Shown here: piece after piece, positions 1-60,551 of the stretch
Numbering within the stretch: the first letter of the stretch is position 1
Layout: every line of letters starts with the position of its first letter
Origin: Bdellovibrionota bacterium
GTDB lineage: Bacteria; Bdellovibrionota; Bdellovibrionia; Bdellovibrionales; UBA840
Length of the DNA stretch: 60,551 nt
Direction of reading: 5' to 3'
NCBI GenBank assembly: GCA_036140815.1
Contig: JAYZXX010000046.1
Span: 1 to 60,551, forward strand
The notes under the pieces: generated by a model
The model's database searches: none
What the model was told of the DNA's origin: nothing
What the model saw: the letters and a program-made list of their open reading frames with translations, nothing else
Translations under genes and position numbers: made by a program

Positions 1-2
1 TT

Positions 3-812
3 TCGCCCCAAACCCCTAAGTATCTTTTAGGCGATCAGAATCGAATCCGCCAGATACTAACGAACTTGCTGGGCAACGCTATCAAGTTTACGAATGAAGG
101 TTCGGTTGAACTACGATTGAGTGTATTGGAGAGGCAAGGAAAAAAAGTTCAGCTCCAATTTAGCATTATTGATACCGGTATTGGTATCAGTGAAGAAAAA
201 CAGCTTAAAATTTTCGACCCATTCACACAAGCAGAAGATAGCCTAACAAAAACAACTCAGGGCACGGGACTTGGTTTGTCGATATCAAAGAAACTAGTAG
301 AAGTAATGGGCGGTCAGATAAGCATGACATCTAGATTGAATCAGGGAACTCGAATGGATGTAGAGATAGAATTGCCGATTATAATAAGGAAGAAAGAGAA
401 TGCACCGGTGATTGAACTAAAAACACATGCAGAGAATAAAGAAAAACTAGTTCTAGTTGTAGAAGATGATTTAGTGAACCAAAAAGTAGCCCAAAAGTTT
501 TTGGAAAAATTAGGCTATAGATCAGAAGTAGCTAATGATGGTTTCGAAGCGGTAGCAATCATTGAAGACAAGCCCGTGGGTTACTACAGTTTAATTTTTA
601 TGGACATGCAAATGCCTAAAATGGATGGTTTGGAAGCGACTAAGAAGATCCTAGGTCTATTGGGCAATAAGGCACCAAACATTATCGCTTTTACGGCAAA
701 TACCTTCTCAGACGATCGTGAAATGTGTATTAAAGCTGGTATGAAAGATGTTTTAGTGAAACCCGTTTTATTGGATAAAATGGATGAACTCCTCAAGAAA
801 TATGCGGCCTAA
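3..812 (+). CDS. Hybrid sensor histidine kinase, C-terminal part (HATPase_c plus receiver domain); 5' end outside window
   Basis: Frame is open from the window edge. N-box '[17 protein letters not shown]' and G-boxes 'DTGIGI' and '[18 protein letters not shown]' are present. A receiver domain follows: '[12 protein letters not shown]...[12 protein letters not shown]...VLVKPV'. Confidence 0.85.
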
Positions 813-1086
813 TTTTGCTAGAGAAAATAGATCAGTTTTAAGTAGGCGCCTATATATTGCTCTACGTTGGAAAGTTATCTCAGAAAAAGTATTTTGAAAA
901 AGAAGCATAGCCACTAATGCACTTGTATTTTTAAGTTTGGGGCACAATCAATAGCCATACTTTCAGTAAAAAATTAGCGAGTACGACTTGACCCACTTAA
1001 CTTAGGCCCCCCCTTAAAAAAAGTTATTATCAGTCGGGTAATTATTTACTGAAAAGCTTGAAATGCGACTAGTTGGTCGGTTTAAA

Positions 1087-1121
1087 AGATTTTAGATTTT
1101 AGATTTTAGATTTTAGATTTT
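1087..1121. repeat. Heptanucleotide microsatellite (AGATTTT)x5, followed by an A6 run
   Basis: Five perfect tandem 7-nt units read directly in the sequence. It lies in the 646-bp intergenic region upstream of the PrkA-like operon. Confidence 0.95.
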
Positions 1122-1458
1122 AAAAAATCCGCAATCAAGATTGTCAGTTATTGGGGGCAAGGATTGTTCCCTGAGAAATTTAAATTACCTATTAAGTGTC
1201 AGTTATCCAACTGCTAGAATATGGAAAAAGACCTTGTGAGAGATTCTAATTCACTAAATAACTTTAGTTCGAGAACTTACTAATAGAGCGCTTGTTTTAT
1301 TTTTTACCTAGTAACTATTAAAAAAAATTATAGTTCTCAAAGGAGCTTGTCATAAAACACTGGGTCTAACTGTAATTCTTGCATGAACTGTAAAACAATT
1401 TGAGTATAAAAACAACAATGAGTATTTTCCAGTCATTCAAAAGAATCACGAGGGAAAT

Positions 1459-3921
1459 ATGTTTAAATTATTGTTTATCCAATCATTTATTGGTTTGGCG
1501 TTATCTTTCTTACTACTAAAGCCAATTCTGGCTGCTGACGACTCTAAGTGCTCTAAAAGCGCAGTAGAAGACTCAAAAGAAACTAAAGGTTTTAAATTAC
1601 CCAAAGAAAAGTTTATAGATGATAAGCTTGCGGCAAGAGCCGAGGTTTGGACTTTACAAGACTTAGTATCACCTGAAAAGAATATGTTAGCGGAGTCGCC
1701 ATTTCTAGCAATGAATGCCGCTCAAAGAATTTTAGCAATTGTTAACAATGCTGGCTTCGTTGAAAAAGACCTTTATGGTTCAGGTAAAACATTCGTTTCT
1801 AACTTTTTTCATACTCCAAGTAAGTGGAATGGTTTTAAAATGGTTGGTGGGCAAGAGTCCGGAACTTCCATGTTTGTTTCTCAACTAAAGCGAGCGGTAG
1901 CAGACGACGCAAACGTAATCTCTTTTGTAGGCCCTCATGGTTCAGGAAAGTCGGCGATCTTATCAGTAATAACTGGAGGGCTTAAAGCTGCTACTGAATT
2001 TGGTGGACAGAAATTCGCATATTACACATTTAGTTGGAAAAACCTCGACAAAATTGAAGCCCTTCGTTCAGGTCTAAAAAAGTTAGATGGAAAATACGTT
2101 GGAACGATGGAGAATGGATTGAATGAAAATCCATTGGTTTTGTTACCTAAAAATTATCAAAAAGCAATGCTCGATGGTGAGGTTAAAGAAGTAGTTCGTG
2201 ATATGGTAGGAACCGATCCAAATCCATTTTTGGAAACAAGTCCTCTTACCGAAAAAATTCGCGAAGAAATTCTTGCGCAAGAATTGATTGAACAAGGTAA
2301 AGAACTATCCGCTGAAAATATCATTGCTGCTCTTAATGAATATGTTGATGTGAAGCGAGTGGTTTTAAAAGATACGGCTATGCTCGATGCCCAAGGAAAA
2401 GACTGGAATCCAGATCAGCTTTTCATTAAGCAAAATATTGTTAAATCAATGAGTCTTGCAACAGATAATCCTATGCTTTATGAATACGGTATTGTTGCCA
2501 GAGCATCAGGAACTGCATTGTTCTTAGATGAAGTACTTCGTAATGAAAAAGATTTGCAAAACAAATGGTTAACTTTGTTCCAGGACCGCTACATTCAAAA
2601 TGGTAGCAGTATGAAAGTGCCTTTGGATATGTTAATTTTAACGGCAACCAATACGGCAAATATTCGTGAAATAAAACAAGATGAAACCGGTGATGCGGCA
2701 TTAGATCGGTACCAAAACATTCCTTTTAATTACGACACAAAACCTAATGTGATCGCGCAAACTCTAGCCTATATGAAAGGTGGGGAGTTGTTTGCTGAAA
2801 AACTGGGTGAAGATGCAACCGGTGAACTGGTTAGAGTATTTCCGAACTCATCAGGAAAAAGCGAAAGTATTTTAAATAAAATTTGGGTTTCTCCAGAAAT
2901 TGGTCAGAAAGCAGTTGTGCCTCATGGTCGTTATCGTCTTTGGATTGGTAACGGGAAAGACAAAATTTCTATCGCACCTCATGTTTGGGAGTTAATATCA
3001 GATGTTGTTTCTGCCAGTAGAATGTATACAAAAGTAAATGAAGCAAAAAATGAAGGATTGGCTGGGGATGTATTGACTCAAACCGTTTACACAGAGCCAG
3101 TTCAAAGAATTCGTTACTTTAATGGCGATGTTACTTTCGGTAGAGGCATTCATGATGAGCTTTATAGTGTCACTCAAAAAATGGGCGAAGGTGAGGCTGG
3201 AATTCCAACTCGTCAAGCCACTCGTTGGATCAACACCGCTCTATACATTGCTTCAAAGCCTGGATATAATAATACCTTAGACATGACAGCGCTTCGAGTT
3301 GCTTTAGATCAAATGGCGAATGACAATCGTGATGTAATTCCAGCGAAACTTTACCACGAGATTGTGGGATATTTTGAGGCTTTACTAAAAGTTATCTACA
3401 TTCCAAAGTTTAGAAAAGACTTTGAAACTGCTGTGATCGCAGATCCTGCTCACGAGAAGCGTACTTATCAAACCTTTCTAAAAATGGCCAAGGCTATGGA
3501 GGCAGGCGAGTCTACTTACAAAGATGCTTCCAATGAAGTTATGCCTGTGAATGAGAATTTTGTTAAAAAGGTAAAGAAAGCCTTCCTAACATATGAGGGT
3601 GAAGAGTTCACTTTAGATTTTATTGCTAGCTTTGCCTTAGATGGTATGATTTCTGGAGAAAAATCAGGTGAAGAACACCCGGGATTAATGGCCGCGATTC
3701 GACATTACCTTTCTTCAAAAGTGACCGAGGACCTTAATTTGCTGGCAGGTTACAAAGACCTTTCAAAGGGTGAGTCCATAGGTAACCAAGAAATTTTAAC
3801 TTCTTGGCAAAAATTCCAGCAAGTGATGATGGAACAATATGGCTACAATGAAAAAGCCCTTCAGTCTGTAGTAGAAAGAATTTATCAAGAAGCAGCTGAT
3901 TCTAGTACAGAAGTAGAATAA
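1459..3921 (+). CDS. PrkA/YeaG-family AAA+ serine protein kinase homolog, divergent, with N-terminal signal-peptide-like sequence
   Basis: ATG preceded by a GAGGGA RBS. Walker A is 'GPHGSGKS'. Colinear with E. coli YeaG landmarks as I remember them: 'NENPLVLLP' ~ 'NDHPFCLF'; 'ASGTALFLDEVLRNEKDLQNKWLTLFQDRYIQ' ~ 'ANQGIMEFVEMFKAPIKVLHPLLTATQEGNY'; 'LILTATNTANI..ALDRYQNIPFNY' ~ 'IILAHSNESEW..FLDRVYIVKVPY'. N-terminus is 'MFKLLFIQSFIGLALSFLLLKPILA|AD'. Confidence 0.75.
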   Translation: MFKLLFIQSFIGLALSFLLLKPILAADDSKCSKSAVEDSKETKGFKLPKEKFIDDKLAARAEVWTLQDLVSPEKNMLAESPFLAMNAAQRILAIVNNAGFVEKDLYGSGKTFVSNFFHTPSKWNGFKMVGGQESGTSMFVSQLKRAVADDANVISFVGPHGSGKSAILSVITGGLKAATEFGGQKFAYYTFSWKNLDKIEALRSGLKKLDGKYVGTMENGLNENPLVLLPKNYQKAMLDGEVKEVVRDMVGTDPNPFLETSPLTEKIREEILAQELIEQGKELSAENIIAALNEYVDVKRVVLKDTAMLDAQGKDWNPDQLFIKQNIVKSMSLATDNPMLYEYGIVARASGTALFLDEVLRNEKDLQNKWLTLFQDRYIQNGSSMKVPLDMLILTATNTANIREIKQDETGDAALDRYQNIPFNYDTKPNVIAQTLAYMKGGELFAEKLGEDATGELVRVFPNSSGKSESILNKIWVSPEIGQKAVVPHGRYRLWIGNGKDKISIAPHVWELISDVVSASRMYTKVNEAKNEGLAGDVLTQTVYTEPVQRIRYFNGDVTFGRGIHDELYSVTQKMGEGEAGIPTRQATRWINTALYIASKPGYNNTLDMTALRVALDQMANDNRDVIPAKLYHEIVGYFEALLKVIYIPKFRKDFETAVIADPAHEKRTYQTFLKMAKAMEAGESTYKDASNEVMPVNENFVKKVKKAFLTYEGEEFTLDFIASFALDGMISGEKSGEEHPGLMAAIRHYLSSKVTEDLNLLAGYKDLSKGESIGNQEILTSWQKFQQVMMEQYGYNEKALQSVVERIYQEAADSSTEVE

Positions 3922-3957
3922 TACGCTATTAGTTTTAAATTTCAGGGGGGATTACTT

Positions 3958-3982
3958 GGAGGCTTAGGGGGCCTCCGTTTTT
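3958..3982 (+). terminator. Hairpin plus T5 between the PrkA-like gene and the giant gene (possible partial terminator/attenuator)
   Basis: GGAGGC-ttagggg-GCCTCC stem-loop (3958-3976), then gTTTTT. The GGAGGA RBS and the ATG at 3993 follow immediately. Confidence 0.35.
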
Positions 3983-3992
3983 GGAGGAAGCT

Positions 3993-6900
3993 ATGCCCCG
4001 CATAATTCTATATATTGTTTTCATCTTAGATCTATCTATTTCTGTGTTTGCTAACAAAGAGTATCCAGTTAGTTACAATGGCGCTACCCCTTATATGTTA
4101 GTGGTTGCTGATGATTCACAAAATAGTGAGTTGAGCCCAGGCTTGTATCGTTTAGAAGACTCAATCAATAAACCTAAATTGGCATTAGAAGGTGATATTC
4201 TAATCAATCCCATTGAGGGGGTCTTACTAGGTAGGCTTGATACTGTTCATGAAAAGAACCGAAGATACGAAGCTGTCGTAGTAATTGATGGCAAAGTTAC
4301 TATTATATCTAGATACACAGATGCTTCTTCCCCTGAGAGTTTCCTTCAAATTGGAACTGGTGAAAATGAGGTTTTAGATCAATTAAATAAATCTTTTGTT
4401 AGGCTTCCACCAGTATTGAAGCACTCAGACATTGTAGTTATGAAAACTGAAATAGAGGGCGGTTATTTAATTTCAATGAAAGGTTTGATGGAGGATGGTT
4501 ATACGTTCTTCTTTAAAATAGGTCTAAGTGAATCTTCAGATAGTAAAATATATTTTGAGCAAAGGCCCATTCTTTTAGATAATAAGTTTTATAACAATTA
4601 TGAGCTAAATAACAGACTGATCAAGGAAGGCTTTATTTCAGATCGTCTAGTTCGCTATTTGAGCTTTCCTGAACACGAGGATGCGAAGCGAGTTCTAGAT
4701 CATAAAAGTATGATAGTAACTAACTACCAAAACCATGAGAATAATTGGGATGGTCAAACCGGCATTCCTCGGATTGATTTGAGAAGCTTAAAAATTGCAG
4801 ATTTGCCACCGCTTAAGGTTTCACTAGGCGATAATTTATTACAAATAGTGGACATTGAAAGAAATAAGGCTGAAATCGTAGCGATGATGAATCCCAAAGT
4901 ACCTTTGAAAAGTGCCTGGGTAGATACTGAAGGCGAAAGCGAAAGTCCGTACGTTCGAGCTGTTAATGAATTAAAAGCTGAAGTTTTCTTTGCTGAAAAA
5001 GTCTTACATTTTTATTATAATGGTCAGATTGCAGAAATATCCTCCCTAAGTCCAGAGTTGCCATTAGATCTCAGTGCTTCTTTTGTGTATAAATCTGGAA
5101 CTAGTATTTATCTAATCATATCGCAAAAGTTTGAGACTTCTGAAAGTACTAGTCTTGTAGAAATCAGTTTGCCCGTTGATTCAAGCGTTGGAAAGTTGCA
5201 ATATCTTATGTCTCTTAAGATTAGCCCTTATTTTTATTCCAGCGAAGAACTTAGTTATAGACATTTTGACGAAAAGTATTTTGACATCCTTTCGAAATCT
5301 GAAAATGAAAAAGATCGGGTTGTTTGGGAACAAGATCTAGACTATACAAAACCTCTTTTTGATTTGGTCAAGAGTGTGAAAAATGGAAAGGTGGAAAAGA
5401 AGTACCTTAAGCCCATTGAAGAAATTGTGATCACTCCATCATTGACATACAAAGTTTTCCAAGAAGAGGGCGTAGCTAGTGAGAATAGAGTTTCAGGGAT
5501 TTATAATGGAGAATCACTGCTTGTACAAGGTCAGCTTGTTGAAGTTAATATAGGAGATGAAAAGCTATTATCTATTTCTAAAAATACTAATTTTTATGAC
5601 CCTGTAGTTGATAAAATAGAAGAAAGGCAAGCAACTATATTTTTTGTGGATAAAAGCTTTCGAGGAGGGCAAAAATCTGTTGAAGTGAATTTGGTTGTGC
5701 CTGGAGTTGGTCAGAAACATTATAGACTAGGGGAAATTGATGGGTTTCCAGAGTCTAAATTTCATTCTGCGAGTGTAGTACTGCCACTTGTGAAAGATGA
5801 TAAGGCTGCTTATTTGCTCTTAGCTACAGAAATTGATGAAAAGCAACAGGCGGAGGTTTTAAGTTTCAAATTTGGAATCGATGCAGATGAGAGTGTTCCA
5901 CTGCCAAAGACATTTAAAGTCTTCAACTACATGGAAAAATCTATAGATTCAAGATTGCGCTTTGAAAAGTCTGGTGCTCCTTATTTACTAGAAGACTCCC
6001 AAGCCTCAGCTAGAAACATAAAGTTAATCGACTTAGCAGAGCCAGAGTCTAGAATTTTTCCTAATCGTAGTCAGTATAAGCATCTTAGCTTTACAGGAGT
6101 TTCCTCTGGAAGCGATGCAAGTGCTTGGGAAAACCCTTGGCTAATAACAAACCCAAATCATGATGAGAGCTTTGCTTTTTTAAAGAAATCTAGTTCCGAA
6201 AAGTACAAGTCACAGTTGTTTGATAATTTCTTTCAGCAATTAGAAGCAATTGCTAAAGGTGAAACCCCCGAAAAGCACCACATATTTATAGTACCCGATG
6301 CCTTGCAGACTTATTTATTTCACTCGATCTTAGCGAACTGGAAAGATAGCAAAAATTTTCTGAGTATGAGTAATAGAAAACTGCTTTTAAATGTAATCAA
6401 TGGATCTACGGTTACAAGTCAAAATGCTTTAATGGATCTATACAAAACTTTAGATAAAGAGAAAACAAAAGGTAACACGAGTATAATTTTAGGACAGTGG
6501 TCGGAAGTTCATAGCATGGGCAGGTTAAAAGTGGATCAAGGGGACAACAGCTTTGAACTTAGTTATGTATCTGATGACTTTAGTGAAGAAGAGGGGGAAC
6601 GAGATATCCTTAAAAACGAAGGAAATGAAAGTCACGTGGTATCTAAGAATCCTCATAGTTTGTACTTAATGGCAACTGAGGGCGAGAAACTTGCTTTGCA
6701 AGATTTTCCTAAGGCCAAGTCAACTAATAAAAACTCTTTGGTTATCCTGGCAACTGAATCTGAAATCAATGAATTTAAAAACGAGTCTTTTGAGGCTAAC
6801 TATGGTCTTTTGGAGCATTTCGAAATTCATCAACTCCCACGCCCAAGCTTAGAACATCAGTCAAAACTGTTTGAAAGGCTGTTTGAAGAGAAGCCGGATT

Positions 6901-9275
6901 TAAAGCTTCTTCGCTACAAGTTTGATGCAAAGAATATTTCAAGTACTGATCCTGTATTGCAAAAAAATTGGGAAGACTTGAGCTTTGATGAACGCGACCA
7001 TGTTAAAAAAATGATGTTTAACTATTACGTGCAGAGAATTAACGCCGTTGCCGATGCGAATGGCATAGCTCCTGTAATGGCATTGTCTAATATTGTGAAT
7101 GAATTTTATAGACAGTTGATTAGTAATTCAGACTTGCGTAGTGAAAGAACCATTACAACAGTTCTTATTGAAAGAATTTTGAGTGAAAAGTACGGAACAC
7201 CCTTAAATTTAGAAACTCTTCCGGAAAATGATCCGTTGAAAATTGTAAGTTCTCATCGTTTTTTAGATTTGATATTTAAGTCTAATCATGACGCCGACAT
7301 AGAAATTATTGAACAAATTAAAAAGACACGACTTGGTCAAACGAAGAAGGACCCTGCTTTATTGGTACCTTCTTCGATTATTTTGGTAGGACCAACGGGA
7401 ACTGGGAAGACAAGTCTTTGGTTAGCAATTCAAAAGGCGGTAGATAACAAAATCTATAATTTTGACAAAGACAATAACACGGAGGCGAGAGCTTTCTTTA
7501 TAAATTTGGAGAAAGTAATTCCTGATTATGGACCAAATACAAAAGCCTCAGACAGAGGCTCCAGTTTAACAATTACCGAATTAATAAAACATTTAGACAC
7601 CTTTTTAACCGGGCCTAATGGAGCAAGGGGAGATATTCTACTTGATGATGTAAGTAAAGCACATCCAAAAGTTTTAGGTAAACTTTTAGCTAAGCTTTAT
7701 GAAATTTTAGATGCTGAAGATGGTATCTATTATGCGAGAAGAAATGGACAGGTAGTGGAAGTGCCTGTGGGAAATTTGAATATAACCCTAACATTAAATC
7801 CTACAGAGAAGGAGTCGAAGCTTTCCGAGTATAGTAAGGCCCCTAAGGATATGACAATTCAAGAGTTAATTGTGGCAACATTAAATAGTGATGAGTTTTC
7901 TTTCGATAAATCACATTTGGCACGATTTTCCAGAATCATTGAGATCGATAAATTTTCGGAAAATGCAAAGCTCCCTGGAATGATTAGAGATCTAAAGTCT
8001 TCCATCGAGTCAGATTTTACGTCGCAAAACCGTCTGAGCCTTTTTACCAATGACTTTGTTTCAAGTATTGTTGAGTATTTCTCTGATATGGATGCTAGAA
8101 CATTTAAGTCCAGAGCAGTTCAAACGGCGATGGAAATCACTCAAAATGTTAATGGCCCATTAAAGATACTTGCTCCTTCAAAGGAGCAGAAGATGGAGAT
8201 GTTGCAACGAAGAGTTAAACTTGGCGGTGGTACAGTAGATATTGATAATTTCATGCAAAATTATACTCAGGTCTTAAAAATCGGAGAAAGTCAGGAAGCT
8301 AATTTCCGCTTACTTCAGGTAATGATTGATAGCTATCGTGTAATGATTTTTGACCAACTTTACAAGAAGACACTTTTGAACTTTTCTGGAGTGGGGGAGC
8401 ATTTCGCGCAGGAGATTGGCCAGCAAATCTTGTTGGCACTGGGGGAACATTTGGCTGAGAAGCCTCAAATTCCTTTGAGTGCTGTGCGACTGGACCCTTC
8501 ATTTTATGGTTTAAAACACGCAGATGACATAGAAAGCTTTTATCGCTTATTAGGTAGTATTGATGGACAGAGAAACAGTTCCGATAAATTTTATCCCTCA
8601 CCTGATTTCTTTAGGACGGAAGACCGCGATGATTTGTCTGTGTTAATTGGTGAAAAGAAGTCTAGCGGTGACAATAAAGAAGCCAATGTTTTTAGAGGCT
8701 TGAGTTCGGCACTTCGGCCACACCTTCAATCTTTACTTGAAAAAATGGTTTATCAAAATACCAGTTCCGATGCCAGTCTAGAGACTTGGCTAGAACGAAT
8801 TGATGAAGAAGCAGAGAGACGAATTGCCGTAAATAATACAGCTGAGGAGTTGCGATTGTTTTCTGATGTTGTATTTCAAGAACTTAGCTTGATGGTGCGA
8901 AAATTAATGAAGGTAGATATAGACTCTCGTAAATCTTACTCTGTCTATGAGCAGACAAGAATCTTTTTGTTTGTAATGGATAAAACAATCGCAGGACTAA
9001 ATTGGGATAAATATCTTGGCTTTAAGTTGGCAATATTAGAACAGTTTTCAAGTAATATGGTTGTAGGTTCTAGAGCCTCCGTTCAAGAGTATTTGTTCAA
9101 AAATCGTTTTTCTCTCTTATGGCCTAGGGCTCATAGTTCTTTGTTAAATTTAATGGAGAACTCTGAGTTGATTAAGGATCTTAATGTTGATTTTGACAAG
9201 AAAAGCTCTACTCGCTCTAGTCAGTTCTATAATAAATGTAGATTTTCCGCAGTTCCTAAGCAAGGGGGCCAGTAA
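3993..9275 (+). CDS. Giant (~1760 aa) hypothetical protein: signal-like N-terminus, ~1100 aa of unrecognised sequence, then a Clp-D2-like AAA+ ATPase module
   Basis: GGAGGA RBS 4 nt upstream of the ATG at 3993; the track start at 3981 is a TTG inside the T-run. N-terminus is 'MPRIILYIVFILDLSISVFA|NK'. Walker A 'LVGPTGTGKTS' (about nt 7389-7415). Walker B/sensor region 'ILLDDVSKAHPKVLGKLL', resembling ClpA/B D2 '[18 protein letters not shown]'. Its stop overlaps the next start (TAATG). Confidence 0.7.
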   Translation: MPRIILYIVFILDLSISVFANKEYPVSYNGATPYMLVVADDSQNSELSPGLYRLEDSINKPKLALEGDILINPIEGVLLGRLDTVHEKNRRYEAVVVIDGKVTIISRYTDASSPESFLQIGTGENEVLDQLNKSFVRLPPVLKHSDIVVMKTEIEGGYLISMKGLMEDGYTFFFKIGLSESSDSKIYFEQRPILLDNKFYNNYELNNRLIKEGFISDRLVRYLSFPEHEDAKRVLDHKSMIVTNYQNHENNWDGQTGIPRIDLRSLKIADLPPLKVSLGDNLLQIVDIERNKAEIVAMMNPKVPLKSAWVDTEGESESPYVRAVNELKAEVFFAEKVLHFYYNGQIAEISSLSPELPLDLSASFVYKSGTSIYLIISQKFETSESTSLVEISLPVDSSVGKLQYLMSLKISPYFYSSEELSYRHFDEKYFDILSKSENEKDRVVWEQDLDYTKPLFDLVKSVKNGKVEKKYLKPIEEIVITPSLTYKVFQEEGVASENRVSGIYNGESLLVQGQLVEVNIGDEKLLSISKNTNFYDPVVDKIEERQATIFFVDKSFRGGQKSVEVNLVVPGVGQKHYRLGEIDGFPESKFHSASVVLPLVKDDKAAYLLLATEIDEKQQAEVLSFKFGIDADESVPLPKTFKVFNYMEKSIDSRLRFEKSGAPYLLEDSQASARNIKLIDLAEPESRIFPNRSQYKHLSFTGVSSGSDASAWENPWLITNPNHDESFAFLKKSSSEKYKSQLFDNFFQQLEAIAKGETPEKHHIFIVPDALQTYLFHSILANWKDSKNFLSMSNRKLLLNVINGSTVTSQNALMDLYKTLDKEKTKGNTSIILGQWSEVHSMGRLKVDQGDNSFELSYVSDDFSEEEGERDILKNEGNESHVVSKNPHSLYLMATEGEKLALQDFPKAKSTNKNSLVILATESEINEFKNESFEANYGLLEHFEIHQLPRPSLEHQSKLFERLFEEKPDLKLLRYKFDAKNISSTDPVLQKNWEDLSFDERDHVKKMMFNYYVQRINAVADANGIAPVMALSNIVNEFYRQLISNSDLRSERTITTVLIERILSEKYGTPLNLETLPENDPLKIVSSHRFLDLIFKSNHDADIEIIEQIKKTRLGQTKKDPALLVPSSIILVGPTGTGKTSLWLAIQKAVDNKIYNFDKDNNTEARAFFINLEKVIPDYGPNTKASDRGSSLTITELIKHLDTFLTGPNGARGDILLDDVSKAHPKVLGKLLAKLYEILDAEDGIYYARRNGQVVEVPVGNLNITLTLNPTEKESKLSEYSKAPKDMTIQELIVATLNSDEFSFDKSHLARFSRIIEIDKFSENAKLPGMIRDLKSSIESDFTSQNRLSLFTNDFVSSIVEYFSDMDARTFKSRAVQTAMEITQNVNGPLKILAPSKEQKMEMLQRRVKLGGGTVDIDNFMQNYTQVLKIGESQEANFRLLQVMIDSYRVMIFDQLYKKTLLNFSGVGEHFAQEIGQQILLALGEHLAEKPQIPLSAVRLDPSFYGLKHADDIESFYRLLGSIDGQRNSSDKFYPSPDFFRTEDRDDLSVLIGEKKSSGDNKEANVFRGLSSALRPHLQSLLEKMVYQNTSSDASLETWLERIDEEAERRIAVNNTAEELRLFSDVVFQELSLMVRKLMKVDIDSRKSYSVYEQTRIFLFVMDKTIAGLNWDKYLGFKLAILEQFSSNMVVGSRASVQEYLFKNRFSLLWPRAHSSLLNLMENSELIKDLNVDFDKKSSTRSSQFYNKCRFSAVPKQGGQ

Positions 9276-12200
9276 TGAAGTTATTTTTATTTCTATTCCT
9301 TTTTACGGCCTTTGAGTTACTCGCAGCTGAGCCATCTAACAAAGTTACGGGAATAAAAAAACAAGAGTGTGCTAGCTCAGCAGTTCCTGTTTCAAAGCGT
9401 GGTAGATTGTATTGGGTAGACCATCACCGTGATGTTGATGAAATGGCAAAAATCAAAGAGGCTGCCGAAGAATTTACTGACATTGCTCACAAGTTAAATT
9501 TTAATATCCCCAAGCATGTCGCTACTTTTGCATCTAGCCAGGAGCTTGCGCTATTGTTAGCAAACGGAGCCCATCCTGCCCCTCATGCAATTGATGGGAG
9601 TTTGGTGTTTAAAGCTACTAGAGAATCTAGCTCTGTTTATGAGTTCGTAACCTCAGGTTGTCCACTTTGTCACTCTTATTTTCAGGACACAACTCCATGG
9701 ATTCAGCAACTTTCTATTTTTGCTCACGTTTTGGGGCATAATCATGTATCGCAAACTTCGACTTATGGAAAAATTCGAAAACCTGAAGATGCTGCTCGTT
9801 CTGCTTTTGAAATGGTTGAGTTGATGAACCAATTGAAATATCACCAAAATATTTCCTGGGAGGAGATTAGTCTTTTTTATCAAAAAATATATAGCATGAA
9901 GATAGACCAAGATTTGGTGGTTGGTTCCTATGACAGTGTTGATTCTTTAATCAAAGCTTTAGATAAAAAAAGAACCGAAGACGAAAAATTTAGTGGCAGC
10001 AGCTCAATGCTTCAGTCTATGACGGCGCTGAGTAAGACCAAGTTAAAGCCTTGGCAGCATGAAATGTTACGCATTTTCGAACAAAGGGAAGCTTGGCAAG
10101 GCTTTGCAACCATGACTAAAACAATGAATGAGGGCTTTGCCACTTTTTCTATGTTTATTATACCGAAGCATTCTAAGTACAATGAAATGAGGCACTGGAT
10201 TGACTATTCTAGTTTGTTGGCCAAGGTTCTAGGGACGAAAGAGAAAGTAAATCCAGCATCAGCTGTAAACAATCCGTACTGGTTGGGGCTTGAAGCATGG
10301 ATGAATTTATACAACAAATTCAAAAAGAACCATAAAGAGAAATATGAAACTGAATTTGATTTAGACGCAGCATTTGTTTCTTATGCGAGTAAAATCATTG
10401 AAACCCATTCAGATGCCAGCTTTCTACGTTTAGCATTAGACCAGCAATGGTTGATTGATAAAAAGCTAATCATGACTAGAGAACTGAAAGAAGACGATCC
10501 CCGTTACGATGCAAGTATAAAACAGGATCCAGATGATAAATTGATTCTTGTAGTGAGTAATGATCCTAGAAGGTTAATAAACAAGATAGCAAGGCAAGTA
10601 GGAAATCGTGGTGATAAGATGCCAAGGCTTAGGTTTATTGAGGATTCACATGCAGGAAAATATATCCTGTTAAGACAAGATTTAGTTCAGAACCATGGAA
10701 TTCCTTTAGAGATTTTTAGTGCGACGAAGAAGATTTACGACCTTGCAAGCACCTATAAAACAAGTGTAGCGGTAGATACAGCAATTCCTTCTTATTATAT
10801 TGCTGAAAAATTAGATGCACAAACCAAGGCGGAAATTAAAGACATACAAAAAAATGCCAAATGGTTTCCAAAGGATGGAGAGGTACATAAACTGAATGAG
10901 CCTATGCTGATCCCGGTGCGTATCATTGTTTCTCCAGATCGAAAAGTTGAAGTAAAATACTGGAGCACCAATGATAGCTTAGATAAAGAGCTGGAGGGCT
11001 TTCGAGAAACTTTAATGAGCTCAGTAGAATCTTACTACGAAGACTCTATTCTTGGGCTAAGCGAAAAGTACCAAGGAGTTATCGATTCAGACTTGAGACA
11101 GAAATTTGGAGCCGCAACTCAAGGTGCTGTTTCTAATACCGCTGCCATTTTGCCGACAGCACCTTCTGCTTCTTTAGCAGTTGCTGAATATCTTCGTTTT
11201 GTTGAAGAAAGAACGGTTCTCGCACTAAAAAGAGCTATGAACGGACAGGGAACAGGGGTGGCTACGAGTAAAGGTATGCAAGTTCGCGTTTTTCCTGAAA
11301 TAGCATTTTTTGGACTGGACCAAAGATACGCGCAAATACGAAGAGAAGCCTACAAGAAAGCTATTGTTGATGGTGAGGGTGTCGCTGATCCTTATGCAGA
11401 TGCTTTTACTGATTTAGTTAGTTTTGATGCTTGGCCTGGAAAGATTTTAAGAATTCCTGCAAAAAAACAAGGTGAGGGTAAAGGAGAAGGCGAAGGAGAA
11501 GGTCAAGGAAAAGGTAAGGGTAAAGGTGAAGGAGAGCCAAAAGAGGGCGAAGAGTCTGAAGAAGGTGAAGGTCCTGGCGGAGCAGGTGGATCTAATCCTG
11601 AATTTGTTGAAGTTCCTTGGAAAGATTGGATTGAATTAATTAATGATAAGCTTAAGCTAAGAAATATTCGAAAAACTTTAGGTAGAAGTCGTCAAGTTGC
11701 AACTCGTAGAGGTGGGTCTGTTACACTTAATAGGGATCCATTACGCGAAGATCGAGTGGTGGAAAAAGCAATGGGTTATGGACTTGCAGGCTTAGAGTTT
11801 GAATGGCAACAGAGGTTTGATAGCGAAGAAAGATTTTCGAAAATGACTGAAGAAGAAAAAATTATTTTTATGGATAAGGAGATCGATAAGCTTAGTTACC
11901 AGGAAATCGTGGAAGTTGGTCTACGCTATATGCCAGAAGGAGAATACGTAGCAAAGTCTAGCGTTGAGGTGATGCAGCCTGAGTTTGATGCGGTCATAGT
12001 AATTGCTGTTGATTTTAGTATCTCTATGAAGGGAGATCCTTTGCAGAGAGCCAAGACTGTTGCTATTAATTTAAAAGAGAAAATCAAATCAGAATACAAC
12101 AATGTGATCATTAGGTATGTTGTTTTTGATACCGAAGCAAAAGAGGTTACAGAGAAGCAGGCCTGGAGTGTTACTGGAGGCGGTGGAACCTCATATGAAA

Positions 12201-12511
12201 AAGGTGTCGGAAAAAGTATAGAAATATTGGAAGAATATCCAATGTCAAAATTCAATCGCTATGCTTATGTTTTTGGAGATAGTGGACAGCATTATACCCC
12301 TGAAGTTGCAAAAGCTTTTGAAAAAATAGTCGATATGACAGATGCCTCAGGTTATATAAAAACGGGAACGATGGGAGTTGATGCATTCGACCAAGGAATT
12401 GAAAATCTATTCCAAAGTAAAAAGAAGAAATTTTCAAAGTCTGAATGGACGGAAAAGGGGGGAACTTTGGTCGATTCAATCATAGATTTGTTTAAAGAGC
12501 CAGAGGAGTAG
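9275..12511 (+). CDS. Fusion protein: SpoVR/YcgB-like N-terminal domain plus DUF444/YeaH-like (vWA-type) C-terminal domain, with signal-like N-terminus
   Basis: SpoVR landmarks: 'LSIFAHVLGHNH', 'LKPWQHEMLRIFEQ', 'MNEGFATFSMF', 'NPYWLGLEAW'. DUF444 landmarks: a Gly/Glu/Lys tract 'GEGKGEGEGEGQGKGKGKGEGE..GPGGAGGS' followed by 'EFVEVPWKDWIELINDKLKLRNI', then the vWA/MIDAS-like 'AVIVIAVDFSISMKG..', 'VIIRYVVFDTEAKEV' and 'GGGGTSYEKG'. N-terminus is 'MKLFLFLFLFTAFELLA|AE'. Confidence 0.8.
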   Translation: MKLFLFLFLFTAFELLAAEPSNKVTGIKKQECASSAVPVSKRGRLYWVDHHRDVDEMAKIKEAAEEFTDIAHKLNFNIPKHVATFASSQELALLLANGAHPAPHAIDGSLVFKATRESSSVYEFVTSGCPLCHSYFQDTTPWIQQLSIFAHVLGHNHVSQTSTYGKIRKPEDAARSAFEMVELMNQLKYHQNISWEEISLFYQKIYSMKIDQDLVVGSYDSVDSLIKALDKKRTEDEKFSGSSSMLQSMTALSKTKLKPWQHEMLRIFEQREAWQGFATMTKTMNEGFATFSMFIIPKHSKYNEMRHWIDYSSLLAKVLGTKEKVNPASAVNNPYWLGLEAWMNLYNKFKKNHKEKYETEFDLDAAFVSYASKIIETHSDASFLRLALDQQWLIDKKLIMTRELKEDDPRYDASIKQDPDDKLILVVSNDPRRLINKIARQVGNRGDKMPRLRFIEDSHAGKYILLRQDLVQNHGIPLEIFSATKKIYDLASTYKTSVAVDTAIPSYYIAEKLDAQTKAEIKDIQKNAKWFPKDGEVHKLNEPMLIPVRIIVSPDRKVEVKYWSTNDSLDKELEGFRETLMSSVESYYEDSILGLSEKYQGVIDSDLRQKFGAATQGAVSNTAAILPTAPSASLAVAEYLRFVEERTVLALKRAMNGQGTGVATSKGMQVRVFPEIAFFGLDQRYAQIRREAYKKAIVDGEGVADPYADAFTDLVSFDAWPGKILRIPAKKQGEGKGEGEGEGQGKGKGKGEGEPKEGEESEEGEGPGGAGGSNPEFVEVPWKDWIELINDKLKLRNIRKTLGRSRQVATRRGGSVTLNRDPLREDRVVEKAMGYGLAGLEFEWQQRFDSEERFSKMTEEEKIIFMDKEIDKLSYQEIVEVGLRYMPEGEYVAKSSVEVMQPEFDAVIVIAVDFSISMKGDPLQRAKTVAINLKEKIKSEYNNVIIRYVVFDTEAKEVTEKQAWSVTGGGGTSYEKGVGKSIEILEEYPMSKFNRYAYVFGDSGQHYTPEVAKAFEKIVDMTDASGYIKTGTMGVDAFDQGIENLFQSKKKKFSKSEWTEKGGTLVDSIIDLFKEPEE

Positions 12512-12542
12512 AACTTCGGAGAACGGCTTTGTTAAAGTGAAA

Positions 12543-12569
12543 AGCAGCACGGCGGATGCTGCTTTTTTG
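12543..12569 (+). terminator. Rho-independent terminator of the PrkA-like operon (possibly bidirectional)
   Basis: GCAGCA-cggcgga-TGCTGC stem followed by TTTTTTG. It lies 30 nt downstream of the stop at 12511. A-rich on the other side. Confidence 0.7.
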
Positions 12570-12672
12570 TTTTGTAAGACAAGGATAGTCAAACTATAAG
12601 ATAAATTGCCTCAATGAGAATAAATAAAATGAGGTTCAAAATATTCTTTTACAATCTGTCTTATTAAAGGCC

Positions 12673-13950
12673 TTACAATGCTTGTTTATCTTGGTCTTCC
12701 AAGTTTATTTCTGAACTAGCACTTACAGCAACACCGTTCCAATCTGGAAGTTGTGAGAAGTGAGTTCTAGACTGTTCAATGAAAGCCATCTTTAAATTTT
12801 CAGGTACTGGTTTTGCTGATGGAAATTTTTGTCTTAGTGGATCTACAAATTTGCCATACTTATAAAATTCATAATGCAGGTGAGGTCCCGTAGATAAGCC
12901 AGTGGATCCTACGTACCCAATGATTTGTCCCTGTCTTACACGTTTTCCTGGTCGAATGCCTTTGGCAAATTTGTGTAAATGTTTATAGGCAGTTCGATAA
13001 ATAGAATTATGTCTAATCTTTATTGTGTTTCCAGCGCCACCTCTCCAGCTGGCTAAAGTGACTTTTCCATCACCTACTGCCATCACAGGAGTTCCTCTTC
13101 TGGCGCCGTAATCAACCCCTAAGTGTGGGCGTCTAATTTTTAAAATAGGATGAAATCTACGACGGTTAAATCCAGACGTGATTCGACCAAATTTGATTGG
13201 ACTCTTCAAAAACATTTTCTTTAATGATTCACCCTCGGCATCGAAGTAACCAATATTTTCACCATTTTGTCTAAATAGAACGGCCTGGTATACTTCTCCT
13301 TCATTGATGTACTCAGCACTTAAAATATCACCCCAACCAATAGGCTCTCCACGTACAAATTGTTGCTCTACAACGATTCTCCAGCGATCATTCGATCTAA
13401 GTTCACGATTAAAATCAATTTGCCAGGCAAAAATCTCAGCTAATTGGACAATTAGTTCTGAGTCCATACCTGCTTCGGTTGCAGATTCCCAAAGAGAAGA
13501 GACTACTATTCCTTGGTAGTCTTTGATTCGAACCTCCACTTTTTCATTGTGAATGGCTGCGCTCCATGTGCCTTCTAACTTTTCTAGTTTTAGAATCTTT
13601 GTTGGTTCAATCAATATTTGCAAACCATGAAGGTCTATATTTCCATCTGGCTTAGATTCTTTAAAAATGGCAATTCTTTGTTTTGGGTTTAATCTAGATA
13701 GATTAAAAGTATCTTTGCTGGCATCCACCAAGCTGAAGATTTCTTGGGAACTGATTCCTTCAGATTTCAATATTTCGTACAGGCTTTGATTTTTAGCGAT
13801 GACAAATGGAAACAGCTCTTCGGTAGTTTTAACTACAGGAACTTCTTTAACAATGGGTTCGTCATTGATCTCGGGACTATAGTGAGATTGATTGAAAAAG
13901 TAGACAGATAGAGCAAGTAGAATCGGAGCTGTGATCATTAAATATTTCAT
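12673..13950 (-). CDS. M23-family metallopeptidase (peptidoglycan endopeptidase), exported
   Basis: 'HLGVDYGARRGTPVMAVGDGKV' and 'GSTGLSTGPHLHYEF' M23 signatures. N-terminal hydrophobic segment 'MKYLMITAPILLALSVYFF'. Confidence 0.9.
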   Translation of the reverse strand: MKYLMITAPILLALSVYFFNQSHYSPEINDEPIVKEVPVVKTTEELFPFVIAKNQSLYEILKSEGISSQEIFSLVDASKDTFNLSRLNPKQRIAIFKESKPDGNIDLHGLQILIEPTKILKLEKLEGTWSAAIHNEKVEVRIKDYQGIVVSSLWESATEAGMDSELIVQLAEIFAWQIDFNRELRSNDRWRIVVEQQFVRGEPIGWGDILSAEYINEGEVYQAVLFRQNGENIGYFDAEGESLKKMFLKSPIKFGRITSGFNRRRFHPILKIRRPHLGVDYGARRGTPVMAVGDGKVTLASWRGGAGNTIKIRHNSIYRTAYKHLHKFAKGIRPGKRVRQGQIIGYVGSTGLSTGPHLHYEFYKYGKFVDPLRQKFPSAKPVPENLKMAFIEQSRTHFSQLPDWNGVAVSASSEINLEDQDKQAL

Positions 13951-14228
13951 CTCTTTAGCTTCTCATAGGAAAAACCTTTCGAACAATAATATTTTTGGAA
14001 ATTAAATAGCTCTGGTCGAAGTGCCTAAAAGAGGTGCTTCTTGTGAAAAAGCAGCAACGGCAAGGCGTCATCCTTTGGTCTGTTGTAGGAAAGAATTTAC
14101 CATTTTTAAATGAGATGAATTGTCCTGATCCTGCAGTGTTCAAAGTTTTCGAAAAATATAGGAAAAGCTAAAAAGGATTTGAGACTCCGTGTTCTTCACG
14201 TAAACTAGTTGGGATCGGAGAGCTTGAA

Positions 14229-14840
14229 ATGTGGGATAAGCTTTATCAAGAAAACGAGGAAGCATTTGGTCGATATCCAAATGATTTTTTATTGGAAGCT
14301 TTAGAGTTTTTAAAAAGAAAATCAGATCTTCCGAGTAAAAAATCTGCCCTAGTTCTAGCTTGTGGACAAGGTCGAAATGCCTTTCATTTGGCTCGGACAG
14401 ACTATGATGTAGTTGCGATAGATAAATCTAAAGTTGCTATCGATCAAGCAAAGCATAGAGCGAAAAATCTTAACTTACAATTGAGTTTCCTTCATGATGA
14501 TCTTCTTAAGCTGGAAAAATACCCAAAAGCATCATTGATATTATGGGTTTGGTTTCATGCTCCTGAGGGCGCGAAAAAAGAAGTTTTTAGAAAAGTTCAT
14601 CAAAGTTTGGATGAAGGTGGTGTTTTTATTTTTGAGGGCTTGCGAGAAGAAAATCAAAACTATAAAAATTTTGGCCCTCCAACGAAAAAACTTCTTTTTC
14701 AACTCTCCGAATTACTTGAAGAGTTTAAGGATTACCAAATTTTGATTGCTCAAGAAATTGATAGAGAGTTAAAGGAAGGGGCAGCACAAAGTGGAATGGC
14801 TGCCGTAGTACAATTTTTAGTGAAAAAACCAGGAGTATAA
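14229..14840 (+). CDS. Class I SAM-dependent methyltransferase
   Basis: GGAGAG RBS. Motif I-like 'ALVLACGQGRNAFHLA', acidic 'VVAIDKS', and a post-I pattern typical of small TehB-like methyltransferases. Confidence 0.7.
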   Translation: MWDKLYQENEEAFGRYPNDFLLEALEFLKRKSDLPSKKSALVLACGQGRNAFHLARTDYDVVAIDKSKVAIDQAKHRAKNLNLQLSFLHDDLLKLEKYPKASLILWVWFHAPEGAKKEVFRKVHQSLDEGGVFIFEGLREENQNYKNFGPPTKKLLFQLSELLEEFKDYQILIAQEIDRELKEGAAQSGMAAVVQFLVKKPGV

Positions 14841-15428
14841 ATGCCTATACCTAAAAGAAAATTTTTGTTCATTCGTCATGCTCAAACTGATGCCAATAAA
14901 AATGGAATCATGGCAGGGGGGGGAACTGATATTCCATTGAATGATACAGGATTAAAACAAGCTGATTCTGTAGGGAAAAACATTTCTCCTGAACACTTGA
15001 AAATCACAAAAGTGTATTGTTCACCAATGATAAGAACACAGCAAACGGCAGAAAAGGTTTTGCAAAATTACGAGTTAAAACCAGAGTTAGTAGAAGGGCT
15101 TCGCGAGTGGCAAGCAGGTGACTGGGAAGGCATTCCATTTCACGAATTGCCACTGCCTGGTACTACTGAATTTCAGCCACCCAATGGGGAAACCCGGGAA
15201 ATTTTTCAAGCGAGAGTTGTGGAAGCAATGAACTATATTTTAGAACAAAATGACGAGATGGCATTGGTTGTAGCTCATGGTGGTGTTTGGCATGAACTGG
15301 AAAAGGCATTGGGGATCAAAGACTCTGGTATTATCGAAAATGCTCACTTAATAGAAGTCGACTGTTTTGATTCTGGTTGGACTTATAGAGAAGTGGTATC
15401 GGTGGAAACTCGTGATGCTCTTTTGTAA
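14841..15428 (+). CDS. Histidine phosphatase family protein (phosphoglycerate mutase/CobC-like)
   Basis: 'FIRHAQTDANKNG' RHG-type catalytic motif, 'SPMIRTQQTA' and 'VVAHGG'. Its start abuts the upstream stop (TAAATG). Confidence 0.85.
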   Translation: MPIPKRKFLFIRHAQTDANKNGIMAGGGTDIPLNDTGLKQADSVGKNISPEHLKITKVYCSPMIRTQQTAEKVLQNYELKPELVEGLREWQAGDWEGIPFHELPLPGTTEFQPPNGETREIFQARVVEAMNYILEQNDEMALVVAHGGVWHELEKALGIKDSGIIENAHLIEVDCFDSGWTYREVVSVETRDALL

Positions 15429-15837
15429 AACCTTACTTTTTATTTCTTTTTCTTTTTTGGCGTATGCTCAGATTACGATTGATGTGGAGATCGAAGGATT
15501 CGAAAATAACAAGGGACAGGTTCTTTGCGCTTTGGTTACTGAAGCCAAAGACTTTTTACAGCCATCAGCAAAGCCAACAGATGAGCAGATTGTTTTGATT
15601 AAAGACAAACAAGCAAAGTGTCAGTTAAAACTTGTAAATGAAGGAACCTACGCAGTGAGTGTGGTTCATGATTTAGATGCAAATCAAAAGGTAAAAATGG
15701 ATGCTTTTGGAATCGCTTTAGAGCCTTGGGGAGTTTCAAATAACGCTCCTGCAAGTAGTTTTGGGCCACCTGGTTTTGAGCAGGCAAAAGTGGATTCTCG
15801 GGTTACTAAGAAGCTTCGGATTAAATTAAATCATTAA
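15415..15837 (+). CDS. DUF2141-family exported protein
   Basis: An ATG at 15415 gives the signal peptide 'MLFCKTLLFISFSFLAYAQ'. 'NKGQVLCAL' and 'MDAFGIALEPWGVSNN' resemble DUF2141. The track ORF starts earlier, at a TTG inside the previous gene. Confidence 0.65.
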   Translation: MLFCKTLLFISFSFLAYAQITIDVEIEGFENNKGQVLCALVTEAKDFLQPSAKPTDEQIVLIKDKQAKCQLKLVNEGTYAVSVVHDLDANQKVKMDAFGIALEPWGVSNNAPASSFGPPGFEQAKVDSRVTKKLRIKLNH

Positions 15838-16076
15838 TTTTTTTGGCCCTCGTCTGTGAGTTGATTGTATTTTTGTTGTGGGTGATTTTTAACTCCTCGG
15901 TTTTGTTCTTTGAATGAACCGACCTTCTGAAGCAAATGTATTTTACTAAGACGCATTTCTTGGTCTTCGGCTGTGGGTTGTTTGTGTTTTTGTTGGGGTA
16001 TATTTTTAACTTCTCGGTTTAGTTCTTTGGATGAACCGGCCTTTTGCTTCAAAAGGCCTCTTTCATATTTCTTCAT
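15834..16076 (-). CDS. Small Lys/Gln-rich hypothetical protein (~80 aa) made of two ~39-aa repeats
   Basis: An ATG at 16076 gives 'MKKYERG LLKQKAGSSKELNREVKNIPQQKHKQPTAEDQ.. LLQKVGSFKEQNRGVKNHPQQKYNQLTDEGQKN'. The underlying DNA repeat has a 117-bp period (39 codons). The only indel I see between the two copies is one codon. The RBS is weak, so coding status is uncertain. Confidence 0.35.
   Translation of the reverse strand: MKKYERGLLKQKAGSSKELNREVKNIPQQKHKQPTAEDQEMRLSKIHLLQKVGSFKEQNRGVKNHPQQKYNQLTDEGQKN
15843..16076. repeat. Imperfect tandem duplication, 2 x 117 bp
   Basis: Unit A starts at 15843 ('ttggccctcgtctgtgagttgattgtatttttgttgtgggtgatttttaactcctcgg..'). Unit B starts at 15960 ('ttggtcttcggctgtgggttgtttgtgtttttgttggggtatatttttaacttctcgg..'). 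Confidence 0.85.
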
Positions 16077-16243
16077 ACCTAAATCTCGTAGTTCTTTTCT
16101 TTGGATGCTAGCGCGGGGGGATGGGGCGGCTTTGCCGCCGTTGGCTGCTGAAGTTGCTGCGCACTTCAAGGCACTTTTGGGGGCTTGGTGGGGTGTGCCA
16201 TAATTCTAGGCCTTCTTAAAAAATCCTCGTTTAAGTACAAAAG

Positions 16244-16273
16244 TGTCGAAAGGGAGGCTGCCACCTTTTCGAC
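16244..16273. repeat. Degenerate REP-like palindrome (same family as the RAYT-associated REPs at 52.8-53.6 kb)
   Basis: 'GTCGAAAGGGAGGCTGCCACCTTTTCGAC', compared with the consensus 'CAAAAGGGTGGCWGCCACCCTTTTG'. Confidence 0.6.
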
Positions 16274-16384
16274 AGCGCCATTTTACTCTTTTCAAATAAG
16301 CCCAACCACCAGAGTGGGCGTGCTCATCGAAGCTTTGGCGAAGGTAGGTTGCTTTTTGGAGGGATTGCTTTATATTTGGAGAAT

Positions 16385-17620
16385 ATGAGTAGTCACTTAA
16401 GTCCTTCACAACAAACTGCTGAACACGCTTTAAACACCAAGTTACGGGTGTTTCTTACTGGTGGAGCTGGAACAGGAAAGTCTTATCTGATCAAAAATTT
16501 TTTACAAGATAAGAGCCCTAAAACCTTTCCCGTTTTAGCTAGTACCGGGGCAGCTGCTGTTTTAGTTGGTGGAAGAACTTTTCACAGTTTCTTTTCCTTA
16601 GGAATCATGGAAGGTGGGCTTGAGGATACCATTGAAAAGGCATTGAAAGACAATAAGCTTTTTTCTCGACTGAACGAAGTAGAGGGTTTTGTCATTGATG
16701 AGGTTTCAATGATTTCCGCCATGGCTTTTCGTGCGGCAGAAGCAATTTGCCGTTTGTCTTTAGACCCAAGCACTCCTTGGGGTGGTCTTAAAGTAATTGC
16801 TGTAGGTGATTTTTTTCAGCTACCACCGGTAAATATGTATGGTTCAAAAAAGGATTGGTGTTTTTTAGATCCTTCATGGCAGGCGAGTGAATTTGAGTCA
16901 GTTGAGCTTATGCATAATATGAGAACCGATGATGTTGAGTTTGTGCATTTGTTGTCTGATTTACGCCAAGGGAAAATGACTAAAGACTTGAATGAGTTTT
17001 TAAGCGAGAGAATGCGTGAGGCTCCAGAGGATGAAGACATTGTTCATTTGTACCCACGAAAATCAAAAGTAGAATCTTATAATTTAGAAAAACTCGATAA
17101 AATTGATGATGCCCCTGTAAAGTTTGAAACGATCTACGAAGGGGATAAAAGATATCTTGAAAATTTAAAGCGAAGTGCACCCGTACCTGAAGAGTTGGTT
17201 TTCAAAATTGGGGCTTTCGTAATGGTTCGACAAAACGATCCCATGGGTAGGTTTGTGAACGGGTCTCTTGGTTATATACGTGATATTTTTTCAGAAGAAA
17301 TAGAAGTAGAACTACTTAATGGACGCTTCATTCGTTTAGAGAAAACCAATTTTTCTTTTCAAGATGCAGAAGGTGATACGGTAGCGATCGCTAGAAATTT
17401 TCCATTATCCCTTGCCTATGCCACTACCATTCATAAAGCCCAAGGAACTAGCTTGGATCGAATGCGCGTTGATATGGCTGGCCTTTGGGAACCTGGGCAT
17501 GCATACGTTGCTTTATCCAGAGCAAAAGATCCGAATCAACTTTATGTAGAAGGATGGGATTTAAAATCCGTTCGAGTAGCCCAAGAGGTAGTCCGTTTTT
17601 ACGAGAGCTTTAAAAAATAA
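16385..17620 (+). CDS. PIF1/RecD-family ATP-dependent DNA helicase
   Basis: GGAG RBS 5 nt before the ATG at 16385. Walker A 'GGAGTGKSYL'. Motifs 'VIDEVSMIS', 'GDFFQLPPV', 'TIHKAQGTSLD' and 'YVALSRAK'. Confidence 0.85.
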   Translation: MSSHLSPSQQTAEHALNTKLRVFLTGGAGTGKSYLIKNFLQDKSPKTFPVLASTGAAAVLVGGRTFHSFFSLGIMEGGLEDTIEKALKDNKLFSRLNEVEGFVIDEVSMISAMAFRAAEAICRLSLDPSTPWGGLKVIAVGDFFQLPPVNMYGSKKDWCFLDPSWQASEFESVELMHNMRTDDVEFVHLLSDLRQGKMTKDLNEFLSERMREAPEDEDIVHLYPRKSKVESYNLEKLDKIDDAPVKFETIYEGDKRYLENLKRSAPVPEELVFKIGAFVMVRQNDPMGRFVNGSLGYIRDIFSEEIEVELLNGRFIRLEKTNFSFQDAEGDTVAIARNFPLSLAYATTIHKAQGTSLDRMRVDMAGLWEPGHAYVALSRAKDPNQLYVEGWDLKSVRVAQEVVRFYESFKK

Positions 17621-17656
17621 AAAAAGCTAAACCAATATATGATCTAGCTTTTTTTG
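17621..17656. terminator. AT-rich inverted repeat between convergent genes (weak bidirectional terminator candidate)
   Basis: 'AAAAAGCTA-(15 nt)-TAGCTTTTTTT'. Confidence 0.3.
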
Positions 17657-17675
17657 CTATCAAATGTAGGATTTT

Positions 17676-18797
17676 TTATTTACTTAATTTTTGTAGCTGA
17701 TTGATTCTTAGTTTTTCTCTTAAACCTAAGTTTGTACCTGCACTACCTGTATTGCGAAAAACGATACTATCTTTAAATTCAGCAAAGCATTTTTTAGCTA
17801 GGGCAGAGTGAGGTTTGTTGCGAACACAATATTCATAATAGTTTTCGTGCATATCCCAAAATGCAGGGTCATTGATATTTTGATACGACTGACCGAGTAA
17901 AAAATAAACTTCAGCCTTCTCAGAGTCCTTTACTTTCTTTTCTCTAAGTAAATCATGTAGAGACTGGGCCGCAATCAAGCTTTCAATCAAGGCGGAGTCA
18001 TCAGTGATATATTCTTTTTTGTTCTCAGCCTTACTAACGAGCTTTTTAATTTTTGGCAAACTATCTCGATCTTTCAGATCAGGAAGATCCTTGATGCTTT
18101 CAATGAGTTTTTGCGTTTTTGCAGCTAAAGAGTCTTTCATTTTCAACTTTGCATAGAATGCTTCTAATTTACTTAGAATTTCTTCCTTTTTTAGGTTCAT
18201 GCGGATGGCAACAACAGCATATTTGCTAAGAATGTTTTCCATTTCTAGCTTACTTTCTTTGCTTGAGACGAATCCATCAATTCTTTCTTCTAGAAACATT
18301 TTAGCACTTGCAAAGTCACGCATGGCTACTAGGTAATTAATTTTTTCTTCCGTACTTAACCATTTGGATACGTATTGTTTATGAGGCGCACTCCACTGTG
18401 TTTTTTTGTAAGCTTGTGTGTGACATTGAAAGCAGCGATTTAAAGCAGACTTTAAAGTAGACTTGGCGAATGCATAGTTTTTTTCTTTAAAGGCCTTTTG
18501 CCCGGTCTTTAGATCCTCTTTTAGCTGCTCAATGATATAAGGGAAAGCGGGGTCACCACTTTCGGAGGAGTCCTTTATCTTTCCATCTAATTGGTCACTA
18601 ACTTTCACCAGATAGTTTAAGCCTTCAGAGATTTCCTTGGTTTGGGTGTTATTTGAGAACTCTTTGTCTGAAAATAAGAAGATAGAGAGCTTTGAGATAC
18701 TGGCGCGCATTTTTTGCATTTCTAAGCGCCATGACTCTGTTTTCGCAAAAGCTAAGGTTGGAAGGATCAATAATGAAATCAATAGATGTTTACGCAT
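17676..18797 (-). CDS. Exported hypothetical protein with a single CXXCH heme-c motif; last gene of the cbb3 cluster
   Basis: Signal peptide 'MRKHLLISLLILPTLAFA|KT'. A single 'CFQCH' motif. Otherwise helical and repeat-like. Same strand as the cco genes and 15 nt downstream of them. Confidence 0.55.
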   Translation of the reverse strand: MRKHLLISLLILPTLAFAKTESWRLEMQKMRASISKLSIFLFSDKEFSNNTQTKEISEGLNYLVKVSDQLDGKIKDSSESGDPAFPYIIEQLKEDLKTGQKAFKEKNYAFAKSTLKSALNRCFQCHTQAYKKTQWSAPHKQYVSKWLSTEEKINYLVAMRDFASAKMFLEERIDGFVSSKESKLEMENILSKYAVVAIRMNLKKEEILSKLEAFYAKLKMKDSLAAKTQKLIESIKDLPDLKDRDSLPKIKKLVSKAENKKEYITDDSALIESLIAAQSLHDLLREKKVKDSEKAEVYFLLGQSYQNINDPAFWDMHENYYEYCVRNKPHSALAKKCFAEFKDSIVFRNTGSAGTNLGLREKLRINQLQKLSK

Positions 18798-18812
18798 ATG
18801 ATGTCCTTGAAT

Positions 18813-19535
18813 TTAGTGACAAGACTCTTGATCGTGCATTTCTTGTCTCGGTTCTTCTTGATAAAGTTTTTGGTACTTAAAATTCGTTATACGATAAGTA
18901 GAGAATAGAATCAGTCCACTTGCAAATAAAATCTGCACTTTGCGAAAAGAAAAAGCCGAACTTAAAGAATATCCTTTTTGTAGAAGTATAAGCACTAAAA
19001 AGTTGGGAAACCAAAAGCAGAAAGTCCAAAGGTAAGTGTGACTTAGTGTGGGTGCTAAACTAACGACAATTAAAAAAGAGTATAGCCAGCCACAAGGTAT
19101 GAAGCCATTTACAAAGCCGATGACTGCAGGTTTTAAAAGATTTCTTCTTGCTAAAAAATTACCAACTTTTTGAAAAGGAAAAATAGAATTTGAACTTTTC
19201 CTCTTGAGGGGACTCCAGTTGGAATTTTTAAGTATTAAATACCCACCCATTGCCAACAAGCTGAGTAAAAGTGAAAGCTCCGCTACAGAGCTAATACTTT
19301 GCCAAATGGCTGAAGCCTTTAAACTAATTCGAAAATAAAAAATTATGCTAGCTAGGATTAGGTAAGAAACTAGTCTTGCAAGATGGTATTTCACGGAATC
19401 AGAAACAGACTTATTAAATCCTAAGCATAAGGGGCCGCACATGCTAATACAGTGTAGCCCACCAAAGGCACTAAGAGCTAAAATTCCAAAGGGCACGATC
19501 CATTGGCCGGAGTTAACCATTTCTAAAAAATTCAC
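18813..19535 (-). CDS. Polytopic membrane protein, DsbD_2/TauE-like family commonly linked to cbb3 clusters
   Basis: 'GGLHCISMCGPLC' motif in the first TM helix and a second 'FIPCGWLY' helix. The GTG start overlaps the ccoG stop (GTGA). Confidence 0.6.
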   Translation of the reverse strand: MNFLEMVNSGQWIVPFGILALSAFGGLHCISMCGPLCLGFNKSVSDSVKYHLARLVSYLILASIIFYFRISLKASAIWQSISSVAELSLLLSLLAMGGYLILKNSNWSPLKRKSSNSIFPFQKVGNFLARRNLLKPAVIGFVNGFIPCGWLYSFLIVVSLAPTLSHTYLWTFCFWFPNFLVLILLQKGYSLSSAFSFRKVQILFASGLILFSTYRITNFKYQKLYQEEPRQEMHDQESCH

Positions 19536-20938
19536 TCAATCACCTCGGCACTAGGTCCTTTAAGCTGGTAAGAAATACTTTGTAAAAGCTTTTCTTTTTC
19601 AAAGACCTCGATATTAACTGTTTTTCCAACTTGCTTAAAGTCTTCTATTTGCAATATCAAGGTAACATTGATGTTTTTTTCAGGACTTAAATTGTAAACA
19701 GGAATAGGGTTGATCATTCTAGTGTCAGATTCCTGGTTTTTTAGTTTAAAGGAAATAGCATGCTCATTACTTGAATGATTCATGACCTTAATTTGTACTA
19801 TATTTTGAATTAGCTTAGAGCTTTCATTTTCAACGACTTGGTAAGGTAGAGCTTGTTGTCGTAAAAGCTGAAACTCAAGGTCTTTTTTTCCAGCTAGGCT
19901 ATAGATAAGTGCCGAACTAAGAAAAATTAGTAAAATACTGTATACGACACTTCTTACATTAAAACGTTGAACTTTTCTTCCTTGTAGTTCTCTTTCTGAG
20001 GTATAACGAATTAAGCCTTTTGGCTTTTTCAATTTTTCCATCACATCGTCACAGGCATCAATACAGGCGGTGCAAGCTATACACTCCATTTGTGTACCAT
20101 TTCTGATATCAATACCAGTAGGGCAGACGGTGACACATTTATTGCAATCAATGCAATCACCTTTAGCGCTATTGTCTTCATTTCTTTTCAGTTTTCCACG
20201 GGGCTCACCACGCTTTTCATCATAAGCCACTAACATACTATTGGTGTCCATTAAGACCGATTGAAATCTTCCGTAAGGACAAACAATTGTACAAAACTGT
20301 TCTCTAAACCAAACAAAATCAAAAAGAACACCACCAAAAAATACCATCATGACAGCAAAGCTCTCAGGGTTATCATAGGGACTATGTCCCATCATTTCAA
20401 ATAAGTGCTCTTTTCCTACGAAGTAGGCAAGGAAACTATTTGAAAAGATCCAAGCTAAAACAACAAAGATAGAATATTTTAAAAATCTCTTACTGATTTT
20501 TTCAAAATTCCAGTTTTGCTTTTGAAGCTTACGCCTTTTTAAATGATTTCCTTCTATAAGAATTTCTATCTGTCTAAAAACTCGCTCGATAAATACGGTT
20601 TGGGGACAGGCCCATCCACACCAAACTCTACCCCATAAGGCGGTTGCAAAGAAAAGTCCGAAGGCGAGTATTGCGAAAACAAAAAAGACCAATGGAGCAT
20701 CTGTTGCCCAAAGGTCTATCCCAAAAAGTATAAATCTACGATCAGCCACATTAAAAAGAAGTAGTGGCTTATCATTAATTTCAATCCAAGGAATGGCTAG
20801 GAAAATGAAAAGCAGGACCCATTGAAAGTAAAAGCGCCTTTTGTGCCAGTGACCTTTTACTACCGCAGGAATCACTGTTAATCTTTGGCCGCTTTCGGTT
20901 TGAGTCGTCAACTGACTATCTAACTTTTCATTTTCCAT
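19532..20938 (-). CDS. ccoG: Cytochrome c oxidase accessory protein CcoG (4Fe-4S ferredoxin-type membrane protein)
   Basis: 'WGRVWCGWACPQTVF', 'CTIVCPYGRFQ', two ferredoxin clusters 'CIDCNKCVTVCPTGIDIR' and 'CIACTACIDACD', and a C-terminal Ig-like region. Confidence 0.9.
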   Translation of the reverse strand: MENEKLDSQLTTQTESGQRLTVIPAVVKGHWHKRRFYFQWVLLFIFLAIPWIEINDKPLLLFNVADRRFILFGIDLWATDAPLVFFVFAILAFGLFFATALWGRVWCGWACPQTVFIERVFRQIEILIEGNHLKRRKLQKQNWNFEKISKRFLKYSIFVVLAWIFSNSFLAYFVGKEHLFEMMGHSPYDNPESFAVMMVFFGGVLFDFVWFREQFCTIVCPYGRFQSVLMDTNSMLVAYDEKRGEPRGKLKRNEDNSAKGDCIDCNKCVTVCPTGIDIRNGTQMECIACTACIDACDDVMEKLKKPKGLIRYTSERELQGRKVQRFNVRSVVYSILLIFLSSALIYSLAGKKDLEFQLLRQQALPYQVVENESSKLIQNIVQIKVMNHSSNEHAISFKLKNQESDTRMINPIPVYNLSPEKNINVTLILQIEDFKQVGKTVNIEVFEKEKLLQSISYQLKGPSAEVIE

Positions 20939-20944
20939 AATTAC

Positions 20945-21529
20945 CTACTCGACTAAATTACCTTGAGCTTCTTTTTGATTAGGTGGATTGGTGCCCTTAA
21001 TGCTCTCAATGTAATAGGAAACAGTAATTACATCCTTCATACCCATCACTTGTCCCCAGGCAGGCATTCCTTTTTCAGTCACACCATTTTCAACCACTTT
21101 AACCACTTCAGAAAGACTTCCGTCCCCGTGAATCCAATACTTATCCACTAAATTTGGTCCAATTCCTCCCTCACCAGCTTGCCCATGGCAGGCCGCACAG
21201 CGAGAGGTGTAAACTTGGTTTCCTTCCGCGATTGCTTCAGGAGTATTTAGTTCCTTAATCATGTCCTCTACGGAAACCGCTGCACGTTTACTTTCCATTT
21301 TAGCAGTATGTTCTGCCAAGCTATTTTCATAGCTTTGGGCAATGGTTTCAGCAGACTCAGAAGTGTAGTGGATGTAATAGATGATTCCAAACATAATAGA
21401 ACCAACAAACAGCCAGGTTAGCCAAAATGGCATCCCATTATTAAGCTCCTTGATCCCATCGTAATCATGATCAAGGATCTCCTCATCCGAAAAAAGTTCG
21501 TCTTTTTTTAAATTTTTATCATCACTCAT
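20945..21529 (-). CDS. ccoP: cbb3-type cytochrome c oxidase subunit CcoP, short monoheme form
   Basis: FixP_N-like 'DHDYDGIKELNNGMPFWLTWLF'. One heme motif 'CAACHGQAGEGGIGPNL' and a distal 'GMPAW'. The 194 aa contain only one CXXCH. Confidence 0.85.
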   Translation of the reverse strand: MSDDKNLKKDELFSDEEILDHDYDGIKELNNGMPFWLTWLFVGSIMFGIIYYIHYTSESAETIAQSYENSLAEHTAKMESKRAAVSVEDMIKELNTPEAIAEGNQVYTSRCAACHGQAGEGGIGPNLVDKYWIHGDGSLSEVVKVVENGVTEKGMPAWGQVMGMKDVITVSYYIESIKGTNPPNQKEAQGNLVE

Positions 21530-21533
21530 GTTC

Positions 21534-21698
21534 TTAATCCTCTAAAGGTAAATTACTCATGTCGTTGTAAAACTTCTTACTTCCTTTTCTGAAAATCCAA
21601 AAAAGCATGCCGCAAAAGATCAGGAAGAAAATTAAAAAACCAATTACACTTAGATCCACAAAGGGATAGTCGCTCAAAGCGAGTCTAACGAGTTTCAT
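21534..21698 (-). CDS. ccoQ: CcoQ/FixQ-like small membrane subunit (54 aa); not in the supplied ORF track
   Basis: My own translation: 'MKLVRLALSDYPFVDLSVIGFLIFFLIFCGMLFWIFRKGSKKFYNDMSNLPLED'. The ATG sits directly after the ccoNO stop and is preceded by GGAGGAG. It has one TM helix and lies between ccoNO and ccoP. Confidence 0.7.
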   Translation of the reverse strand: MKLVRLALSDYPFVDLSVIGFLIFFLIFCGMLFWIFRKGSKKFYNDMSNLPLED

Positions 21699-23837
21699 TT
21701 ACTCCTCCTTTTTTAGCATTGGTTGATCTGAGTCCATCTTTCCAAGTCTTTGTAAGTAGGCGATCAAAGCAACGATTTCATTTTGGCTATAGTCAGTAGT
21801 AAAGCCACCTTCTAGTTTTAAGTTCTCTGCCACTTCTTTTGCCTGAGCTTTTGCCAACTCGATGGATTTTTCGTCATAACCTTCTGGGTATGGAACACCA
21901 AGAGCTTGCATCACACGAATTTTCTTAGGCAGTTGATCGTAGCGAATTTTTGCTTCTTCTAACCAAGCGTAGTTCGGCATGATTGATCCAGCTGAAGTAC
22001 TACGCGGGTCTTTCATATGTTTTAAATGCCAAAGATCAGGATACTTACCACCCAATCTAGCTACGTCTGGCCCTGTACGTTTTGATCCCCACTGGAATGG
22101 ACGATCGTAAATGCTTTCCTCTAGAGTAGATGGAGCACCATAGCGAAGAGTCTCAGCAAGCATTGGGCGAATCATTTGCGAGTGACATACGTAACAGCCT
22201 TCACGAATGTAAATGTCTCGACCCTGTATCTCTAAAGCAGAGTAAGGGACAGTTTTTACAGTCTTAGGAACAAAACTTTGGGCGTAGAAAGTTGGAAGGA
22301 TTTCAAGAACACTACCCACTAAAATTCCTAAAAGACTTAAAATCAGCATGCTAACAGGAAGAGCCTCAAGGTTTCTGTGCCAGCTAGAAGACTTTTGAAC
22401 CACTTCAGGAACAAATGAAGTTTCCTCATCTTGAACCGGTGCTTTCGCCGACTTAACTGTTTTCACAACGTTTAGGATTAAGAAAACATATCCGGCGATA
22501 TACATTGCTCCACCAATGGCACGAACCCAGTACATTGGAATGATTTTTACTAAAGTTTCGATAAAGTCAGGGTAGGCTAATTGACCTTCAGGAGTCACTT
22601 CGTTCAACATCAAACCTTGAGTAATTCCAGCGGTCCACATGGACACTACATAAAGAATGATACCAATCAAGGCTAACCAAAAGTGGTAATTGGCCCAACG
22701 TTTAGAGTAAAGTTCAGTTTTCCATAGTTTCGGTACCAAATAGTAGATCATTCCGAAACCTAATAGGCCGTTCCAACCCAATGCACCGGAGTGAACGTGA
22801 CCAATGATCCAATCTGTGTAGTGGCCTAAGGCACTAACAGATTTAATGGAAAGTAATGGACCTTCAAAAGTCGACATACCGTAGAAAGTTAAAGCGGCTA
22901 CGAAAAACTTTAAGATTGGTTCTTGGCGAACTTTGTACCAAACCCCACGTAAAGTTAATAGACCATTCAACATACCAGCCCAACTAGGCGCCCAAAGCAT
23001 AACACTAAATACCATTCCTAAGGTTTGGGCCCATTCAGGTAAAGCCGTATTTAAAAGATGGTGAGGTCCTGCCCAGATGTAAATGAAAACCAAAGACCAA
23101 AAGTGAACAATAGACATTCTGTAAGAATAAATCGGTCTTTGAGCTACCTTTGGAACGTAATAGTACATTAAACCAAGGAAAGGAGTTGTTAAAAAGAATG
23201 CCACCGCGTTGTGACCATACCACCACTGAACCAAAGCGTCTTGAGCTCCAGCAAATACAGGGTAGGACTGAACCAAACTAACAGGAAGTTCTAAAGAGTT
23301 TACTACGTGTAAAACAGCTACGGTAACAATGGTAGCTAGGTAGAACCAAATCCCCGCATACAAGTGACTTACTCTTCTCTTTACACAAGTACCAACTACG
23401 TTTGTACCAAAGATAATCCAAACCACAGCGATCAAAATATCAATCGGCCACTCAAGTTCGGCGTACTCTTTTGACTGGGTGATTCCTAGTGGAAGAGTTA
23501 CTGCTGCTAGGACAATGATTAACTGCCACCCCCAAAAATGCAATTTAGATAAAGTATCGTTAAACATTCTTGTCTTACATAGTCTCTGTGTAGAGTAATA
23601 GATACCACCAAAAATGGTATTACCGGCGAAAGCAAAAATCGCTGCATTGGTGTGAAGTGGACGAAGTCGACCAAAGGTTAACCATTCTAGGTTAAAGTTA
23701 AAGTGGTGACTTGCTAATTGCAAAGCCGCAAGTAAGCCGGCTAAAAATGCAATCGCGCCCCATGTGATAGTTGCGATTAGAAAGTTTCTGACGATGACAT
23801 CATCGTATTTAAAACTTTCGGCCTTTGGATCCGTCAT
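21699..23837 (-). CDS. ccoNO: Fused cbb3-type cytochrome c oxidase subunits I and II (CcoN-CcoO)
   Basis: Twelve-TM heme-copper oxidase N-terminal part ('WWYGHNAVAFFLT', 'HHLL..', 'IGHVHSGALGW'). CcoO part has 'GCYVCHSQMIRP' and 'GPDLARVGGKY'-like 'GPDVARLGGKY'. Confidence 0.92.
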   Translation of the reverse strand: MTDPKAESFKYDDVIVRNFLIATITWGAIAFLAGLLAALQLASHHFNFNLEWLTFGRLRPLHTNAAIFAFAGNTIFGGIYYSTQRLCKTRMFNDTLSKLHFWGWQLIIVLAAVTLPLGITQSKEYAELEWPIDILIAVVWIIFGTNVVGTCVKRRVSHLYAGIWFYLATIVTVAVLHVVNSLELPVSLVQSYPVFAGAQDALVQWWYGHNAVAFFLTTPFLGLMYYYVPKVAQRPIYSYRMSIVHFWSLVFIYIWAGPHHLLNTALPEWAQTLGMVFSVMLWAPSWAGMLNGLLTLRGVWYKVRQEPILKFFVAALTFYGMSTFEGPLLSIKSVSALGHYTDWIIGHVHSGALGWNGLLGFGMIYYLVPKLWKTELYSKRWANYHFWLALIGIILYVVSMWTAGITQGLMLNEVTPEGQLAYPDFIETLVKIIPMYWVRAIGGAMYIAGYVFLILNVVKTVKSAKAPVQDEETSFVPEVVQKSSSWHRNLEALPVSMLILSLLGILVGSVLEILPTFYAQSFVPKTVKTVPYSALEIQGRDIYIREGCYVCHSQMIRPMLAETLRYGAPSTLEESIYDRPFQWGSKRTGPDVARLGGKYPDLWHLKHMKDPRSTSAGSIMPNYAWLEEAKIRYDQLPKKIRVMQALGVPYPEGYDEKSIELAKAQAKEVAENLKLEGGFTTDYSQNEIVALIAYLQRLGKMDSDQPMLKKEE

Positions 23838-24004
23838 TGTTTTTCTCCCTGATTTGGTTGAACTGGTTGATCATCAATTAAAACACGATATGCCGGCGTA
23901 TCGAGATCATCAAATTGACCTTTTTTGCTCGCCCATACAAAGGCGACAACAAAACTTAACGCTAGCAACATCGCAATTATTACTAAAAAACTTACGATTT
24001 CCAT
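23834..24004 (-). CDS. ccoS: cbb3 oxidase maturation protein CcoS (56 aa); not in the supplied ORF track
   Basis: My own translation: 'MEIVSFLVIIAMLLALSFVVAFVWASKKGQFDDLDTPAYRVLIDDQPVQPNQGEKQ'. It carries the CcoS hallmark 'W..K.GQFDDL..PA.R.L.DD'. AGGAG RBS. The start overlaps the ccoI end, and the stop overlaps the ccoNO ATG (ATGA). Confidence 0.85.
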   Translation of the reverse strand: MEIVSFLVIIAMLLALSFVVAFVWASKKGQFDDLDTPAYRVLIDDQPVQPNQGEKQ

Positions 24005-26406
24005 AGTTGCTCCTGATTTTTAAACCGTGACTCACGCAACATAAAAACACTCTTACCACTTAATACAAAGGATTGAATTGGCATGATAAAGGCAGCTTGA
24101 AGAGGACTTAATAAACCTGAAAGAGCTAGGTAAATAAATACAACATTGGCCGCTAGACTCAACATATAATTACTGAGAATATTGTTTCGTAAGGCTTTGG
24201 CTAGAGCAAGTAGGTCTACTATTTTCTCTAGTTTTGCCTCTTCTAAACAGATGTCTGCACTCTGGTTCGCAAAGTCGATACTGTTGGTGGTGGCAATTCC
24301 AATATCAGCCACTTTTAAGGCCATAGCATCGTTGGCCCCATCACCGATCATTAAACTATTATTAGATTTTTTAACAATGCTAGCTTTATCTTCAGGTTTT
24401 ACTTCTGCAAAATAGTTTTTAATATTCAATATCTCTGCAATTTTTTCTACAGAACTTTTCTTATCGCCGCTAAGCAGGACTAAATGGTAAGCTTTTCTTT
24501 GTAGTTCCTTAATAAATTTAGGAATGCTTTTCTTTAAAAAAGAGTTTGCGTGTAGTTTTGCAATTTCTTTTCCGTTTTTAGTTAATACTAAAGTGTGTTG
24601 AAACTCTGCAGAGCTATCGCTGCCAGTTATAATGTATTCATTGCCCTTGTAATTCATCGAGACCTGTTTTCCTAAAATTTCTTTAGGAAGAAGGCTTTCA
24701 TCTTCTTCTAGGTAAGAGTCTTCATTTAAACAAAAGTTTCTGATTGCCAAAGCAAAAGGATGAGCGGAGTATTTTTCTAATTGGTATAAAAGAAAAAGAA
24801 TGTCGTTCTTAGAAAAGCTTTTGTCCAAGATTTGCAGCTCATCGATTTCAATGTCTCTATGGGTTAGGGTACCTGTTTTATCTAAAAAGATATTTTGAAC
24901 CTGATTCAGTTTATCTAGAGCCATGGGGTTTTTAATAAAAATTCCCCATGCTTTTAAAAGATCACTAGCTCGGCGTATACTTAAAGGAGTTGCAATTGCG
25001 AAAGCACAAGGACAACTAATAATTAGCACTGCCAAGGCAACCTCCATGGCTGCTTGTAAACCAGAGTTTTGTTCCCAATAGAAAAAACCGGCGAAGGCGA
25101 AGAGGTAGCTCATAAGGCTCAAGTATTTCGCGTACTTTTCAGCTTCAGAATTAAAATGATTTTTTTGTAGACGATCGGTTTCTGAGAACAATTTATAAAT
25201 TTCAGAAAACTCTTGAGTTTTATTTACTTCAAGGATGATGCTTTTACTCAGGTTTTTTGAACCAGCTAAAATTGTATCGCCATTTTGTTTCAGTACAGGC
25301 TGAAACTCTCCAGTAACCATGGATTCGTCCATCATAGCTGAAGTTGATACCAGTTTTGAGTCACAGCTTACATAAGAGTTTTTATGGGACCAGTAGTGAT
25401 CACCGATGGATAGATTTTTACTTAGGCATTCTTCAGTCTTTCCAGCTTTCAAAATCCTTTCGCTTAATTCAGGAAAATAAGGGCTTTCTTTTTTGGGCTT
25501 TTTAAGGCTTTCCCATTGAACGTATTTTATAAGATACCTTGAACTAAGTATTAGAAATACAAAGCCTGCGATACTATCAAAATAAATCGCCGAGTTTCCA
25601 GATAAATAGTGCCAATAACTGGTAAAGGTACCAAATAAAATGGCGAGGCTTAGGCTTATATCAATTGAGAAGCGAAAGTTTCGTATGGATTGGATAGCAT
25701 TTTTATAAAACTCAGTCGCTGAATAGAATAGGATTACCAACATTAATCCAGCACTGATATGGTTAAAGAGTACAGCCTCTTTCCCTGTAGCTCCACCATA
25801 AATTGAAGTAGACATAAGCATGATGTTTCCGGTAATGGCAGCTGTAATACCAATTTTCGTAATAGCATCACGTTTTTCTTTATCGATTTTGTTTTTTAAA
25901 TCCTCAATGCTTTTAAGGGGCTGGGCTTTATAACCAAATTTCGAAATTAAATTTAAAATCTCAGAGATCTTTTGATCTTTTTCAATCTCCATTTGTAGAA
26001 GAGATTTACCCATATTAAGTTTTGCGCTTAAGACTCCATTTAGAATTTGTGGGATTCTCTCTAAAATCCAAAGGCAGGCAGCGCAATGAATGCCTTCAAC
26101 GTATAAGTTTAGTTGGAAAGATTGTCCGAGATCCTGGGTGTACTCGGATTTAAGCTCATGGAAATCGTATTTTTCGAAACCAGTAGCAAGATTATTGGCT
26201 TTTTCTCCATCATTGGTTTTAAGCCTATAATATTCATTTAGGCCTAAGCCGTTAATGAACTGGAAAACATTCTCACAGCCGATACAGCAGAACTCACGAC
26301 GACTGTCGGGACAAACTGTCCCACAGTGTTTACAGTATTTAAGCTCTGTAATGCCATTATTTTCGATTTGAGCTAATTTATCCATACTCACGCTTCTCAT
26401 TTCCAC
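23992..26406 (-). CDS. ccoI: Copper-translocating P1B-type ATPase CcoI/FixI
   Basis: N-terminal Cys-rich 'CKHCGTVCPDSRREFCCIGCENVF', metal-binding-like 'GIHCAACLW', 'SCPCAF', 'DKTGTLT' and 'GDGANDA'. Confidence 0.9.
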   Translation of the reverse strand: MEMRSVSMDKLAQIENNGITELKYCKHCGTVCPDSRREFCCIGCENVFQFINGLGLNEYYRLKTNDGEKANNLATGFEKYDFHELKSEYTQDLGQSFQLNLYVEGIHCAACLWILERIPQILNGVLSAKLNMGKSLLQMEIEKDQKISEILNLISKFGYKAQPLKSIEDLKNKIDKEKRDAITKIGITAAITGNIMLMSTSIYGGATGKEAVLFNHISAGLMLVILFYSATEFYKNAIQSIRNFRFSIDISLSLAILFGTFTSYWHYLSGNSAIYFDSIAGFVFLILSSRYLIKYVQWESLKKPKKESPYFPELSERILKAGKTEECLSKNLSIGDHYWSHKNSYVSCDSKLVSTSAMMDESMVTGEFQPVLKQNGDTILAGSKNLSKSIILEVNKTQEFSEIYKLFSETDRLQKNHFNSEAEKYAKYLSLMSYLFAFAGFFYWEQNSGLQAAMEVALAVLIISCPCAFAIATPLSIRRASDLLKAWGIFIKNPMALDKLNQVQNIFLDKTGTLTHRDIEIDELQILDKSFSKNDILFLLYQLEKYSAHPFALAIRNFCLNEDSYLEEDESLLPKEILGKQVSMNYKGNEYIITGSDSSAEFQHTLVLTKNGKEIAKLHANSFLKKSIPKFIKELQRKAYHLVLLSGDKKSSVEKIAEILNIKNYFAEVKPEDKASIVKKSNNSLMIGDGANDAMALKVADIGIATTNSIDFANQSADICLEEAKLEKIVDLLALAKALRNNILSNYMLSLAANVVFIYLALSGLLSPLQAAFIMPIQSFVLSGKSVFMLRESRFKNQEQLWKS

Positions 26407-26629
26407 CTATATGTCTTAATAGGGCAAAGACTATGCCGAGCTTAAATTTTGAACAAAAATTTGCCATATGCCAATGTGTTTCTTTTCCACTGATTTTCAA
26501 GTACCAAGTTAGAGGCATTGTTACTAAATAGGTTTCATAAAGTCCCAAAGAGAAAAACTATGAGGTATATAATCCCAATAAACTGCATCTGTTTGACAGT
26601 CCTGTTTAAAATTGCGATCAATACAAGCC

Positions 26630-27721
26630 ATGTCATTGGAAATATTGAGAGATCCACAAAATATATTTTTTCGCTGTGTTGAAGATTGTAGTGAGTCCAT
26701 AATGATCACTAACAAAGATAACCAACTGGTTTATGTTAATCCCGCCTGGCAAAGAATTTATGGATACTCCTACGAGGAGGCCACTAAGGACACGCCTCGT
26801 ATTCTGCGCGCTGAATCCCAAGATCCAGAGTTTTATAAGGTAATGTGGGCGGATATTTTAGATCCTGAAAAGGGCTATTGGCGTGGTGAAATTATCAATA
26901 AAACCAAAAATGGTGAAAAGGTTCCTGTTTTACTGACCATTACACCTTTCAAAGGATCCGAAGGCAATGTCACTGGTTATATGGGAATTGCTGTAGATAT
27001 TCGTGAAAAGAAAAAATTAGAAGAGCAAATCATGCACCAAGATCGATTGGCTTCGGTGGGTATGCTTGCATCTGGTTTAGCCCATGAAATAGGAACTCCT
27101 CTGGGTACCATTCGTGGCCGAGCAGAACTTCTACAAATGGCACCGCAGTTAACCGATATGATGAAAAGTGGTCTATCAGTGATTATTAGTCAGATTGACC
27201 GAGTATCTAAACTAATCGATTCTTTACTGCGAATTTCTAGATCGAAGCAAAGTGTAGAGCTAATGCCAATGCGCTTAAGTCCGATTTTTCATGAATTGGG
27301 TGAGTTACTGTTTCAAAAAGCTAAATATTCAAATGTGGAAATTCAACTGGATTGCCCTGAAGATTTAAAAGTAAATGGGGAGCGTGCTCGTTTTACCCAA
27401 GTTTTATTAAATTTAAGCATCAACGCCATTCATGCCATCCAAGAAAGACAAAAATTGCAACCGTCATTAGAAGGTAAAATCATACTTTCTGCGAAAAAAC
27501 ATGGCGATACCGTGGTAGTGAAGGTGCAAGACAATGGTTGTGGTATCCCAGATGAAAACCTAACTAATCTTTTTAAGCCTTTCTTTACAACAAAAGATAT
27601 AGGAATGGGTACCGGCCTTGGCTTAGCAATCGTTAATCGAATAGTGGATGAATTGAATGGTAAGATCTTTGTTGAGTCTACTTTAAATGTTGGTACTGAA
27701 TTCATTATTGAGTTTGTCTAA
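26630..27721 (+). CDS. PAS-domain sensor histidine kinase (cytoplasmic, NtrB-like)
   Basis: PAS region 'IMITNKDNQLVYVNPAWQRIYGYSYEEA'. H-box 'LASGLAHEIGTPLGTIRG'. N-box 'QVLLNLSINAIHA'. G-boxes 'DNGCGIP' and 'GTGLGLAIV'. ATG at 26630 preferred over the TTG at 26612. Confidence 0.88.
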   Translation: MSLEILRDPQNIFFRCVEDCSESIMITNKDNQLVYVNPAWQRIYGYSYEEATKDTPRILRAESQDPEFYKVMWADILDPEKGYWRGEIINKTKNGEKVPVLLTITPFKGSEGNVTGYMGIAVDIREKKKLEEQIMHQDRLASVGMLASGLAHEIGTPLGTIRGRAELLQMAPQLTDMMKSGLSVIISQIDRVSKLIDSLLRISRSKQSVELMPMRLSPIFHELGELLFQKAKYSNVEIQLDCPEDLKVNGERARFTQVLLNLSINAIHAIQERQKLQPSLEGKIILSAKKHGDTVVVKVQDNGCGIPDENLTNLFKPFFTTKDIGMGTGLGLAIVNRIVDELNGKIFVESTLNVGTEFIIEFV

Positions 27722-28002
27722 AACGTATTTTTGAAGGTTCATTCACTGTACTAATTCTAAAAAGCTATTAGTATTTGAGCGACTAACTTTGAGTGGCACA
27801 CTCTACTGTCTATGATGTTGAGAAACCATCTAATACAATCTGAAAATTATGAATCTAATTACAAATTATTTGTATCGTCAGTCGCATTATCATCGTGAAT
27901 ATTTATCACTACTTCTGGGAAACCGCCTTCAACATTGGACACTAAGGATTAACTTTTTTAAAAATGTAGAACAAACGAAAGCTTTGATGTTAGGGAATAA
28001 GA

Positions 28003-29406
28003 TCACTCTTCTTCCACAAAACCATAAAGCCTTTCTTTGCGATAAAGTGTTCTACGGTTTATTCCTAATATTCTAGCGGCTTTTTCTTTTCTTCCTCTTG
28101 TGTGGTCCAAGATCTTTTTGATGTAGCGTTTTTCCAGTTCTTCGAGACTAATCAGGTCTTCATCAAAATTTAGTGAAACAGGCTTGGATTTATTTGGTTT
28201 TTGTTCTTCTGGGCGAATGCGATCAAAGCTAAAAAAGTTTTCGGAAATAATTTCGTTAGGACAAAGCACCACAGCTCTTTCCACAACGTTTTCTAATTCA
28301 CGAACGTTCCCTTCCCAGTAATTATCTACTAATTTTTCCATTGAAGCTCTGGAAAAGCTTCTGGCCTTGGCGTTATTAATTGCTGAATATTTATTTAAAA
28401 ATAACTCCGCCAGAGCAGGGATGTCCTCTTTTCTTTCGCGAAGAGGTGGAAGGTGAATTGGAATTACGCTCAAACGATAATAAAGATCTTCTCGAAATTT
28501 ACCTTGCTTGCACAATTCTTTTAAATCTTTGTGAGTGGCTGCTAAAATTCGAACATCTACTTCTTTGTATTGGTTTTCACCTACAGGTTTAATTTTACGT
28601 TCTTGTAAAACTCGTAGTAATTTGGCTTGCAGAGATAAATCCATATCACCAATTTCGTCTAAGAAAAGGGTTCCACCATCGGCTTCTTCGAATAGACCTT
28701 TTTTATTTTGATGAGCCCCTGTAAAAGAACCTTTTGCATGACCAAATAGTTCAGATTCTAAAAGGTTCTCAGGAATCGCTGTGCAATTAATTGGGACAAA
28801 ATTTTTTGCAGCTCTTTCGCCCGATTCATGAATGGCTCTCGCAATGACTTCTTTCCCTGTACCGCTTTCTCCTGTGATCAGTACATTGGTTTTTGCATTT
28901 GTAATTCGAGGAATCAAATCCAAAATGTGTTTCATCTCAGGGCTTTTGCCTAAAATGTTTTTGTAGGTCCATTTTTTATTTACTTCTTTTCTTAATGTAT
29001 TGTTGTCATTTTGAATCTTTCCAAATCGAACTGCTCTATCAATGGATACACCTAACTCAGACAACTGAAAGGGCTTTACTACATAATCAAAGGCACCTGT
29101 TCGGATTGCATCAACAGCTGTATCTACAGATCCAAAAGCGGTAATTAAAATAATCGGAAGGTCTGCTTGGGTGCGGTGAATATTTCGAATTAAATCAATG
29201 CCTGTAAGTTCGGGCATATTAATGTCTGAAATTACGAGATCCAGAAAAATACCTTTTTCTTCCATCTCTTTAATATAGACAACGGCTTCAGTGGCTTTAG
29301 TAAATGAACTTACTTTGTATTGATTCGCCAATAAAAAATCAGAGATCAAATTCATCATCTCTTTGTCATCATCAACTACTAGAACATGGCCTTTAGCTTC
29401 TTGCAT
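28003..29406 (-). CDS. Sigma-54-dependent response regulator (NtrC family: REC + AAA+ + Fis-type HTH)
   Basis: 'VLVVDDD..DLVISDINMPELTG', Walker A 'GESGTGKE', 'GSFTGA' (GAFTGA variant), 'LFLDEIGDM', and C-terminal HTH 'KAARILGINRRTLYRK'. Confidence 0.92.
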   Translation of the reverse strand: MQEAKGHVLVVDDDKEMMNLISDFLLANQYKVSSFTKATEAVVYIKEMEEKGIFLDLVISDINMPELTGIDLIRNIHRTQADLPIILITAFGSVDTAVDAIRTGAFDYVVKPFQLSELGVSIDRAVRFGKIQNDNNTLRKEVNKKWTYKNILGKSPEMKHILDLIPRITNAKTNVLITGESGTGKEVIARAIHESGERAAKNFVPINCTAIPENLLESELFGHAKGSFTGAHQNKKGLFEEADGGTLFLDEIGDMDLSLQAKLLRVLQERKIKPVGENQYKEVDVRILAATHKDLKELCKQGKFREDLYYRLSVIPIHLPPLRERKEDIPALAELFLNKYSAINNAKARSFSRASMEKLVDNYWEGNVRELENVVERAVVLCPNEIISENFFSFDRIRPEEQKPNKSKPVSLNFDEDLISLEELEKRYIKKILDHTRGRKEKAARILGINRRTLYRKERLYGFVEEE

Positions 29407-29574
29407 TGTATCCCTTTTTACCCAAAATGTTACAAAACGTCCCTGTATTTAAACAATCGGGACAATATATCTCAATCATTAGTGGGAAAGTCTCTCACAA
29501 TCGATATAGAGCAGTTTACGTGCCAAAAAGCTACGAAAAGCGGAATATAAATTTAATTTATTTATTTAAAAAGC

Positions 29575-29715
29575 AAAAAAAAGAGCCGAACGCATTCGGC
29601 CCAATCGGGGGTTTGAGCATTTCTGCTCAAGGAGGGAAATCTTTGTCACGGCGATATTAGCAAGGAGGGGGGGGAGCCAATACCGCCTTAGCGACAGAAA
29701 GAGTTATAATAGAAA
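29575..29715 (-). ncRNA. Candidate small RNA (minus strand) with C-rich CCUCCUUG segments and an intrinsic terminator; the 5' end is a guess
   Basis: On the minus strand: a 9-bp stem GGCGGUAUU/AAUAUCGCC presents a 'CCCCCCCUCCUUGCU' loop. A second 'CCCUCCUUG' precedes a 7-bp hairpin (UUGAGCA-gaaa-UGCUCAA). GCCGAA-ugcg-UUCGGC is followed by U8. No ORF is supported here. Confidence 0.3.
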
Positions 29716-29919
29716 GCTAACGAAAAGCCTAATTATTCATACTGTTTCCGGATTATTAGTTTTACTTATCAAGTGAAAGCTAGCTGAGAATGCTTAAAAT
29801 GCTATCTAAGAGGCTATTAAACGGCTTTTCAGAGATTGTATCGGCCATTTGCTCGTGATAGCCTCCTGAAGTCTTATAGAAAGCTAATATATCATCGTGT
29901 CGAATGAGGGGAGGTTTTT

Positions 29920-30966
29920 ATGTCTGAATGGTTAAATCCAGTGGGACTAGATGGAATGGATTTCGTAGAGTTTGCGGATACGGATAAAAAGGAACTTACT
30001 AAGATTTTCACCGCATTCGGTTTTGAAAAGATCGCTGATCATAAAGAAAAACAAATTGAATTATGGCGACAGGGCGACATCAACTTTCTGTTAAACACTG
30101 AAACGACTGGTTTTGCTGCTGAGTTTTGTAAAATGCATGGACCAAGCGTTTGCTCTATGGGTTTTCGTGTAAAAAGCGCTCCTAATGCAGTAGAGGAGGT
30201 TTTATCGAAAGATGCCACATTATTTAATGAAGCTAATAAAAAAAGTTTCCTGACAGATTACCCAACGATATTTGGAATAGGTGATAGTCTAATTTATTTT
30301 ATTGAAACTTATGGTGAAAAAGGAAATATTTTTGAAGACGAATACAATTACCTTTCTGACCGTAGAGAAGTGAAGGGTAAAGGTTTTCAAAGAGTTGATC
30401 ACTTAACAAATAATGTTCCCGCCGGCGATATGCAAAAGTGGTGTGATTGGTATTCTAAGATTTTTAATTTCCAAGAAAAAAGATACTTCGATATTCATGG
30501 ATCAAAAACAGGTTTAACATCAAAGGTAATGATGTCACCTTGTCGTAAAATTATGATTCCAGTAAATGAGCCATCCGATGAGAAGTCTCAAATTCAAGAG
30601 TATTTAGACGAATACAAAGGAAGTGGCGTTCAGCATATCGCATTGTTGACTAATGATATAGTGTCTACATTGACTGATGTTAGAAAAGAGCATGACGATT
30701 TCTTGAACGTTCCTAGTACTTATTATGAAGACATTCCCAATCGTTTAGAAAATGTGGAAGAAAATCTCGCTGTATTAGAAAAGTTAGGGATTTTAGTAGA
30801 TGGAGATGATGAAGGATACTTACTTCAAATTTTCACACAAAACTTATGCGGCCCCATTTTCTTTGAAGTGATTGAAAGAAAAAATCATCACGGTTTTGGT
30901 GAGGGAAATTTTCAGGCTTTGTTCGAGGCCATCGAAAGAGACCAAGAGCGAAGAGGAGTTTTGTGA
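29920..30966 (+). CDS. hppD: 4-hydroxyphenylpyruvate dioxygenase
   Basis: GGGGAGG RBS. 'FQRVDHLTNNV', 'GSGVQHIAL', 'GYLLQIFT', 'FFEVIERK..GFGEGNFQALFEAIE'. Confidence 0.9.
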   Translation: MSEWLNPVGLDGMDFVEFADTDKKELTKIFTAFGFEKIADHKEKQIELWRQGDINFLLNTETTGFAAEFCKMHGPSVCSMGFRVKSAPNAVEEVLSKDATLFNEANKKSFLTDYPTIFGIGDSLIYFIETYGEKGNIFEDEYNYLSDRREVKGKGFQRVDHLTNNVPAGDMQKWCDWYSKIFNFQEKRYFDIHGSKTGLTSKVMMSPCRKIMIPVNEPSDEKSQIQEYLDEYKGSGVQHIALLTNDIVSTLTDVRKEHDDFLNVPSTYYEDIPNRLENVEENLAVLEKLGILVDGDDEGYLLQIFTQNLCGPIFFEVIERKNHHGFGEGNFQALFEAIERDQERRGVL

Positions 30967-32075
30967 TCAGCAAAGCTCGCCTCGGCGAAAAATATTCTGA
31001 TGACCAAGCGATGAAGCTAGCCATAGATATAGCCTACCAAGGATGGGGAGATGTTAAATCCAATCCTATGGTAGGTTGTGTTGTTTTAAGCTCAGAACAA
31101 AATTTGGTTTCTTTTGGTTATCATGAAAAGTATGGCGAAGGTCATGCTGAAGTTAATGCTCTAAAAAATGTTGAGGCCTCCCAAGTAGAAGGTGGGAGTA
31201 TTTTTGTGACTCTTGAGCCTTGTTCTCACTATGGTAAAACTCCGCCTTGTGCCGAATTGGTAAGGCAATTTCCTTTTGCACGATTAGTCATTGGTTTAAT
31301 GGACCCCAATCCATTGGTCAATGGCAAAGGGGCTATGTTAGTTGCTGAAAAAGGAATTTTAGTAGAAACTCATACCAAGTATTTAAATGAATTAGAGCAG
31401 CAAAATTCTATTTTCTTAACCAATATGAAAGAAAAACGCCCATTCTGGGCTGTGAAGCAAGGTCTTTCCAAAGATTATAAAATCACAGGACCAGAGGGAA
31501 AAACAGCTCGCGTAACCAATGAAGAATCTCGTAAAGAGGTGTATCGTTTAAGGCATGGCTATTCATGTATTTCTGTGAGTGGGAGAACCCTTTTGCAGGA
31601 TTCTCCTAAATTAAGTGTGATTCATAATAAGCAAGAGTACTATCCTGATTTATTGGTTTTTTGTACAGACCCTCAAAAATATTTATCACTAAAAGTTCCG
31701 GCTCTAAACCAAAGAACGGCTGAACAAGTAGCTTTTTTAGTCCCAGGCGAAGAGTTCAAAATAGGAAATATCCAAGCCCATGAAATTATAGAGGTGAATT
31801 GGGAATCAGAAGAGTCTGTTTTAAAGATGCAAAACCACCTTTATAAAAATAGAAAATACTCATCTATATTTATTGAACCGGGAGCAGAGCTTTTCGATTT
31901 TCTATGGCAAAGAAAGATAATAGATAGATATTATTTTTTCGTTGGACAAGAAACTCAGGGGGATGCGGCCAAAGCTTTTTCAAAGGTACTGGAGTTTGAG
32001 AAAGACATTCTTTGCAATTCACTGACTGCAAAAAATGAGTTTTCAGGGGACCAGTTTTTTGAAATTAAAGTTTAA
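30963..32075 (+). CDS. ribD: Bifunctional riboflavin biosynthesis protein RibD (pyrimidine deaminase/reductase)
   Basis: 'NPMVGCVVL', 'GHAEVNAL', 'TLEPCSHYGKTPPC', and a RibD_C-like second half. The GTG start overlaps the hppD stop (GTGA). Confidence 0.85.
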   Translation: MISKARLGEKYSDDQAMKLAIDIAYQGWGDVKSNPMVGCVVLSSEQNLVSFGYHEKYGEGHAEVNALKNVEASQVEGGSIFVTLEPCSHYGKTPPCAELVRQFPFARLVIGLMDPNPLVNGKGAMLVAEKGILVETHTKYLNELEQQNSIFLTNMKEKRPFWAVKQGLSKDYKITGPEGKTARVTNEESRKEVYRLRHGYSCISVSGRTLLQDSPKLSVIHNKQEYYPDLLVFCTDPQKYLSLKVPALNQRTAEQVAFLVPGEEFKIGNIQAHEIIEVNWESEESVLKMQNHLYKNRKYSSIFIEPGAELFDFLWQRKIIDRYYFFVGQETQGDAAKAFSKVLEFEKDILCNSLTAKNEFSGDQFFEIKV

Positions 32076-32950
32076 AACTTTTTACCCAACTTCATGTTTT
32101 TCATTGTATTGTTAAATGGGGAATCAGTTTTTGCTTTAGGACTTGCAGGGCAAGGATTACTTGGTTTTGCAAATAGCGAATAATTTCTTTGCTGTATTGG
32201 TAAAAGAGTTCTTTCTAGATCTTTACGAATTTCTTTTTGATTTTCAATTTTTATTTTTGAGTCAGTACTCCTGTATGAATCACCATCAAAGTAAACTTGA
32301 GAAGAATGTTGAAATACTTTAAAAAGTCTAAAATCGTAAAAAGCTTGCAAAGAAGCCTCCAATTGTTTTTCTTCAAGGTAAGGGTCGAAAAAATGTAAGC
32401 TTTTAATTTCAGGCACATTCTCAGAGCTAAATTCTATGTAGATTTCAGCTATTTTTAGTGGGCCTGATCTATCTTCAGCAGCAGCCGATACTATTACTCC
32501 TAGTTTTCCATCCACTTTAACACTTCTAACAACAATGTTTTCTGCCCTAAACGGCATACGGTTGGCGCTTTTGAATTTTTTGTCACCCTCCATTTTTCCA
32601 AATTGGACATGGAGTGGAAAAGGAGAATAACTGTTATAGTCAACTGCAGTTAAAAAATATTGTCCATTCATAAGTTCAAAACTTTGTATATCACCATAAA
32701 TCTGCAGGCGATGAAATGGGTCTGTGTTCTCGACATACTTTATTTTACTAGATCGAAAAATTGTCATTGTGACGGCAGATTCTTCATTTATATATTTTCG
32801 AAAGCTCATTTTTTTTGAAATAGCGCCACTTCGTTGTTTGCTTTTATAAATATGATTCAAAATAGAAAGTTCTTTTTGATTGAAGTCAACTTGAGCAAAA
32901 GCCTGCATCGAACCTAAAAAGAAAAACGCAAAAAATAATTTATGAAGCAC
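32072..32950 (-). CDS. Exported hypothetical protein
   Basis: GTG start with AGGAGAG RBS. Signal peptide 'MLHKLFFAFFFLGSMQAFA|QV'. No family recognised. Confidence 0.6.
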   Translation of the reverse strand: MLHKLFFAFFFLGSMQAFAQVDFNQKELSILNHIYKSKQRSGAISKKMSFRKYINEESAVTMTIFRSSKIKYVENTDPFHRLQIYGDIQSFELMNGQYFLTAVDYNSYSPFPLHVQFGKMEGDKKFKSANRMPFRAENIVVRSVKVDGKLGVIVSAAAEDRSGPLKIAEIYIEFSSENVPEIKSLHFFDPYLEEKQLEASLQAFYDFRLFKVFQHSSQVYFDGDSYRSTDSKIKIENQKEIRKDLERTLLPIQQRNYSLFAKPSNPCPASPKAKTDSPFNNTMKNMKLGKKF

Positions 32951-33143
32951 AATACTCTCCTGTATTTAAAGTACTTAGATAAGGTATATTTTGAGCAAAT
33001 AAAACCAATATTTAGGCCAGGGGGTAGATTCTCTAGACTTGTCAAAAAAATAGATACGGGAATATTAGAGATGGGTGCTAAAATGTAAATGATGAAATTT
33101 ATTTTATTTCAAAAAATGAATGTGATGAGACAAGGAGAGCCCA

Positions 33144-33935
33144 TTGCGCGTGAATAGTTTTGAGTTTGGAGATTTACAGGCTGTACCAGCATTTTACCAT
33201 CAATTTTTGAGGGAATTTATGAGTAAGATTTATTTAGTGTTTGGTATTCACAAGCTGTGGCGAACTGAAATTACTGAGTTTGTTAAGCGGCAAGGTTCGC
33301 AAAGTATCCATGATCCGTGTGCTGGAAGTGGTTATGTAAACCAACTGATATTTGAAAGCTTAGATGAAAAATTAAATGCGAAATTTTATTTATCCGATCT
33401 TATGACTGATGAAAGTCCAGAGTTTGCAAAACAAATAAATGCGTTGGGTTTTGAAAATCTTAAGTTTGCAGAGAAGTCGATAGATCTTTTAAAGATTGAA
33501 GCTTCTAATCAAATGCCTAAAATGTTTGTAAATTCATTCCATCATTTTGATCGAGATCATGTGAAGGAAATTTTAAAAAACACCTTGGGCCAAGGCAAAG
33601 AATTACTAGTTCTAGAATATTGTCGTAAAACTCCTGATAGTTTGATGTCGATGTTATTTGGTGGAGTTTTTAGTCTATTATTTTTCCCTTTCGTTGTGGA
33701 AAAGAAATTTGTACTTCCTAGCTTTATTTTTACCTATTTGATTCCAGTCATCCCTTTTATGTTGGTTTGGGACGGTGTTGTTTCCTGCCTAAGAACACAC
33801 AGTAGTTCAAGTCTAGAAGAGATTCTTGTTGATCTTAATTTTTCCAATGTGTCTATTGAGAAAAAAACTAAAAGATCTCTCTTGTATCCGTCTGGTGTGG
33901 ATTCATATTTTTTTAAAATAGAAAATAGAAAATAG
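33144..33935 (+). CDS. Hypothetical protein: possible SAM-binding N-terminal part plus C-terminal membrane helices
   Basis: TTG start with AAGGAGAG RBS. 'IHDPCAGSGYV' resembles methyltransferase motif I. Hydrophobic 'LMSMLFGGVFSLLFFPFVV' and 'FIFTYLIPVIPFMLVWDGVV'. The last 6 codons and the stop come from the heptamer microsatellite. Confidence 0.55.
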   Translation: MRVNSFEFGDLQAVPAFYHQFLREFMSKIYLVFGIHKLWRTEITEFVKRQGSQSIHDPCAGSGYVNQLIFESLDEKLNAKFYLSDLMTDESPEFAKQINALGFENLKFAEKSIDLLKIEASNQMPKMFVNSFHHFDRDHVKEILKNTLGQGKELLVLEYCRKTPDSLMSMLFGGVFSLLFFPFVVEKKFVLPSFIFTYLIPVIPFMLVWDGVVSCLRTHSSSSLEEILVDLNFSNVSIEKKTKRSLLYPSGVDSYFFKIENRK

Positions 33936-34010
33936 AAAATAGAAAATAGAAAATAGAAAATAGAAAATAGAAAATAGAAAATAGAAAATAGAAAATAGAA
34001 AATAGAAAAT
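33915..34010. repeat. Heptanucleotide microsatellite (AAAATAG), about 13.7 perfect units
   Basis: Read directly: 96 nt of uninterrupted 7-nt periodicity. It starts inside the 3' end of the 33144-33935 CDS. Confidence 0.97.
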
Positions 34011-34046
34011 CGGCCAGGTGGGTTGCATCTGGCCGATTCAGTTTTT
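34011..34046 (+). terminator. Hairpin plus T-run immediately after the microsatellite
   Basis: CGGCCAG-gtgggttgcat-CTGGCCG, then attcagTTTTT. Confidence 0.45.
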
Positions 34047-34436
34047 AAGAGCCTCGAGATCGCTGCTCAAATTTACGCTCCGATTAACTCGAATGAAGGG
34101 GGTTTTAAAAGAAGTAATAAAACCTAGTCTAAATATAGCTGACTCACTTATATTTTACGTCTTTGGTTTTGCTGAATAGTTATAACTTATCTTTAATTAG
34201 CTAGTAAAAAAATACAGATGACTTAAAAAACAATAACCAAGAACTGGAGTGATGAAGGAGACTATTTACTATTCTAACTTTTTCATTTGTTTATTATCAG
34301 AGTTAATCAAGAATTAAAAAGAAAGGATTATTCAGAAAATATTTTAGCCCAATAAAAAAACTCCAACGAAAAAGGCAGGAGTTTTTAAATGAGATTGCGC
34401 ATTATCTTTATGTCTGAACTAGATTTAAGCTGTCAA

Positions 34437-35180
34437 TTAACTAGCCCGCGGCCCACGTTTTAATTTAAAGTCTTTAATTTCTGCCATGCGATCTTTGATG
34501 TGAAAGAATAGTTCAAAGTTATAAATGTCTAAAACAAAATCCTCTTTCACATTGCCTTTACTAGAGTCTCTAGACTGTATTGGTCTTGGATCTTCTTTGA
34601 TAAGGTTGGATAAAAAACCGATCAATTGCTCTGAATTTATAAAGTCTTTCTTTGCATCGATTCTTTCAAAATAGTCGTCAAATTTGGTCTTACAGTTCAT
34701 TGAGATATTTACCTCGTCAATACTCTCACGAACCAACTCTAGCCAACCAGATCTAGCATCAGGAATACTATCGTATTCAGGGATGTAAGGCTTGATATCC
34801 AAAATGGGTGTTTTATCCACAAGGTCTGCACCCTTTACCCAAATATGATCCGGTCCAATATCAACCAACTCAACAACGCTCATGGCGATTGGGTTTGGAC
34901 GATGAGGACTTCTTGTAGCAAAAACCCCTTGTTTTTTCCCTTCAAAACGAGGCGGGCTTACCTTAGCTTTAAAAGTATCCGAATTGTTTAAGTGAAAACC
35001 CCACAAGATCCAAACGTGGCTGAAGCCTTCAAGGCCTTGTAAGCTTAAGCTTGGTTGGTAGGATTTATTGAAGCTGATCTTAGAATGAATTTCTTTGATC
35101 AAACCCGCTTGTCTTGGTACTGCAAATTTGTTTTTGAATGGTGATTTAATTTTACCAATCGGTTTACACAGTAGTTCCAT
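34437..35180 (-). CDS. trmO: tRNA (N6-threonylcarbamoyladenosine(37)-N6)-methyltransferase TrmO (TsaA/YaeB family)
   Basis: 'VPRQAGL', 'GFSHVWILWGFH', 'GVFATRSPHRPNPIAMSVVELV', 'DKTPILDIKPYIPEYD'. Confidence 0.85.
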   Translation of the reverse strand: MELLCKPIGKIKSPFKNKFAVPRQAGLIKEIHSKISFNKSYQPSLSLQGLEGFSHVWILWGFHLNNSDTFKAKVSPPRFEGKKQGVFATRSPHRPNPIAMSVVELVDIGPDHIWVKGADLVDKTPILDIKPYIPEYDSIPDARSGWLELVRESIDEVNISMNCKTKFDDYFERIDAKKDFINSEQLIGFLSNLIKEDPRPIQSRDSSKGNVKEDFVLDIYNFELFFHIKDRMAEIKDFKLKRGPRAS

Positions 35181-35922
35181 CTTCTTTATTTCCCTCTCTT
35201 AATTTGCGAAGACTTTGTTGAACTACTTTCTCGAAGATTTCTTTTTCTTTTGCACTTGGAAGACTTCTGTCTAACAAGTTCGTAAGAATTTTCGCGGCAT
35301 TTACTCTTGGAGAACTTAAATCAAAGCCCAGCTCTAATAGCCAGGCTTTCACTAAAGGACCAGATTGTAAATCCACTACTTCGCGTTTTGAGTCAGTAGT
35401 GCTAGTAAAGTCCATGCTTTCGCGCCAAGACTGAACGATATACAAAGCTAACTGTACAGCGTGTGCGAGATTCAGGCTCTTAAACTCACCGTAAATTGGA
35501 AGACTTGCCGAGTACTGGCATGCTTCTAATTGTTCGGTACTAAGGCCATCATCTTCAGGTCCAAACATCAAATAGATTGGTGTATTTTCCTGAAAGCTTC
35601 CGTCTTGGTTTTGTGTTTCAAATTCTTTTAGTAGTTGAGGAAGTAAGAAGTTCGGTCGGTTTTTTCCAGAACGAGCTGTCATGGCTATGCGTATTCCATC
35701 TGGCTCTGAAGAAATAAATTCTTCAATATTCTTGTAAACTGAAAGTTCTTCTAGATGCTTTTGAGCACCAGCAGCACCTTGTCTTGCTTCGAAATGATCG
35801 GTCTCACACTCAGGCGCCACAGAAATTAACTTTCCAGCTCCCATATTGCCGCAAGCACGAGCCGCAGCACCTAGGTTTCTAGGGTATTGAGTGTTAACAA
35901 GTACAACATGAACGGGGGTCAA
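35164..35922 (-). CDS. trmJ: SpoU/TrmH-class tRNA 2'-O-methyltransferase, TrmJ-like
   Basis: TTG start with GGAGAGGA RBS. 'VVLVNTQYPRNLGAAARACGNMG', 'LMFGPEDDGLS', 'IPIYGEFKSLNLAHAVQLALY'. Confidence 0.8.
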   Translation of the reverse strand: MTPVHVVLVNTQYPRNLGAAARACGNMGAGKLISVAPECETDHFEARQGAAGAQKHLEELSVYKNIEEFISSEPDGIRIAMTARSGKNRPNFLLPQLLKEFETQNQDGSFQENTPIYLMFGPEDDGLSTEQLEACQYSASLPIYGEFKSLNLAHAVQLALYIVQSWRESMDFTSTTDSKREVVDLQSGPLVKAWLLELGFDLSSPRVNAAKILTNLLDRSLPSAKEKEIFEKVVQQSLRKLREGNKEDGTTV

Positions 35923-36307
35923 AATCTTCCTCTCCTAATAAATGAATGGGCTTCTATTATCTAAAGCCCCAACACATATTCCGATTTCCCATTCGCCTGT
36001 TTTAGCCCATATCCTGAAAACCACAATAGATTTCCATCAAATACAATCTATCTAGTTTCCTTCAGTATAGAAAATACCGGTCAAGTATAAGTCAGTCTTT
36101 GGTTAACTATAATACTTGGTAAAAACACTCTTAAATAGGCTATTTTTTTAAGAAAAGGTTAATTTTTCGAATCTATTTGCTGAAATCTAGCCGTTGAAAT
36201 ATTGGGGGAGTGAAAAGCTTTTTTCCAAAAATGAGATATTTTTCTAAATTATATCTCATTACTAGCCGAATAGCTTGGGAATAATCTTAGCTCAAAGGGA
36301 GACAGTT

Positions 36308-37987
36308 TTGCAAAAGCCCAAAGTAAAAATAGTAGGAATATTTTTAGCTATTTTGACCATGCTATTTTTATATCAGAACTGTGGTCAAAGTTTGAATGCT
36401 TTGGATTCACTAAGCTCAGAGCTGGTATTAGATTGTAGCACAGGCCTTTGTGTTGATGAAGTGGAGACGGTTGAAGGTGACGATAATGAGGATGATTCTA
36501 CCTCTAATGATTCAAGTAATAGTGATAGCTCCAGCGTTAGTGACGAAAGTCAAAATGGAAATAATGGTGAAGAAGAAACTGTCTATGAGAATGTAAACCT
36601 TTTTAGTCCTAAAGAACATTCAGGATTGAGTATAAAAATGATCAGTATCGACCAGCATTTTGTAGTTCTTAATTCATTAGGAGAACTATATTCATGGGGA
36701 GCCTATGAAGCGGAAGCCACTGGTGAAGAACTTGGGGAATACAAAGCGAGTGTTCCAATCATTGAAAATGTATTGAACGTATATTCAAGTAGTGAATCAT
36801 TCTTGGCTGTAGAGAAGGATCGTAGAAGCATTCACACCTGGGGAAAAAATCGATCAGGTGGATCTTGCGATGAAAGCTTCTCTCTTGAAAGCGGGCTAGA
36901 GATCATTCAAATACTACCAAGTTATTTGGGTTTTGCATTGATGGATAGTAGAGGGGCCTTGCATCTTTGTTTTGACAAGTATAAGAAGTTAGATAGCTTT
37001 GATTTTCCTGTAACAAAATCTACAAAACTTTTTAAGTCGAAGCGTGATGAGTATGTTGTTAAAAATATTTCTGATCTTTATTATGTAAGCTCGACGGGTA
37101 TTCAGGTTTTTGAAAAGGTTAAAGAACTAAAGCATTCAGGATCTGGTCTGGTTTTTCGAACTGATGATTACGATTTGATGCATATTAATCTTTTCTTTAG
37201 TGATTATGCTGGTATCGTAAAAATTGCGTCTGGTGCAAGCCCAATAAGCTACAATGTTTTTCATCTTCTATACAAAGATTATTCTACCGGCTATTTGATG
37301 AAAAGCGAAATGCTAGAAAACAATAGCTCTGAAGCTGCAGGGAAACATGTTGTGAATGAAGTGGTGAAAAACGAGGATATTCCCATTGAGGCTAGCGATT
37401 TTGTTAGTGAAGATGCAGATATTCTACTAATAAAGCACCCAGTGACCAAACATTTGAATGCTGTTTATACAAGTCTTTTTCTAAGAGGATACCAAGAGCT
37501 TGAAGAAAAATCTGCAGATGGAAAAGTTTTATGTGCTGATGCTAATTTAGCTGTAGTACTTGATAATTTGGAGAGCTTTATTTGCGGTACTCGCGGTGGT
37601 CAAGTTGAGGCGGTGAATGCGGATGCATATCTAGAAAAAAATGGTTCTATCTCTATAGAATCATCAGAGAAAATGTATTACTTTGCCGTTCAAAACCAAA
37701 ATAAAAGTATTCTTAGGGCGGATAATCAATTTTTTTTAGGAGGTAGTGAAGAGATGCTTGAGTTTAAAAATGCCAAGGCTTTGGCTTTGGATAAATTTTA
37801 TGGACCCAACCTCTATATAACAACAGGCCACAGAATAGGATACACTTCCGCTACGAACTCTATTGTATATAACAATATCAAGTCTCGTCTTCATCAAAAC
37901 ACAGACCTCAGTGAGTTAAAACAAGGGACTATCTTTTTAAGTTCTTTGGGAGTTACGTCAGGTAAAACCATCGTGATTTTAAGATAG
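36308..37987 (+). CDS. Lipoprotein with acidic Ser/Asp/Asn-rich linker and possible RCC1-like repeats
   Basis: AAGGGAGA RBS before the TTG at 36308. Lipobox 'LFLYQNC|G'. Linker 'EGDDNEDDSTSNDSSNSDSSSVSDESQNGNNGEEE'. 'LGELYSWGAYEAEATGEELG' and 'SIHTWGKNRSGGSCD' resemble RCC1 blades. Confidence 0.55.
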   Translation: MQKPKVKIVGIFLAILTMLFLYQNCGQSLNALDSLSSELVLDCSTGLCVDEVETVEGDDNEDDSTSNDSSNSDSSSVSDESQNGNNGEEETVYENVNLFSPKEHSGLSIKMISIDQHFVVLNSLGELYSWGAYEAEATGEELGEYKASVPIIENVLNVYSSSESFLAVEKDRRSIHTWGKNRSGGSCDESFSLESGLEIIQILPSYLGFALMDSRGALHLCFDKYKKLDSFDFPVTKSTKLFKSKRDEYVVKNISDLYYVSSTGIQVFEKVKELKHSGSGLVFRTDDYDLMHINLFFSDYAGIVKIASGASPISYNVFHLLYKDYSTGYLMKSEMLENNSSEAAGKHVVNEVVKNEDIPIEASDFVSEDADILLIKHPVTKHLNAVYTSLFLRGYQELEEKSADGKVLCADANLAVVLDNLESFICGTRGGQVEAVNADAYLEKNGSISIESSEKMYYFAVQNQNKSILRADNQFFLGGSEEMLEFKNAKALALDKFYGPNLYITTGHRIGYTSATNSIVYNNIKSRLHQNTDLSELKQGTIFLSSLGVTSGKTIVILR

Positions 37988-38257
37988 ATAGATTGTAGTG
38001 CTTATCTTGAGATTGAGTTTTTACTTTCTCCTGTTTTTTGGGATAATAAGTTCATGATAGAAAAAGTGTTAAGGATTAAGAGAGATAAAATATTTTAAAT
38101 TAACAACAGGCGTTAATTTCTCTGATCCCAATTAAGAAAAATTTATTTAAAGAAAACTATTTTTCTAAAAAATAACAGTAATTTACAAGAATATTTTCCT
38201 AATCATTTCAATGAAACACTAAAAATCAAATTCACTTTCTGGCTTTATTTGACAGTT

Positions 38258-38276
38258 TTGACACACTTTGTGTCAA
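38258..38276. promoter_or_regulatory. Perfect 8-bp inverted repeat TTGACACA-ctt-TGTGTCAA upstream of the HTH regulator gene (operator candidate)
   Basis: Read directly. A further TTGACAG half-site precedes it at 38249-38255. It lies about 50 nt upstream of the ATG at 38328. Confidence 0.45.
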
Positions 38277-38327
38277 AAAAGCTTTTTATTTCGTCCTTCC
38301 TGGCTTATCAAACTACTGGAAAGGGGA

Positions 38328-39083
38328 ATGATGGAGATTTCAAGCGATAAGTTTATTAAACATTTGCAACACACTTTAGAGAAAAAGCTAGAGCAAAATC
38401 CTAGCTATTCCTTAAGGGCTTTTGCTGCAAGTTTAAGTGTCGAAGCTTCGTCATTATCTCAAATTCTAAGAGGCAAGCGCCCTCTCAGTGCTAAAATGAA
38501 AATACGCCTATTGAAGGCCCTAGAATTGGATGAAAAAACAATTTCCTTACTATCTGCTCACAAAGCTATAGGTGATCTTGAGCAAAAGGAAAGAGTTCAG
38601 CTTTCTATGGATGCATTCCAATTAATATCAGGGTGGCATCATTTTGCTATTTTAGAACTGATTCACACAAAGGATTTTATTGGCGAACCAAGATGGATCG
38701 CAAAACGTTTGGGAATTCGGCCGATGGAGGTAAATCTTGCTGTAGATAGGTTGGTTCGTCTCGGATATTTAGAGATCAGAAATGGCGCTTGGATTGATAG
38801 AATTGAAACGGCAGAAATATATGCAGACGAGTTTTCATCGGCGGCCCAAAAAAAGTTACAGAAAAATATTTTAGGATTGGCAGGTCAGGCAATTGACAAT
38901 GTTCCCTATGAGGATCGAGTTCAAAGCTCCATGACTCTTGCTGTATCAAAAAAGAAAATCCCGCTATTGCGAAAGCGAGTACGAAAGTTTTTAGCAGAAT
39001 TAGAGAAAGAGTTAGAAGCAGATGAAGATCGTGATGAAGTTTACCAACTAACAAGTGCCATCTTTCCTGTTTCGAAGAGATAA
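38328..39083 (+). CDS. HTH-containing protein, TIGR02147/DUF4423-like putative regulator
   Basis: AAAGGGGA RBS before the ATG at 38328. XRE-type HTH 'YSLRAFAASLSVEASSLSQILRGKRPLS', then 'WHHFAILELIH' and a conserved C-terminal domain. Confidence 0.6.
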   Translation: MMEISSDKFIKHLQHTLEKKLEQNPSYSLRAFAASLSVEASSLSQILRGKRPLSAKMKIRLLKALELDEKTISLLSAHKAIGDLEQKERVQLSMDAFQLISGWHHFAILELIHTKDFIGEPRWIAKRLGIRPMEVNLAVDRLVRLGYLEIRNGAWIDRIETAEIYADEFSSAAQKKLQKNILGLAGQAIDNVPYEDRVQSSMTLAVSKKKIPLLRKRVRKFLAELEKELEADEDRDEVYQLTSAIFPVSKR

Positions 39084-39105
39084 AATTATTAAATTAGGAG
39101 GAATA

Positions 39106-39843
39106 ATGAAATTTATGTTTAGGCTAGTGATGTTTCCAATAATGGTTTTTAGTATTTCAGCCAGTGTATTTGCAAAGACTAGTGGTGGAAGTTACTGCTC
39201 AACCGAATTTTTCCCTGTTGCAGAGAAAATAACAAATGACCTGGTAATGCTAGGTAATAGGCGAGTCAATCGTTGGGTCTCTAATGTAGATGTAAAGAAG
39301 CTTAAAGAAAAATTAGATAGCATGTCCTGCCTTCCGGTGAGAGATTTGGATCAAACTCTAAAAATATATGCTGAAAAAAACTCAGTTGAGTTGCTAGTAA
39401 TCGATTCTTCAAAGGCCGTGGGTTGGGGAAATCTTCAGATCCGAGAAAGGTATGAATTAATTATTCATGCCCTCTTGGTCTTAGCAGGTTTTGAAATTGA
39501 AGTAGAGAATTATTTGTCCATTGCAATTTTAGATCTTCTTAAGAATGAGGTTGGTGGAGAGTATTTTATGCTCGACTTGCAAGGTGAAAAGATAGTTGTA
39601 AATCGAAGAACAAACATTGTAAGCGTACATAAGCCAAGCTTTCAGGGCATGTCTATTTTAGCGAATAGTGCTTATTGTATGTTTTATGGATTAAAGGAAA
39701 TAAAGGTGAAAAGTACCTTTCCTTATAAGGGGCAGGAAGAAATGGGTGTCGCTTTACTTTCAAGAGGTGAGCACTACCATTTTCGATGGGGAAGCGCAAG
39801 TTATGCCACTGAATATTTACATTTGGCTAATTGTGGATTTTAA
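39106..39843 (+). CDS. Exported 4-Cys hypothetical protein, paralog A
   Basis: AGGAGG RBS before the ATG at 39106. Signal peptide 'MKFMFRLVMFPIMVFSISASVFA|KT'. Colinear with the next gene: 'YC..F..A.KI.NDL...GN..V', 'MSC.PV..LD.T.K.Y', 'VELLV.DS', 'L.IH.L.VLAG.E' and a C-terminal 'CG'. Confidence 0.7.
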   Translation: MKFMFRLVMFPIMVFSISASVFAKTSGGSYCSTEFFPVAEKITNDLVMLGNRRVNRWVSNVDVKKLKEKLDSMSCLPVRDLDQTLKIYAEKNSVELLVIDSSKAVGWGNLQIRERYELIIHALLVLAGFEIEVENYLSIAILDLLKNEVGGEYFMLDLQGEKIVVNRRTNIVSVHKPSFQGMSILANSAYCMFYGLKEIKVKSTFPYKGQEEMGVALLSRGEHYHFRWGSASYATEYLHLANCGF

Positions 39844-39956
39844 AAAAAAGTCAGATTCCGTTTACATGTTTGTAGGCGGCTTTTAGATGATTAAAGTGAG
39901 AATGAAATTTTAAGTTTATATAGATGTTTTTATGAAAATATATAGAGGAGAAAATA

Positions 39957-40679
39957 ATGATTAAAATATTATTTCAAATGCTGATTCCTATTCTTTTTAC
40001 GGGCGTCGCAATGGCTGGTAAAGCAAGCGAAGGGGGAGAAAAGTATTGTATGCAGTTCTCGAATATTGCGGGTAAAATAGCAAATGATTTGTTGGCCATT
40101 GGTAATGAAAAAGTTCAAAAAATTGTTCCTGGAATTGATGTTAATGAATTTTGGGAAAGGAAGAAAGTTATGTCGTGCGTTCCCGTAATATTTTTGGATA
40201 GAACGGCTAAAAGCTATCCTTCTTCTAATCAGGTGGAGCTGCTAGTAAATGATTCTATCGAAATTTCTTCTTGGAATGAGCTGTCTAGGATGGAGAAGCA
40301 TAAACTAGTAATTCATGAATTAAATGTATTGGCTGGCTACGAGTTAGATGGGGAGTATTTTTTAAGCGAAAAATTGTTTGAAGTCTTGATGAAAGAACTC
40401 ACACAAGAATATTCCATTTTAAAAATGAAGGGCTCTGAAGTTTCTTTAGATAAAATTAAAAAAACAGTAACTGTGATATCACCGTTTTTCGGAAGCTCCA
40501 ATAATGTTAGTAGTTTGAGTCAGTATTGTCAGTATTTTAATTTACGAGATTTGGGAATGTATGAGACCGAACCTAACAGGTGGGGAGGGGCAATGATTGT
40601 CCTTCATGAAAATGGTGGTTACCATTATTCGGATTCTCCAGGCTTTAAAATTAAATCAGTAACATGTGGCCTTGATTGA
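39957..40679 (+). CDS. Exported 4-Cys hypothetical protein, paralog B
   Basis: GAGGAG RBS. Signal 'MIKILFQMLIPILFTGVAMA|GK'. Same conserved Cys positions and blocks as paralog A. Confidence 0.7.
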   Translation: MIKILFQMLIPILFTGVAMAGKASEGGEKYCMQFSNIAGKIANDLLAIGNEKVQKIVPGIDVNEFWERKKVMSCVPVIFLDRTAKSYPSSNQVELLVNDSIEISSWNELSRMEKHKLVIHELNVLAGYELDGEYFLSEKLFEVLMKELTQEYSILKMKGSEVSLDKIKKTVTVISPFFGSSNNVSSLSQYCQYFNLRDLGMYETEPNRWGGAMIVLHENGGYHYSDSPGFKIKSVTCGLD

Positions 40680-40743
40680 AGTTTAAGCCTCGATAAATAA
40701 AGCTTCGAAGGACAATTTTGTAGCTATTAGAGCTAATTAGAAG

Positions 40744-40767
40744 AGCCTGCTGAAAAGCAGGCTTTTT
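40744..40767 (+). terminator. Rho-independent terminator after paralog B
   Basis: AGCCTGC-tgaaaa-GCAGGCT followed by TTTTT. Confidence 0.75.
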
Positions 40768-40770
40768 GAC

Positions 40771-41745
40771 TTATCGCAAATAAGGACTTTCCTTGGAAAG
40801 GTAATTCACAACATAATCCTCAACAGCTTTTTCTAAAGGCCATTGTGGTTCACTTAAGCCAACTTCTTTCAGTTTAGAAATATTAGCTTCAGTAAAATAT
40901 TGGTACTGATCACGGATATGCTCTGGGATGTCGATGTATTCAATTTTTGGTTCGAGATCTAAACTTTTAAAAACCGCATTGGTTAAATCGTTCCAAGTTC
41001 TAGCTTCGCCAAAACCCATGTTAAAAAGACCATGAACCTCTTTCATTTGCATTAACTCGATCATCCAACGAGTGATGTCTTTTACGTAAACGAAGTCACG
41101 TTTTTGCTCACCGTCTTTGTAATCAGGACGGTGGCTTCTGAAAAGCTGCATCTTACCCTCTTCTTTGATTTTATGGAAAGACTTAAAAACCACAGAAGAC
41201 ATTTCAGTTTTATGATATTCGTTGGGGCCAAATACGTTAAAGAATTTTAAGCCAGCGCAAACTTTTGGCTTTTTAGATTGTTGACTTACCCAGCGATCAA
41301 ATAAAACTTTTGAATAACCATAAGGGTTTAAAGGTAAAAGATCGAAGCTATCGGTGCGGTCATCAAAACCATTTTCCCCTTCACCGTAAGTAGCAGCACT
41401 ACTTGCGTAGATAAACTTTTTGCCAAACTCCTTACACCATTTGAAACAAACTTGAGAAAAGTAATAGTTATTGTCACAAAGAAAATCCATGTCCTTTTCG
41501 GTGGTGCTTGAGCAAGCACCCAAGTGAAAAATCCCTTCCACTTTTTTGATGTACTCGGGGTCTTCAAGGATGTCGTAAAAAACTTCCTTTTGAATGAAAT
41601 CAGTAAATTTTAGGCCGGCTAAGTTTTTCCACTTAGAACCCTTACGAAATTGATCCACACAAATGATATCGGTGATTCCCATTTGGTTTAAATTCCAAAC
41701 CAAGGCACTTCCGATAAAGCCAGCTGCTCCAGTAACGATATACAT
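40771..41745 (-). CDS. hldD: ADP-L-glycero-D-manno-heptose 6-epimerase
   Basis: 'MYIVTGAAGFIGSALVWNLNQMGITDIICVD', 'HLGACSSTTE', 'ASSAATYG', 'YGYSK', C-terminal 'DIPEHIRDQYQYFTEA' typical of HldD/RfaD. Confidence 0.85.
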   Translation of the reverse strand: MYIVTGAAGFIGSALVWNLNQMGITDIICVDQFRKGSKWKNLAGLKFTDFIQKEVFYDILEDPEYIKKVEGIFHLGACSSTTEKDMDFLCDNNYYFSQVCFKWCKEFGKKFIYASSAATYGEGENGFDDRTDSFDLLPLNPYGYSKVLFDRWVSQQSKKPKVCAGLKFFNVFGPNEYHKTEMSSVVFKSFHKIKEEGKMQLFRSHRPDYKDGEQKRDFVYVKDITRWMIELMQMKEVHGLFNMGFGEARTWNDLTNAVFKSLDLEPKIEYIDIPEHIRDQYQYFTEANISKLKEVGLSEPQWPLEKAVEDYVVNYLSKESPYLR

Positions 41746-42273
41746 ACGATTCTCCTAGTTTTTTGGATTTATAACATAAGAGCTATAGGCTGGCATCTAT
41801 TTCATTTCTGAGGCTCTGTCGGCTTTGAGTACTTTTTATACATGGGCAGTAGAAGTTTTGGCACTTTGGATAACTAGCTTGGTGGCTATAAACAGGGCTT
41901 CCTAATTGCGGATGCTTATTCCTATGTACCTACAATCATTATGAGTATTGGTGATGTTCAAATTTAGACTTTCTGAGTAGGCAATTCTTGAGAGTTTGTT
42001 GCTACCTGAAGCTTTACACCCGCAATTAAGGGAAGCATTCTTTGATGGACGAAGGGGGAAAACCAAGATTGAAGTTTAGAGAGAGTTTAAGTTCTCCTTG
42101 TACAAGAGTTTAAGCTTTATTAAGTATTTTCAATCAGTTAAGGGGATTTTCTATGATCGGCCTCTAGGGTTGGCCCAGATGAAAGTCCCTTTTTACCAAG
42201 TGGCTAATTGACTTTTTGTCTCAGATATTATACTATGCGTCAAAACCCTAATCGATCTCGGAAACTGAAATCT

Positions 42274-42981
42274 ATGATATTTACAACTGAATTTGACTAC
42301 GAAATTATCCCGCCAAAAACCTGGAAAGGGCCTGAAAACGCAAAATTAATGATAGTACTACATGGTCGGGGAGATTCTCTAAAGCCATTTCGCGAATTTG
42401 ATGAAGAATTACCTCTAGAGGGGTTTACCTATTTGCTTATAAATGCTCCGAGGAAATATGATGGCGGTTTCACTTGGTATGCCTTCCCTCCAAAGCAAGG
42501 GCCAGAAGTTGCTCGAAATCGTCTTAAAATATTTCGTTTGCTTGAAGAGTTGCAGCTACAAGGCTGGCGCTTAGAGAATATTTATTTTTTAGGTTTCTCC
42601 CAGGGTTCTTTAATGTCCATCGATGTTGGAATTCGCTACCCGCAAAAATTAGGTGGAATCATTGGTATTAGTGGTTACATCTACTTTTTTGAGAACTGGT
42701 TAGAAGAGATAAGTGAGGCCGCATACGAAACACCAATCTTGATCACCCATGGAACGGAAGACTTTGACTTGCCCATAGAGGATACCCGAAAAGATGTTTG
42801 GCGCTTGTTGTTTGAGGCTGGAATCCCTCTTACCTGGAAAGAGTTTAAGAAAGAGCATGAGATTTGTGTAGAATATGAAACACCTTTTATTCGCAATTGG
42901 ATTTTTTCAAACCGAAAAAAACTAAAATCAGCTAGTTCTAGCTCTATGAAGCTGATCTATCAGGAGTCTTTGTCTCTTTAA
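42274..42981 (+). CDS. Alpha/beta hydrolase, phospholipase/carboxylesterase family
   Basis: 'VLHGRGDS', nucleophile elbow 'GFSQGS', 'ITHGTEDFDLP'. The start is uncertain: ATG at 42274 or 42235, or the track TTG at 42208. Confidence 0.75.
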   Translation: MIFTTEFDYEIIPPKTWKGPENAKLMIVLHGRGDSLKPFREFDEELPLEGFTYLLINAPRKYDGGFTWYAFPPKQGPEVARNRLKIFRLLEELQLQGWRLENIYFLGFSQGSLMSIDVGIRYPQKLGGIIGISGYIYFFENWLEEISEAAYETPILITHGTEDFDLPIEDTRKDVWRLLFEAGIPLTWKEFKKEHEICVEYETPFIRNWIFSNRKKLKSASSSSMKLIYQESLSL

Positions 42982-43195
42982 AATTAATGTCTATCTAACT
43001 TTAAATAACTGGTTATCTTAGGTGGGCTATGCATCTAGTGGCAAACTAGAAGTCTATATTAAATCAAAGTTTAATGATTTTAATTTTGCAAATGTTGAGG
43101 CTGTCTCATTTTGATACATTCACCTAGACCTTAGTGTATTGTTTTGGCGCAAAATCCTGATTCATTTTGTTTAGTGTCTCGAAGCTATATAAAAT

Positions 43196-46100
43196 ATGAT
43201 CGTGCGCGTATTAAAAGTATTAAAAGATTCAAAAGGGAACACCCTCATTAATGTGCTAATTGGAGCAAGTCTATTAGCAGGGGGTGCTATATTAGTTTCA
43301 CAAGGTGTGGTTAGTTCGAGAAAGACTAGCACACGGCTCAATAAGGCTAGCTCAGGTCAGGTTGCTGCTAAGAACATAATGGATTATATGAAGACGAGAG
43401 ATAACGCTACTCGAACAAGTAACGTTAACTACTACCCTTCCAATCATCCATTTACTGCTGCAGACGGCTCGACGGGAAATGTCGTTGATCATGATCCTAA
43501 AGATGAGTTATCAGGCTATAACTATAGTAGTAGTACACCTGGTACGAATACCGATCCTTTGACCATTTATACCGTCAACCACTCAGGAGCGAGATACTAT
43601 TTTGCCCCTGTTTGGCGTAAAGATACATCAGCTTTGGTGAGTTCAACGGATTGGGTGTTTGAGGCAGCTTCCGCTGGAAGCTTTGATGATGAAGTTTTAG
43701 ATGCAAGTATCACTGATTTTAGAGCCTCATCAGGGCTCCATGAAGAATTGAAGGCGACAGGAGTATGCGGAACTACCAATTTGACTGCAGCCTGTGAAGA
43801 GCAATACGAAAATGATGCAAATATCGTTATGGCCAACTCGATAAATACTTGGCAATCAATGGATGCTTTGATTTCTAGAATGGCCTACTTTTACAATGAA
43901 TATCCTGATTTTTGTACGCAAACCATAGGTTTACCCGTTGTAACCGATAGTAACTACGGTACTGCCATAGACTCTTGGATTGACACAAATAAAACAAATC
44001 GAGGAGACGCTCTAGACTTTTTTGTAGATTTAGTAGACTCTCAGTTGCTCGATATACCTGGTGCTCAGCCAGATACTTTGCAGGTTTTTTTAAAAATTGA
44101 AAAAGAAGATCTTCTCTCTGCGAATAAGGCTACAACATGTAGTGCTGATTTTGAGGCCTTACCTCCAGGCACACAAGCCAGTGCAGGTAACTTAACCAGT
44201 GCTGGTTTACGTGTAACGATTCAGGTGGAGTATGACGAAACTGATGCCAGCGGAAACAATCAAACAAAGGTCGCCATTTTTAGCAACTCCTTTTCTCAAT
44301 CCCGACTGTCTGTTGAACCTGAGGTTTTAGGGGACCCAGTTGTTACGGCTGTGCCTTATGATACCGCGGACCCATATTCGCCCGTTACAACTATCAATCC
44401 AAACGGAAATGATGAATATTGTGGTGAGGTCAGGGAAGGAAGTGGTGATACTGGTTCAGCTCCGATCATGGAAGTGGATACAACTTTGCGAGCCGTTGCT
44501 GGTGTTCCATTTTGTCGTCTAGAATATATGCGACCTGACTACGGAAATTCTTTTCATAATGGAGTACAGTTCGTTGATGCAGGTCAGCCTGATGCTGCCG
44601 CTATTAACTCTGCCATTGAATGGGCCATGGGCTATAAAGACTCTGGTTGGTTTTTATGTACGATGCCACCGAGGGATTTCCAAGCTGGTTTTGATCCTGA
44701 GATTTTAGATATTACTGACCCTTTTGGAAATTCTACGAATTCTGACGGTAAAAAAGGTCTGCGCCAAATGCAAACGGACAACGATCTTTCTACGGTGGTA
44801 TTTGAGAATGTTCGAACTACTTTGGATGAAACAAATCAAAATGTAAAAATGAGAATTAAAGGCTTGTCAGAAGGAGAGTATAAGTTCTCTGTAAAAATCG
44901 TTGATGCAAGTCGATCAGTATCAGACGCAAGAAGCGCAACTTGGAAGGTGGATTTACTTCGACCCTTCGCAATCACAAGAAACATCAGAACCGTGCAAGA
45001 CTCCAACGGACGATATTTAGTGGGTGAGTTTGGTCAGCCTTTAGTGGGCTCAAAACATGTAAATGGTGATGGTGACCCTAGTAATGATTGGGTTCAACAA
45101 TTACCCGGCCAAGGAACTCGTCCAAATGAAATAGCTCTTTTAAACACTCTAAATGCTAATTTTGGTCAATCTTCCGATGGCGAAAGCGGTGAGCTTTATC
45201 AATGTGGTGGAGGGACTCCCATGTTTAATCCACCGGATCAAGCGGATTATGTCCATCTTTACGATGTTCTAGGCGGTGGAGTGAAATGGTATTTCGGACC
45301 AAGTAGGCCAGTTAGTGAAATATATGATAACGGCAGTGGTGATACCATTGAAGACTATTTTAAAAATGGCGCAATTACGGGTACTCCTGATGCTAATGAA
45401 CTCTTGTATACAGATTGTAATTTGGATTCCTCTACTGTAGTTGGACCGTTGATTGAAGCTATAGAAGCGAATAGTGGCGAATATATGGTTGCCATGCAGT
45501 TGTGTGATTTGTGTGGAGATGGTGCACCAAACCAAATGGGATTTAGGTATTGGATTGCTGATTTTACTCCACAAAATAGCTCGGGTTTTACAGTGGAAGT
45601 AAATGGAGGAAACACGAGTTTATCTAGTAATACTTTTAATGTGATGCAATCGGCCGTAGCGCCAGTATTTGAATATGGAATAAGAGTTCAAAAACCAGCC
45701 CACCAGGTTGGCAGATATGCCAATACGAAACCACTTCCTATGGCGGCGGTTTGTGAAGTAGCTAGTGTAGATGCTCCTTTTGATTCCTTTTCAGCGAACA
45801 ATAAAGATAACTATACATATGTGACAGATCGTTTTCATACGAATTATGTGATTGATCCTGTAAATCCAACGGATTTGTACGGAAACCCAAATTGGGTAAT
45901 TGATCCAAATAATCAGTATTCTAGCCATAGTTTTACTTGTAGCCAACCTAATTTAAGTGATGCCTGTCGGGAAGACACCGCTCCACCTATTACTGGAGTA
46001 ATCGCTGGTGCAGCTATTGACGCATGTGGTAGGTTTAGACCAGATAATCCACCAAGCACTAAAGTAGCGATAGATGCTTCTACGGAAGTAAACACCTATC

Positions 46101-49100
46101 AAGTGCGAGGTTATTCTGCGGGCAGTGGAAATGGTCGAAACGACAGATGTAATCAAGTGGATTGTGCTCCTGGTTATTATTGTGACCAAGTGGGAAGTGT
46201 TGGTGGAACTTCAAATCTACCATCCGATGCTGCTGGTGTTTGTCGTGCGCAAGATGAAATCGTTTGGGATAGAACTAATTCTTATGGAGGCCCAGGAACC
46301 CCAGGAGGAGCTCTTCGAAGAACGACTATGGGATTTTTAGGAGGATCACCACCTCCATCTCCTGCTTGTGGGGTTTATGCTGGAACTGATTTTATTGGTG
46401 CCGACTGTGCTTGTGGTTGGGCTAGGGACTGTAATAACAATATTACCGGTTTGGGAAGTTGTAATTCAGCGGCATTAAAATGTACTAATACTGGGATTGA
46501 TTGTAATGCGAACGAAGCATCGGCCGCGGCTTGTTTAATTCTTGGTACTATTGGTGGAACTGGAATTAGTGAATCCGATATCAGTGGACGCCCAAATTAT
46601 ATCAATACGAGTACCTCAATAACGGCATATGCGCCTCTTATGTCAGGTAATACTTTAAATCCAGCAGCATGTTTACCGGATGCAAATTATCGTGGTTATA
46701 TCGGGTACCAAACTGATTATTCAGGGACAGGGACGCCAGCTATTACTTATGCTGAAAGCCTAAGTGCTGGTGAATCTGCGGATTATGATGTTAACGGTGG
46801 CCGTTGCACATGGGCAAAAGGAAATGGTGCTACTTGTGGTTGGGAAGAAACTCGAGATAATGAACACCTTCGTCACCAAACCAATGGTCATGAATGGTGT
46901 GTTGCTGGAACGAATGTTTATGGGGACTGGGATTGGACGACCAACTCTTCTACTAATCATGCTACTTGTGTTAACTTTGCAAGTAATGCTTATACAAACA
47001 ATTCCTGTCTAACTCAACATGGTAGGGCTTGTCGTGACTTAGAATTAAAGCCAGGGCAAACAGATTACAATATTGGTGATGTAATTAACTGTAATAATGG
47101 TAGTTCTCCTGCTCCAAGTGCTCCATCCGGAACTGTTGCTTGGGTTAACAAGGGAGGCCCATACACTTGTGATGGTGATTGGAGTTCAACAGGATCCACT
47201 AGCTGTTCTGGAGGTTTAACTTGGGAATATAGTGGTTCACCAACCACATGTACGGGGACTTGGGTTGCTGGTGCATCTAGTGCCTGTGGCGGGAGTGCAA
47301 TTTGGACTTCTGCTGGATTTGGATGTGATCCTTCTGGTACTCCCTGTACAGGAGGGGCGTCATTAGGCAATGCATGTTCATCGGCAGGGAGCGTTTGTTT
47401 CTATAATACTTCCTGTGGTTCACCAAATTTTTGTCTTGATTCACTAGGTGCAAACTGTGATCCAATGTTACATTGTACTTCACTCGGAGGATCCTGCCCT
47501 GCTGATACTTGTAACTCTTTAGGAAGCCCATGTACGATCGGTGATACTTGTGATGAAATATCAGGTTCCACTCAAACGCTTTATTCTTGTAACGATACCT
47601 CATCTTGTGGAAGTTATAGCACTGGGGATATTCAGGGGGATACATGTTTTACAGCGGGTAATACCACAGCTAGGAGAAATGGTACTGCTGTTCAGAACTA
47701 TGTTTGTTCTTGTGGCTCAGGTGGTAATAGCAATTGTGAGAATTTATCGGATGGTTTCACAGATCCTACATCTCCTCAAGTTGGTTGTACTCAAGATACA
47801 TTTGGAAAAACCTGTAGTAGAACAGATGCGGATACAACCTATAGTTATGAATGTACTGGTTGTGAATTTACAACTTCCTCTTCTCAAACTTATCCTTTCG
47901 CAGCAAGTTCGGGAACTTTTATAAGCGATGCGACCACCTTACCAAGTTGTTCTGATTCAACAAGCTGTACAACATTAGACGATGCTGGAGCTGATGGAAC
48001 TCAAAACACCGGTTATTGTTATGACTCTTCAACGGATAGAATTCACTATCGTGAATGTGAGGTTCAGTCCTGTAGTGTCCCAGCCCTAGAGTGTAACTAT
48101 AACGAAACTAGCCCAAATCCGTGGTCAGATGACTCGAACAATGTTGATATTGACTTCGCAGGTACTTGTATTGCTACGCAAGGTACATGTGATAACCTTC
48201 CAAGTAATGCCGCTTCTGGTCTTGGTACTGACAATGCTTATTGTCCAAACTTAAATCCATTTGGTGTGGATGATACCGTAAGTTGCTCATATTTTGCGGC
48301 TAATTACTGCTCTGGAGAAAGTTTTACCGCTCCAGATGGTGCGGGTGGTACTCTTAACTGTCCAAATGCGGGAGCGTCAACAGCCGCCATGGAATGTTTT
48401 GGAGACTCATCAAATCTTCCAAAAGCAACTTGTTCAGGAGCGCCTGGAACGGTTTGTGTTCCTTTCACTGACTGTACTTCAGCAACTCCATTAAATTGTG
48501 AAGCAAAAGTGGCTTGTGCATCAGACGAGTTGTATTACGCAAATCAAGCAGATTGTTATTCCACGCATGGTTCTTCAAATTGTTCAGCAATCACGGCTTA
48601 CAATTTAGCTGGTGGATATTGTGGAAGAGGTTGTCCAGGAGGAATCCAGTCTTATGCTTCTGAGGCAAGTTGTGAAAATTCGGCCCAACCGAACCATGAT
48701 CTTCAATGTGCTGAAACAAGATCGGGGAGTGGAGTTTGGTGTCCTGCGACTTGCCCAACGGATTCAGGAATGTCTTCAGATCCAAAAGGCTATTCAAGTC
48801 TTACTGCCTGTGAAGATGGCGGAACTTACCAATGTGAAATTAGAAGTTTTATAAATACTAGAACTTCTTCGCAAGCCCCAACGACGACACAGAATACTAC
48901 GACTTATCCTTTAAGAACCTCAGGTACTTCAAACCCTGTAAGTTTGACAGGATTAAGTGGGGCGATATATAGCTCATCTTCTCCTTACTGTAGAATAAGA
49001 CCTGTACAATGTACAAATGCTTGCTGTGCCCCTGATGTGGAGTTTTATGATTGGTCTGATTGCGTTCTCGCCACAGGAAATCCTGCGTCTTGTGGAGCGA

Positions 49101-51175
49101 TCATTGATTCTGGAACTTGTCAGGATAAATCAGGTTGTTCAGGAACAACCTACGCCAGAGATGACGCAAGTTGTGTTGGTTCCACTCCAAATGTTGGAGA
49201 CTCGGTTAGTGCATCTTGTTGTTCAGGTTCAGGATCGTGTTACTACTTGGGTTCCTATACTTATGACAGAGTTGATAATGGGCTGCCAGAGACAGAGGAG
49301 TTATTCTGTACATCCACTGTTGCTGCTAGTGCTACGCCACCGACTGTAACTCCTGCAAGTTGTAGTGGAACTATGGCTTGGGAAAATCCTGGAAGCATTG
49401 AGAATTTTGATTGTGCAACGGCAAATGGTGGGCCTTTCCCTTTATGTCAGACAAACACATCTTGTGGAGTTGAAAATGAAGGTGATTATAGATGTGATGA
49501 TGTTGGATCACAATGTAGGGTGAGAAGATGTAGTTGCTCTGGAACTTTCACCCCTGAACAAACAACATCACCATCTACAAAACAGTGGACAACTGGAAAG
49601 TGTGCCGATGCACCGGAAAGATATAGGGTTGCAACTAGCACAGGTAGTGGATCGACTTGTTCCGAAAATAACGTTGATCGTTGTGAATCCAGAACTTACT
49701 CAGGTGGTCTACCAGGAGTTTGTCAGCAGGTAACGGATCAATTTACAGTTAATTATCATGATGGCACGGGAGCTACCTGTTCTGGTCAGGCTGTGGCTGG
49801 AGAGTGGGGAGCGTGTACGGAGTATGATATTCCAAATGGTGGAAGCTGTCCTCCGGTTGATCCAGATAGATATGAATCTATAGAAGTTTATTGTACACCG
49901 GCCTCGGCAGTTACATGTACGGCAACACCAAACGATTCTTCTGGATATACCGCTCCATGGAGTACGAGTCAGTGGAGTGATGCTGAAACTTACGTAACTG
50001 GAAATGGTTGGCAGATGTGTAATGGTGGTCTTAGTTCTACCACGAATCTGAATGATGCTGGAAACTGTACAAGTGCTCAGAATGGCTCGGTCTGTTACTA
50101 TGCGTATCAATCAGGTAGTGGGCCATCTCTTTACGTTAATGATGCTACTTGTAGCTGTAGCGGAGCACCGTCCACTCCAGCGACGACTTGTTCAGAGTCA
50201 TTCTGTCAAACTAGCTCTGGTGGAACAAACAACCCACCAAGTGCATTTACCTTTGATATTTTCCTGGGAGGAAGTAATACGAGGTACTCTGGTGATTTAC
50301 ACGTAAATATTACTTCTCCTCCAACAGATGCAGATGGTGATACTCTGACTTATACATATTACTTTAGAGCGGGTTGTGAAGATGATGTTGCTACATTTAA
50401 TTATGTGACGAGTTCAGGAACTCCAGGGCCAACAACTTATGGATGGACTAGCTCCGGTACAGCGAATATTACAAGAACACAATGTCAATTGGGCTCTTCC
50501 CACCCTGATCATTGCTCTAATGTAGCTTCTACTTGTACAGATTCATCTGACCTGGGAGAAACTTGTTATCAAAACAGTGCTTTTCCTTGTTCGCCAGGTC
50601 CAAACTCTATGCCTGAGTATACTTGTACTTCTAGCGGTGGAACTACTTTCACTGGTGATGGAACAAATACTACCACTAGCGCTTGTGTGCAAAATCAGTG
50701 GTCAATTCCTTACGGTGACTTCACAGCCCGTTGTACTCCTGGGGATGTAGCTGAGTACATTGTAGCTGTTAGTGTTACGGATGGTACGGATACAGTTTGG
50801 GGGACATCTGGTGGGCAAAACTTTGCAAGTAGGTCTCAGGATACATTGAGTTCAAATAACACTTCCAATATGTGTTCTGCCTCTACCTATTATCGAGTGG
50901 ATTGTGGCGGTTCAGTACAGACCACTGGTCCTAGTGAGAATGGAGAGTCTTGTTCATCTCCACATGGAGACGCCTGTACGGCAGCTCAGAGCGGAGACAA
51001 TATGGGAACCGCCACTTGTACGGAGATTGCCTTGGATTATGGGATTCCACAGCCTAATCACGGTGATGTGACAACGCCAAATTGTTATTGTAGTTCTTGT
51101 GATTATGGCGCTTATGTTAATGGAGACTATAACTCATCAGGAATTAGTGAGCATTATTGTGAAACACCGCCATAA
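43196..51175 (+). CDS. Giant (2659 aa) Cys/Thr/Ser/Gly/Asn-rich surface protein with prepilin-like N-terminal segment
   Basis: A single uninterrupted 7.98-kb ORF. N-terminus 'MIVRVLKVLKDSKG|NTLINVLIGASLLAGGAILV' resembles a type IV prepilin leader plus hydrophobic helix. The C-terminal two-thirds has roughly 7-13% Cys in the stretches I sampled. No SD is visible upstream. Confidence 0.8.
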   Translation: MIVRVLKVLKDSKGNTLINVLIGASLLAGGAILVSQGVVSSRKTSTRLNKASSGQVAAKNIMDYMKTRDNATRTSNVNYYPSNHPFTAADGSTGNVVDHDPKDELSGYNYSSSTPGTNTDPLTIYTVNHSGARYYFAPVWRKDTSALVSSTDWVFEAASAGSFDDEVLDASITDFRASSGLHEELKATGVCGTTNLTAACEEQYENDANIVMANSINTWQSMDALISRMAYFYNEYPDFCTQTIGLPVVTDSNYGTAIDSWIDTNKTNRGDALDFFVDLVDSQLLDIPGAQPDTLQVFLKIEKEDLLSANKATTCSADFEALPPGTQASAGNLTSAGLRVTIQVEYDETDASGNNQTKVAIFSNSFSQSRLSVEPEVLGDPVVTAVPYDTADPYSPVTTINPNGNDEYCGEVREGSGDTGSAPIMEVDTTLRAVAGVPFCRLEYMRPDYGNSFHNGVQFVDAGQPDAAAINSAIEWAMGYKDSGWFLCTMPPRDFQAGFDPEILDITDPFGNSTNSDGKKGLRQMQTDNDLSTVVFENVRTTLDETNQNVKMRIKGLSEGEYKFSVKIVDASRSVSDARSATWKVDLLRPFAITRNIRTVQDSNGRYLVGEFGQPLVGSKHVNGDGDPSNDWVQQLPGQGTRPNEIALLNTLNANFGQSSDGESGELYQCGGGTPMFNPPDQADYVHLYDVLGGGVKWYFGPSRPVSEIYDNGSGDTIEDYFKNGAITGTPDANELLYTDCNLDSSTVVGPLIEAIEANSGEYMVAMQLCDLCGDGAPNQMGFRYWIADFTPQNSSGFTVEVNGGNTSLSSNTFNVMQSAVAPVFEYGIRVQKPAHQVGRYANTKPLPMAAVCEVASVDAPFDSFSANNKDNYTYVTDRFHTNYVIDPVNPTDLYGNPNWVIDPNNQYSSHSFTCSQPNLSDACREDTAPPITGVIAGAAIDACGRFRPDNPPSTKVAIDASTEVNTYQVRGYSAGSGNGRNDRCNQVDCAPGYYCDQVGSVGGTSNLPSDAAGVCRAQDEIVWDRTNSYGGPGTPGGALRRTTMGFLGGSPPPSPACGVYAGTDFIGADCACGWARDCNNNITGLGSCNSAALKCTNTGIDCNANEASAAACLILGTIGGTGISESDISGRPNYINTSTSITAYAPLMSGNTLNPAACLPDANYRGYIGYQTDYSGTGTPAITYAESLSAGESADYDVNGGRCTWAKGNGATCGWEETRDNEHLRHQTNGHEWCVAGTNVYGDWDWTTNSSTNHATCVNFASNAYTNNSCLTQHGRACRDLELKPGQTDYNIGDVINCNNGSSPAPSAPSGTVAWVNKGGPYTCDGDWSSTGSTSCSGGLTWEYSGSPTTCTGTWVAGASSACGGSAIWTSAGFGCDPSGTPCTGGASLGNACSSAGSVCFYNTSCGSPNFCLDSLGANCDPMLHCTSLGGSCPADTCNSLGSPCTIGDTCDEISGSTQTLYSCNDTSSCGSYSTGDIQGDTCFTAGNTTARRNGTAVQNYVCSCGSGGNSNCENLSDGFTDPTSPQVGCTQDTFGKTCSRTDADTTYSYECTGCEFTTSSSQTYPFAASSGTFISDATTLPSCSDSTSCTTLDDAGADGTQNTGYCYDSSTDRIHYRECEVQSCSVPALECNYNETSPNPWSDDSNNVDIDFAGTCIATQGTCDNLPSNAASGLGTDNAYCPNLNPFGVDDTVSCSYFAANYCSGESFTAPDGAGGTLNCPNAGASTAAMECFGDSSNLPKATCSGAPGTVCVPFTDCTSATPLNCEAKVACASDELYYANQADCYSTHGSSNCSAITAYNLAGGYCGRGCPGGIQSYASEASCENSAQPNHDLQCAETRSGSGVWCPATCPTDSGMSSDPKGYSSLTACEDGGTYQCEIRSFINTRTSSQAPTTTQNTTTYPLRTSGTSNPVSLTGLSGAIYSSSSPYCRIRPVQCTNACCAPDVEFYDWSDCVLATGNPASCGAIIDSGTCQDKSGCSGTTYARDDASCVGSTPNVGDSVSASCCSGSGSCYYLGSYTYDRVDNGLPETEELFCTSTVAASATPPTVTPASCSGTMAWENPGSIENFDCATANGGPFPLCQTNTSCGVENEGDYRCDDVGSQCRVRRCSCSGTFTPEQTTSPSTKQWTTGKCADAPERYRVATSTGSGSTCSENNVDRCESRTYSGGLPGVCQQVTDQFTVNYHDGTGATCSGQAVAGEWGACTEYDIPNGGSCPPVDPDRYESIEVYCTPASAVTCTATPNDSSGYTAPWSTSQWSDAETYVTGNGWQMCNGGLSSTTNLNDAGNCTSAQNGSVCYYAYQSGSGPSLYVNDATCSCSGAPSTPATTCSESFCQTSSGGTNNPPSAFTFDIFLGGSNTRYSGDLHVNITSPPTDADGDTLTYTYYFRAGCEDDVATFNYVTSSGTPGPTTYGWTSSGTANITRTQCQLGSSHPDHCSNVASTCTDSSDLGETCYQNSAFPCSPGPNSMPEYTCTSSGGTTFTGDGTNTTTSACVQNQWSIPYGDFTARCTPGDVAEYIVAVSVTDGTDTVWGTSGGQNFASRSQDTLSSNNTSNMCSASTYYRVDCGGSVQTTGPSENGESCSSPHGDACTAAQSGDNMGTATCTEIALDYGIPQPNHGDVTTPNCYCSSCDYGAYVNGDYNSSGISEHYCETPP

Positions 51176-51192
51176 GGCTTAAAAATATCAAA

Positions 51193-51220
51193 AGCCTCGA
51201 CATACTGTCGGGGCTTTTTT
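51193..51220 (+). terminator. Rho-independent terminator after the giant gene (bidirectional; overlaps the stop of the convergent gene)
   Basis: AGCCTCGAC-atact-GTCGGGGCT (9 bp including one G.U) followed by TTTTTT. Confidence 0.75.
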
Positions 51221-52751
51221 AATTGTATTTTTGAATAATCTTTTCAGCTACTTTTATTCCGTCAACTGCAGCACTGGTAATTCCCCCCGCATAACCTGCA
51301 CCTTCACCAGTTGGATAAAGTCCAGCATGACTCACAGATTCTAAGCTTTCTTTGTCACGAGTAATTCGTACGGGACAAGAGGTTCTACTTTCTACGCCAA
51401 AAAGTTGGACGTCATTATCCACAAAGCCAGGCATTTTCTTATCAAAGCTAGTTAGGGCTTCTTTTAAATTTTCACAAATTTCTTTGGGCAACAACTGATT
51501 AAAGTCCACAGCACTGGCACCACTTGGGCAGGAGCCTTTTTCAACAGAACCTATTTTTTCCTTAAGAAAGTCTGTAACTCGTTGGGCGGGAAGCTCATTA
51601 CTTCCAGAGTTTTTTTGTACTTGTTGAAAAGCTTTCTGTTCTAAGTTTTCGCGCCATTTCAAACCAGCAAATTTATCTTGCGAGTCTTTTCCAGGGTCTA
51701 CACTTACGACAATGGCGGCATTGGCAAAAGGGGAGTTACGGCGATAGTTACTCATACCATTTGAAACCACTCCATTAGCTTCTGTACCTGAAGATAATAT
51801 TAGTCCACCGGGACACATACAAAAGCTATACACTCCGGTGGATTTATCTGGGGAATTCCAGGTTAGCTTGTAATTGGCAGATCCTAATTTAGGGTGATCA
51901 TGAAAGTCACGATATTGAATTTTATTAATTTTCGATTGCGGATGTTCGATTCTCAGGCCGACAGCAAAGGGTTTTTGTTCCATAAAAACCCCAATTTCTT
52001 CTAAATGAAAAAACATATCATTGGCTGAATGACCTGTTGCTAAAATTATATCTTCTGAATGAAATACTCGTCCATCTTTGCTCTCACAACCTACGATTTT
52101 ATTGTCTTTTGCTAAGAGTTTTTCTACTTTGGTTTCAAAATAAATCTCGCAACCTTTTTCTTTTAAAAATTCTCTGAGTTTTGGAATCACGCGACGAATT
52201 CGATCAGAACCAACATGGGGATTGGAGAGGTAACGAATTTCTTCTGGTGCACCAAATTGTATTAAGCGATCAAGTACATAAGGGATAAACTCGCTTTTAA
52301 TTCGAGTGATAAGTTTTCCATCGGAATAGAGACCAGCCCCTCCTTCTCCGTAGCAAACATTGTTATCTGGGTCCAATTCGCCATAACGCCAAAAGCGATT
52401 AATCTTTAACATTCGTTGCGCGCATTCTTTTCCTCGTTCTATTAGAATGCAGGGAACGCCTCTTTCCACAAACCGAAGGGCTGCAAATAAGCCTGCTGGT
52501 CCACTGCCAATTATAATGGGTTTTTGCGGCGGCTGGCTTTTGGCATTTTCTAGTGGGAACTCAGGATTTGTAGCCTGTTCATTTTGTTCAAAGACTTCTA
52601 AGCTATAGACCTCGCGAAGTTCATGTCTTTTTCGAGCATCAATGGATTTTCTAAGAATGCGATAAGAAGAATAATTAGGAATATGTCGTTCAACGATTTC
52701 ATCTAAATTTTCATCCAGACGAATTTTAATATTAGTCAGTTTCTGGCTCAT
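51219..52751 (-). CDS. FAD-dependent oxidoreductase (COG2509-like uncharacterised dehydrogenase)
   Basis: Dinucleotide-binding 'IIIGSGPAGLFAALRFVERG', 'GEGGAGLYSDGKL', C-terminal 'GLYPTGEGAGYAGGITSAAVDG'. Confidence 0.8.
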   Translation of the reverse strand: MSQKLTNIKIRLDENLDEIVERHIPNYSSYRILRKSIDARKRHELREVYSLEVFEQNEQATNPEFPLENAKSQPPQKPIIIGSGPAGLFAALRFVERGVPCILIERGKECAQRMLKINRFWRYGELDPDNNVCYGEGGAGLYSDGKLITRIKSEFIPYVLDRLIQFGAPEEIRYLSNPHVGSDRIRRVIPKLREFLKEKGCEIYFETKVEKLLAKDNKIVGCESKDGRVFHSEDIILATGHSANDMFFHLEEIGVFMEQKPFAVGLRIEHPQSKINKIQYRDFHDHPKLGSANYKLTWNSPDKSTGVYSFCMCPGGLILSSGTEANGVVSNGMSNYRRNSPFANAAIVVSVDPGKDSQDKFAGLKWRENLEQKAFQQVQKNSGSNELPAQRVTDFLKEKIGSVEKGSCPSGASAVDFNQLLPKEICENLKEALTSFDKKMPGFVDNDVQLFGVESRTSCPVRITRDKESLESVSHAGLYPTGEGAGYAGGITSAAVDGIKVAEKIIQKYN

Positions 52752-52810
52752 TATCTACTCCGAGGGCTATCTATTCCCTAAAAAGTTCACCCCCAAGCAT
52801 ATACCACACC

Positions 52811-52835
52811 CAAAAGGGTGGCTGCCACCCTTTTG
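52811..52835. repeat. REP palindrome, copy in inverted orientation (central CTG)
   Basis: 'CAAAAGGGTGGCTGCCACCCTTTTG'. Confidence 0.85.
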
Positions 52836-52875
52836 ACATTTGTCCGAAAAAAATACCCAAAAACCCCCAATATGT

Positions 52876-52900
52876 CATTTGGGTGGCAGCCACCCGTTTG
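52876..52900. repeat. REP palindrome (central CAG)
   Basis: 'CATTTGGGTGGCAGCCACCCGTTTG'. Confidence 0.85.
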
Positions 52901-52960
52901 CATACATAAAACTACATTTATGTGATTTATAATTGGCATGAAAGCTGCTTAAGAAGGGGT

Positions 52961-53593
52961 ATGCCAAGACTTCCATTAATTTATACCCATGAACTACCGT
53001 ATCACATTACTGCGAGAACAAACAACCAAGAGTGGTTTCAATTACCCCTAAGAGAGGTATGGAATATTTTTACAAGCAATTTAAGGTACATAAATAGAAA
53101 ATTTGGTTTTCAAATTCATGCCTTTGTTTTGATGAACAACCACTACCATTTGATTGGAACCTGCTCTGAAAATCATAATTTAGCTGAGGTGATGGGAGTT
53201 TTTCAAACAATAACAGCAAAGGAAATTAATATAAAATCCGGAAATATAAATCATGTGTACGGAAAAAGATATCGTGCATCTTTGATAGGAGATCAATTTT
53301 ACTATGGAGCTGCCTTGAAATATGTATTCAGAAATCCGGTAACAGCAAAGCTTTGTCCCAAAGTAGAAAATTGGCAGTACTCAACGGTGTCTTCTTTTCA
53401 ATTGAAATCTTATGCAAAAATACCCATATCCTGCCATTACTTTGAAAAACCATTGGTCTTGTTTGAGAAGAATCTATGTTCATGGTTTAACGATGATTTT
53501 TATGACAAGGACTATATAAAAATAAAACAAGGACTATCAAAAAGTCGATTTAAGTTTCCGAAAAGATCTGGAAATCTGGACAGATTTTTATGA
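52961..53593 (+). CDS. REP-associated tyrosine transposase (RAYT; IS200/IS605 TnpA-like Y1 HUH enzyme)
   Basis: AAGAAGGGG RBS before the ATG at 52961. 'YHITARTNNQEW', HUH motif 'LMNNHYHLI', and the Tyr region 'ALKYVFRNPVTAKL'. Confidence 0.8.
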   Translation: MPRLPLIYTHELPYHITARTNNQEWFQLPLREVWNIFTSNLRYINRKFGFQIHAFVLMNNHYHLIGTCSENHNLAEVMGVFQTITAKEINIKSGNINHVYGKRYRASLIGDQFYYGAALKYVFRNPVTAKLCPKVENWQYSTVSSFQLKSYAKIPISCHYFEKPLVLFEKNLCSWFNDDFYDKDYIKIKQGLSKSRFKFPKRSGNLDRFL

Positions 53594-53614
53594 TATAAAA
53601 TTAATCACTATGTT

Positions 53615-53640
53615 ATTTGGGTGGCAGCCACCCTTTTGAC
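53615..53640. repeat. REP palindrome (central CAG)
   Basis: 'ATTTGGGTGGCAGCCACCCTTTTGAC'. Confidence 0.85.
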
Positions 53641-53650
53641 TATGGTTGTG

Positions 53651-55528
53651 TTAAATGTCTTCGTAGTGTTCACGCACAATGTGCATAGCTATTTTTAATG
53701 TCTCGCGTGGGACACTAGAAAATTTTGGAACTTGCAGATCAGGTTGTGTTTTCTTTAGTTGGTTGTAGATGAAAAGTTCTATGAATTTTTGCAGTCCTTC
53801 ACCAGCAAGGTTTTTGGACCTCAAAGCCATAATTTCAGTTACTATGTAGGTGATGGAATTGCCGGTAATCCTATCCGGATGGTTCACGATTTCTACTTTA
53901 GAAATTAGAGCCTTTTTATGTTTTTCAGATAGTTCTATATGTCCCATAAAGTTCAGGTAAAGATCACAAAATTCTACCATCAGCAAATAAGCTTGATCGG
54001 TCTGATACTGACTTGCTTTAACAGAGTATTCAGATTGAATGGCATCAAAAAGGCTATCTAGTTCAATCTCTTTATTGCTAACATATTGACTAGTTAAAAG
54101 GCGTATTAAGCTTCTTGCGTTGAAGAAAGGTGGTTTATTAATACCATCATCGACAGCTTCAATTTGCTTTGAAACCTTATGAGATTCTAGACGGAAAAAA
54201 GCTGCGTGTAGATTTTTAAGGTCTTTTTTATAGCCACGATGTTTAAATTTTTTAGCTACTTGATCCAAGCCTAGTTTACTTTCAAAAAGGCGTATCATCT
54301 CTTCATCAAAGCTTTTGTCAAAAAGTTTAATGTATTTATGGTCATCAAATTCTTTTAAGGCTTTTCTTTTACCAGTGTTTAAGAAATCAAGTATTTGACA
54401 GAAGCATTGGACAATTTTCCTGGCTTTGATTTTTTGTTCATTTAGATTTGTAGAATATCTTGATACATCATCATATCGATATTCATCGTGGCGAATGCCA
54501 AACTGACGAATGCTACCGTAATCCAATATGCCGATGTCCATCAACATATTGTCTCCATCCCAATCAAACCATGCGAAAATATATTCGCTTTCTAACTTTG
54601 CAACAAACTTTGCGTAAGACTCACTGATTTCTTTTACTACTTTGTTGTAGTTTGCGGAGTCGGTTCTACAGCTAACAAACTTTTTATTTTGGACCTGTCT
54701 ATCAATGTAGTAGTCAAAAGCTCTTTTTAAAGCATTGTGATTATTTTGTTTTAAAAAGGAAAAAAGGTGAGCAGGGCGAAGTAAATTTTCTCCAGCTCTT
54801 ACACCGATTCCCACGCCTGGACCAGTTTCTAATACAAGTAAAGTTCTCTCTGTAGGAACTCCCTTTTTATGAAAAATTTCAGACATGATGGCAGTAGCAT
54901 AAAGTTCATCAATTTCCGCTAAGCCACAACCGTAACCAAATTCTTCACTTCCAGTTTGAAGGTTTTTTCCTGCCTCAATGATTCCCGGAGCTAAAGCGGT
55001 TACGCCAGTTCCGCGACTAGAGACATCCCAGATTTTACCGTTCTTTTTTACGACTCCATTCCAAATGCTTCTACCATCGCCAGAGGTTTTACCTTGTTTA
55101 TTCGGATGCTGTAATTGTAAATATCGGGTAGCCATATAGAGATTAGGCTTAATGCTTTCTTCTGCGTAGCTTATGCCATTTTCAAGATCATATTCATTAA
55201 TGATGACTAAACCAAAAGTTTCAACGAGAGTGTCTTTTAAATCTTTTGTCATTTTGTGGGGATGATTTTTAGGAAGTAGCCCCATTTCAATGGCCAGATC
55301 ATAATTAAAATAAGCAACCTCAGCCTCTTCCACGACTCGCGCTTGATAGCCAATATAACCTTCAGGAACTTGAGTTTGCCATGGATGCGTTCCATCCAAT
55401 TGAGAAAACTCTTTGTACTTCTCTGGAAATTTTGCTTTTTGACCAACTAGCTTTAGATGAGTTTGTTTTTTACCCTCAGCCTTTTGATCTTTAAACTTAA
55501 TTTTTGCTGCTCTCGGTTCTCGTTTCAT
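53651..55528 (-). CDS. SelO/YdiU-family pseudokinase-fold protein (putative protein AMPylase), long 625-aa form
   Basis: 'QGKTSGDGRSIWNG', 'VSSRGTGVTALAPG', 'YATAIMSEIFHKKGVPTERTL', 'RPAHLFSF', 'DGDNMLMDIGILDYGSIRQFG'. These are colinear with E. coli SelO 'GDGRA', 'LKGAGLTPYSR', 'SEAMHYLGIPTTRAL' and 'NTDNMSILGLTIDYGPFGF'. An extra ~200-aa helical C-terminal region follows. Confidence 0.65.
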   Translation of the reverse strand: MKREPRAAKIKFKDQKAEGKKQTHLKLVGQKAKFPEKYKEFSQLDGTHPWQTQVPEGYIGYQARVVEEAEVAYFNYDLAIEMGLLPKNHPHKMTKDLKDTLVETFGLVIINEYDLENGISYAEESIKPNLYMATRYLQLQHPNKQGKTSGDGRSIWNGVVKKNGKIWDVSSRGTGVTALAPGIIEAGKNLQTGSEEFGYGCGLAEIDELYATAIMSEIFHKKGVPTERTLLVLETGPGVGIGVRAGENLLRPAHLFSFLKQNNHNALKRAFDYYIDRQVQNKKFVSCRTDSANYNKVVKEISESYAKFVAKLESEYIFAWFDWDGDNMLMDIGILDYGSIRQFGIRHDEYRYDDVSRYSTNLNEQKIKARKIVQCFCQILDFLNTGKRKALKEFDDHKYIKLFDKSFDEEMIRLFESKLGLDQVAKKFKHRGYKKDLKNLHAAFFRLESHKVSKQIEAVDDGINKPPFFNARSLIRLLTSQYVSNKEIELDSLFDAIQSEYSVKASQYQTDQAYLLMVEFCDLYLNFMGHIELSEKHKKALISKVEIVNHPDRITGNSITYIVTEIMALRSKNLAGEGLQKFIELFIYNQLKKTQPDLQVPKFSSVPRETLKIAMHIVREHYEDI

Positions 55529-55788
55529 TCTGTAACACTTTTCGGTTCATCTATAAATGAACTTTAATAGGGTCATTTTATCTAGACGAAGGCAGATATG
55601 CAAAATGCTAGAAATTCTGCGTTAGGACTTAAGTGTTAAGAAAGATAGCTCTTTCTACTAAAGCATCTAGTTTAGACATTGCTAATAGTTCAAAACAAAC
55701 AAAAAAAAATGGGAGTATTCAGGTTTTAGATACAAGATGAGAAATTTTGGAATCAATGGCTGCCGCATATATTTTCAACAGAACAAGA

Positions 55789-55818
55789 TAAAAAAATGCC
55801 CCTTGAGACAAGGAGCAT
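55789..55818 (-). terminator. Rho-independent terminator of the OPT transporter gene
   Basis: On the minus strand: ATGCTCCTTG-tct-CAAGGGGCAT followed by TTTTTTT. Confidence 0.75.
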
Positions 55819-55843
55819 TTTATCAATTCACATTTTTTAACAC

Positions 55844-57718
55844 TTAATTAGGCTGCTCAATCGCCTTCTTACGAAGGTAAACAGCAAGACCAATTAATGC
55901 AGCCACACTTAAAATGTCAGAAAGAGTATGACCGATTCCTTCAATTTTCAGGTCAGTACCTAAGTAAAGAAGGATTGCGATGATAACACCCATCAAAGCT
56001 TCACCAGCAATTAAGCCAGAAGAAACTAAAACACCATTATCTGTATTTTCCGCTTCGTCACCAGTTCTACCTAGTTTTTTATCTGCAAAGTAAGCGATCA
56101 ATCCACCGATAAACATCGGAATTGCAAGGGTTACTGGTAAGTAAACACCAACTGCAATCGGCATCAAGTGAAGGCGAATTTTAGAACCTTTAGCGGCCAT
56201 AATTTTATCTAAGACAATAATCACCACACCAGCAGCCATACCTGTATAGATCATTCCCATTGGAAGGTCTCCCGTTCCAAATAGACCCTTGGCAATAGAA
56301 GCAAAAAGAGTGGCTTGAGGTGCTTTCAGTTGATCACCAATTCCATAAGAGTGGTGAAGAAGAGTAAGTACAGGAGCAATAACAAGAGCTGGAATTACAA
56401 CCCCGATCACCTGAGCGTATTGTTGATATTTAGGAGTGGCTCCAACCAACACACCCGTTTTTAAATCCTGCGAACAGTCACCCGAAGTACAAGCCGCACA
56501 ACAAACTACAGCGGCAACCCCAAGAGTTGCTAAAATTGCACTTTGTCCTTCGTATCCCAATACTAAGAAGAAAGCCGCAGTTCCTAAAAGACAAGAGATA
56601 GTCATACCAGAAACAGGGTTGTTACTAGTTCCTACCAAACCAACGATATAACTAGATACCGCAACCATGATGAATGAGATCACAGTCATTAGAATCGTAG
56701 TCATTACAGAAACACCGAAGCTTCCAGTTAAGTAATCATAAAGACCTAGCATCATGGCAATACAAAGAATTAAAATCACTAACATAGGGATCAATCCCAT
56801 ATTCATATCAGTTCTTTTTACTTCTACATTTGGACCCGCCGAGTAAGCAGATTTCAAACCTCGAACTCCTGAGCTAATCCCTTTACGAACACTAAAGATC
56901 GAGTAAACACCACCGGTGATCATGGCACCAACACCAAGATAACGAATTTGTGTACTCCATAAAGTCCAAGCAATATCCAATGCACTAGCATCTTCCATTC
57001 CTGCTGGTACTCCCAAGAATGGAATCCCTAGAGTCCAACCAGCCATACCGCCGATAAAAACCAAAAGAGCTACTTCCAATTTTACGATATATCCAACAGC
57101 TAAAAGAGCTGGAGAAATGTCTGATCCAAAAAATAGAGTACGATCACCAATACGAGTCGCAATTTCTACAGAACCTTTAAAAATTCCAAGACCAGTACTC
57201 ATTAATTTAAAAATAGCACCAATGGCTAAACCTTTAATGATACTTCCAAGTCCAGCACCTTCATTTTCAGCGCCAGCTTCTAAAACGGCACTACATGCTA
57301 CACCCTCTGGGTAAGTTAAGCTTTTGTCCTCAATGATTAAACTTTGACGAAGTGGAATCATAAAGATCACACCTAGCAAACCACCACAAATTGCGATCAA
57401 TGTTGTTGGAATAAACTCAAAGTCATTCCAAGCACCAACCAACACAAGGGCTGGGATGGTAAAGATGATACCGGCAGCCAAAGACTCACCAGCTGATGCC
57501 ATGGTTTGAACGATATTCGCTTCTAAAATGGCAGATCTTTTAAGGGTTTTTAAAATACCCATCGCAATAACGGCAGCGGGAATAGATGCAGAAACTGTCA
57601 TCCCAGCATAAAGGCCAAGGTATACGTTTGCGGCAGTCATGATAACTCCAACAACGATACCGATCGCAATGGCGGTGAACGTAAACTCTAATACTTTTTT
57701 ATTTTCTGATTTTTCCAT
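55844..57718 (-). CDS. OPT-family oligopeptide transporter
   Basis: ATG at 57718 ('MEKSENKK'). Polytopic membrane protein with typical bacterial OPT blocks: 'TAANVYLGLYAGMTVSASIPAAV', 'ESLAAGIIFTIPAL', 'GTSNNPVSGMTI', 'DLKTG..VGATP', 'SGLIAGEALMGV'. Confidence 0.8.
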   Translation of the reverse strand: MEKSENKKVLEFTFTAIAIGIVVGVIMTAANVYLGLYAGMTVSASIPAAVIAMGILKTLKRSAILEANIVQTMASAGESLAAGIIFTIPALVLVGAWNDFEFIPTTLIAICGGLLGVIFMIPLRQSLIIEDKSLTYPEGVACSAVLEAGAENEGAGLGSIIKGLAIGAIFKLMSTGLGIFKGSVEIATRIGDRTLFFGSDISPALLAVGYIVKLEVALLVFIGGMAGWTLGIPFLGVPAGMEDASALDIAWTLWSTQIRYLGVGAMITGGVYSIFSVRKGISSGVRGLKSAYSAGPNVEVKRTDMNMGLIPMLVILILCIAMMLGLYDYLTGSFGVSVMTTILMTVISFIMVAVSSYIVGLVGTSNNPVSGMTISCLLGTAAFFLVLGYEGQSAILATLGVAAVVCCAACTSGDCSQDLKTGVLVGATPKYQQYAQVIGVVIPALVIAPVLTLLHHSYGIGDQLKAPQATLFASIAKGLFGTGDLPMGMIYTGMAAGVVIIVLDKIMAAKGSKIRLHLMPIAVGVYLPVTLAIPMFIGGLIAYFADKKLGRTGDEAENTDNGVLVSSGLIAGEALMGVIIAILLYLGTDLKIEGIGHTLSDILSVAALIGLAVYLRKKAIEQPN

Positions 57719-58000
57719 CCGCAGAAGAAACAGCATTTCTGCTACAAAGTCACGCTGTAAGGAGGAACAGGTAATCTTTCCAGGAGTTTAGAGGGCTTCA
57801 TTATTTGCGATTTTATCAGCTAAAACGAAGTTTTATGGAAGCACATTAATCTTTATTTACATTGTGATATTAGGGACTTATGTAAATGTATTCTATTAAT
57901 TGAGAAAAATGAAAAACAACTTTTACTTCTTTCTGAATCCAAGGCTTAGTTACTACATTTAAATATAATGCCTTTGGTTTCCGAAAAACCGTCCTATTGT

Positions 58001-58025
58001 CAAAAGGGTGGCAGCCACCCTTTTG
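58001..58025. repeat. REP palindrome, dispersed copy
   Basis: 'CAAAAGGGTGGCAGCCACCCTTTTG', identical to the RAYT-flanking consensus. Confidence 0.85.
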
Positions 58026-58242
58026 CGGGAATATGGTAGGAATTCACTTCAGTAGTGGTATAAAATAAAGCCCTATTTATCAGATGTAAAACCGGCAAAA
58101 ATTTCACTCTCTGCTATTGCTTAGGCCTGGTAATCTTTGGAAACCCCTAATACTACTCAATTTTTAGCCATTTTCATGTTTCAATTAAGGCTACTCAAAT
58201 GAATATTTTGACTGTGATGGAACTTACAGCTTTGGAGGAATA

Positions 58243-59034
58243 ATGAGACTAATTCAGTCCTTGATCGCATCAACCCTGATATTTAGCTTTGGCTTTAGTG
58301 CCATAGCTGAGACCCCAGAAGAGAAAGCCTTTCGTATTGCCAAAGAAAATGAAAAAGCAAATTCTGGTTTTAAGGGTGAGCTATCTGCAATGATCATGGT
58401 TTTGATTAATGCCCATGGTGATAAAACAACTCGAAAGATGACAAATTACGTTTTGGAAAGGGCTAATGAAGGAGACCTTTCTATCAACGAATTTTTATGG
58501 CCAGCCGATGTTAAAGGAACAAAGCTTCTTACTCATGCCTTTAAAGAAAAATCCGATGATCAATGGCTCTACCTTCCAGCTCTAAAAAAGACCAAGCGAA
58601 TTTCATCAAGAAATAAGTCAGGCTCGTTCATGGGCTCTGAGTTTTCTTATGAAGACATGGGCTCACAAGAACCGGAAAAGTTTAAATGGAAGTATATCCA
58701 GCAAGTAAAAGTGAATAAACGGGATGTTCATAAAATGGAAAGAGTTCCAACGGATGAGTACACTTCTTATTCAAAACAAGTAGTGTATTCAGATTTAAAG
58801 TACAAAAACCCTTTGAAAATTGAGTATTTTGATAAAAAAGGCGAGCTGTTAAAGGTTGCCAAGTTTGGCCCCTATAAAAAGCTTTACAAAGAAATTTATC
58901 GACCAATGAAAATTCATATTAAAAATGTTCAAACAAAAAAAGAATCTATCTTGCAGTGGAAAAAACGAAAATTAGGTGCGAAAATCTCAAAATCAAAATT
59001 TGATTCTACCAAGTTGGCAGGGGATGGCTTCTAA
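58243..59034 (+). CDS. Outer-membrane lipoprotein-sorting (LolA-like) family protein
   Basis: GGAGGA RBS. Signal 'MRLIQSLIASTLIFSFGFSAIA|ET'. 'QWLYLPALKKTKRISS..KSGSFMGSEFSYEDM' is typical of the LolA-like proteins that accompany COG1033 RND exporters. Confidence 0.7.
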   Translation: MRLIQSLIASTLIFSFGFSAIAETPEEKAFRIAKENEKANSGFKGELSAMIMVLINAHGDKTTRKMTNYVLERANEGDLSINEFLWPADVKGTKLLTHAFKEKSDDQWLYLPALKKTKRISSRNKSGSFMGSEFSYEDMGSQEPEKFKWKYIQQVKVNKRDVHKMERVPTDEYTSYSKQVVYSDLKYKNPLKIEYFDKKGELLKVAKFGPYKKLYKEIYRPMKIHIKNVQTKKESILQWKKRKLGAKISKSKFDSTKLAGDGF

Positions 59035-60262
59035 GAAGGCCATTCGCTTACTTATTTTTATAAATTTGTTTCTCGCCATTTATTCAGCGGCGGAAGCTAA
59101 AAAATCACCTTGGAAAACAAAGGTTGAGGGAAGCTTTGAACCTCAAGCTAGAATATACGAAAAAGACAGCTCTGATGACACCATTGATAACTATGCTGAT
59201 TTTTATACGAACTTCATTTTCAAGGCAAAAAGATACAGAGACTACTTTACTTTAAATTTAGCATTTCGCTCTGTTCCTCAAGACGATGAGTCCTCTCAAT
59301 ATTATGCTAAAGAAGCTTGGTGGATGTTGAAGAACAAAAACTTTGATTATCTCGCTGGAGTTAACTACTTTAACTGGTCGGCTCTTGAGTTATTTCATCC
59401 TTTTAATATTATCAACGCCACAGAACTTTTTGAACAAGAGCAAATTGGTGAAAATATGCTAATGCTTCGTTGGAAGGGTTTTGAGAAAACGGCAAGTTTC
59501 ATCTTTTTACCTAAAATTACTGAAAACATGTATAATACCAGTTCTAAGTCGCGCTTAGGTTATAGCTACATTTCAGACAGTTTATTCGTAAAAGACGACG
59601 AAGAGCTTTACACAAATACTTTTTCAACTAATTTTGCCTTGGAGTGGAAACAGAGTTTAGATTCTTTAGACTATCGTTTATTATTATATAGTGGACCCGA
59701 TCGACAACTAGAGTTGTTTGGTTTTAACGGTACGTCTTACAACCCAATTGTCTTCCTTACAAACTCTTTTGGGGTAAATGTGCAGTCCAATTGGTTTGGC
59801 AGCATTTGGAAATTTGAGTATTTAAATAAATCCTACCAACACTCATACTCAGGAATTGAGCCTAAATCCCACCAAGTTTTAGCTTTTGGTTATGAATTTC
59901 CAAGTGTTTTAGATAGTGGCGGAGAATTAAACTACCTTATTGAATTTCAAACGGCTTTCGGAACCGAATCTGAAGAACTCGAGCAATACTACACTTTTCA
60001 AAATGATTTATTTTTAGGGCTTCGATACAGCTTAGGCGATATGAAGGGCACAGAATACTTAATTGGCTATCTAAAAGACATGAGTCGAGATGCCGAATCT
60101 GCTTTTTTCTTAGAATACACAACAAGGATCAATTCAAAAACCCAAATAGAACTAGGATCTAGATTTGTCTGGGCAAAACAAAAAGATGCATTTCCACTTG
60201 GTCTAGAGAGGCAAGATGGAGATAACTATATTTATGGGAAATGGGTCTACTATTTTCGATAA
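59024..60262 (+). CDS. Putative outer-membrane beta-barrel protein (DUF1302-like partner of the RND exporter)
   Basis: The ATG at 59024 overlaps the upstream stop. Signal 'MASKKAIRLLIFINLFLAIYSAAEA|KK'. Alternating aromatic/polar beta-strand pattern, ending in 'GKWVYYFR'. Confidence 0.55.
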   Translation: MASKKAIRLLIFINLFLAIYSAAEAKKSPWKTKVEGSFEPQARIYEKDSSDDTIDNYADFYTNFIFKAKRYRDYFTLNLAFRSVPQDDESSQYYAKEAWWMLKNKNFDYLAGVNYFNWSALELFHPFNIINATELFEQEQIGENMLMLRWKGFEKTASFIFLPKITENMYNTSSKSRLGYSYISDSLFVKDDEELYTNTFSTNFALEWKQSLDSLDYRLLLYSGPDRQLELFGFNGTSYNPIVFLTNSFGVNVQSNWFGSIWKFEYLNKSYQHSYSGIEPKSHQVLAFGYEFPSVLDSGGELNYLIEFQTAFGTESEELEQYYTFQNDLFLGLRYSLGDMKGTEYLIGYLKDMSRDAESAFFLEYTTRINSKTQIELGSRFVWAKQKDAFPLGLERQDGDNYIYGKWVYYFR

Positions 60263-60274
60263 AAGGGGCTAGAA

Positions 60275-60551
60275 ATGAATATACAGAAGTGGAAATCTGC
60301 CATTGTTGATTTCGTTTTAAATAAAAGCAAGATTAGTATAGTTATTATACTAGTTTTGGTTGGCGGTTTAATCTCTCAGGTTCCAAAGTTAAAAGAGGAT
60401 TTCTCTTATCGTATTTGGTTTGCAAAGGACGATCCATTATTGGCTAAGTTCGATGCTTTTGAGAGAAAATTTGGAAACGATGAAAATGTCGCTATTTTAA
60501 TAGAGACTCCGAATGGGATTTTTACAAAAGACAGTGTTGAGTTAATTCAAA
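60275..60551 (+). CDS. RND-superfamily exporter (COG1033/MMPL-type), N-terminal fragment running off the window
   Basis: AAAAGGGG RBS. My own translation: 'MNIQKWKSAIVDFVLNKSKISIVIILVLVGGLISQVPKLKEDFSYRIWFAKDDPLLAKFDAFERKFGNDENVAILIETPNGIFTKDSVELIQ'. It is not in the ORF track because no stop is reached. Confidence 0.7.
   Translation, partial: MNIQKWKSAIVDFVLNKSKISIVIILVLVGGLISQVPKLKEDFSYRIWFAKDDPLLAKFDAFERKFGNDENVAILIETPNGIFTKDSVELIQ

Follow-up and report, generated by a model that had tools for sequence, protein, structure and literature searches.

A conserved gene module of Bdellovibrionota encoding PrkA-like, double-AAA+ and SpoVR-vWA proteins with predicted signal peptides

Organisation of the locus

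We analysed a 60,551-nt stretch of Bdellovibrionota DNA, hereafter the window, in which three co-oriented genes (A, B and C) encode a PrkA-like protein, a giant AAA+ protein and a SpoVR-DUF444 fusion (Table 1). The layout fits a single operon, as an earlier note on this sequence had argued: the start codon of C overlaps the stop codon of B at a TAATG junction, and a terminator-like hairpin follows C. That note had also placed only a weak hairpin between A and B and a single terminator after the last gene. The downstream hairpin stood up to folding (-14.9 kcal/mol, z = -2.6), but the A-B gap holds a terminator-like structure too (8-9 bp, GC-rich, followed by U5). It is unchanged in L006, a relative with 81% identity, its fold energy is no better than that of shuffled sequence (z = -0.16), and it may act as an attenuator.

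The reading frame of B opens at TTG 3981 (ORF 3981-9275, + strand). Translation probably begins at ATG 3993 instead, since a GGAGG Shine-Dalgarno sequence lies 5 nt upstream of it; the N-terminus read from this ATG, MPRIILYIVFILDLSISVFA↓NKE (the arrow marks predicted cleavage), is kept as protein in L006. The next gene of the window, on the opposite strand, encodes an M23/Csd3-type peptidoglycan peptidase.

Table 1 Features of the A-B-C locus (window coordinates).
Feature	Position	Strand	Basis or detail
Gene A, predicted exported PrkA-like protein	1459..3921	+	820 aa; AAA+ domain and PrkA C-terminal domain
Predicted signal peptide of A, aa 1-25	1459..1533	+	MFKLLFIQSFIGLALSFLLLKPILA↓AD; heuristic n/h/c and -3/-1 scan
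Terminator-like hairpin and U-run, A-B gap	3957..3982	+	9-pair stem (5 GC), loop of 3, TTTTT
Shine-Dalgarno GGAGG of gene B	3983..3987	+	read in the sequence; 5 nt 5' of ATG 3993
Gene B, predicted exported giant protein	3993..9275	+	1760 aa from ATG 3993
Predicted signal peptide of B, aa 1-20	3993..4052	+	...SVFA↓NKE; heuristic scan; family -3/-1 statistics
B N-terminal all-beta region, aa ~21-690, tandem beta-propeller-like	4053..6062	+	AF2 pLDDT 79.7, nearly all strands
B D1-like AAA+ module, aa ~762-947	6276..6833	+	AF2 pLDDT 81; without Walker A
B D2 AAA+ module, aa ~1127-1430	7371..8282	+	Pfam AAA_5; Walker A GPTGTGKT, Walker B LLDD
B C-terminal helical domain, aa ~1434-1752	8292..9248	+	AF2 secondary structure; ends in conserved Cys1749
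Gene C, predicted exported SpoVR-DUF444 (vWA) fusion	9275..12511	+	1078 aa
Predicted signal peptide of C, aa 1-17	9275..9325	+	MKLFLFLFLFTAFELLA↓AE; heuristic scan; invariant Cys32 downstream
SpoVR-homologous region of C, aa ~69-406	9479..10492	+	family HMM vs YcgB
DUF444/vWA region of C, aa 732-1059	11468..12451	+	Pfam DUF444 74.6 bits
Terminator-like hairpin 3' of C	12539..12567	+	stem of 11 pairs, then T-run; -14.9 kcal/mol, z = -2.6

Domain architecture of A, B and C

The PrkA homology that had been read from the sequence of A was borne out by Pfam, with both the PrkA C-terminal domain (38.5 bits) and AAA_PrkA (29.1 bits) above their cut-off of 25 each. A PrkA Pfam match was obtained for six of seven A orthologues, and the family profile matched the solved 'Serine protein kinase' 9xip (E = 7e-18). 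Walker A (G158...K164), Walker B (D357 E358), N398 and R417 are invariant across the seven orthologues. At 820 aa, A is indeed longer than usual (E. coli YeaG, 644 aa); the alignment of the two starts with YeaG residue 13 opposite A residue 58, and counterparts of the A N-terminus were found in loci L001, L002, L003, L006, L010 and L011. A contains a single cysteine, C31.

An extra giant AAA+ gene does sit between A and C, but it encodes more than the AAA+ module first noted. Models and sequence show that the tandem beta-propellers of B are followed by a Clp/Hsp100-like double AAA+ region, with a degenerate D1 and an intact D2, and then by a helical domain. The best Foldseek matches of the predicted all-beta region were DDB1 and Utp tandem propellers (E = 3.5e-7, probability 0.99), at a TM-score of only ~0.15. 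For the modelled AAA+ region, about 700 columns aligned to double-ring chains of ClpC1, ClpA and ClpB (E = 5e-14), again with low TM-scores (0.27-0.49). No GxxGxGK was found in the sequence of the D1-like module, whereas D2, which gives the sole Pfam match in B (AAA_5, aa 1133-1241), retains its K, DD, N and R residues without exception across 41 sequences that are 20-28% identical. No GYVG-type pore loop is present in B, so threading unfoldase activity is not supported for this protein. C1749, the lone cysteine of B, is invariant in all eight locus orthologues, and 38 of 41 representatives have it. The B family comprises ~140 clusters at 50% identity (E <= 1e-30, among 1.84 billion representatives), and its members carry either no name or the label "hypothetical protein".

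The fusion of SpoVR and DUF444 in C was confirmed by Pfam matches to SpoVR (59.5 bits, aa 254-406) and DUF444, both of which recur in 11/11 members of the C family; a word-based search retrieved only seven clusters, every one a fusion. The family HMM matched E. coli YcgB residues 33-346 (E = 2e-25) and YeaH residues 81-422 (E = 1e-41). Invariant residues common to YcgB are E123, H151, G154, H155, D213, W260, T281, E286 and G287. The DUF444/vWA region, preceded by a Gly/Glu/Lys-rich linker, has a MIDAS motif invariant in the family, with D913, S915, S917, GGT at 970-972 and D1002 common to YeaH. Cys32 is invariant in all 11 sequences. SpoVR precedes DUF444 in C, opposite to the order of the canonical genes, and C is therefore no simple read-through fusion.

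Predicted signal peptides and cysteine depletion

The earlier note had drawn attention to signal-peptide-like N-termini on all three products. In a heuristic n/h/c and -3/-1 scan, cleavage sites were predicted in A (ILA↓AD), B (VFA↓NK) and C (LLA↓AE), while the clearly cytoplasmic proteins of the window lack such N-termini, as do E. coli YeaG, YeaH and YcgB. Signal peptides were predicted on A, B and C in every relative examined. Within the B family at least 94 of the 114 full-length representatives have a hydrophobic N-terminus; among 40 members the signal peptide is mostly 18-30 aa long, with Ala at position -1 in 36 and a small residue (A/V/S/T/C) at position -3 in 37, a textbook AxA site. 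Cysteine is depleted as well: A, B and C together have 5 among their 3658 residues, compared with a background of 1.9% (~1.1%, an estimate, after removal of one Cys-rich outlier), and each has one family-conserved cysteine, located in a terminal tail.

The N-termini might instead be uncleaved membrane anchors that hold cytoplasmic PrkA, AAA+ and SpoVR-vWA proteins at the inner membrane face, an option raised in the earlier note. This would remove the paradox of ATPases outside the cytoplasm, and it could draw on the long h-regions of some proteins (17 aa in A and B of the window) and on sequences such as the L003 A protein, which has several Lys/Arg after the hydrophobic stretch. Yet the h-regions span 10-17 aa and many just 10-13 aa, below a bilayer span; the positive charge sits on the N-terminal flank and thereby sets an N-in, C-out orientation; the -3/-1 statistics of B are the signature of signal peptidase I cleavage; and cysteine depletion is typical of exported proteins. 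We therefore consider anchoring very unlikely.

Even less probable, to the point of being negligible, is that the signal peptides are wrong-start artefacts and the real proteins begin downstream in the cytoplasm. Gene callers did set the start of the L006 B protein (P0009, 1726 aa) downstream of the signal peptide, and the window's own entry (P0008, 1743 aa) begins partly inside it. However, the hydrophobic segments are kept as protein features in all loci as well as across the B representatives, GGAGG precedes the window B ATG, and downstream starts would delete the conserved mature N-terminus that follows the cleavage site (A↓N-T/R-E-E...PY.VV).

Distribution and genomic context

The database search for the same order and fusion found that both recur. 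A (~810 aa), B (1750-2170 aa) and C (~1050-1110 aa) occur in this order in L001, L002, L003, L006, L010 and L011, and the partial loci L004, L005, L008 and L009 are consistent with it. Every related locus with enough flank has the A-B-C order, with B orthologues of 1750-2330 aa between A and C in all of them, although identity is only 21-25% and GC content ranges over 37-61%. In pairwise BLASTP, identity to the window proteins is 23-25%. Every member with a name comes from a Bdellovibrionota MAG. We are highly confident that A-B-C is a conserved exported module of the Bdellovibrionota; judging by its relatives, the window organism is probably predatory.

In L001 and L002 a further protein is encoded 3' of C, with two P-loops, a GYVG pore loop, an M41 HEAGH peptidase motif and a predicted signal peptide, and a phage-integrase-family gene lies directly upstream of the module. 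This integrase adjacency is one reason to consider a mobile conflict system, for defence or attack, of the AAA+/vWA ternary type, which includes FtsH-type (two AAA+, first inactive) and beta-propeller versions (Kaur, Burroughs, Iyer, Aravind 2020, eLife; PMC7159879). The beta-propeller protein would then be a sensor or scaffold, and the target phages or competitors rather than prey. The general theme agrees, and A gave a weak bpMoxR match (17 bits, cut-off 27). Against it, PADLOC returned no meaningful match, no relatives were found on viral contigs, no variable effector domains were seen in A-B-C, and the window locus is surrounded by ordinary chromosomal genes without an integrase. The described ternary systems are moreover cytoplasmic, and PMC7159879 makes no mention of PrkA, SpoVR or signal peptides. 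A conflict system is thus improbable.

Proposed function

A bacterium's own periplasm contains no ATP, and we know of no other ATP-driven machines outside the cell in bacteria. The ATPase motifs of the module are nevertheless under strict purifying selection. Taken together, these two points make an attacked or invaded prey cell the most likely working place, and delivery to prey would accord with a distribution limited to predators and with the ATP requirement. That A-B-C works on prey using prey ATP is, in our judgement, a tentative proposal that falls somewhat short of an even chance.

Alternatively, the exported module may serve the predator's own envelope, as a periplasmic stress, cell-wall or cyst-maturation system whose nucleotide sites are structural or regulatory, or fed by scarce extracytoplasmic nucleotide. 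The predicted signal peptides and cysteine depletion, which put the proteins outside the cytoplasm, suit this reading; a peptidoglycan peptidase lies next door in the window, no dedicated secretion genes were seen in the locus, and SpoVR homologues (SpoVR/CbgA) are tied to spore cortex formation in work cited by PMC5430801. However, the Walker A Lys, Walker B acids, sensor Asn and Arg, invariant at 20-28% identity, argue for hydrolysis, which the own periplasm could not fuel; distant loci do not keep the M23 neighbour; and limitation to a predatory phylum is left unexplained. We regard this alternative as unlikely, though less so than a conflict system.

The reading of the whole that we prefer, about evenly balanced between right and wrong, is an exported AAA+/vWA machine for protein remodelling that is specific to the Bdellovibrionota, derives from PrkA-YeaH-SpoVR and acts where prey ATP is available. 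Its origin would be the widespread cytoplasmic PrkA-YeaH(DUF444)-SpoVR module, which would have diverged through the joining of SpoVR to the vWA protein in reversed order, the insertion of the giant propeller/double-AAA+ protein (D1 dead, D2 live) and the gain of a cleavable Sec signal peptide by every subunit. Since all subunits carry predicted Sec signal peptides, we infer that they are translocated unfolded across the predator inner membrane and cleaved. A, B and C (proteins of the module are 90-200 kDa) would then fold and assemble outside the predator cytoplasm, possibly linked through the single conserved terminal-tail cysteine of each. The locus shows no evident route across the predator outer membrane or into prey. 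AAA+/vWA chaperone pairs offer an analogy for the mechanism: the vWA MIDAS site may grip a peptide of the target protein, with the beta-propellers of B as further binding surfaces, and the ATPases of PrkA-like A and of B would spend ATP on target remodelling or release. The working place would be the bdelloplast or the prey cytoplasm, on prey ATP.

Comparison with known systems

ATP-dependent folds outside the cytosol have precedents that are unrelated to A-B-C in sequence or operon context. Torsin acts in the ER, which is taken to import ATP. Lig E, an ATP-dependent enzyme with a signal peptide according to a preprint (bioRxiv 10.64898/2026.03.22.713542), is a single-turnover ligase and not a ring ATPase.

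Among Clp/Hsp100 unfoldases (ClpA, ClpB, ClpC, Hsp104), the two tandem AAA+ modules superpose on the modelled C-terminal half of B, and its Walker A region resembles ClpX/ClpA by sequence. Unlike them, B has a D1 without Walker A and no evident GYVG pore loop or ClpP-binding loop, and it adds a 700-aa beta-propeller N-terminus, a 330-aa helical C-terminus and a predicted signal peptide; it fails ClpA NCBIfam membership (24 bits, cut-off 1350).

MoxR-vWA ternary systems share with A-B-C an AAA+ chaperone, a vWA co-chaperone and a large third component, and the beta-propeller and double-AAA+ (first inactive) themes of B; their FtsH type is echoed by the FtsH/M41-type fourth protein of L001/L002, and we count the integrase adjacency of some loci as a likeness. 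A-B-C differs in that its AAA+ partner is PrkA-type rather than MoxR, its propellers belong to the double-AAA+ instead of the vWA protein, a SpoVR domain is added, and all components are predicted to be exported.

The closest relative is the PrkA/YeaG-YhbH/YeaH-SpoVR/YcgB module (yeaGH + ycgB; prkA-yhbH + spoVR; bd0228-bd0231). It likewise has the AAA_PrkA and PrkA C-terminal domains of A and, as in C, the SpoVR core including the NEG[FW]AT motif and a DUF444 vWA core with intact MIDAS, all from co-transcribed genes. Identity to A-B-C is just ~22-31% and local, and no NCBIfam equivalog threshold was reached by the window proteins. A-B-C further departs from it in the signal peptides predicted on all subunits, the reversed fusion in C, the inserted 1760-aa beta-propeller/double-AAA+ gene, the cysteine-depleted proteins and the limitation to Bdellovibrionota. 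What canonical PrkA does biochemically is itself under dispute (PMC13001217), and the mechanism of A-B-C is therefore argued by analogy. Because B. bacteriovorus HD100 has the canonical operon bd0228-bd0231 (PMC5430801), the module described here is an additional paralogous set within the phylum and not a replacement.

Organisation of the module and its flanks

Three co-oriented ORFs fill window positions 1459-12511. Gene A encodes a PrkA-like protein, gene B a giant ATPase and gene C a SpoVR-DUF444 fusion. The start of B is most likely ATG 3993, with a GGAGG 5 nt upstream; TTG 3981 starts two bases 5' of that GGAGG and shares its first G. The stop of B overlaps the start of C in a TAATG. The gap between A and B holds a terminator-like hairpin and a U5 run, and the fold energy of this hairpin is no better than that of shuffled sequence; a better terminator follows C. 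One GGAGG lies in the 5' arm of the A-B hairpin, and the second, past the U-run, is the Shine-Dalgarno sequence of B. The whole hairpin and Shine-Dalgarno element is the same in the close relative L006. This element may attenuate transcription or control translation, leaving A in excess over B and C. Upstream of A, a 646-nt ORF-free stretch contains a tandem heptamer repeat (GATTTTA/TTTTAGA, ~5 copies) that may be regulatory or slippage-prone.

The flanking genes are ordinary chromosomal ones (hybrid histidine kinase, M23 peptidase, cbb3 oxidase, P-type ATPase and sigma-54 activator). The window has ~38% GC and a Tara Oceans relative is 94% identical, which makes the organism probably a marine, Halobacteriovorax-like member of the Bdellovibrionota; scans for Rfam families and tRNAs found nothing in the window. 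Away from the module, the cbb3 oxidase subunits CcoN and CcoO are fused (COX1 and FixO in one protein), and assembly genes (FixG-like, P-type ATPase) lie close by. A very large ORF with 144 Cys (5.4%), a hydrophobic N-terminal segment and no Pfam match may encode a giant Cys-rich surface or secreted protein, and a further gene product gives a weak match (32 bits) to SelO, the protein adenylyltransferase pseudokinase.

Coordinates of the module and associated features in the window and in loci of relatives (L-numbers)
Feature	Position	Strand	Size or score
Tandem heptamer repeat	1086-1124		
Gene A	1459-3921	+	820 aa
A-B hairpin and Shine-Dalgarno element	3957-3987		
Gene B	3981-9275	+	1760 aa counted from ATG 3993
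Gene C	9275-12511	+	1078 aa
Terminator after C	12539-12567		z = -2.6
Fused CcoN-CcoO	21699-23837	-	712 aa
Cys-rich ORF	43196-51175	+	2659 aa
Weak SelO match	53651-55528	-	625 aa
Fourth gene after C	L001:13585-17424, L002:13360-17181		~1270 aa
Phage-integrase-family gene, directly 5' of A	L001:1-495, L002:217-750		
Trypsin-like candidate, downstream of C	L009:8248-9111		
Protein with predicted signal peptide, downstream of C	L008:5287-7092		601 aa
LexA-like, RecA_N-like and third gene, downstream of module	L003:14076-16874, L004:8180-10978		RecA_N-like 214 aa, third 436 aa

Conservation of the module within Bdellovibrionota

The gene order and fusion described in the earlier note recur in relatives, which are Bdellovibrionota MAGs wherever they are named. 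A word-based search with C returned seven clusters, all seven of them SpoVR-DUF444 fusions, and the contigs of these clusters carry the three genes in the same order as the window. Apart from L006 the relatives are distant, with orthologues at 23-25% identity to the window proteins (BLASTP) and loci ranging from 37% to 61% GC.

Protein lengths (aa) of the module in relatives
Locus	A	B	C	Remark
L001	809	2137	1093	
L002	811	2169	1019	
L003	815	2140	1079	
L006	820	1726 as called	1082	Tara Oceans contig, syntenic with window
L009				Bdellovibrionales, partial
L010	861	1904	1113	Bdellovibrionaceae
L011	818	1803	1057	Bacteriovoracaceae

Word-based searches with B, using either the single sequence or an 8-sequence profile, found only the window's own protein and an 81% relative. 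An exhaustive phmmer search of 1.84 billion representatives with the C-terminal 1045 aa of B gave 172 matches at E <= 1e-3 and 140 at E <= 1e-30, mostly of 1750-2330 aa. Because match numbers drop sharply, the B family is well bounded. All members with a named source came from Bacteriovoracaceae, Halobacteriovoraceae or Bdellovibrionales MAGs and were labelled 'hypothetical protein'. In a pattern-limited scan in which the B profile was run on one genome from each species, true matches were confined to Bdellovibrionota MAGs, and the viral contigs scanned with this profile contained no relatives. B. bacteriovorus HD100 has a canonical operon of separate prkA, unknown and spoVR genes (bd0228-bd0231; PMC5430801), so the module described here is an additional set in this phylum, and a diverged one.

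A is a remote PrkA and C a fusion of SpoVR with DUF444

The earlier note had read A as a PrkA-like protein of unusual length and C as a single polypeptide uniting SpoVR and DUF444, and Pfam searches bore out both readings. In A, AAA_PrkA (PF08298) scored 29.1 bits against a cut-off of 25, over profile positions 207-309 of 358 only, and the PrkA C-terminal domain (PF06798) scored 38.5 bits against a cut-off of 25, over positions 29-253 of 255; these families were matched in 5/7 and 6/7 A orthologues, respectively. Generic AAA+ families also matched A. The A family profile matched the solved 'Serine protein kinase' 9xip with E = 7e-18 (also 9xiq and 9xir). The Walker A (GPHGSGKS) and Walker B (LDE) motifs are present, K164, D357, E358, sensor N398 and R417 are invariant, and the PrkA C-terminal domain carries an EGExGI..R..W motif. 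Whereas PrkA/YeaG is a cytoplasmic protein of ~630-690 aa that has no signal peptide, A is 820 aa long and has a predicted one. What canonical PrkA does biochemically, as kinase or protease, is itself a matter of dispute (PMC13001217).

In C, SpoVR (PF04293) was matched at aa 254-406 with 59.5 bits and DUF444 (PF04285) at aa 732-1059 with 74.6 bits, each against a cut-off of 27; the SpoVR match was found in 11/11 orthologues. YcgB residues 33-346 are matched by the SpoVR half, and YeaH residues 81-422 by the DUF444 half. With YcgB, C shares the invariant residues E123, H151, G154, H155, D213, W260, T281, E286 and G287, and with YeaH the vWA MIDAS (DxSxS...T...D; D913, S915, S917, T972 and D1002). 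A PDB sequence search with C found nothing meaningful. The best NCBIfam equivalog for the DUF444 region scored 71.6 bits, below its cut-off of 388, and NF008737 scored 25.9 bits for the SpoVR region, below its cut-off of 679. No NCBIfam equivalog threshold was approached, so A, B and C are related to the canonical families only remotely.

B, as modelled, combines a Clp-like double AAA+ region with a propeller-like N-terminus

The sole Pfam match in B was AAA_5 at aa 1133-1241. The fold of B was approached with two AlphaFold2 models built from 40-41 diverse family sequences. The model of the C-terminal 1045 aa (pLDDT 81, pTM 0.70) was matched best by Foldseek to the double-ring chains of ClpC1, ClpA, ClpB and Hsp104 (E = 5e-14, probability 1.0, ~700 aligned columns, TM relative to target 0.43-0.49). 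In its modelled fold, B resembles the Clp/Hsp100 double-ring ATPases in having two tandem AAA+ modules, D1 and D2; it differs from them in that the D1-like module has no Walker A and in having no GYVG pore loop. In D2 a Lys, an Asp-Asp, an Asn and an Arg are invariant in 41 sequences, and a helical domain of ~330 aa follows it in the model. The N-terminal ~700 aa were modelled as all-beta (pLDDT 80, pTM 0.58), with tandem beta-propellers (DDB1, Utp) as the best Foldseek matches at TM-scores so low that the claim is limited to fold class.

The earlier note had described a ~1760-aa ORF with its own AAA+ module between the kinase and its partners. Size, position and an AAA+ match (AAA_5) stood, and the models added the propeller-like and D1-like regions; no AAA_2 match was found with Pfam, and the ClpA model scored 24 bits, below its cut-off of 1350. 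A PDB sequence search with B matched ClpX at the level of Walker A only. We also considered B as a duplicated PrkA and rejected this, as the P-loop was all that hhalign aligned between the A and B families (probability 34%).

Predicted signal peptides on all three proteins

Signal peptides were predicted with our own heuristic, applied to 26 module proteins and 33 other window ORFs; a Sec (type I) signal was called from a positive n-region, a hydrophobic h-region of 7-17 aa and small residues at -3 and -1. The signal-peptide-like N-termini pointed out in the earlier note proved general, with A, B and C in all loci starting with a short n-region of basic character, then a hydrophobic segment of 10-17 aa that is free of charges, and a small-x-small site (for example ...SAWA/AGP, ...PASA/GT and ...AASA/AL in A, B and C of L001, and ...RVFA/HD in C of L002; slash, predicted cleavage). 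Clearly cytoplasmic window proteins were non-secretory by the same heuristic. Among 40 aligned B proteins, -1 is Ala in 36, -3 is A, V, S, T or C in 37, and -2 is bulky and variable; the presequence is mostly 18-30 aa and is followed by a conserved mature N-terminus (N-T/R-E-E...PY.VV). As read from this alignment, the -3/-1 pattern is that of the signal-peptidase-I rule. These cleavage-site statistics speak against two alternatives that we disfavour, namely that the N-termini are membrane anchors and that the signal peptides are a mis-annotation. A hydrophobic N-terminus was present in 94/114 full-length B representatives, the exceptions being mostly truncated or mis-started gene calls. The N-termini of E. 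coli YeaG, YeaH and YcgB, by contrast, are hydrophilic (maximum 8-residue Kyte-Doolittle hydropathy 0.6, -0.2 and 1.3, respectively), and A aligns to YeaG only from residue 58, so the presequence is an add-on. Lipoprotein and Tat signals were rejected for the module proteins, which have no lipobox Cys after the h-region and no twin-arginine motif.

Cysteine content gives independent support to the signal-peptide reading and fits an oxidising compartment. A has 1 Cys in 820 aa, B 1 in 1760 aa and C 3 in 1078 aa, against 1.9% in the other window proteins (~1.1%, by our own estimate, minus one Cys-rich outlier) and 6, 2 and 6 Cys in E. coli YeaG, YeaH and YcgB. Those that are kept are conserved in their families and lie in terminal tails: just past the signal peptide in A, at C32 in C (11/11) and at C1749 in B (8/8 locus orthologues and 38/41 representatives). 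They suggest, as a hypothesis, intermolecular disulfides. We regard the predicted signal peptides as the key conserved feature of the module.

A fourth protein with a predicted signal peptide and other neighbours in relatives

In L001 and L002 a fourth gene follows C; no homologue of its product occurs in the window. The protein has two P-loop AAA+ modules, a GYVG pore loop, the FtsH-type M41 peptidase motif HEAGH and a predicted signal peptide, and it does not have the transmembrane pair of FtsH. Its sequence suggests an Hsp100-FtsH hybrid protease that would be exported. Downstream of C in other relatives, too, genes encode proteins with predicted signal peptides; the one in L009 has the look of a trypsin-like serine protease (IVNG...AAHC motifs in translation), and another is in L008. 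In L003 and L004 the downstream genes look like an imuA-imuB SOS mutagenesis cassette.

The same two loci that carry the fourth gene have a phage-integrase-family gene directly 5' of A, a hint that the module can reside on a mobile island; these loci have no adjoining tRNA, and the window has no integrase. Together with a thematic likeness to the MoxR-vWA ternary systems, the integrase genes keep alive the explanation that the module is a mobile conflict system.

A possible machine acting in prey

In hand are a conserved operon, three and sometimes four proteins with secretion signals, intact hydrolysis and MIDAS motifs, and a range so far restricted to Bdellovibrionota. To our knowledge, AAA+ ATPases and the PrkA-YeaH-SpoVR module are held to be strictly cytoplasmic, because the periplasm has no ATP. 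The predatory lifestyle of the window organism is one that we infer from relatives.

On our proposal, A, B and C would be exported by Sec, cleaved, and assembled outside the cytoplasm of the predator. In other AAA+/vWA pairs a peptide is gripped by the MIDAS of the vWA protein, and the client is then remodelled or let go by the ATPase (PMC7159879); by analogy, the module may act on client proteins in the same way, the propellers of B serving as putative extra binding platforms. It would work in or on the prey, with ATP from the prey. Chief among the rival explanations is a role in the envelope or in cysts, within the periplasm of the predator itself; as that compartment has no ATP and purifying selection on the ATPase residues is strict, prey-side action is favoured. 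The full reading can be offered only tentatively, and we think it rather doubtful as a whole: a first extracytoplasmic bacterial AAA+ machine, made of a Sec-exported, maybe disulfide-linked A-B-C complex, joined in some lineages by an exported Hsp100-FtsH-like protease, sent to prey and running on prey ATP, so that proteins of the prey are remodelled, unfolded or disabled in the course of predation.

Across ~140 sequence clusters, known so far from a predatory phylum alone, a vWA partner and two or three distinct ATPases carry predicted signal peptides with their catalytic motifs intact. This would force a choice between an ATP-supplied extracytoplasmic compartment, for which the prey cell is the obvious candidate, and ring ATPases that are useful without ATP turnover; either would be new. 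The module gives a concrete, testable entry point to the ways in which Bdellovibrio-like predators manipulate their prey from within. It is also relevant to what PrkA, YeaH and SpoVR do biochemically, since SpoVR and the vWA protein are here physically joined by gene fusion.

Comparison with known systems

The terms PrkA, SpoVR and von Willebrand reportedly occur in a Ralstonia jumbo-phage paper (PMC8504454), suggesting that the canonical module is also found on phage. Our literature searches found no account of a signal-peptide-bearing or exported PrkA, SpoVR or DUF444, and none of a periplasmic, secreted, exported or extracytoplasmic AAA+ protein in bacteria. In the parts of the literature available to us, the precedents for ATP-dependent enzymes placed beyond the cytosol are torsinA of eukaryotes and Lig E, which is targeted to the periplasm.

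PADLOC gave no defence-system match, with weak P-loop-level scores only. The MoxR-vWA ternary systems are resembled in theme only. A is PrkA-type and also scored 17 bits with bpMoxR, for which the cut-off is 27. Pfam found no effector domains of their kind in the module, and whereas a propeller is fused to the vWA component in subsystem 4, the propeller-like region here is on B and not on C. The paper defining these systems makes no mention of PrkA, SpoVR or signal peptides (PMC7159879).

Closest is the canonical operon, which has separate prkA, DUF444 and spoVR genes in that order, or yeaGH with an unlinked ycgB. Here the order is prkA-like, giant B and a fusion in which SpoVR precedes DUF444, the reverse of the canonical gene order. 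YeaH/YhbH is a stand-alone protein of ~370-430 aa, whereas DUF444 here makes up the fusion's C-terminal portion; similarly, SpoVR/YcgB is a stand-alone cytoplasmic protein of ~470-510 aa, whereas SpoVR is here the N-terminal part, after a predicted signal peptide. The module is homologous to PrkA-YeaH-SpoVR but departs from the architectural and localisation features of that system, and its one categorically unusual property would be the placing of ring ATPases behind predicted signal peptides.

What the first reader, a model, noticed from the sequence alone, without database searches (positions are those of the whole stretch)
43196..51175. 2659-aa cysteine-rich giant protein with a degenerate prepilin-type N-terminus and no neighbouring pilus genes
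After a basic leader ending in Gly, the N-terminus reads 'NTLINVLIGASLLAGGAILV'. This is the G|FTLIE-hydrophobic-helix pattern of type IV pilins and pseudopilins, with F1 and E5 both replaced by Asn. The first ~880 aa contain few Cys. The remaining ~1780 aa are dominated by C, T, S, G, N and D, with Cys roughly every 8-15 residues and no obvious long tandem repeat. That suggests hundreds of extracellular disulfide-knotted mini-domains. A pilin-like anchor carrying a 280-kDa Cys-rich ectodomain is a plausible prey- or surface-recognition adhesin. I cannot place it in a known family.
Basis: partly seen in the sequence, partly recalled or inferred. Interest (0 to 1): 0.75.

Follow-up and report, generated by a model that had tools for sequence, protein, structure and literature searches.

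The report
Giant cysteine-rich pilin-like surface protein
A 279-kDa protein of a marine Bdellovibrio-like bacterium starts with an altered version of the signal that marks type IV pilus subunits. It then carries a 1,780-residue disulfide-rich region built from exchangeable modules, so it is probably an unusually large pilus-tip or surface adhesin of a kind not yet described.

Summary
The ORF is real: 43196..51175 (+), 2659 aa, with the conserved start probably the GTG at 43202. It has 144 Cys, 132 of them after residue 880, and no Pfam, NCBIfam or PDB match.

It is a conserved single-copy gene at a fixed syntenic position in marine Bdellovibrionota MAGs. It is under purifying selection (dN/dS 0.02-0.3).

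An exhaustive HMMER search found a small family. Three members keep a canonical prepilin motif:
- P0034 and P0060 (G|FGLIE) pass the TIGR02532 and PF07963 cut-offs.
- P0014 (G|VSLTE) is the syntenic ortholog.

The window clade has G|NTLIN at exactly the same alignment columns (hhalign E=1e-27). So the N-terminus derives from a class III signal peptide, with F1 and E5 replaced by Asn. Its hydrophobic helix is almost invariant at the protein level.

The Cys-rich half is a mosaic of ~70-110-aa cassettes that change position and copy number between close relatives.

Best reading (confidence ~0.5): a giant modular minor pilin-like protein that lacks Glu5, so it would sit at a filament tip and display a disulfide-bonded adhesive fibre.

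Main rival: the signal has become an ordinary Sec signal or membrane anchor.

No pilus genes lie in the 60-kb window. Function is inferred, not shown.

The parts
43090..43195 (+). Conserved non-coding leader or promoter region directly upstream of the gene
   Evidence: It is 88-100% identical to the upstream region of the P0002/P0003 orthologs, although synonymous sites inside the gene are saturated (dS>1). No Rfam family matches, and no sigma-70-like site was found in this stretch.
43196..51175 (+). Giant ORF of 2659 aa from the ATG, including the stop codon. The conserved start is probably the GTG at 43202 (2657 aa).
   Evidence: Orthologs of 2014-2714 aa sit at the same syntenic position.
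43196..43237 (+). Basic hydrophilic leader peptide ending in Gly14 (M-IV-RVLKVLKDSKG)
   Evidence: Read directly from the sequence. Gly is conserved in all members except P0010. It aligns with the leader and Gly-1 of the canonical prepilin motifs in P0034 and P0060.
43238..43300 (+). 21-residue hydrophobic segment NTLINVLIGASLLAGGAILVS, equivalent to pilin alpha1-N. Asn replaces Phe1 and Glu5.
   Evidence: The Kyte-Doolittle 19-mer peak is 2.1. The segment is invariant in four orthologs down to 40% overall identity. Over the 27 codons from Gly12 (GTG-start numbering; Gly14 from the ATG), which cover this segment, the window gene and P0004 differ by 17 synonymous and 2 nonsynonymous changes.
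43241..43408 (+). Predicted continuous alpha-helix of ~56 residues (aa 16-71), the length of a pilin alpha1
   Evidence: The AlphaFold2 model built on the 14-sequence alignment has a helix at model residues 14-69. pLDDT is below 50 for the first ~40 residues and 83-78 for residues 51-70.
43409..45835 (+). Conserved, Cys-poor N-terminal body (aa 72-880). This is the family-defining region.
   Evidence: dN/dS is 0.02-0.10. The HMMER profile search found 58 proteins at E<=1e-3, about a dozen of them true family members. The model shows four long strands at aa ~296-385 with pLDDT 77-88.
44468..44965 (+). Beta-sandwich (Ig-like) domain with two conserved Cys and the motif FCRLEY...DSGWFLC...EGEYKFSVKIVDASR...VDLLRP
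   Evidence: About 45 unrelated multi-repeat surface proteins match only profile positions ~550-600. There are weak Big_13, Y_Y_Y and MtxA_IG-like hits. The model is mostly beta-strand here, with pLDDT 73-88. Foldseek returns only low-TM matches to Ig-like adhesin domains.
45836..47260 (+). Conserved Cys-rich section (aa 881-1355), including RNDRCNQVDCAPGYYCD
   Evidence: Identity to P0002/P0003 is 77-85% and dN/dS is 0.03-0.08. Many Cys are invariant across eight orthologs.
47261..51172 (+). Variable mosaic Cys-rich region (aa 1356-2659)
   Evidence: Identity drops to 52-72% and dN/dS rises to 0.10-0.30. Orthologs differ by indels of 67-90 aa. Cys are 89% conserved against 39% for other residues.
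47285..47497 (+). Cassette slot that holds three different cassettes in three close relatives (aa 1364-1434)
   Evidence: P0002 carries here a 67-aa cassette that is 100% identical to one at aa 2331 of P0003; at the DNA level 221 nt are 99.5% identical.
49340..49573 (+). Cassette type A (aa 2049-2126; CSGTMAWENPGS...CSCSG)
   Evidence: It is present at the same place in P0002, at aa 1363-1424 in P0003 and at aa 1048-1123 in P0008. It is absent at this place in P0003.
49574..49909 (+). Cassette type C (aa 2127-2238; KQWTTGKCADAPERYR...EVYCTP)
   Evidence: There is one copy here and two copies each in P0004 and P0008.
49910..50176 (+). Cassette present only in the window protein and P0003 (aa 2239-2327)
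50426..50701 (+). Cassette type B (aa 2411-2502; ...TRTQCQLGSSHPDHCSN...EYTC)
   Evidence: There are two copies in P0002 and single copies at other positions in P0003, P0004, P0006 and P0007.
51190..51218 (.). 13-bp GC-rich hairpin between the giant gene and the convergent FAD-dependent protein gene, probably a bidirectional terminator

Best explanation
The gene encodes a very large modular type IV pilin-like protein specific to a lineage of marine Bdellovibrionota.

Shown:
- It is a real, vertically inherited gene under purifying selection.
- Its first ~35 residues are homologous, column for column, to a canonical prepilin (class III) signal peptide that more distant family members still carry. 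In this clade Phe1 and Glu5 are both Asn.
- The hydrophobic helix is under extreme protein-level constraint.
- The rest of the protein is a conserved ~1300-aa body followed by a ~1300-aa mosaic of Cys-rich cassettes that are exchanged between close relatives.

Inferred mechanism:
1. The basic leader stays in the cytoplasm and the 21-residue hydrophobic helix inserts into the inner membrane through SRP/Sec.
2. A prepilin peptidase encoded elsewhere in the genome cleaves after Gly14. Gly-1 is the critical residue, and Glu5 is not needed for cleavage.
3. The 277-kDa ectodomain folds in the periplasm, with all of its Cys (an even number) in disulfides.
4. Without Glu5 the subunit cannot sit below another subunit's N-terminus. 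Like GspK/PilX-type caps and bulky modular pilins, it would therefore occupy the tip of a type IV filament, one or a few copies per filament.
5. The disulfide-stapled, acidic, Ser/Thr/Gly-rich modules would form a slender, protease-resistant fibre that contacts surfaces or prey.
6. Swapping cassettes would vary its binding specificity.
For: Gene reality and conservation:
- Orthologs of 2014-2714 aa lie in the same slot: heptose epimerase, Abhydrolase_2, GIANT, FAD-dependent protein, SelO, OPT, LolA-like. This holds in five or more independent assemblies.
- dN/dS is 0.02-0.30 along the whole gene.

Pilin ancestry:
- The exhaustive profile search recovered P0034 and P0060, whose N-terminus is KxxRG|FGLIEVLVA.
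- Against TIGR02532 they score 21.4 and 20.8 (cut-off 16.3). Against PF07963 they score 23.1 and 22.3 (cut-off 21.2). JGI names P0034 a prepilin-type N-terminal cleavage/methylation domain protein.
- hhalign of the Asn5-clade profile against P0034+P0060 gives probability 99.8 and E=1.3e-27 over residues 4-588, with the N-termini in register. Against P0014 it gives E=2.4e-23.
- P0014 (G|VSLTE, 2497 aa, 5% Cys) is the syntenic ortholog.
- The weak best NCBIfam hits of the window N-terminus are the pseudopilins GspJ and GspI. The best, non-significant, PDB hit of the family profile is the N-terminus of a Geobacter pilin.

Fit to the class III signal definition (PMC4471445): a 12-14-aa hydrophilic leader, Gly-1, and 21 hydrophobic residues.

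Constraint on the helix: 17 synonymous against 2 nonsynonymous differences over 27 codons.

Long helix: AF2 predicts a helix of 56 residues starting at the putative cleavage site.

Tip logic from the literature:
- Glu5 mutants are processed and can be co-assembled into filaments (PMC4471445).
- Bulky modular pilins fit only at the tip (PMC8179133).

Disulfides:
- All 9 full-length members have even Cys counts.
- Cys are 89% conserved against 39% for other residues.
- Cys spacing is regular.

Mosaic structure: cassette indels, changes of position and copy number, and a 221-nt cassette 99.5% identical at sites 2.9 kb apart in two genes that are otherwise 97-100% identical.

Precedent for a lone tip-pilin gene away from pilus loci in a BALO: tadG in B. 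bacteriovorus (bioRxiv 10.64898/2026.07.08.737194).
Against: - The window protein fails both prepilin HMMs and lacks Glu5 and Phe1.
- No pilus, T2SS or Tad gene lies in the window or next to any family member examined.
- A pilin beta-meander head packed on the helix could not be confirmed. The model has pLDDT below 50 over the first 40 residues and over 100-171, and Foldseek found no pilin.
- Known Glu5-less caps carry hydrophobic residues at position 5, not Asn (own knowledge).
- In the Asn5 clade the hydrophobic stretch ends in S/T-x-G, a possible signal peptidase I site, whereas the Glu5 members have Phe or Tyr there.
- It is unexplained how a 277-kDa ectodomain would pass a secretin.
- Adhesion and prey recognition are untested.
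- No window of the gene has dN/dS above 1.
Confidence: 0.5

Rival explanations
1. The class III signal has decayed into an ordinary Sec-type signal. After the loss of Phe1 and Glu5, the N-terminus works either as a long class I signal peptide cleaved by signal peptidase I after S-Q-G37, or as an uncleaved N-in membrane anchor. The Cys-rich protein is then a periplasmic, envelope-spanning or otherwise exported fibre that has nothing to do with pili.
For: - The window protein fails TIGR02532 and PF07963.
- Every Asn5-clade member has small residues at -3 and -1 at the end of the hydrophobic stretch (SQG, TQG, SSG, SLG, SQS). The Glu5 members have SQF, SQY or TFY there. The two changes are therefore correlated.
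- No pilus genes are nearby.
Against: - Cleaved signal peptides normally drift. Here the 27 codons from Gly-1 to just past the end of the hydrophobic helix show 17 synonymous but only 2 nonsynonymous differences against an ortholog of 40% overall identity, and the segment is invariant in four orthologs.
- The hydrophobic core is 19-21 residues and the c-region only 3, which is atypical for class I signals (own knowledge of signal peptide architecture).
- Gly-1 and the basic leader are retained.
- Arg and Lys follow 5-6 residues after the putative class I site.
Confidence: 0.28
2. The class III signal is functional but the protein is not a pilus tip adhesin. Either it is the GspK-like cap of a type II secretion pseudopilus, or, like the Sulfolobus bindosome proteins, it uses a type IV filament machine only to be placed on the cell surface without forming part of a long filament.
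For: - The weak N-terminal hits are to the T2SS pseudopilins GspJ, GspI and XpsI. For P0060 the hits are GspI (3.7e-5) and ComGE.
- Class III signals on non-filament surface proteins are documented (the bindosome; PMC4471445).
- GspK is a Glu5-less modular pseudopilin (PMC8179133).
Against: - These hits cover only the shared N-terminal helix. None reaches a cut-off other than the generic motif models.
- There is no GspK domain hit.
- No gsp genes are nearby.
- A 277-kDa cap inside a periplasmic pseudopilus is hard to accommodate (inference).
Confidence: 0.15
3. The Cys-rich region is not disulfide-bonded adhesive modules. It is instead a metal- or redox-active thiol-rich polymer, for example for metal sequestration.
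For: The region is 7.4% Cys with high Cys conservation.
Against: - The protein has an export signal, so it sits in the oxidising periplasm or outside the cell.
- Cys counts are even in 9 of 9 members.
- CC and CxC spacings are depleted rather than enriched (7 against 18.7 expected), the opposite of metallothionein-like proteins.
- No His/Cys metal motifs were seen, and there is no HMM hit.
Confidence: 0.04

Closest known systems
Modular type IV pilins (Streptococcus sanguinis PilB and PilC; survey of IPR012902-containing proteins, Raynaud et al. 2021, PMC8179133)
   Same: An N-terminal pilin-type signal and helix carries bulky C-terminal modules. Because of the bulk, these proteins are predicted to sit at the filament tip and mediate adhesion.
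   Different: - The largest modular pilin in that survey was 860 aa. This protein is 2659 aa.
- Its added part matches no known domain.
- It lacks Glu5 and fails the IPR012902-type models.
- The organism is diderm, so the protein would need to pass a secretin.
Glu5-less capping minor pilins (GspK of the T2SS; PilX/PilK of T4aP)
   Same: They lack Glu5, are larger than other minor pilins through inserted domains, and are thought to top the tip complex (PMC10191384, PMC8179133).
   Different: - There is no sequence match to the GspK/PilX families.
- Position 5 is Asn rather than a hydrophobic residue (own knowledge).
- No partner minor pilins are encoded nearby.
- This protein is about ten times larger.
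Large tip minor pilins of Tad/Kil pili in predators (Myxococcus KilN, TadG; lone tadG of Bdellovibrio bacteriovorus)
   Same: These are large pilin-like proteins that expose variable domains at the pilus end in predatory bacteria. Interchangeable 'Tips' are linked to prey range (PMC12075869). In B. bacteriovorus the gene can lie away from the pilus locus (bioRxiv 10.64898/2026.07.08.737194).
   Different: - The family's canonical motif is of the T4a/T2SS/Com type (G|FxLIEVL), not the TadE/F/G type.
- There are no Tad Pfam hits.
- Variation here comes from cassettes inside one gene, not from alternative gene clusters.
CofB/TcpB trimeric tip minor pilins of type IVb pili, and the non-pilin tip adhesin PilY1
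   Same: They are big tip-located adhesion or adapter proteins built from a carrier part plus effector domains.
   Different: No sequence or detectable fold similarity was found. PilY1 has no pilin N-terminus.
Bacterial Ig-like surface repeats with the motif ...F.C.LDG....C.SP...L.dG.H.F.VRA.D.AGN....W.VD...P (weak Big_13 / Y_Y_Y)
   Same: Residues ~425-590 share this motif with ~45 otherwise unrelated multi-repeat surface proteins.
   Different: There is a single copy here, embedded in a family-specific body. No Pfam model reaches its cut-off.

Membership tests
Type IV pilin / class III signal peptide proteins (TIGR02532, PF07963, IPR012902) | Hydrophilic leader of 6-26 aa ending in Gly (definition from PMC4471445) | tested here: met
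   The leader is MIVRVLKVLKDSKG, 14 aa from the ATG or 12 aa from the conserved GTG. Gly is conserved in all members but one.
Type IV pilin / class III signal peptide proteins (TIGR02532, PF07963, IPR012902) | About 21 predominantly hydrophobic residues directly after the Gly | tested here: met
   The segment is NTLINVLIGASLLAGGAILVS, with a Kyte-Doolittle 19-mer peak of 2.1.
Type IV pilin / class III signal peptide proteins (TIGR02532, PF07963, IPR012902) | Glu at position +5 | tested here: not met
   Position +5 is Asn in the window protein and throughout its clade. Glu is kept in P0014, P0034 and P0060.
Type IV pilin / class III signal peptide proteins (TIGR02532, PF07963, IPR012902) | Score above the curated cut-off of the motif HMMs | tested here: not met
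   Neither model is listed for the window protein even at E<=10. Homologs P0034 and P0060 pass both models, and P0014 is below the cut-off.
Type IV pilin / class III signal peptide proteins (TIGR02532, PF07963, IPR012902) | Homology of the N-terminus to bona fide prepilin motifs | tested here: met
   hhalign gives probability 99.8 and E=1.3e-27, with the N-termini aligned in register.
Type IV pilin / class III signal peptide proteins (TIGR02532, PF07963, IPR012902) | An alpha1 helix of ~50 residues with a beta-meander head packed on its C-terminal half | tested here: inconclusive
   AF2 predicts a 56-residue helix and, later, four long antiparallel strands.
Type IV pilin / class III signal peptide proteins (TIGR02532, PF07963, IPR012902) | Cleavage (and N-methylation) by a prepilin peptidase, and a type IV filament machinery in the same genome | not testable with these tools
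   Only 60 kb of the genome is available and it contains no such genes.
Glu5-less tip-capping minor pilins (GspK, PilX/PilK) | Sequence membership of the GspK or PilX families, and adjacency to partner minor pilins | tested here: not met
   There are no GspK or PilX hits, only weak GspJ/GspI N-terminal hits at E 0.017-0.12. No pilin-like ORF is found nearby.
Tad pseudopilins (TadE/TadF/TadG) | TadE-like N-terminal motif or Tad Pfam domains | tested here: not met
   No such hits were found. The family's canonical motif is of the GFxLIE type.
Class I (Sec) cleavable signal peptide | Small residues at -3 and -1 after a hydrophobic core | tested here: met
   S-Q-G37 follows the hydrophobic stretch. 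Small residues occupy these positions in all Asn5-clade members but not in the Glu5 members.
Class I (Sec) cleavable signal peptide | Short hydrophobic core (about 7-15 residues), and sequence free to drift between orthologs | tested here: not met
   The core is 19-21 residues. There are 17 synonymous against 2 nonsynonymous changes over 27 codons. No dedicated predictor such as SignalP was available.
Known Cys-rich repeat or adhesin families (e.g. Myxococcus cysteine-rich repeat, EGF-like, other Pfam/NCBIfam Cys-rich repeats) | Match to a curated repeat or domain model | tested here: not met
   There were 0 families for the whole protein and for the two C-terminal ~900-aa pieces at E<=10, and no PDB sequence match at E<=1.

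The most novel reading that the evidence does not exclude
Marine Bdellovibrio-like predators carry a single giant tip pilin whose ectodomain is a disulfide-stapled fibre assembled from interchangeable Cys-rich cassettes. Intragenic cassette exchange would re-tune prey or surface specificity. This would be a bacterial counterpart of phage tail-fibre mosaicism and of the interchangeable Kil 'Tips' of Myxococcus. The conserved Asn1 and Asn5 in the membrane helix, replacing Phe1 and Glu5, would drive a new mode of docking or oligomerisation at the filament tip.
Probability: 0.2. Interest if true: 0.85.

Novelty: new variant of a known kind. Interest (0 to 1): 0.6.

Why it matters
How Bdellovibrio-like predators recognise and hold prey is only partly understood, and type IV and Tad pili are required for invasion.

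If this protein is a pilus-tip subunit, it would be about three times the size of the largest modular pilin in the 2021 survey (860 aa, PMC8179133). It would also show that a filament tip can carry a ~280-kDa disulfide-rich fibre through a diderm envelope.

The cassette exchange seen between near-identical strains offers a concrete, testable source of variation in binding specificity. The conserved Glu5-to-Asn change gives a natural experiment on what position 5 of pilins does.

If instead the signal has become a Sec signal, the family documents the evolutionary conversion of a class III signal peptide into a class I one.

In either case it defines a protein family with no annotation at present.

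Tried and rejected
- **Pfam, NCBIfam and PDB:** Pfam and NCBIfam on the whole protein, Pfam on three pieces at E<=10, and both libraries on the first 80 aa at E<=10 gave nothing above cut-off. PDB sequence searches with the protein and with profiles found nothing significant.
- **AlphaFold2, first attempt:** residues 1-1000 with a 3-sequence alignment failed (pLDDT 27).
- **AlphaFold2, second attempt, and Foldseek:** the 14-sequence model (pLDDT 64.6) gave Foldseek matches only to generic Ig-like adhesin domains, with TM 0.1-0.15, in both the PDB and viral libraries. No fold assignment was made from these.
- **Word-index homolog searches:**
  - The full protein found only 3 relatives.
  - The 84-aa N-terminus found nothing (a wasted search).
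  - The 8-ortholog profile found nothing new.
  - Only the exhaustive HMMER search reached the informative relatives.
- **Collection scans:**
  - Genome contigs gave 1 locus.
  - Metagenome contigs gave 1 further locus, after the 14-sequence alignment was too divergent to use.
  - Viral contigs gave none, so the gene is not phage-borne.
- **Internal repeats:** self-BLAST for tandem repeats gave only weak matches driven by composition. Cys autocorrelation showed no long period.
- **Split-gene idea, rejected:** the 504-aa P0010 is not the front half of a split giant gene. The next ORF (2354 aa) has its own full pilin-like N-terminus, so P0010 is a short tandem paralog.
- **Nearby proteins in relatives, rejected as partners:** the LamG_3 lipoprotein and the LysM-like protein near the gene in relatives have lipoprotein or Sec signals, not pilin motifs.
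- **Regulatory scans:** the sigma-70 promoter scan of the upstream region was uninformative, and Rfam found nothing in the whole window.
- **Pseudogene or spurious ORF, rejected:** dN/dS and synteny rule this out.


Full report
**1. The observation**

The region 43196..51175 (+) is one ORF of 2659 aa. It begins MIVRVLKVLKDSKG|NTLINVLIGASLLAGGAILVSQGVVSSRK.

- It has 144 Cys: 12 in residues 1-880 and 132 in residues 881-2659, with a mean gap of 13.3 residues.
- Residues 881-2659 are 56.5% C+T+S+G+N+D. The protein is 278.8 kDa with pI 4.2.
- The Cys spacing is more regular than chance. Gaps of 5-13 residues occur 78 times against 48 +/- 5 in shuffles, and CC/CxC spacings are depleted (7 against 18.7). 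There is no long-range period.
- Self-BLAST shows no clear tandem repeat.

Orthologs have ATT/ATA where the window has ATG, and the database gene call is 2657 aa. The conserved start is therefore the GTG at 43202, which gives a 12-aa leader. A strong hairpin at 51190-51218 separates the gene from the convergent downstream gene.

**2. Surroundings**

The window contains no pilus, T2SS or Tad gene. Its annotated genes are:

- a hybrid kinase;
- PrkA-like, AAA_5 and SpoVR-DUF444 genes;
- an M23 peptidase and a PIF1 helicase;
- a cbb3 oxidase cluster with FixG, a DsbD_2 protein and a P-type ATPase;
- a PAS kinase and a sigma-54 activator;
- TrmO and SpoU;
- an insertion holding an RCC1-like protein and a TIGR02147/DUF4423 protein;
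- ADP-heptose epimerase, then Abhydrolase_2, then the giant gene;
- an FAD-dependent protein, a RAYT transposase, a SelO-like protein, an OPT transporter and a LolA-like protein.

**3. Relatives and their location**

The word-index search found only three relatives: P0002 and P0003 at 73-74% identity, and P0004 at 40%. The close ones come from Tara Oceans assemblies and from the MAG 'Bdellovibrionaceae bacterium UBA6502' (phylum Bdellovibrionota).

The exhaustive HMMER search with a profile of residues 1-1000 found more:

- P0006, P0007 and P0008 (2014-2098 aa);
- P0014 (2497 aa);
- shorter members P0005, P0010, P0015, P0025, P0034, P0042 and P0060;
- about 45 unrelated surface proteins that match only a ~40-residue Ig-like motif at profile positions 550-600.

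P0002, P0003, P0006, P0014 and the 2354-aa protein of locus L014 all sit in the same slot: epimerase, Abhydrolase_2, giant gene, FAD-dependent protein, SelO, OPT, LolA-like. This is a vertically inherited core gene of the lineage.

Every source name is 'hypothetical protein' from a Bdellovibrionota, Bdellovibrionales or Bdellovibrionaceae MAG. The exception is P0034, which JGI names a 'prepilin-type N-terminal cleavage/methylation domain-containing protein'. The metagenome scan added one locus and the viral scan added none.

**4. The N-terminus**

The family N-termini are:

| Member | Motif around the Gly |
|---|---|
| window, P0002, P0003, P0004 | G\|NTLIN |
| P0006 | G\|STLIN |
| P0007, P0008, L014 giant | G\|ATLTN |
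| P0042 | G\|SSFLN |
| P0010 | A\|STILN |
| P0014 | G\|VSLTE |
| P0034, P0060 | G\|FGLIE |

P0034 and P0060 exceed the curated cut-offs of both prepilin models. Against TIGR02532 they score 21.4 and 20.8 (cut-off 16.3). Against PF07963 they score 23.1 and 22.3 (cut-off 21.2). P0014 is just below, at 13.5.

A profile of the Asn5 clade aligns to P0034+P0060 with hhalign probability 99.8 and E=1.3e-27 over residues 4-588. The N-termini are in register: G14 on G-1, N15 on F+1, N19 on E+5. Against P0014 the E-value is 2.4e-23.

The degenerate motif is therefore the evolutionary descendant of a canonical class III signal peptide. The syntenic ortholog P0014 still has Glu5, so the change to Asn happened within the orthologous lineage and was then kept.

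The window protein itself meets three parts of the published definition (PMC4471445): a hydrophilic 6-26-aa leader, a terminal Gly, and about 21 hydrophobic residues. It fails on Glu5 and on both HMMs. Its only weak hits are the pseudopilins GspJ and GspI. The best, non-significant, PDB hit of the family profile is the N-terminus of a Geobacter pilin.

The helix is under strong protein-level constraint. Between the window gene and P0004 (40% overall identity), the 27 codons from Gly12 (GTG-start numbering; Gly14 from the ATG) differ by 17 synonymous and only 2 nonsynonymous changes.

An AlphaFold2 model built on 14 family sequences (pLDDT 64.6, pTM 0.67) predicts one continuous 56-residue helix starting right after the Gly. 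Four long strands follow at ~296-385, and a beta-rich domain at ~420-585. The first 40 residues have low confidence. Foldseek returned only low-TM Ig-like adhesin domains and no pilin. The pilin head fold is not established.

**5. The body**

Residues 72-1355 are well conserved: 77-88% identity to P0002/P0003, apart from one 69% window (aa 153-302), and dN/dS 0.02-0.10. Residues 1356-2659 drop to 52-72% identity with dN/dS 0.10-0.30. No window of the gene exceeds dN/dS of 1.

Cys are 89% conserved between the window protein and P0004, against 39% for other residues. All nine full-length members have an even number of Cys: 144, 138, 136, 132, 122, 116, 126, 124 and 38. This fits complete disulfide pairing in an exported protein.

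The variable half is modular.

- Orthologs differ by indels of 67-90 aa.
- At least three cassette types recur at different positions and copy numbers.
- P0002 and P0003 are 97-100% identical over most of their length. They diverge sharply in two blocks, where dS also jumps. That is a sign of replacement by recombination rather than point mutation.
- A 67-aa cassette is 100% identical at residue 1364 of P0002 and residue 2331 of P0003. At the DNA level, 221 nt are 99.5% identical at sites 2.9 kb apart.

**6. How it most likely works**

Shown:

- It is a real gene, conserved and restricted to one lineage.
- Its N-terminus is derived from a class III signal and is under strong constraint.
- It has a Cys-rich ectodomain with the hallmarks of disulfide pairing.
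- Cassettes are exchanged between close relatives.

Inferred:

1. The protein inserts into the inner membrane through the hydrophobic helix.
2. A prepilin peptidase cleaves after Gly14. Gly-1 is the critical residue and Glu5 is always dispensable for processing (PMC4471445).
3. The subunit is incorporated at the tip of a type IV filament. Tip complexes are capped by a subunit lacking Glu5 (PMC10191384), Glu5 mutants co-assemble but cannot homopolymerise (PMC4471445), and bulky modular pilins fit only at the tip (PMC8179133).
4. The disulfide-stapled modules would make a thin, stable fibre that binds surfaces or prey, with cassette exchange varying specificity.

Large minor pilins that expose variable domains at pilus tips are linked to prey range in Myxococcus (PMC12075869). 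A lone tip-pilin gene away from the pilus locus exists in B. bacteriovorus (bioRxiv 10.64898/2026.07.08.737194). I put this reading at about 0.5.

**7. Rivals**

(a) Conversion to a Sec-type signal or anchor, about 0.28.

- All Asn5-clade members have S/T-x-G(S) at the end of the hydrophobic stretch, which fits the -3/-1 rule. The Glu5 members have Phe or Tyr there. This correlated change is the strongest point against the pilin reading.
- Against the rival: the helix is far too conserved and too long (19-21 residues, with a 3-residue c-region) for a typical cleaved signal.

(b) A functional class III signal used for a T2SS cap, or for bindosome-like surface placement, about 0.15.

(c) A thiol or metal function, about 0.04. 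This is contradicted by the even Cys counts and by the depletion of CC/CxC spacings.

**8. Comparison with what is known**

The protein works most like a modular minor pilin or a Glu5-less tip cap. It cannot be filed as a member of the type IV pilin signature families, because two defining features were tested and not met: Glu5 and the HMM cut-offs.

It matches no Cys-rich repeat family. The largest modular pilin in the 2021 InterPro survey was 860 aa (PMC8179133).

I rate it a new variant of a known kind: a pilin-derived carrier with an undescribed giant mosaic Cys-rich cargo and a conserved Glu5-to-Asn change.

**9. Verdict**

Interest 0.6.

Noticed in passing
window 43090-43201: The ~110 nt upstream of the giant gene are 88-100% identical to the upstream region of the orthologs P0002/P0003, although synonymous sites in the gene are saturated. 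This is a constrained leader or promoter. It contains TTGGCGCAAAATCCTGATT, an imperfect sigma-54-like -24/-12 pattern. No Rfam family matches.
   Followed up: partly
L014 10001-18772 (Tara scaffold_4): The syntenic slot holds two family genes in tandem. One is a short paralog of 504 aa (P0010), with Ala instead of Gly before the hydrophobic helix. The other is a full giant of 2354 aa with its own G|ATLTN N-terminus.
   Followed up: partly
L011 10001-12081: P0034 (552 aa, canonical prepilin motif) is followed immediately by an ORF whose product continues into the family's Cys-rich region (...DAVDGCGRPS...). The gene is probably longer and is broken by a stop codon, a frameshift or an assembly error.
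   Followed up: no
window 36275-40679: This block is absent from the syntenic loci of relatives (L001, L004, L009). It holds a 570-aa protein with a weak RCC1-like hit, a TIGR02147/DUF4423 HTH protein, and two ORFs without any family hit. It looks like a lineage-specific insertion.
   Followed up: partly
window 52922-53593: A REP-associated tyrosine transposase (RAYT, IS200-like) lies where the relatives carry an 872-aa Laminin_G_3 lipoprotein and a 363-aa LysM-like protein.
   Followed up: partly
window 1459-12511: An unusual PrkA-type cluster of three genes: an 820-aa PrkA-like protein, a 1764-aa protein with only an AAA_5 hit, and a 1078-aa protein that fuses SpoVR-like and DUF444 regions. 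In other bacteria these two regions are usually separate genes (own knowledge).
   Followed up: no
window 44001-52000: The G+C content of the giant gene (0.42-0.445) is clearly above that of its flanks (0.35-0.39). Given the conserved synteny, this probably reflects the Gly/Ala/Ser/Thr/Cys/Pro-rich composition rather than recent transfer.
   Followed up: no
L012 8659-15515 and L001 19478-22096: Laminin_G_3-containing proteins lie close to family genes in two unrelated contexts. A 986-aa LamG_3 + CCP_MauG protein sits next to P0069, and an 872-aa LamG_3 lipoprotein sits two genes from P0003. This may be coincidence. P0069 also lies directly downstream of a flagellar gene cluster.
   Followed up: no
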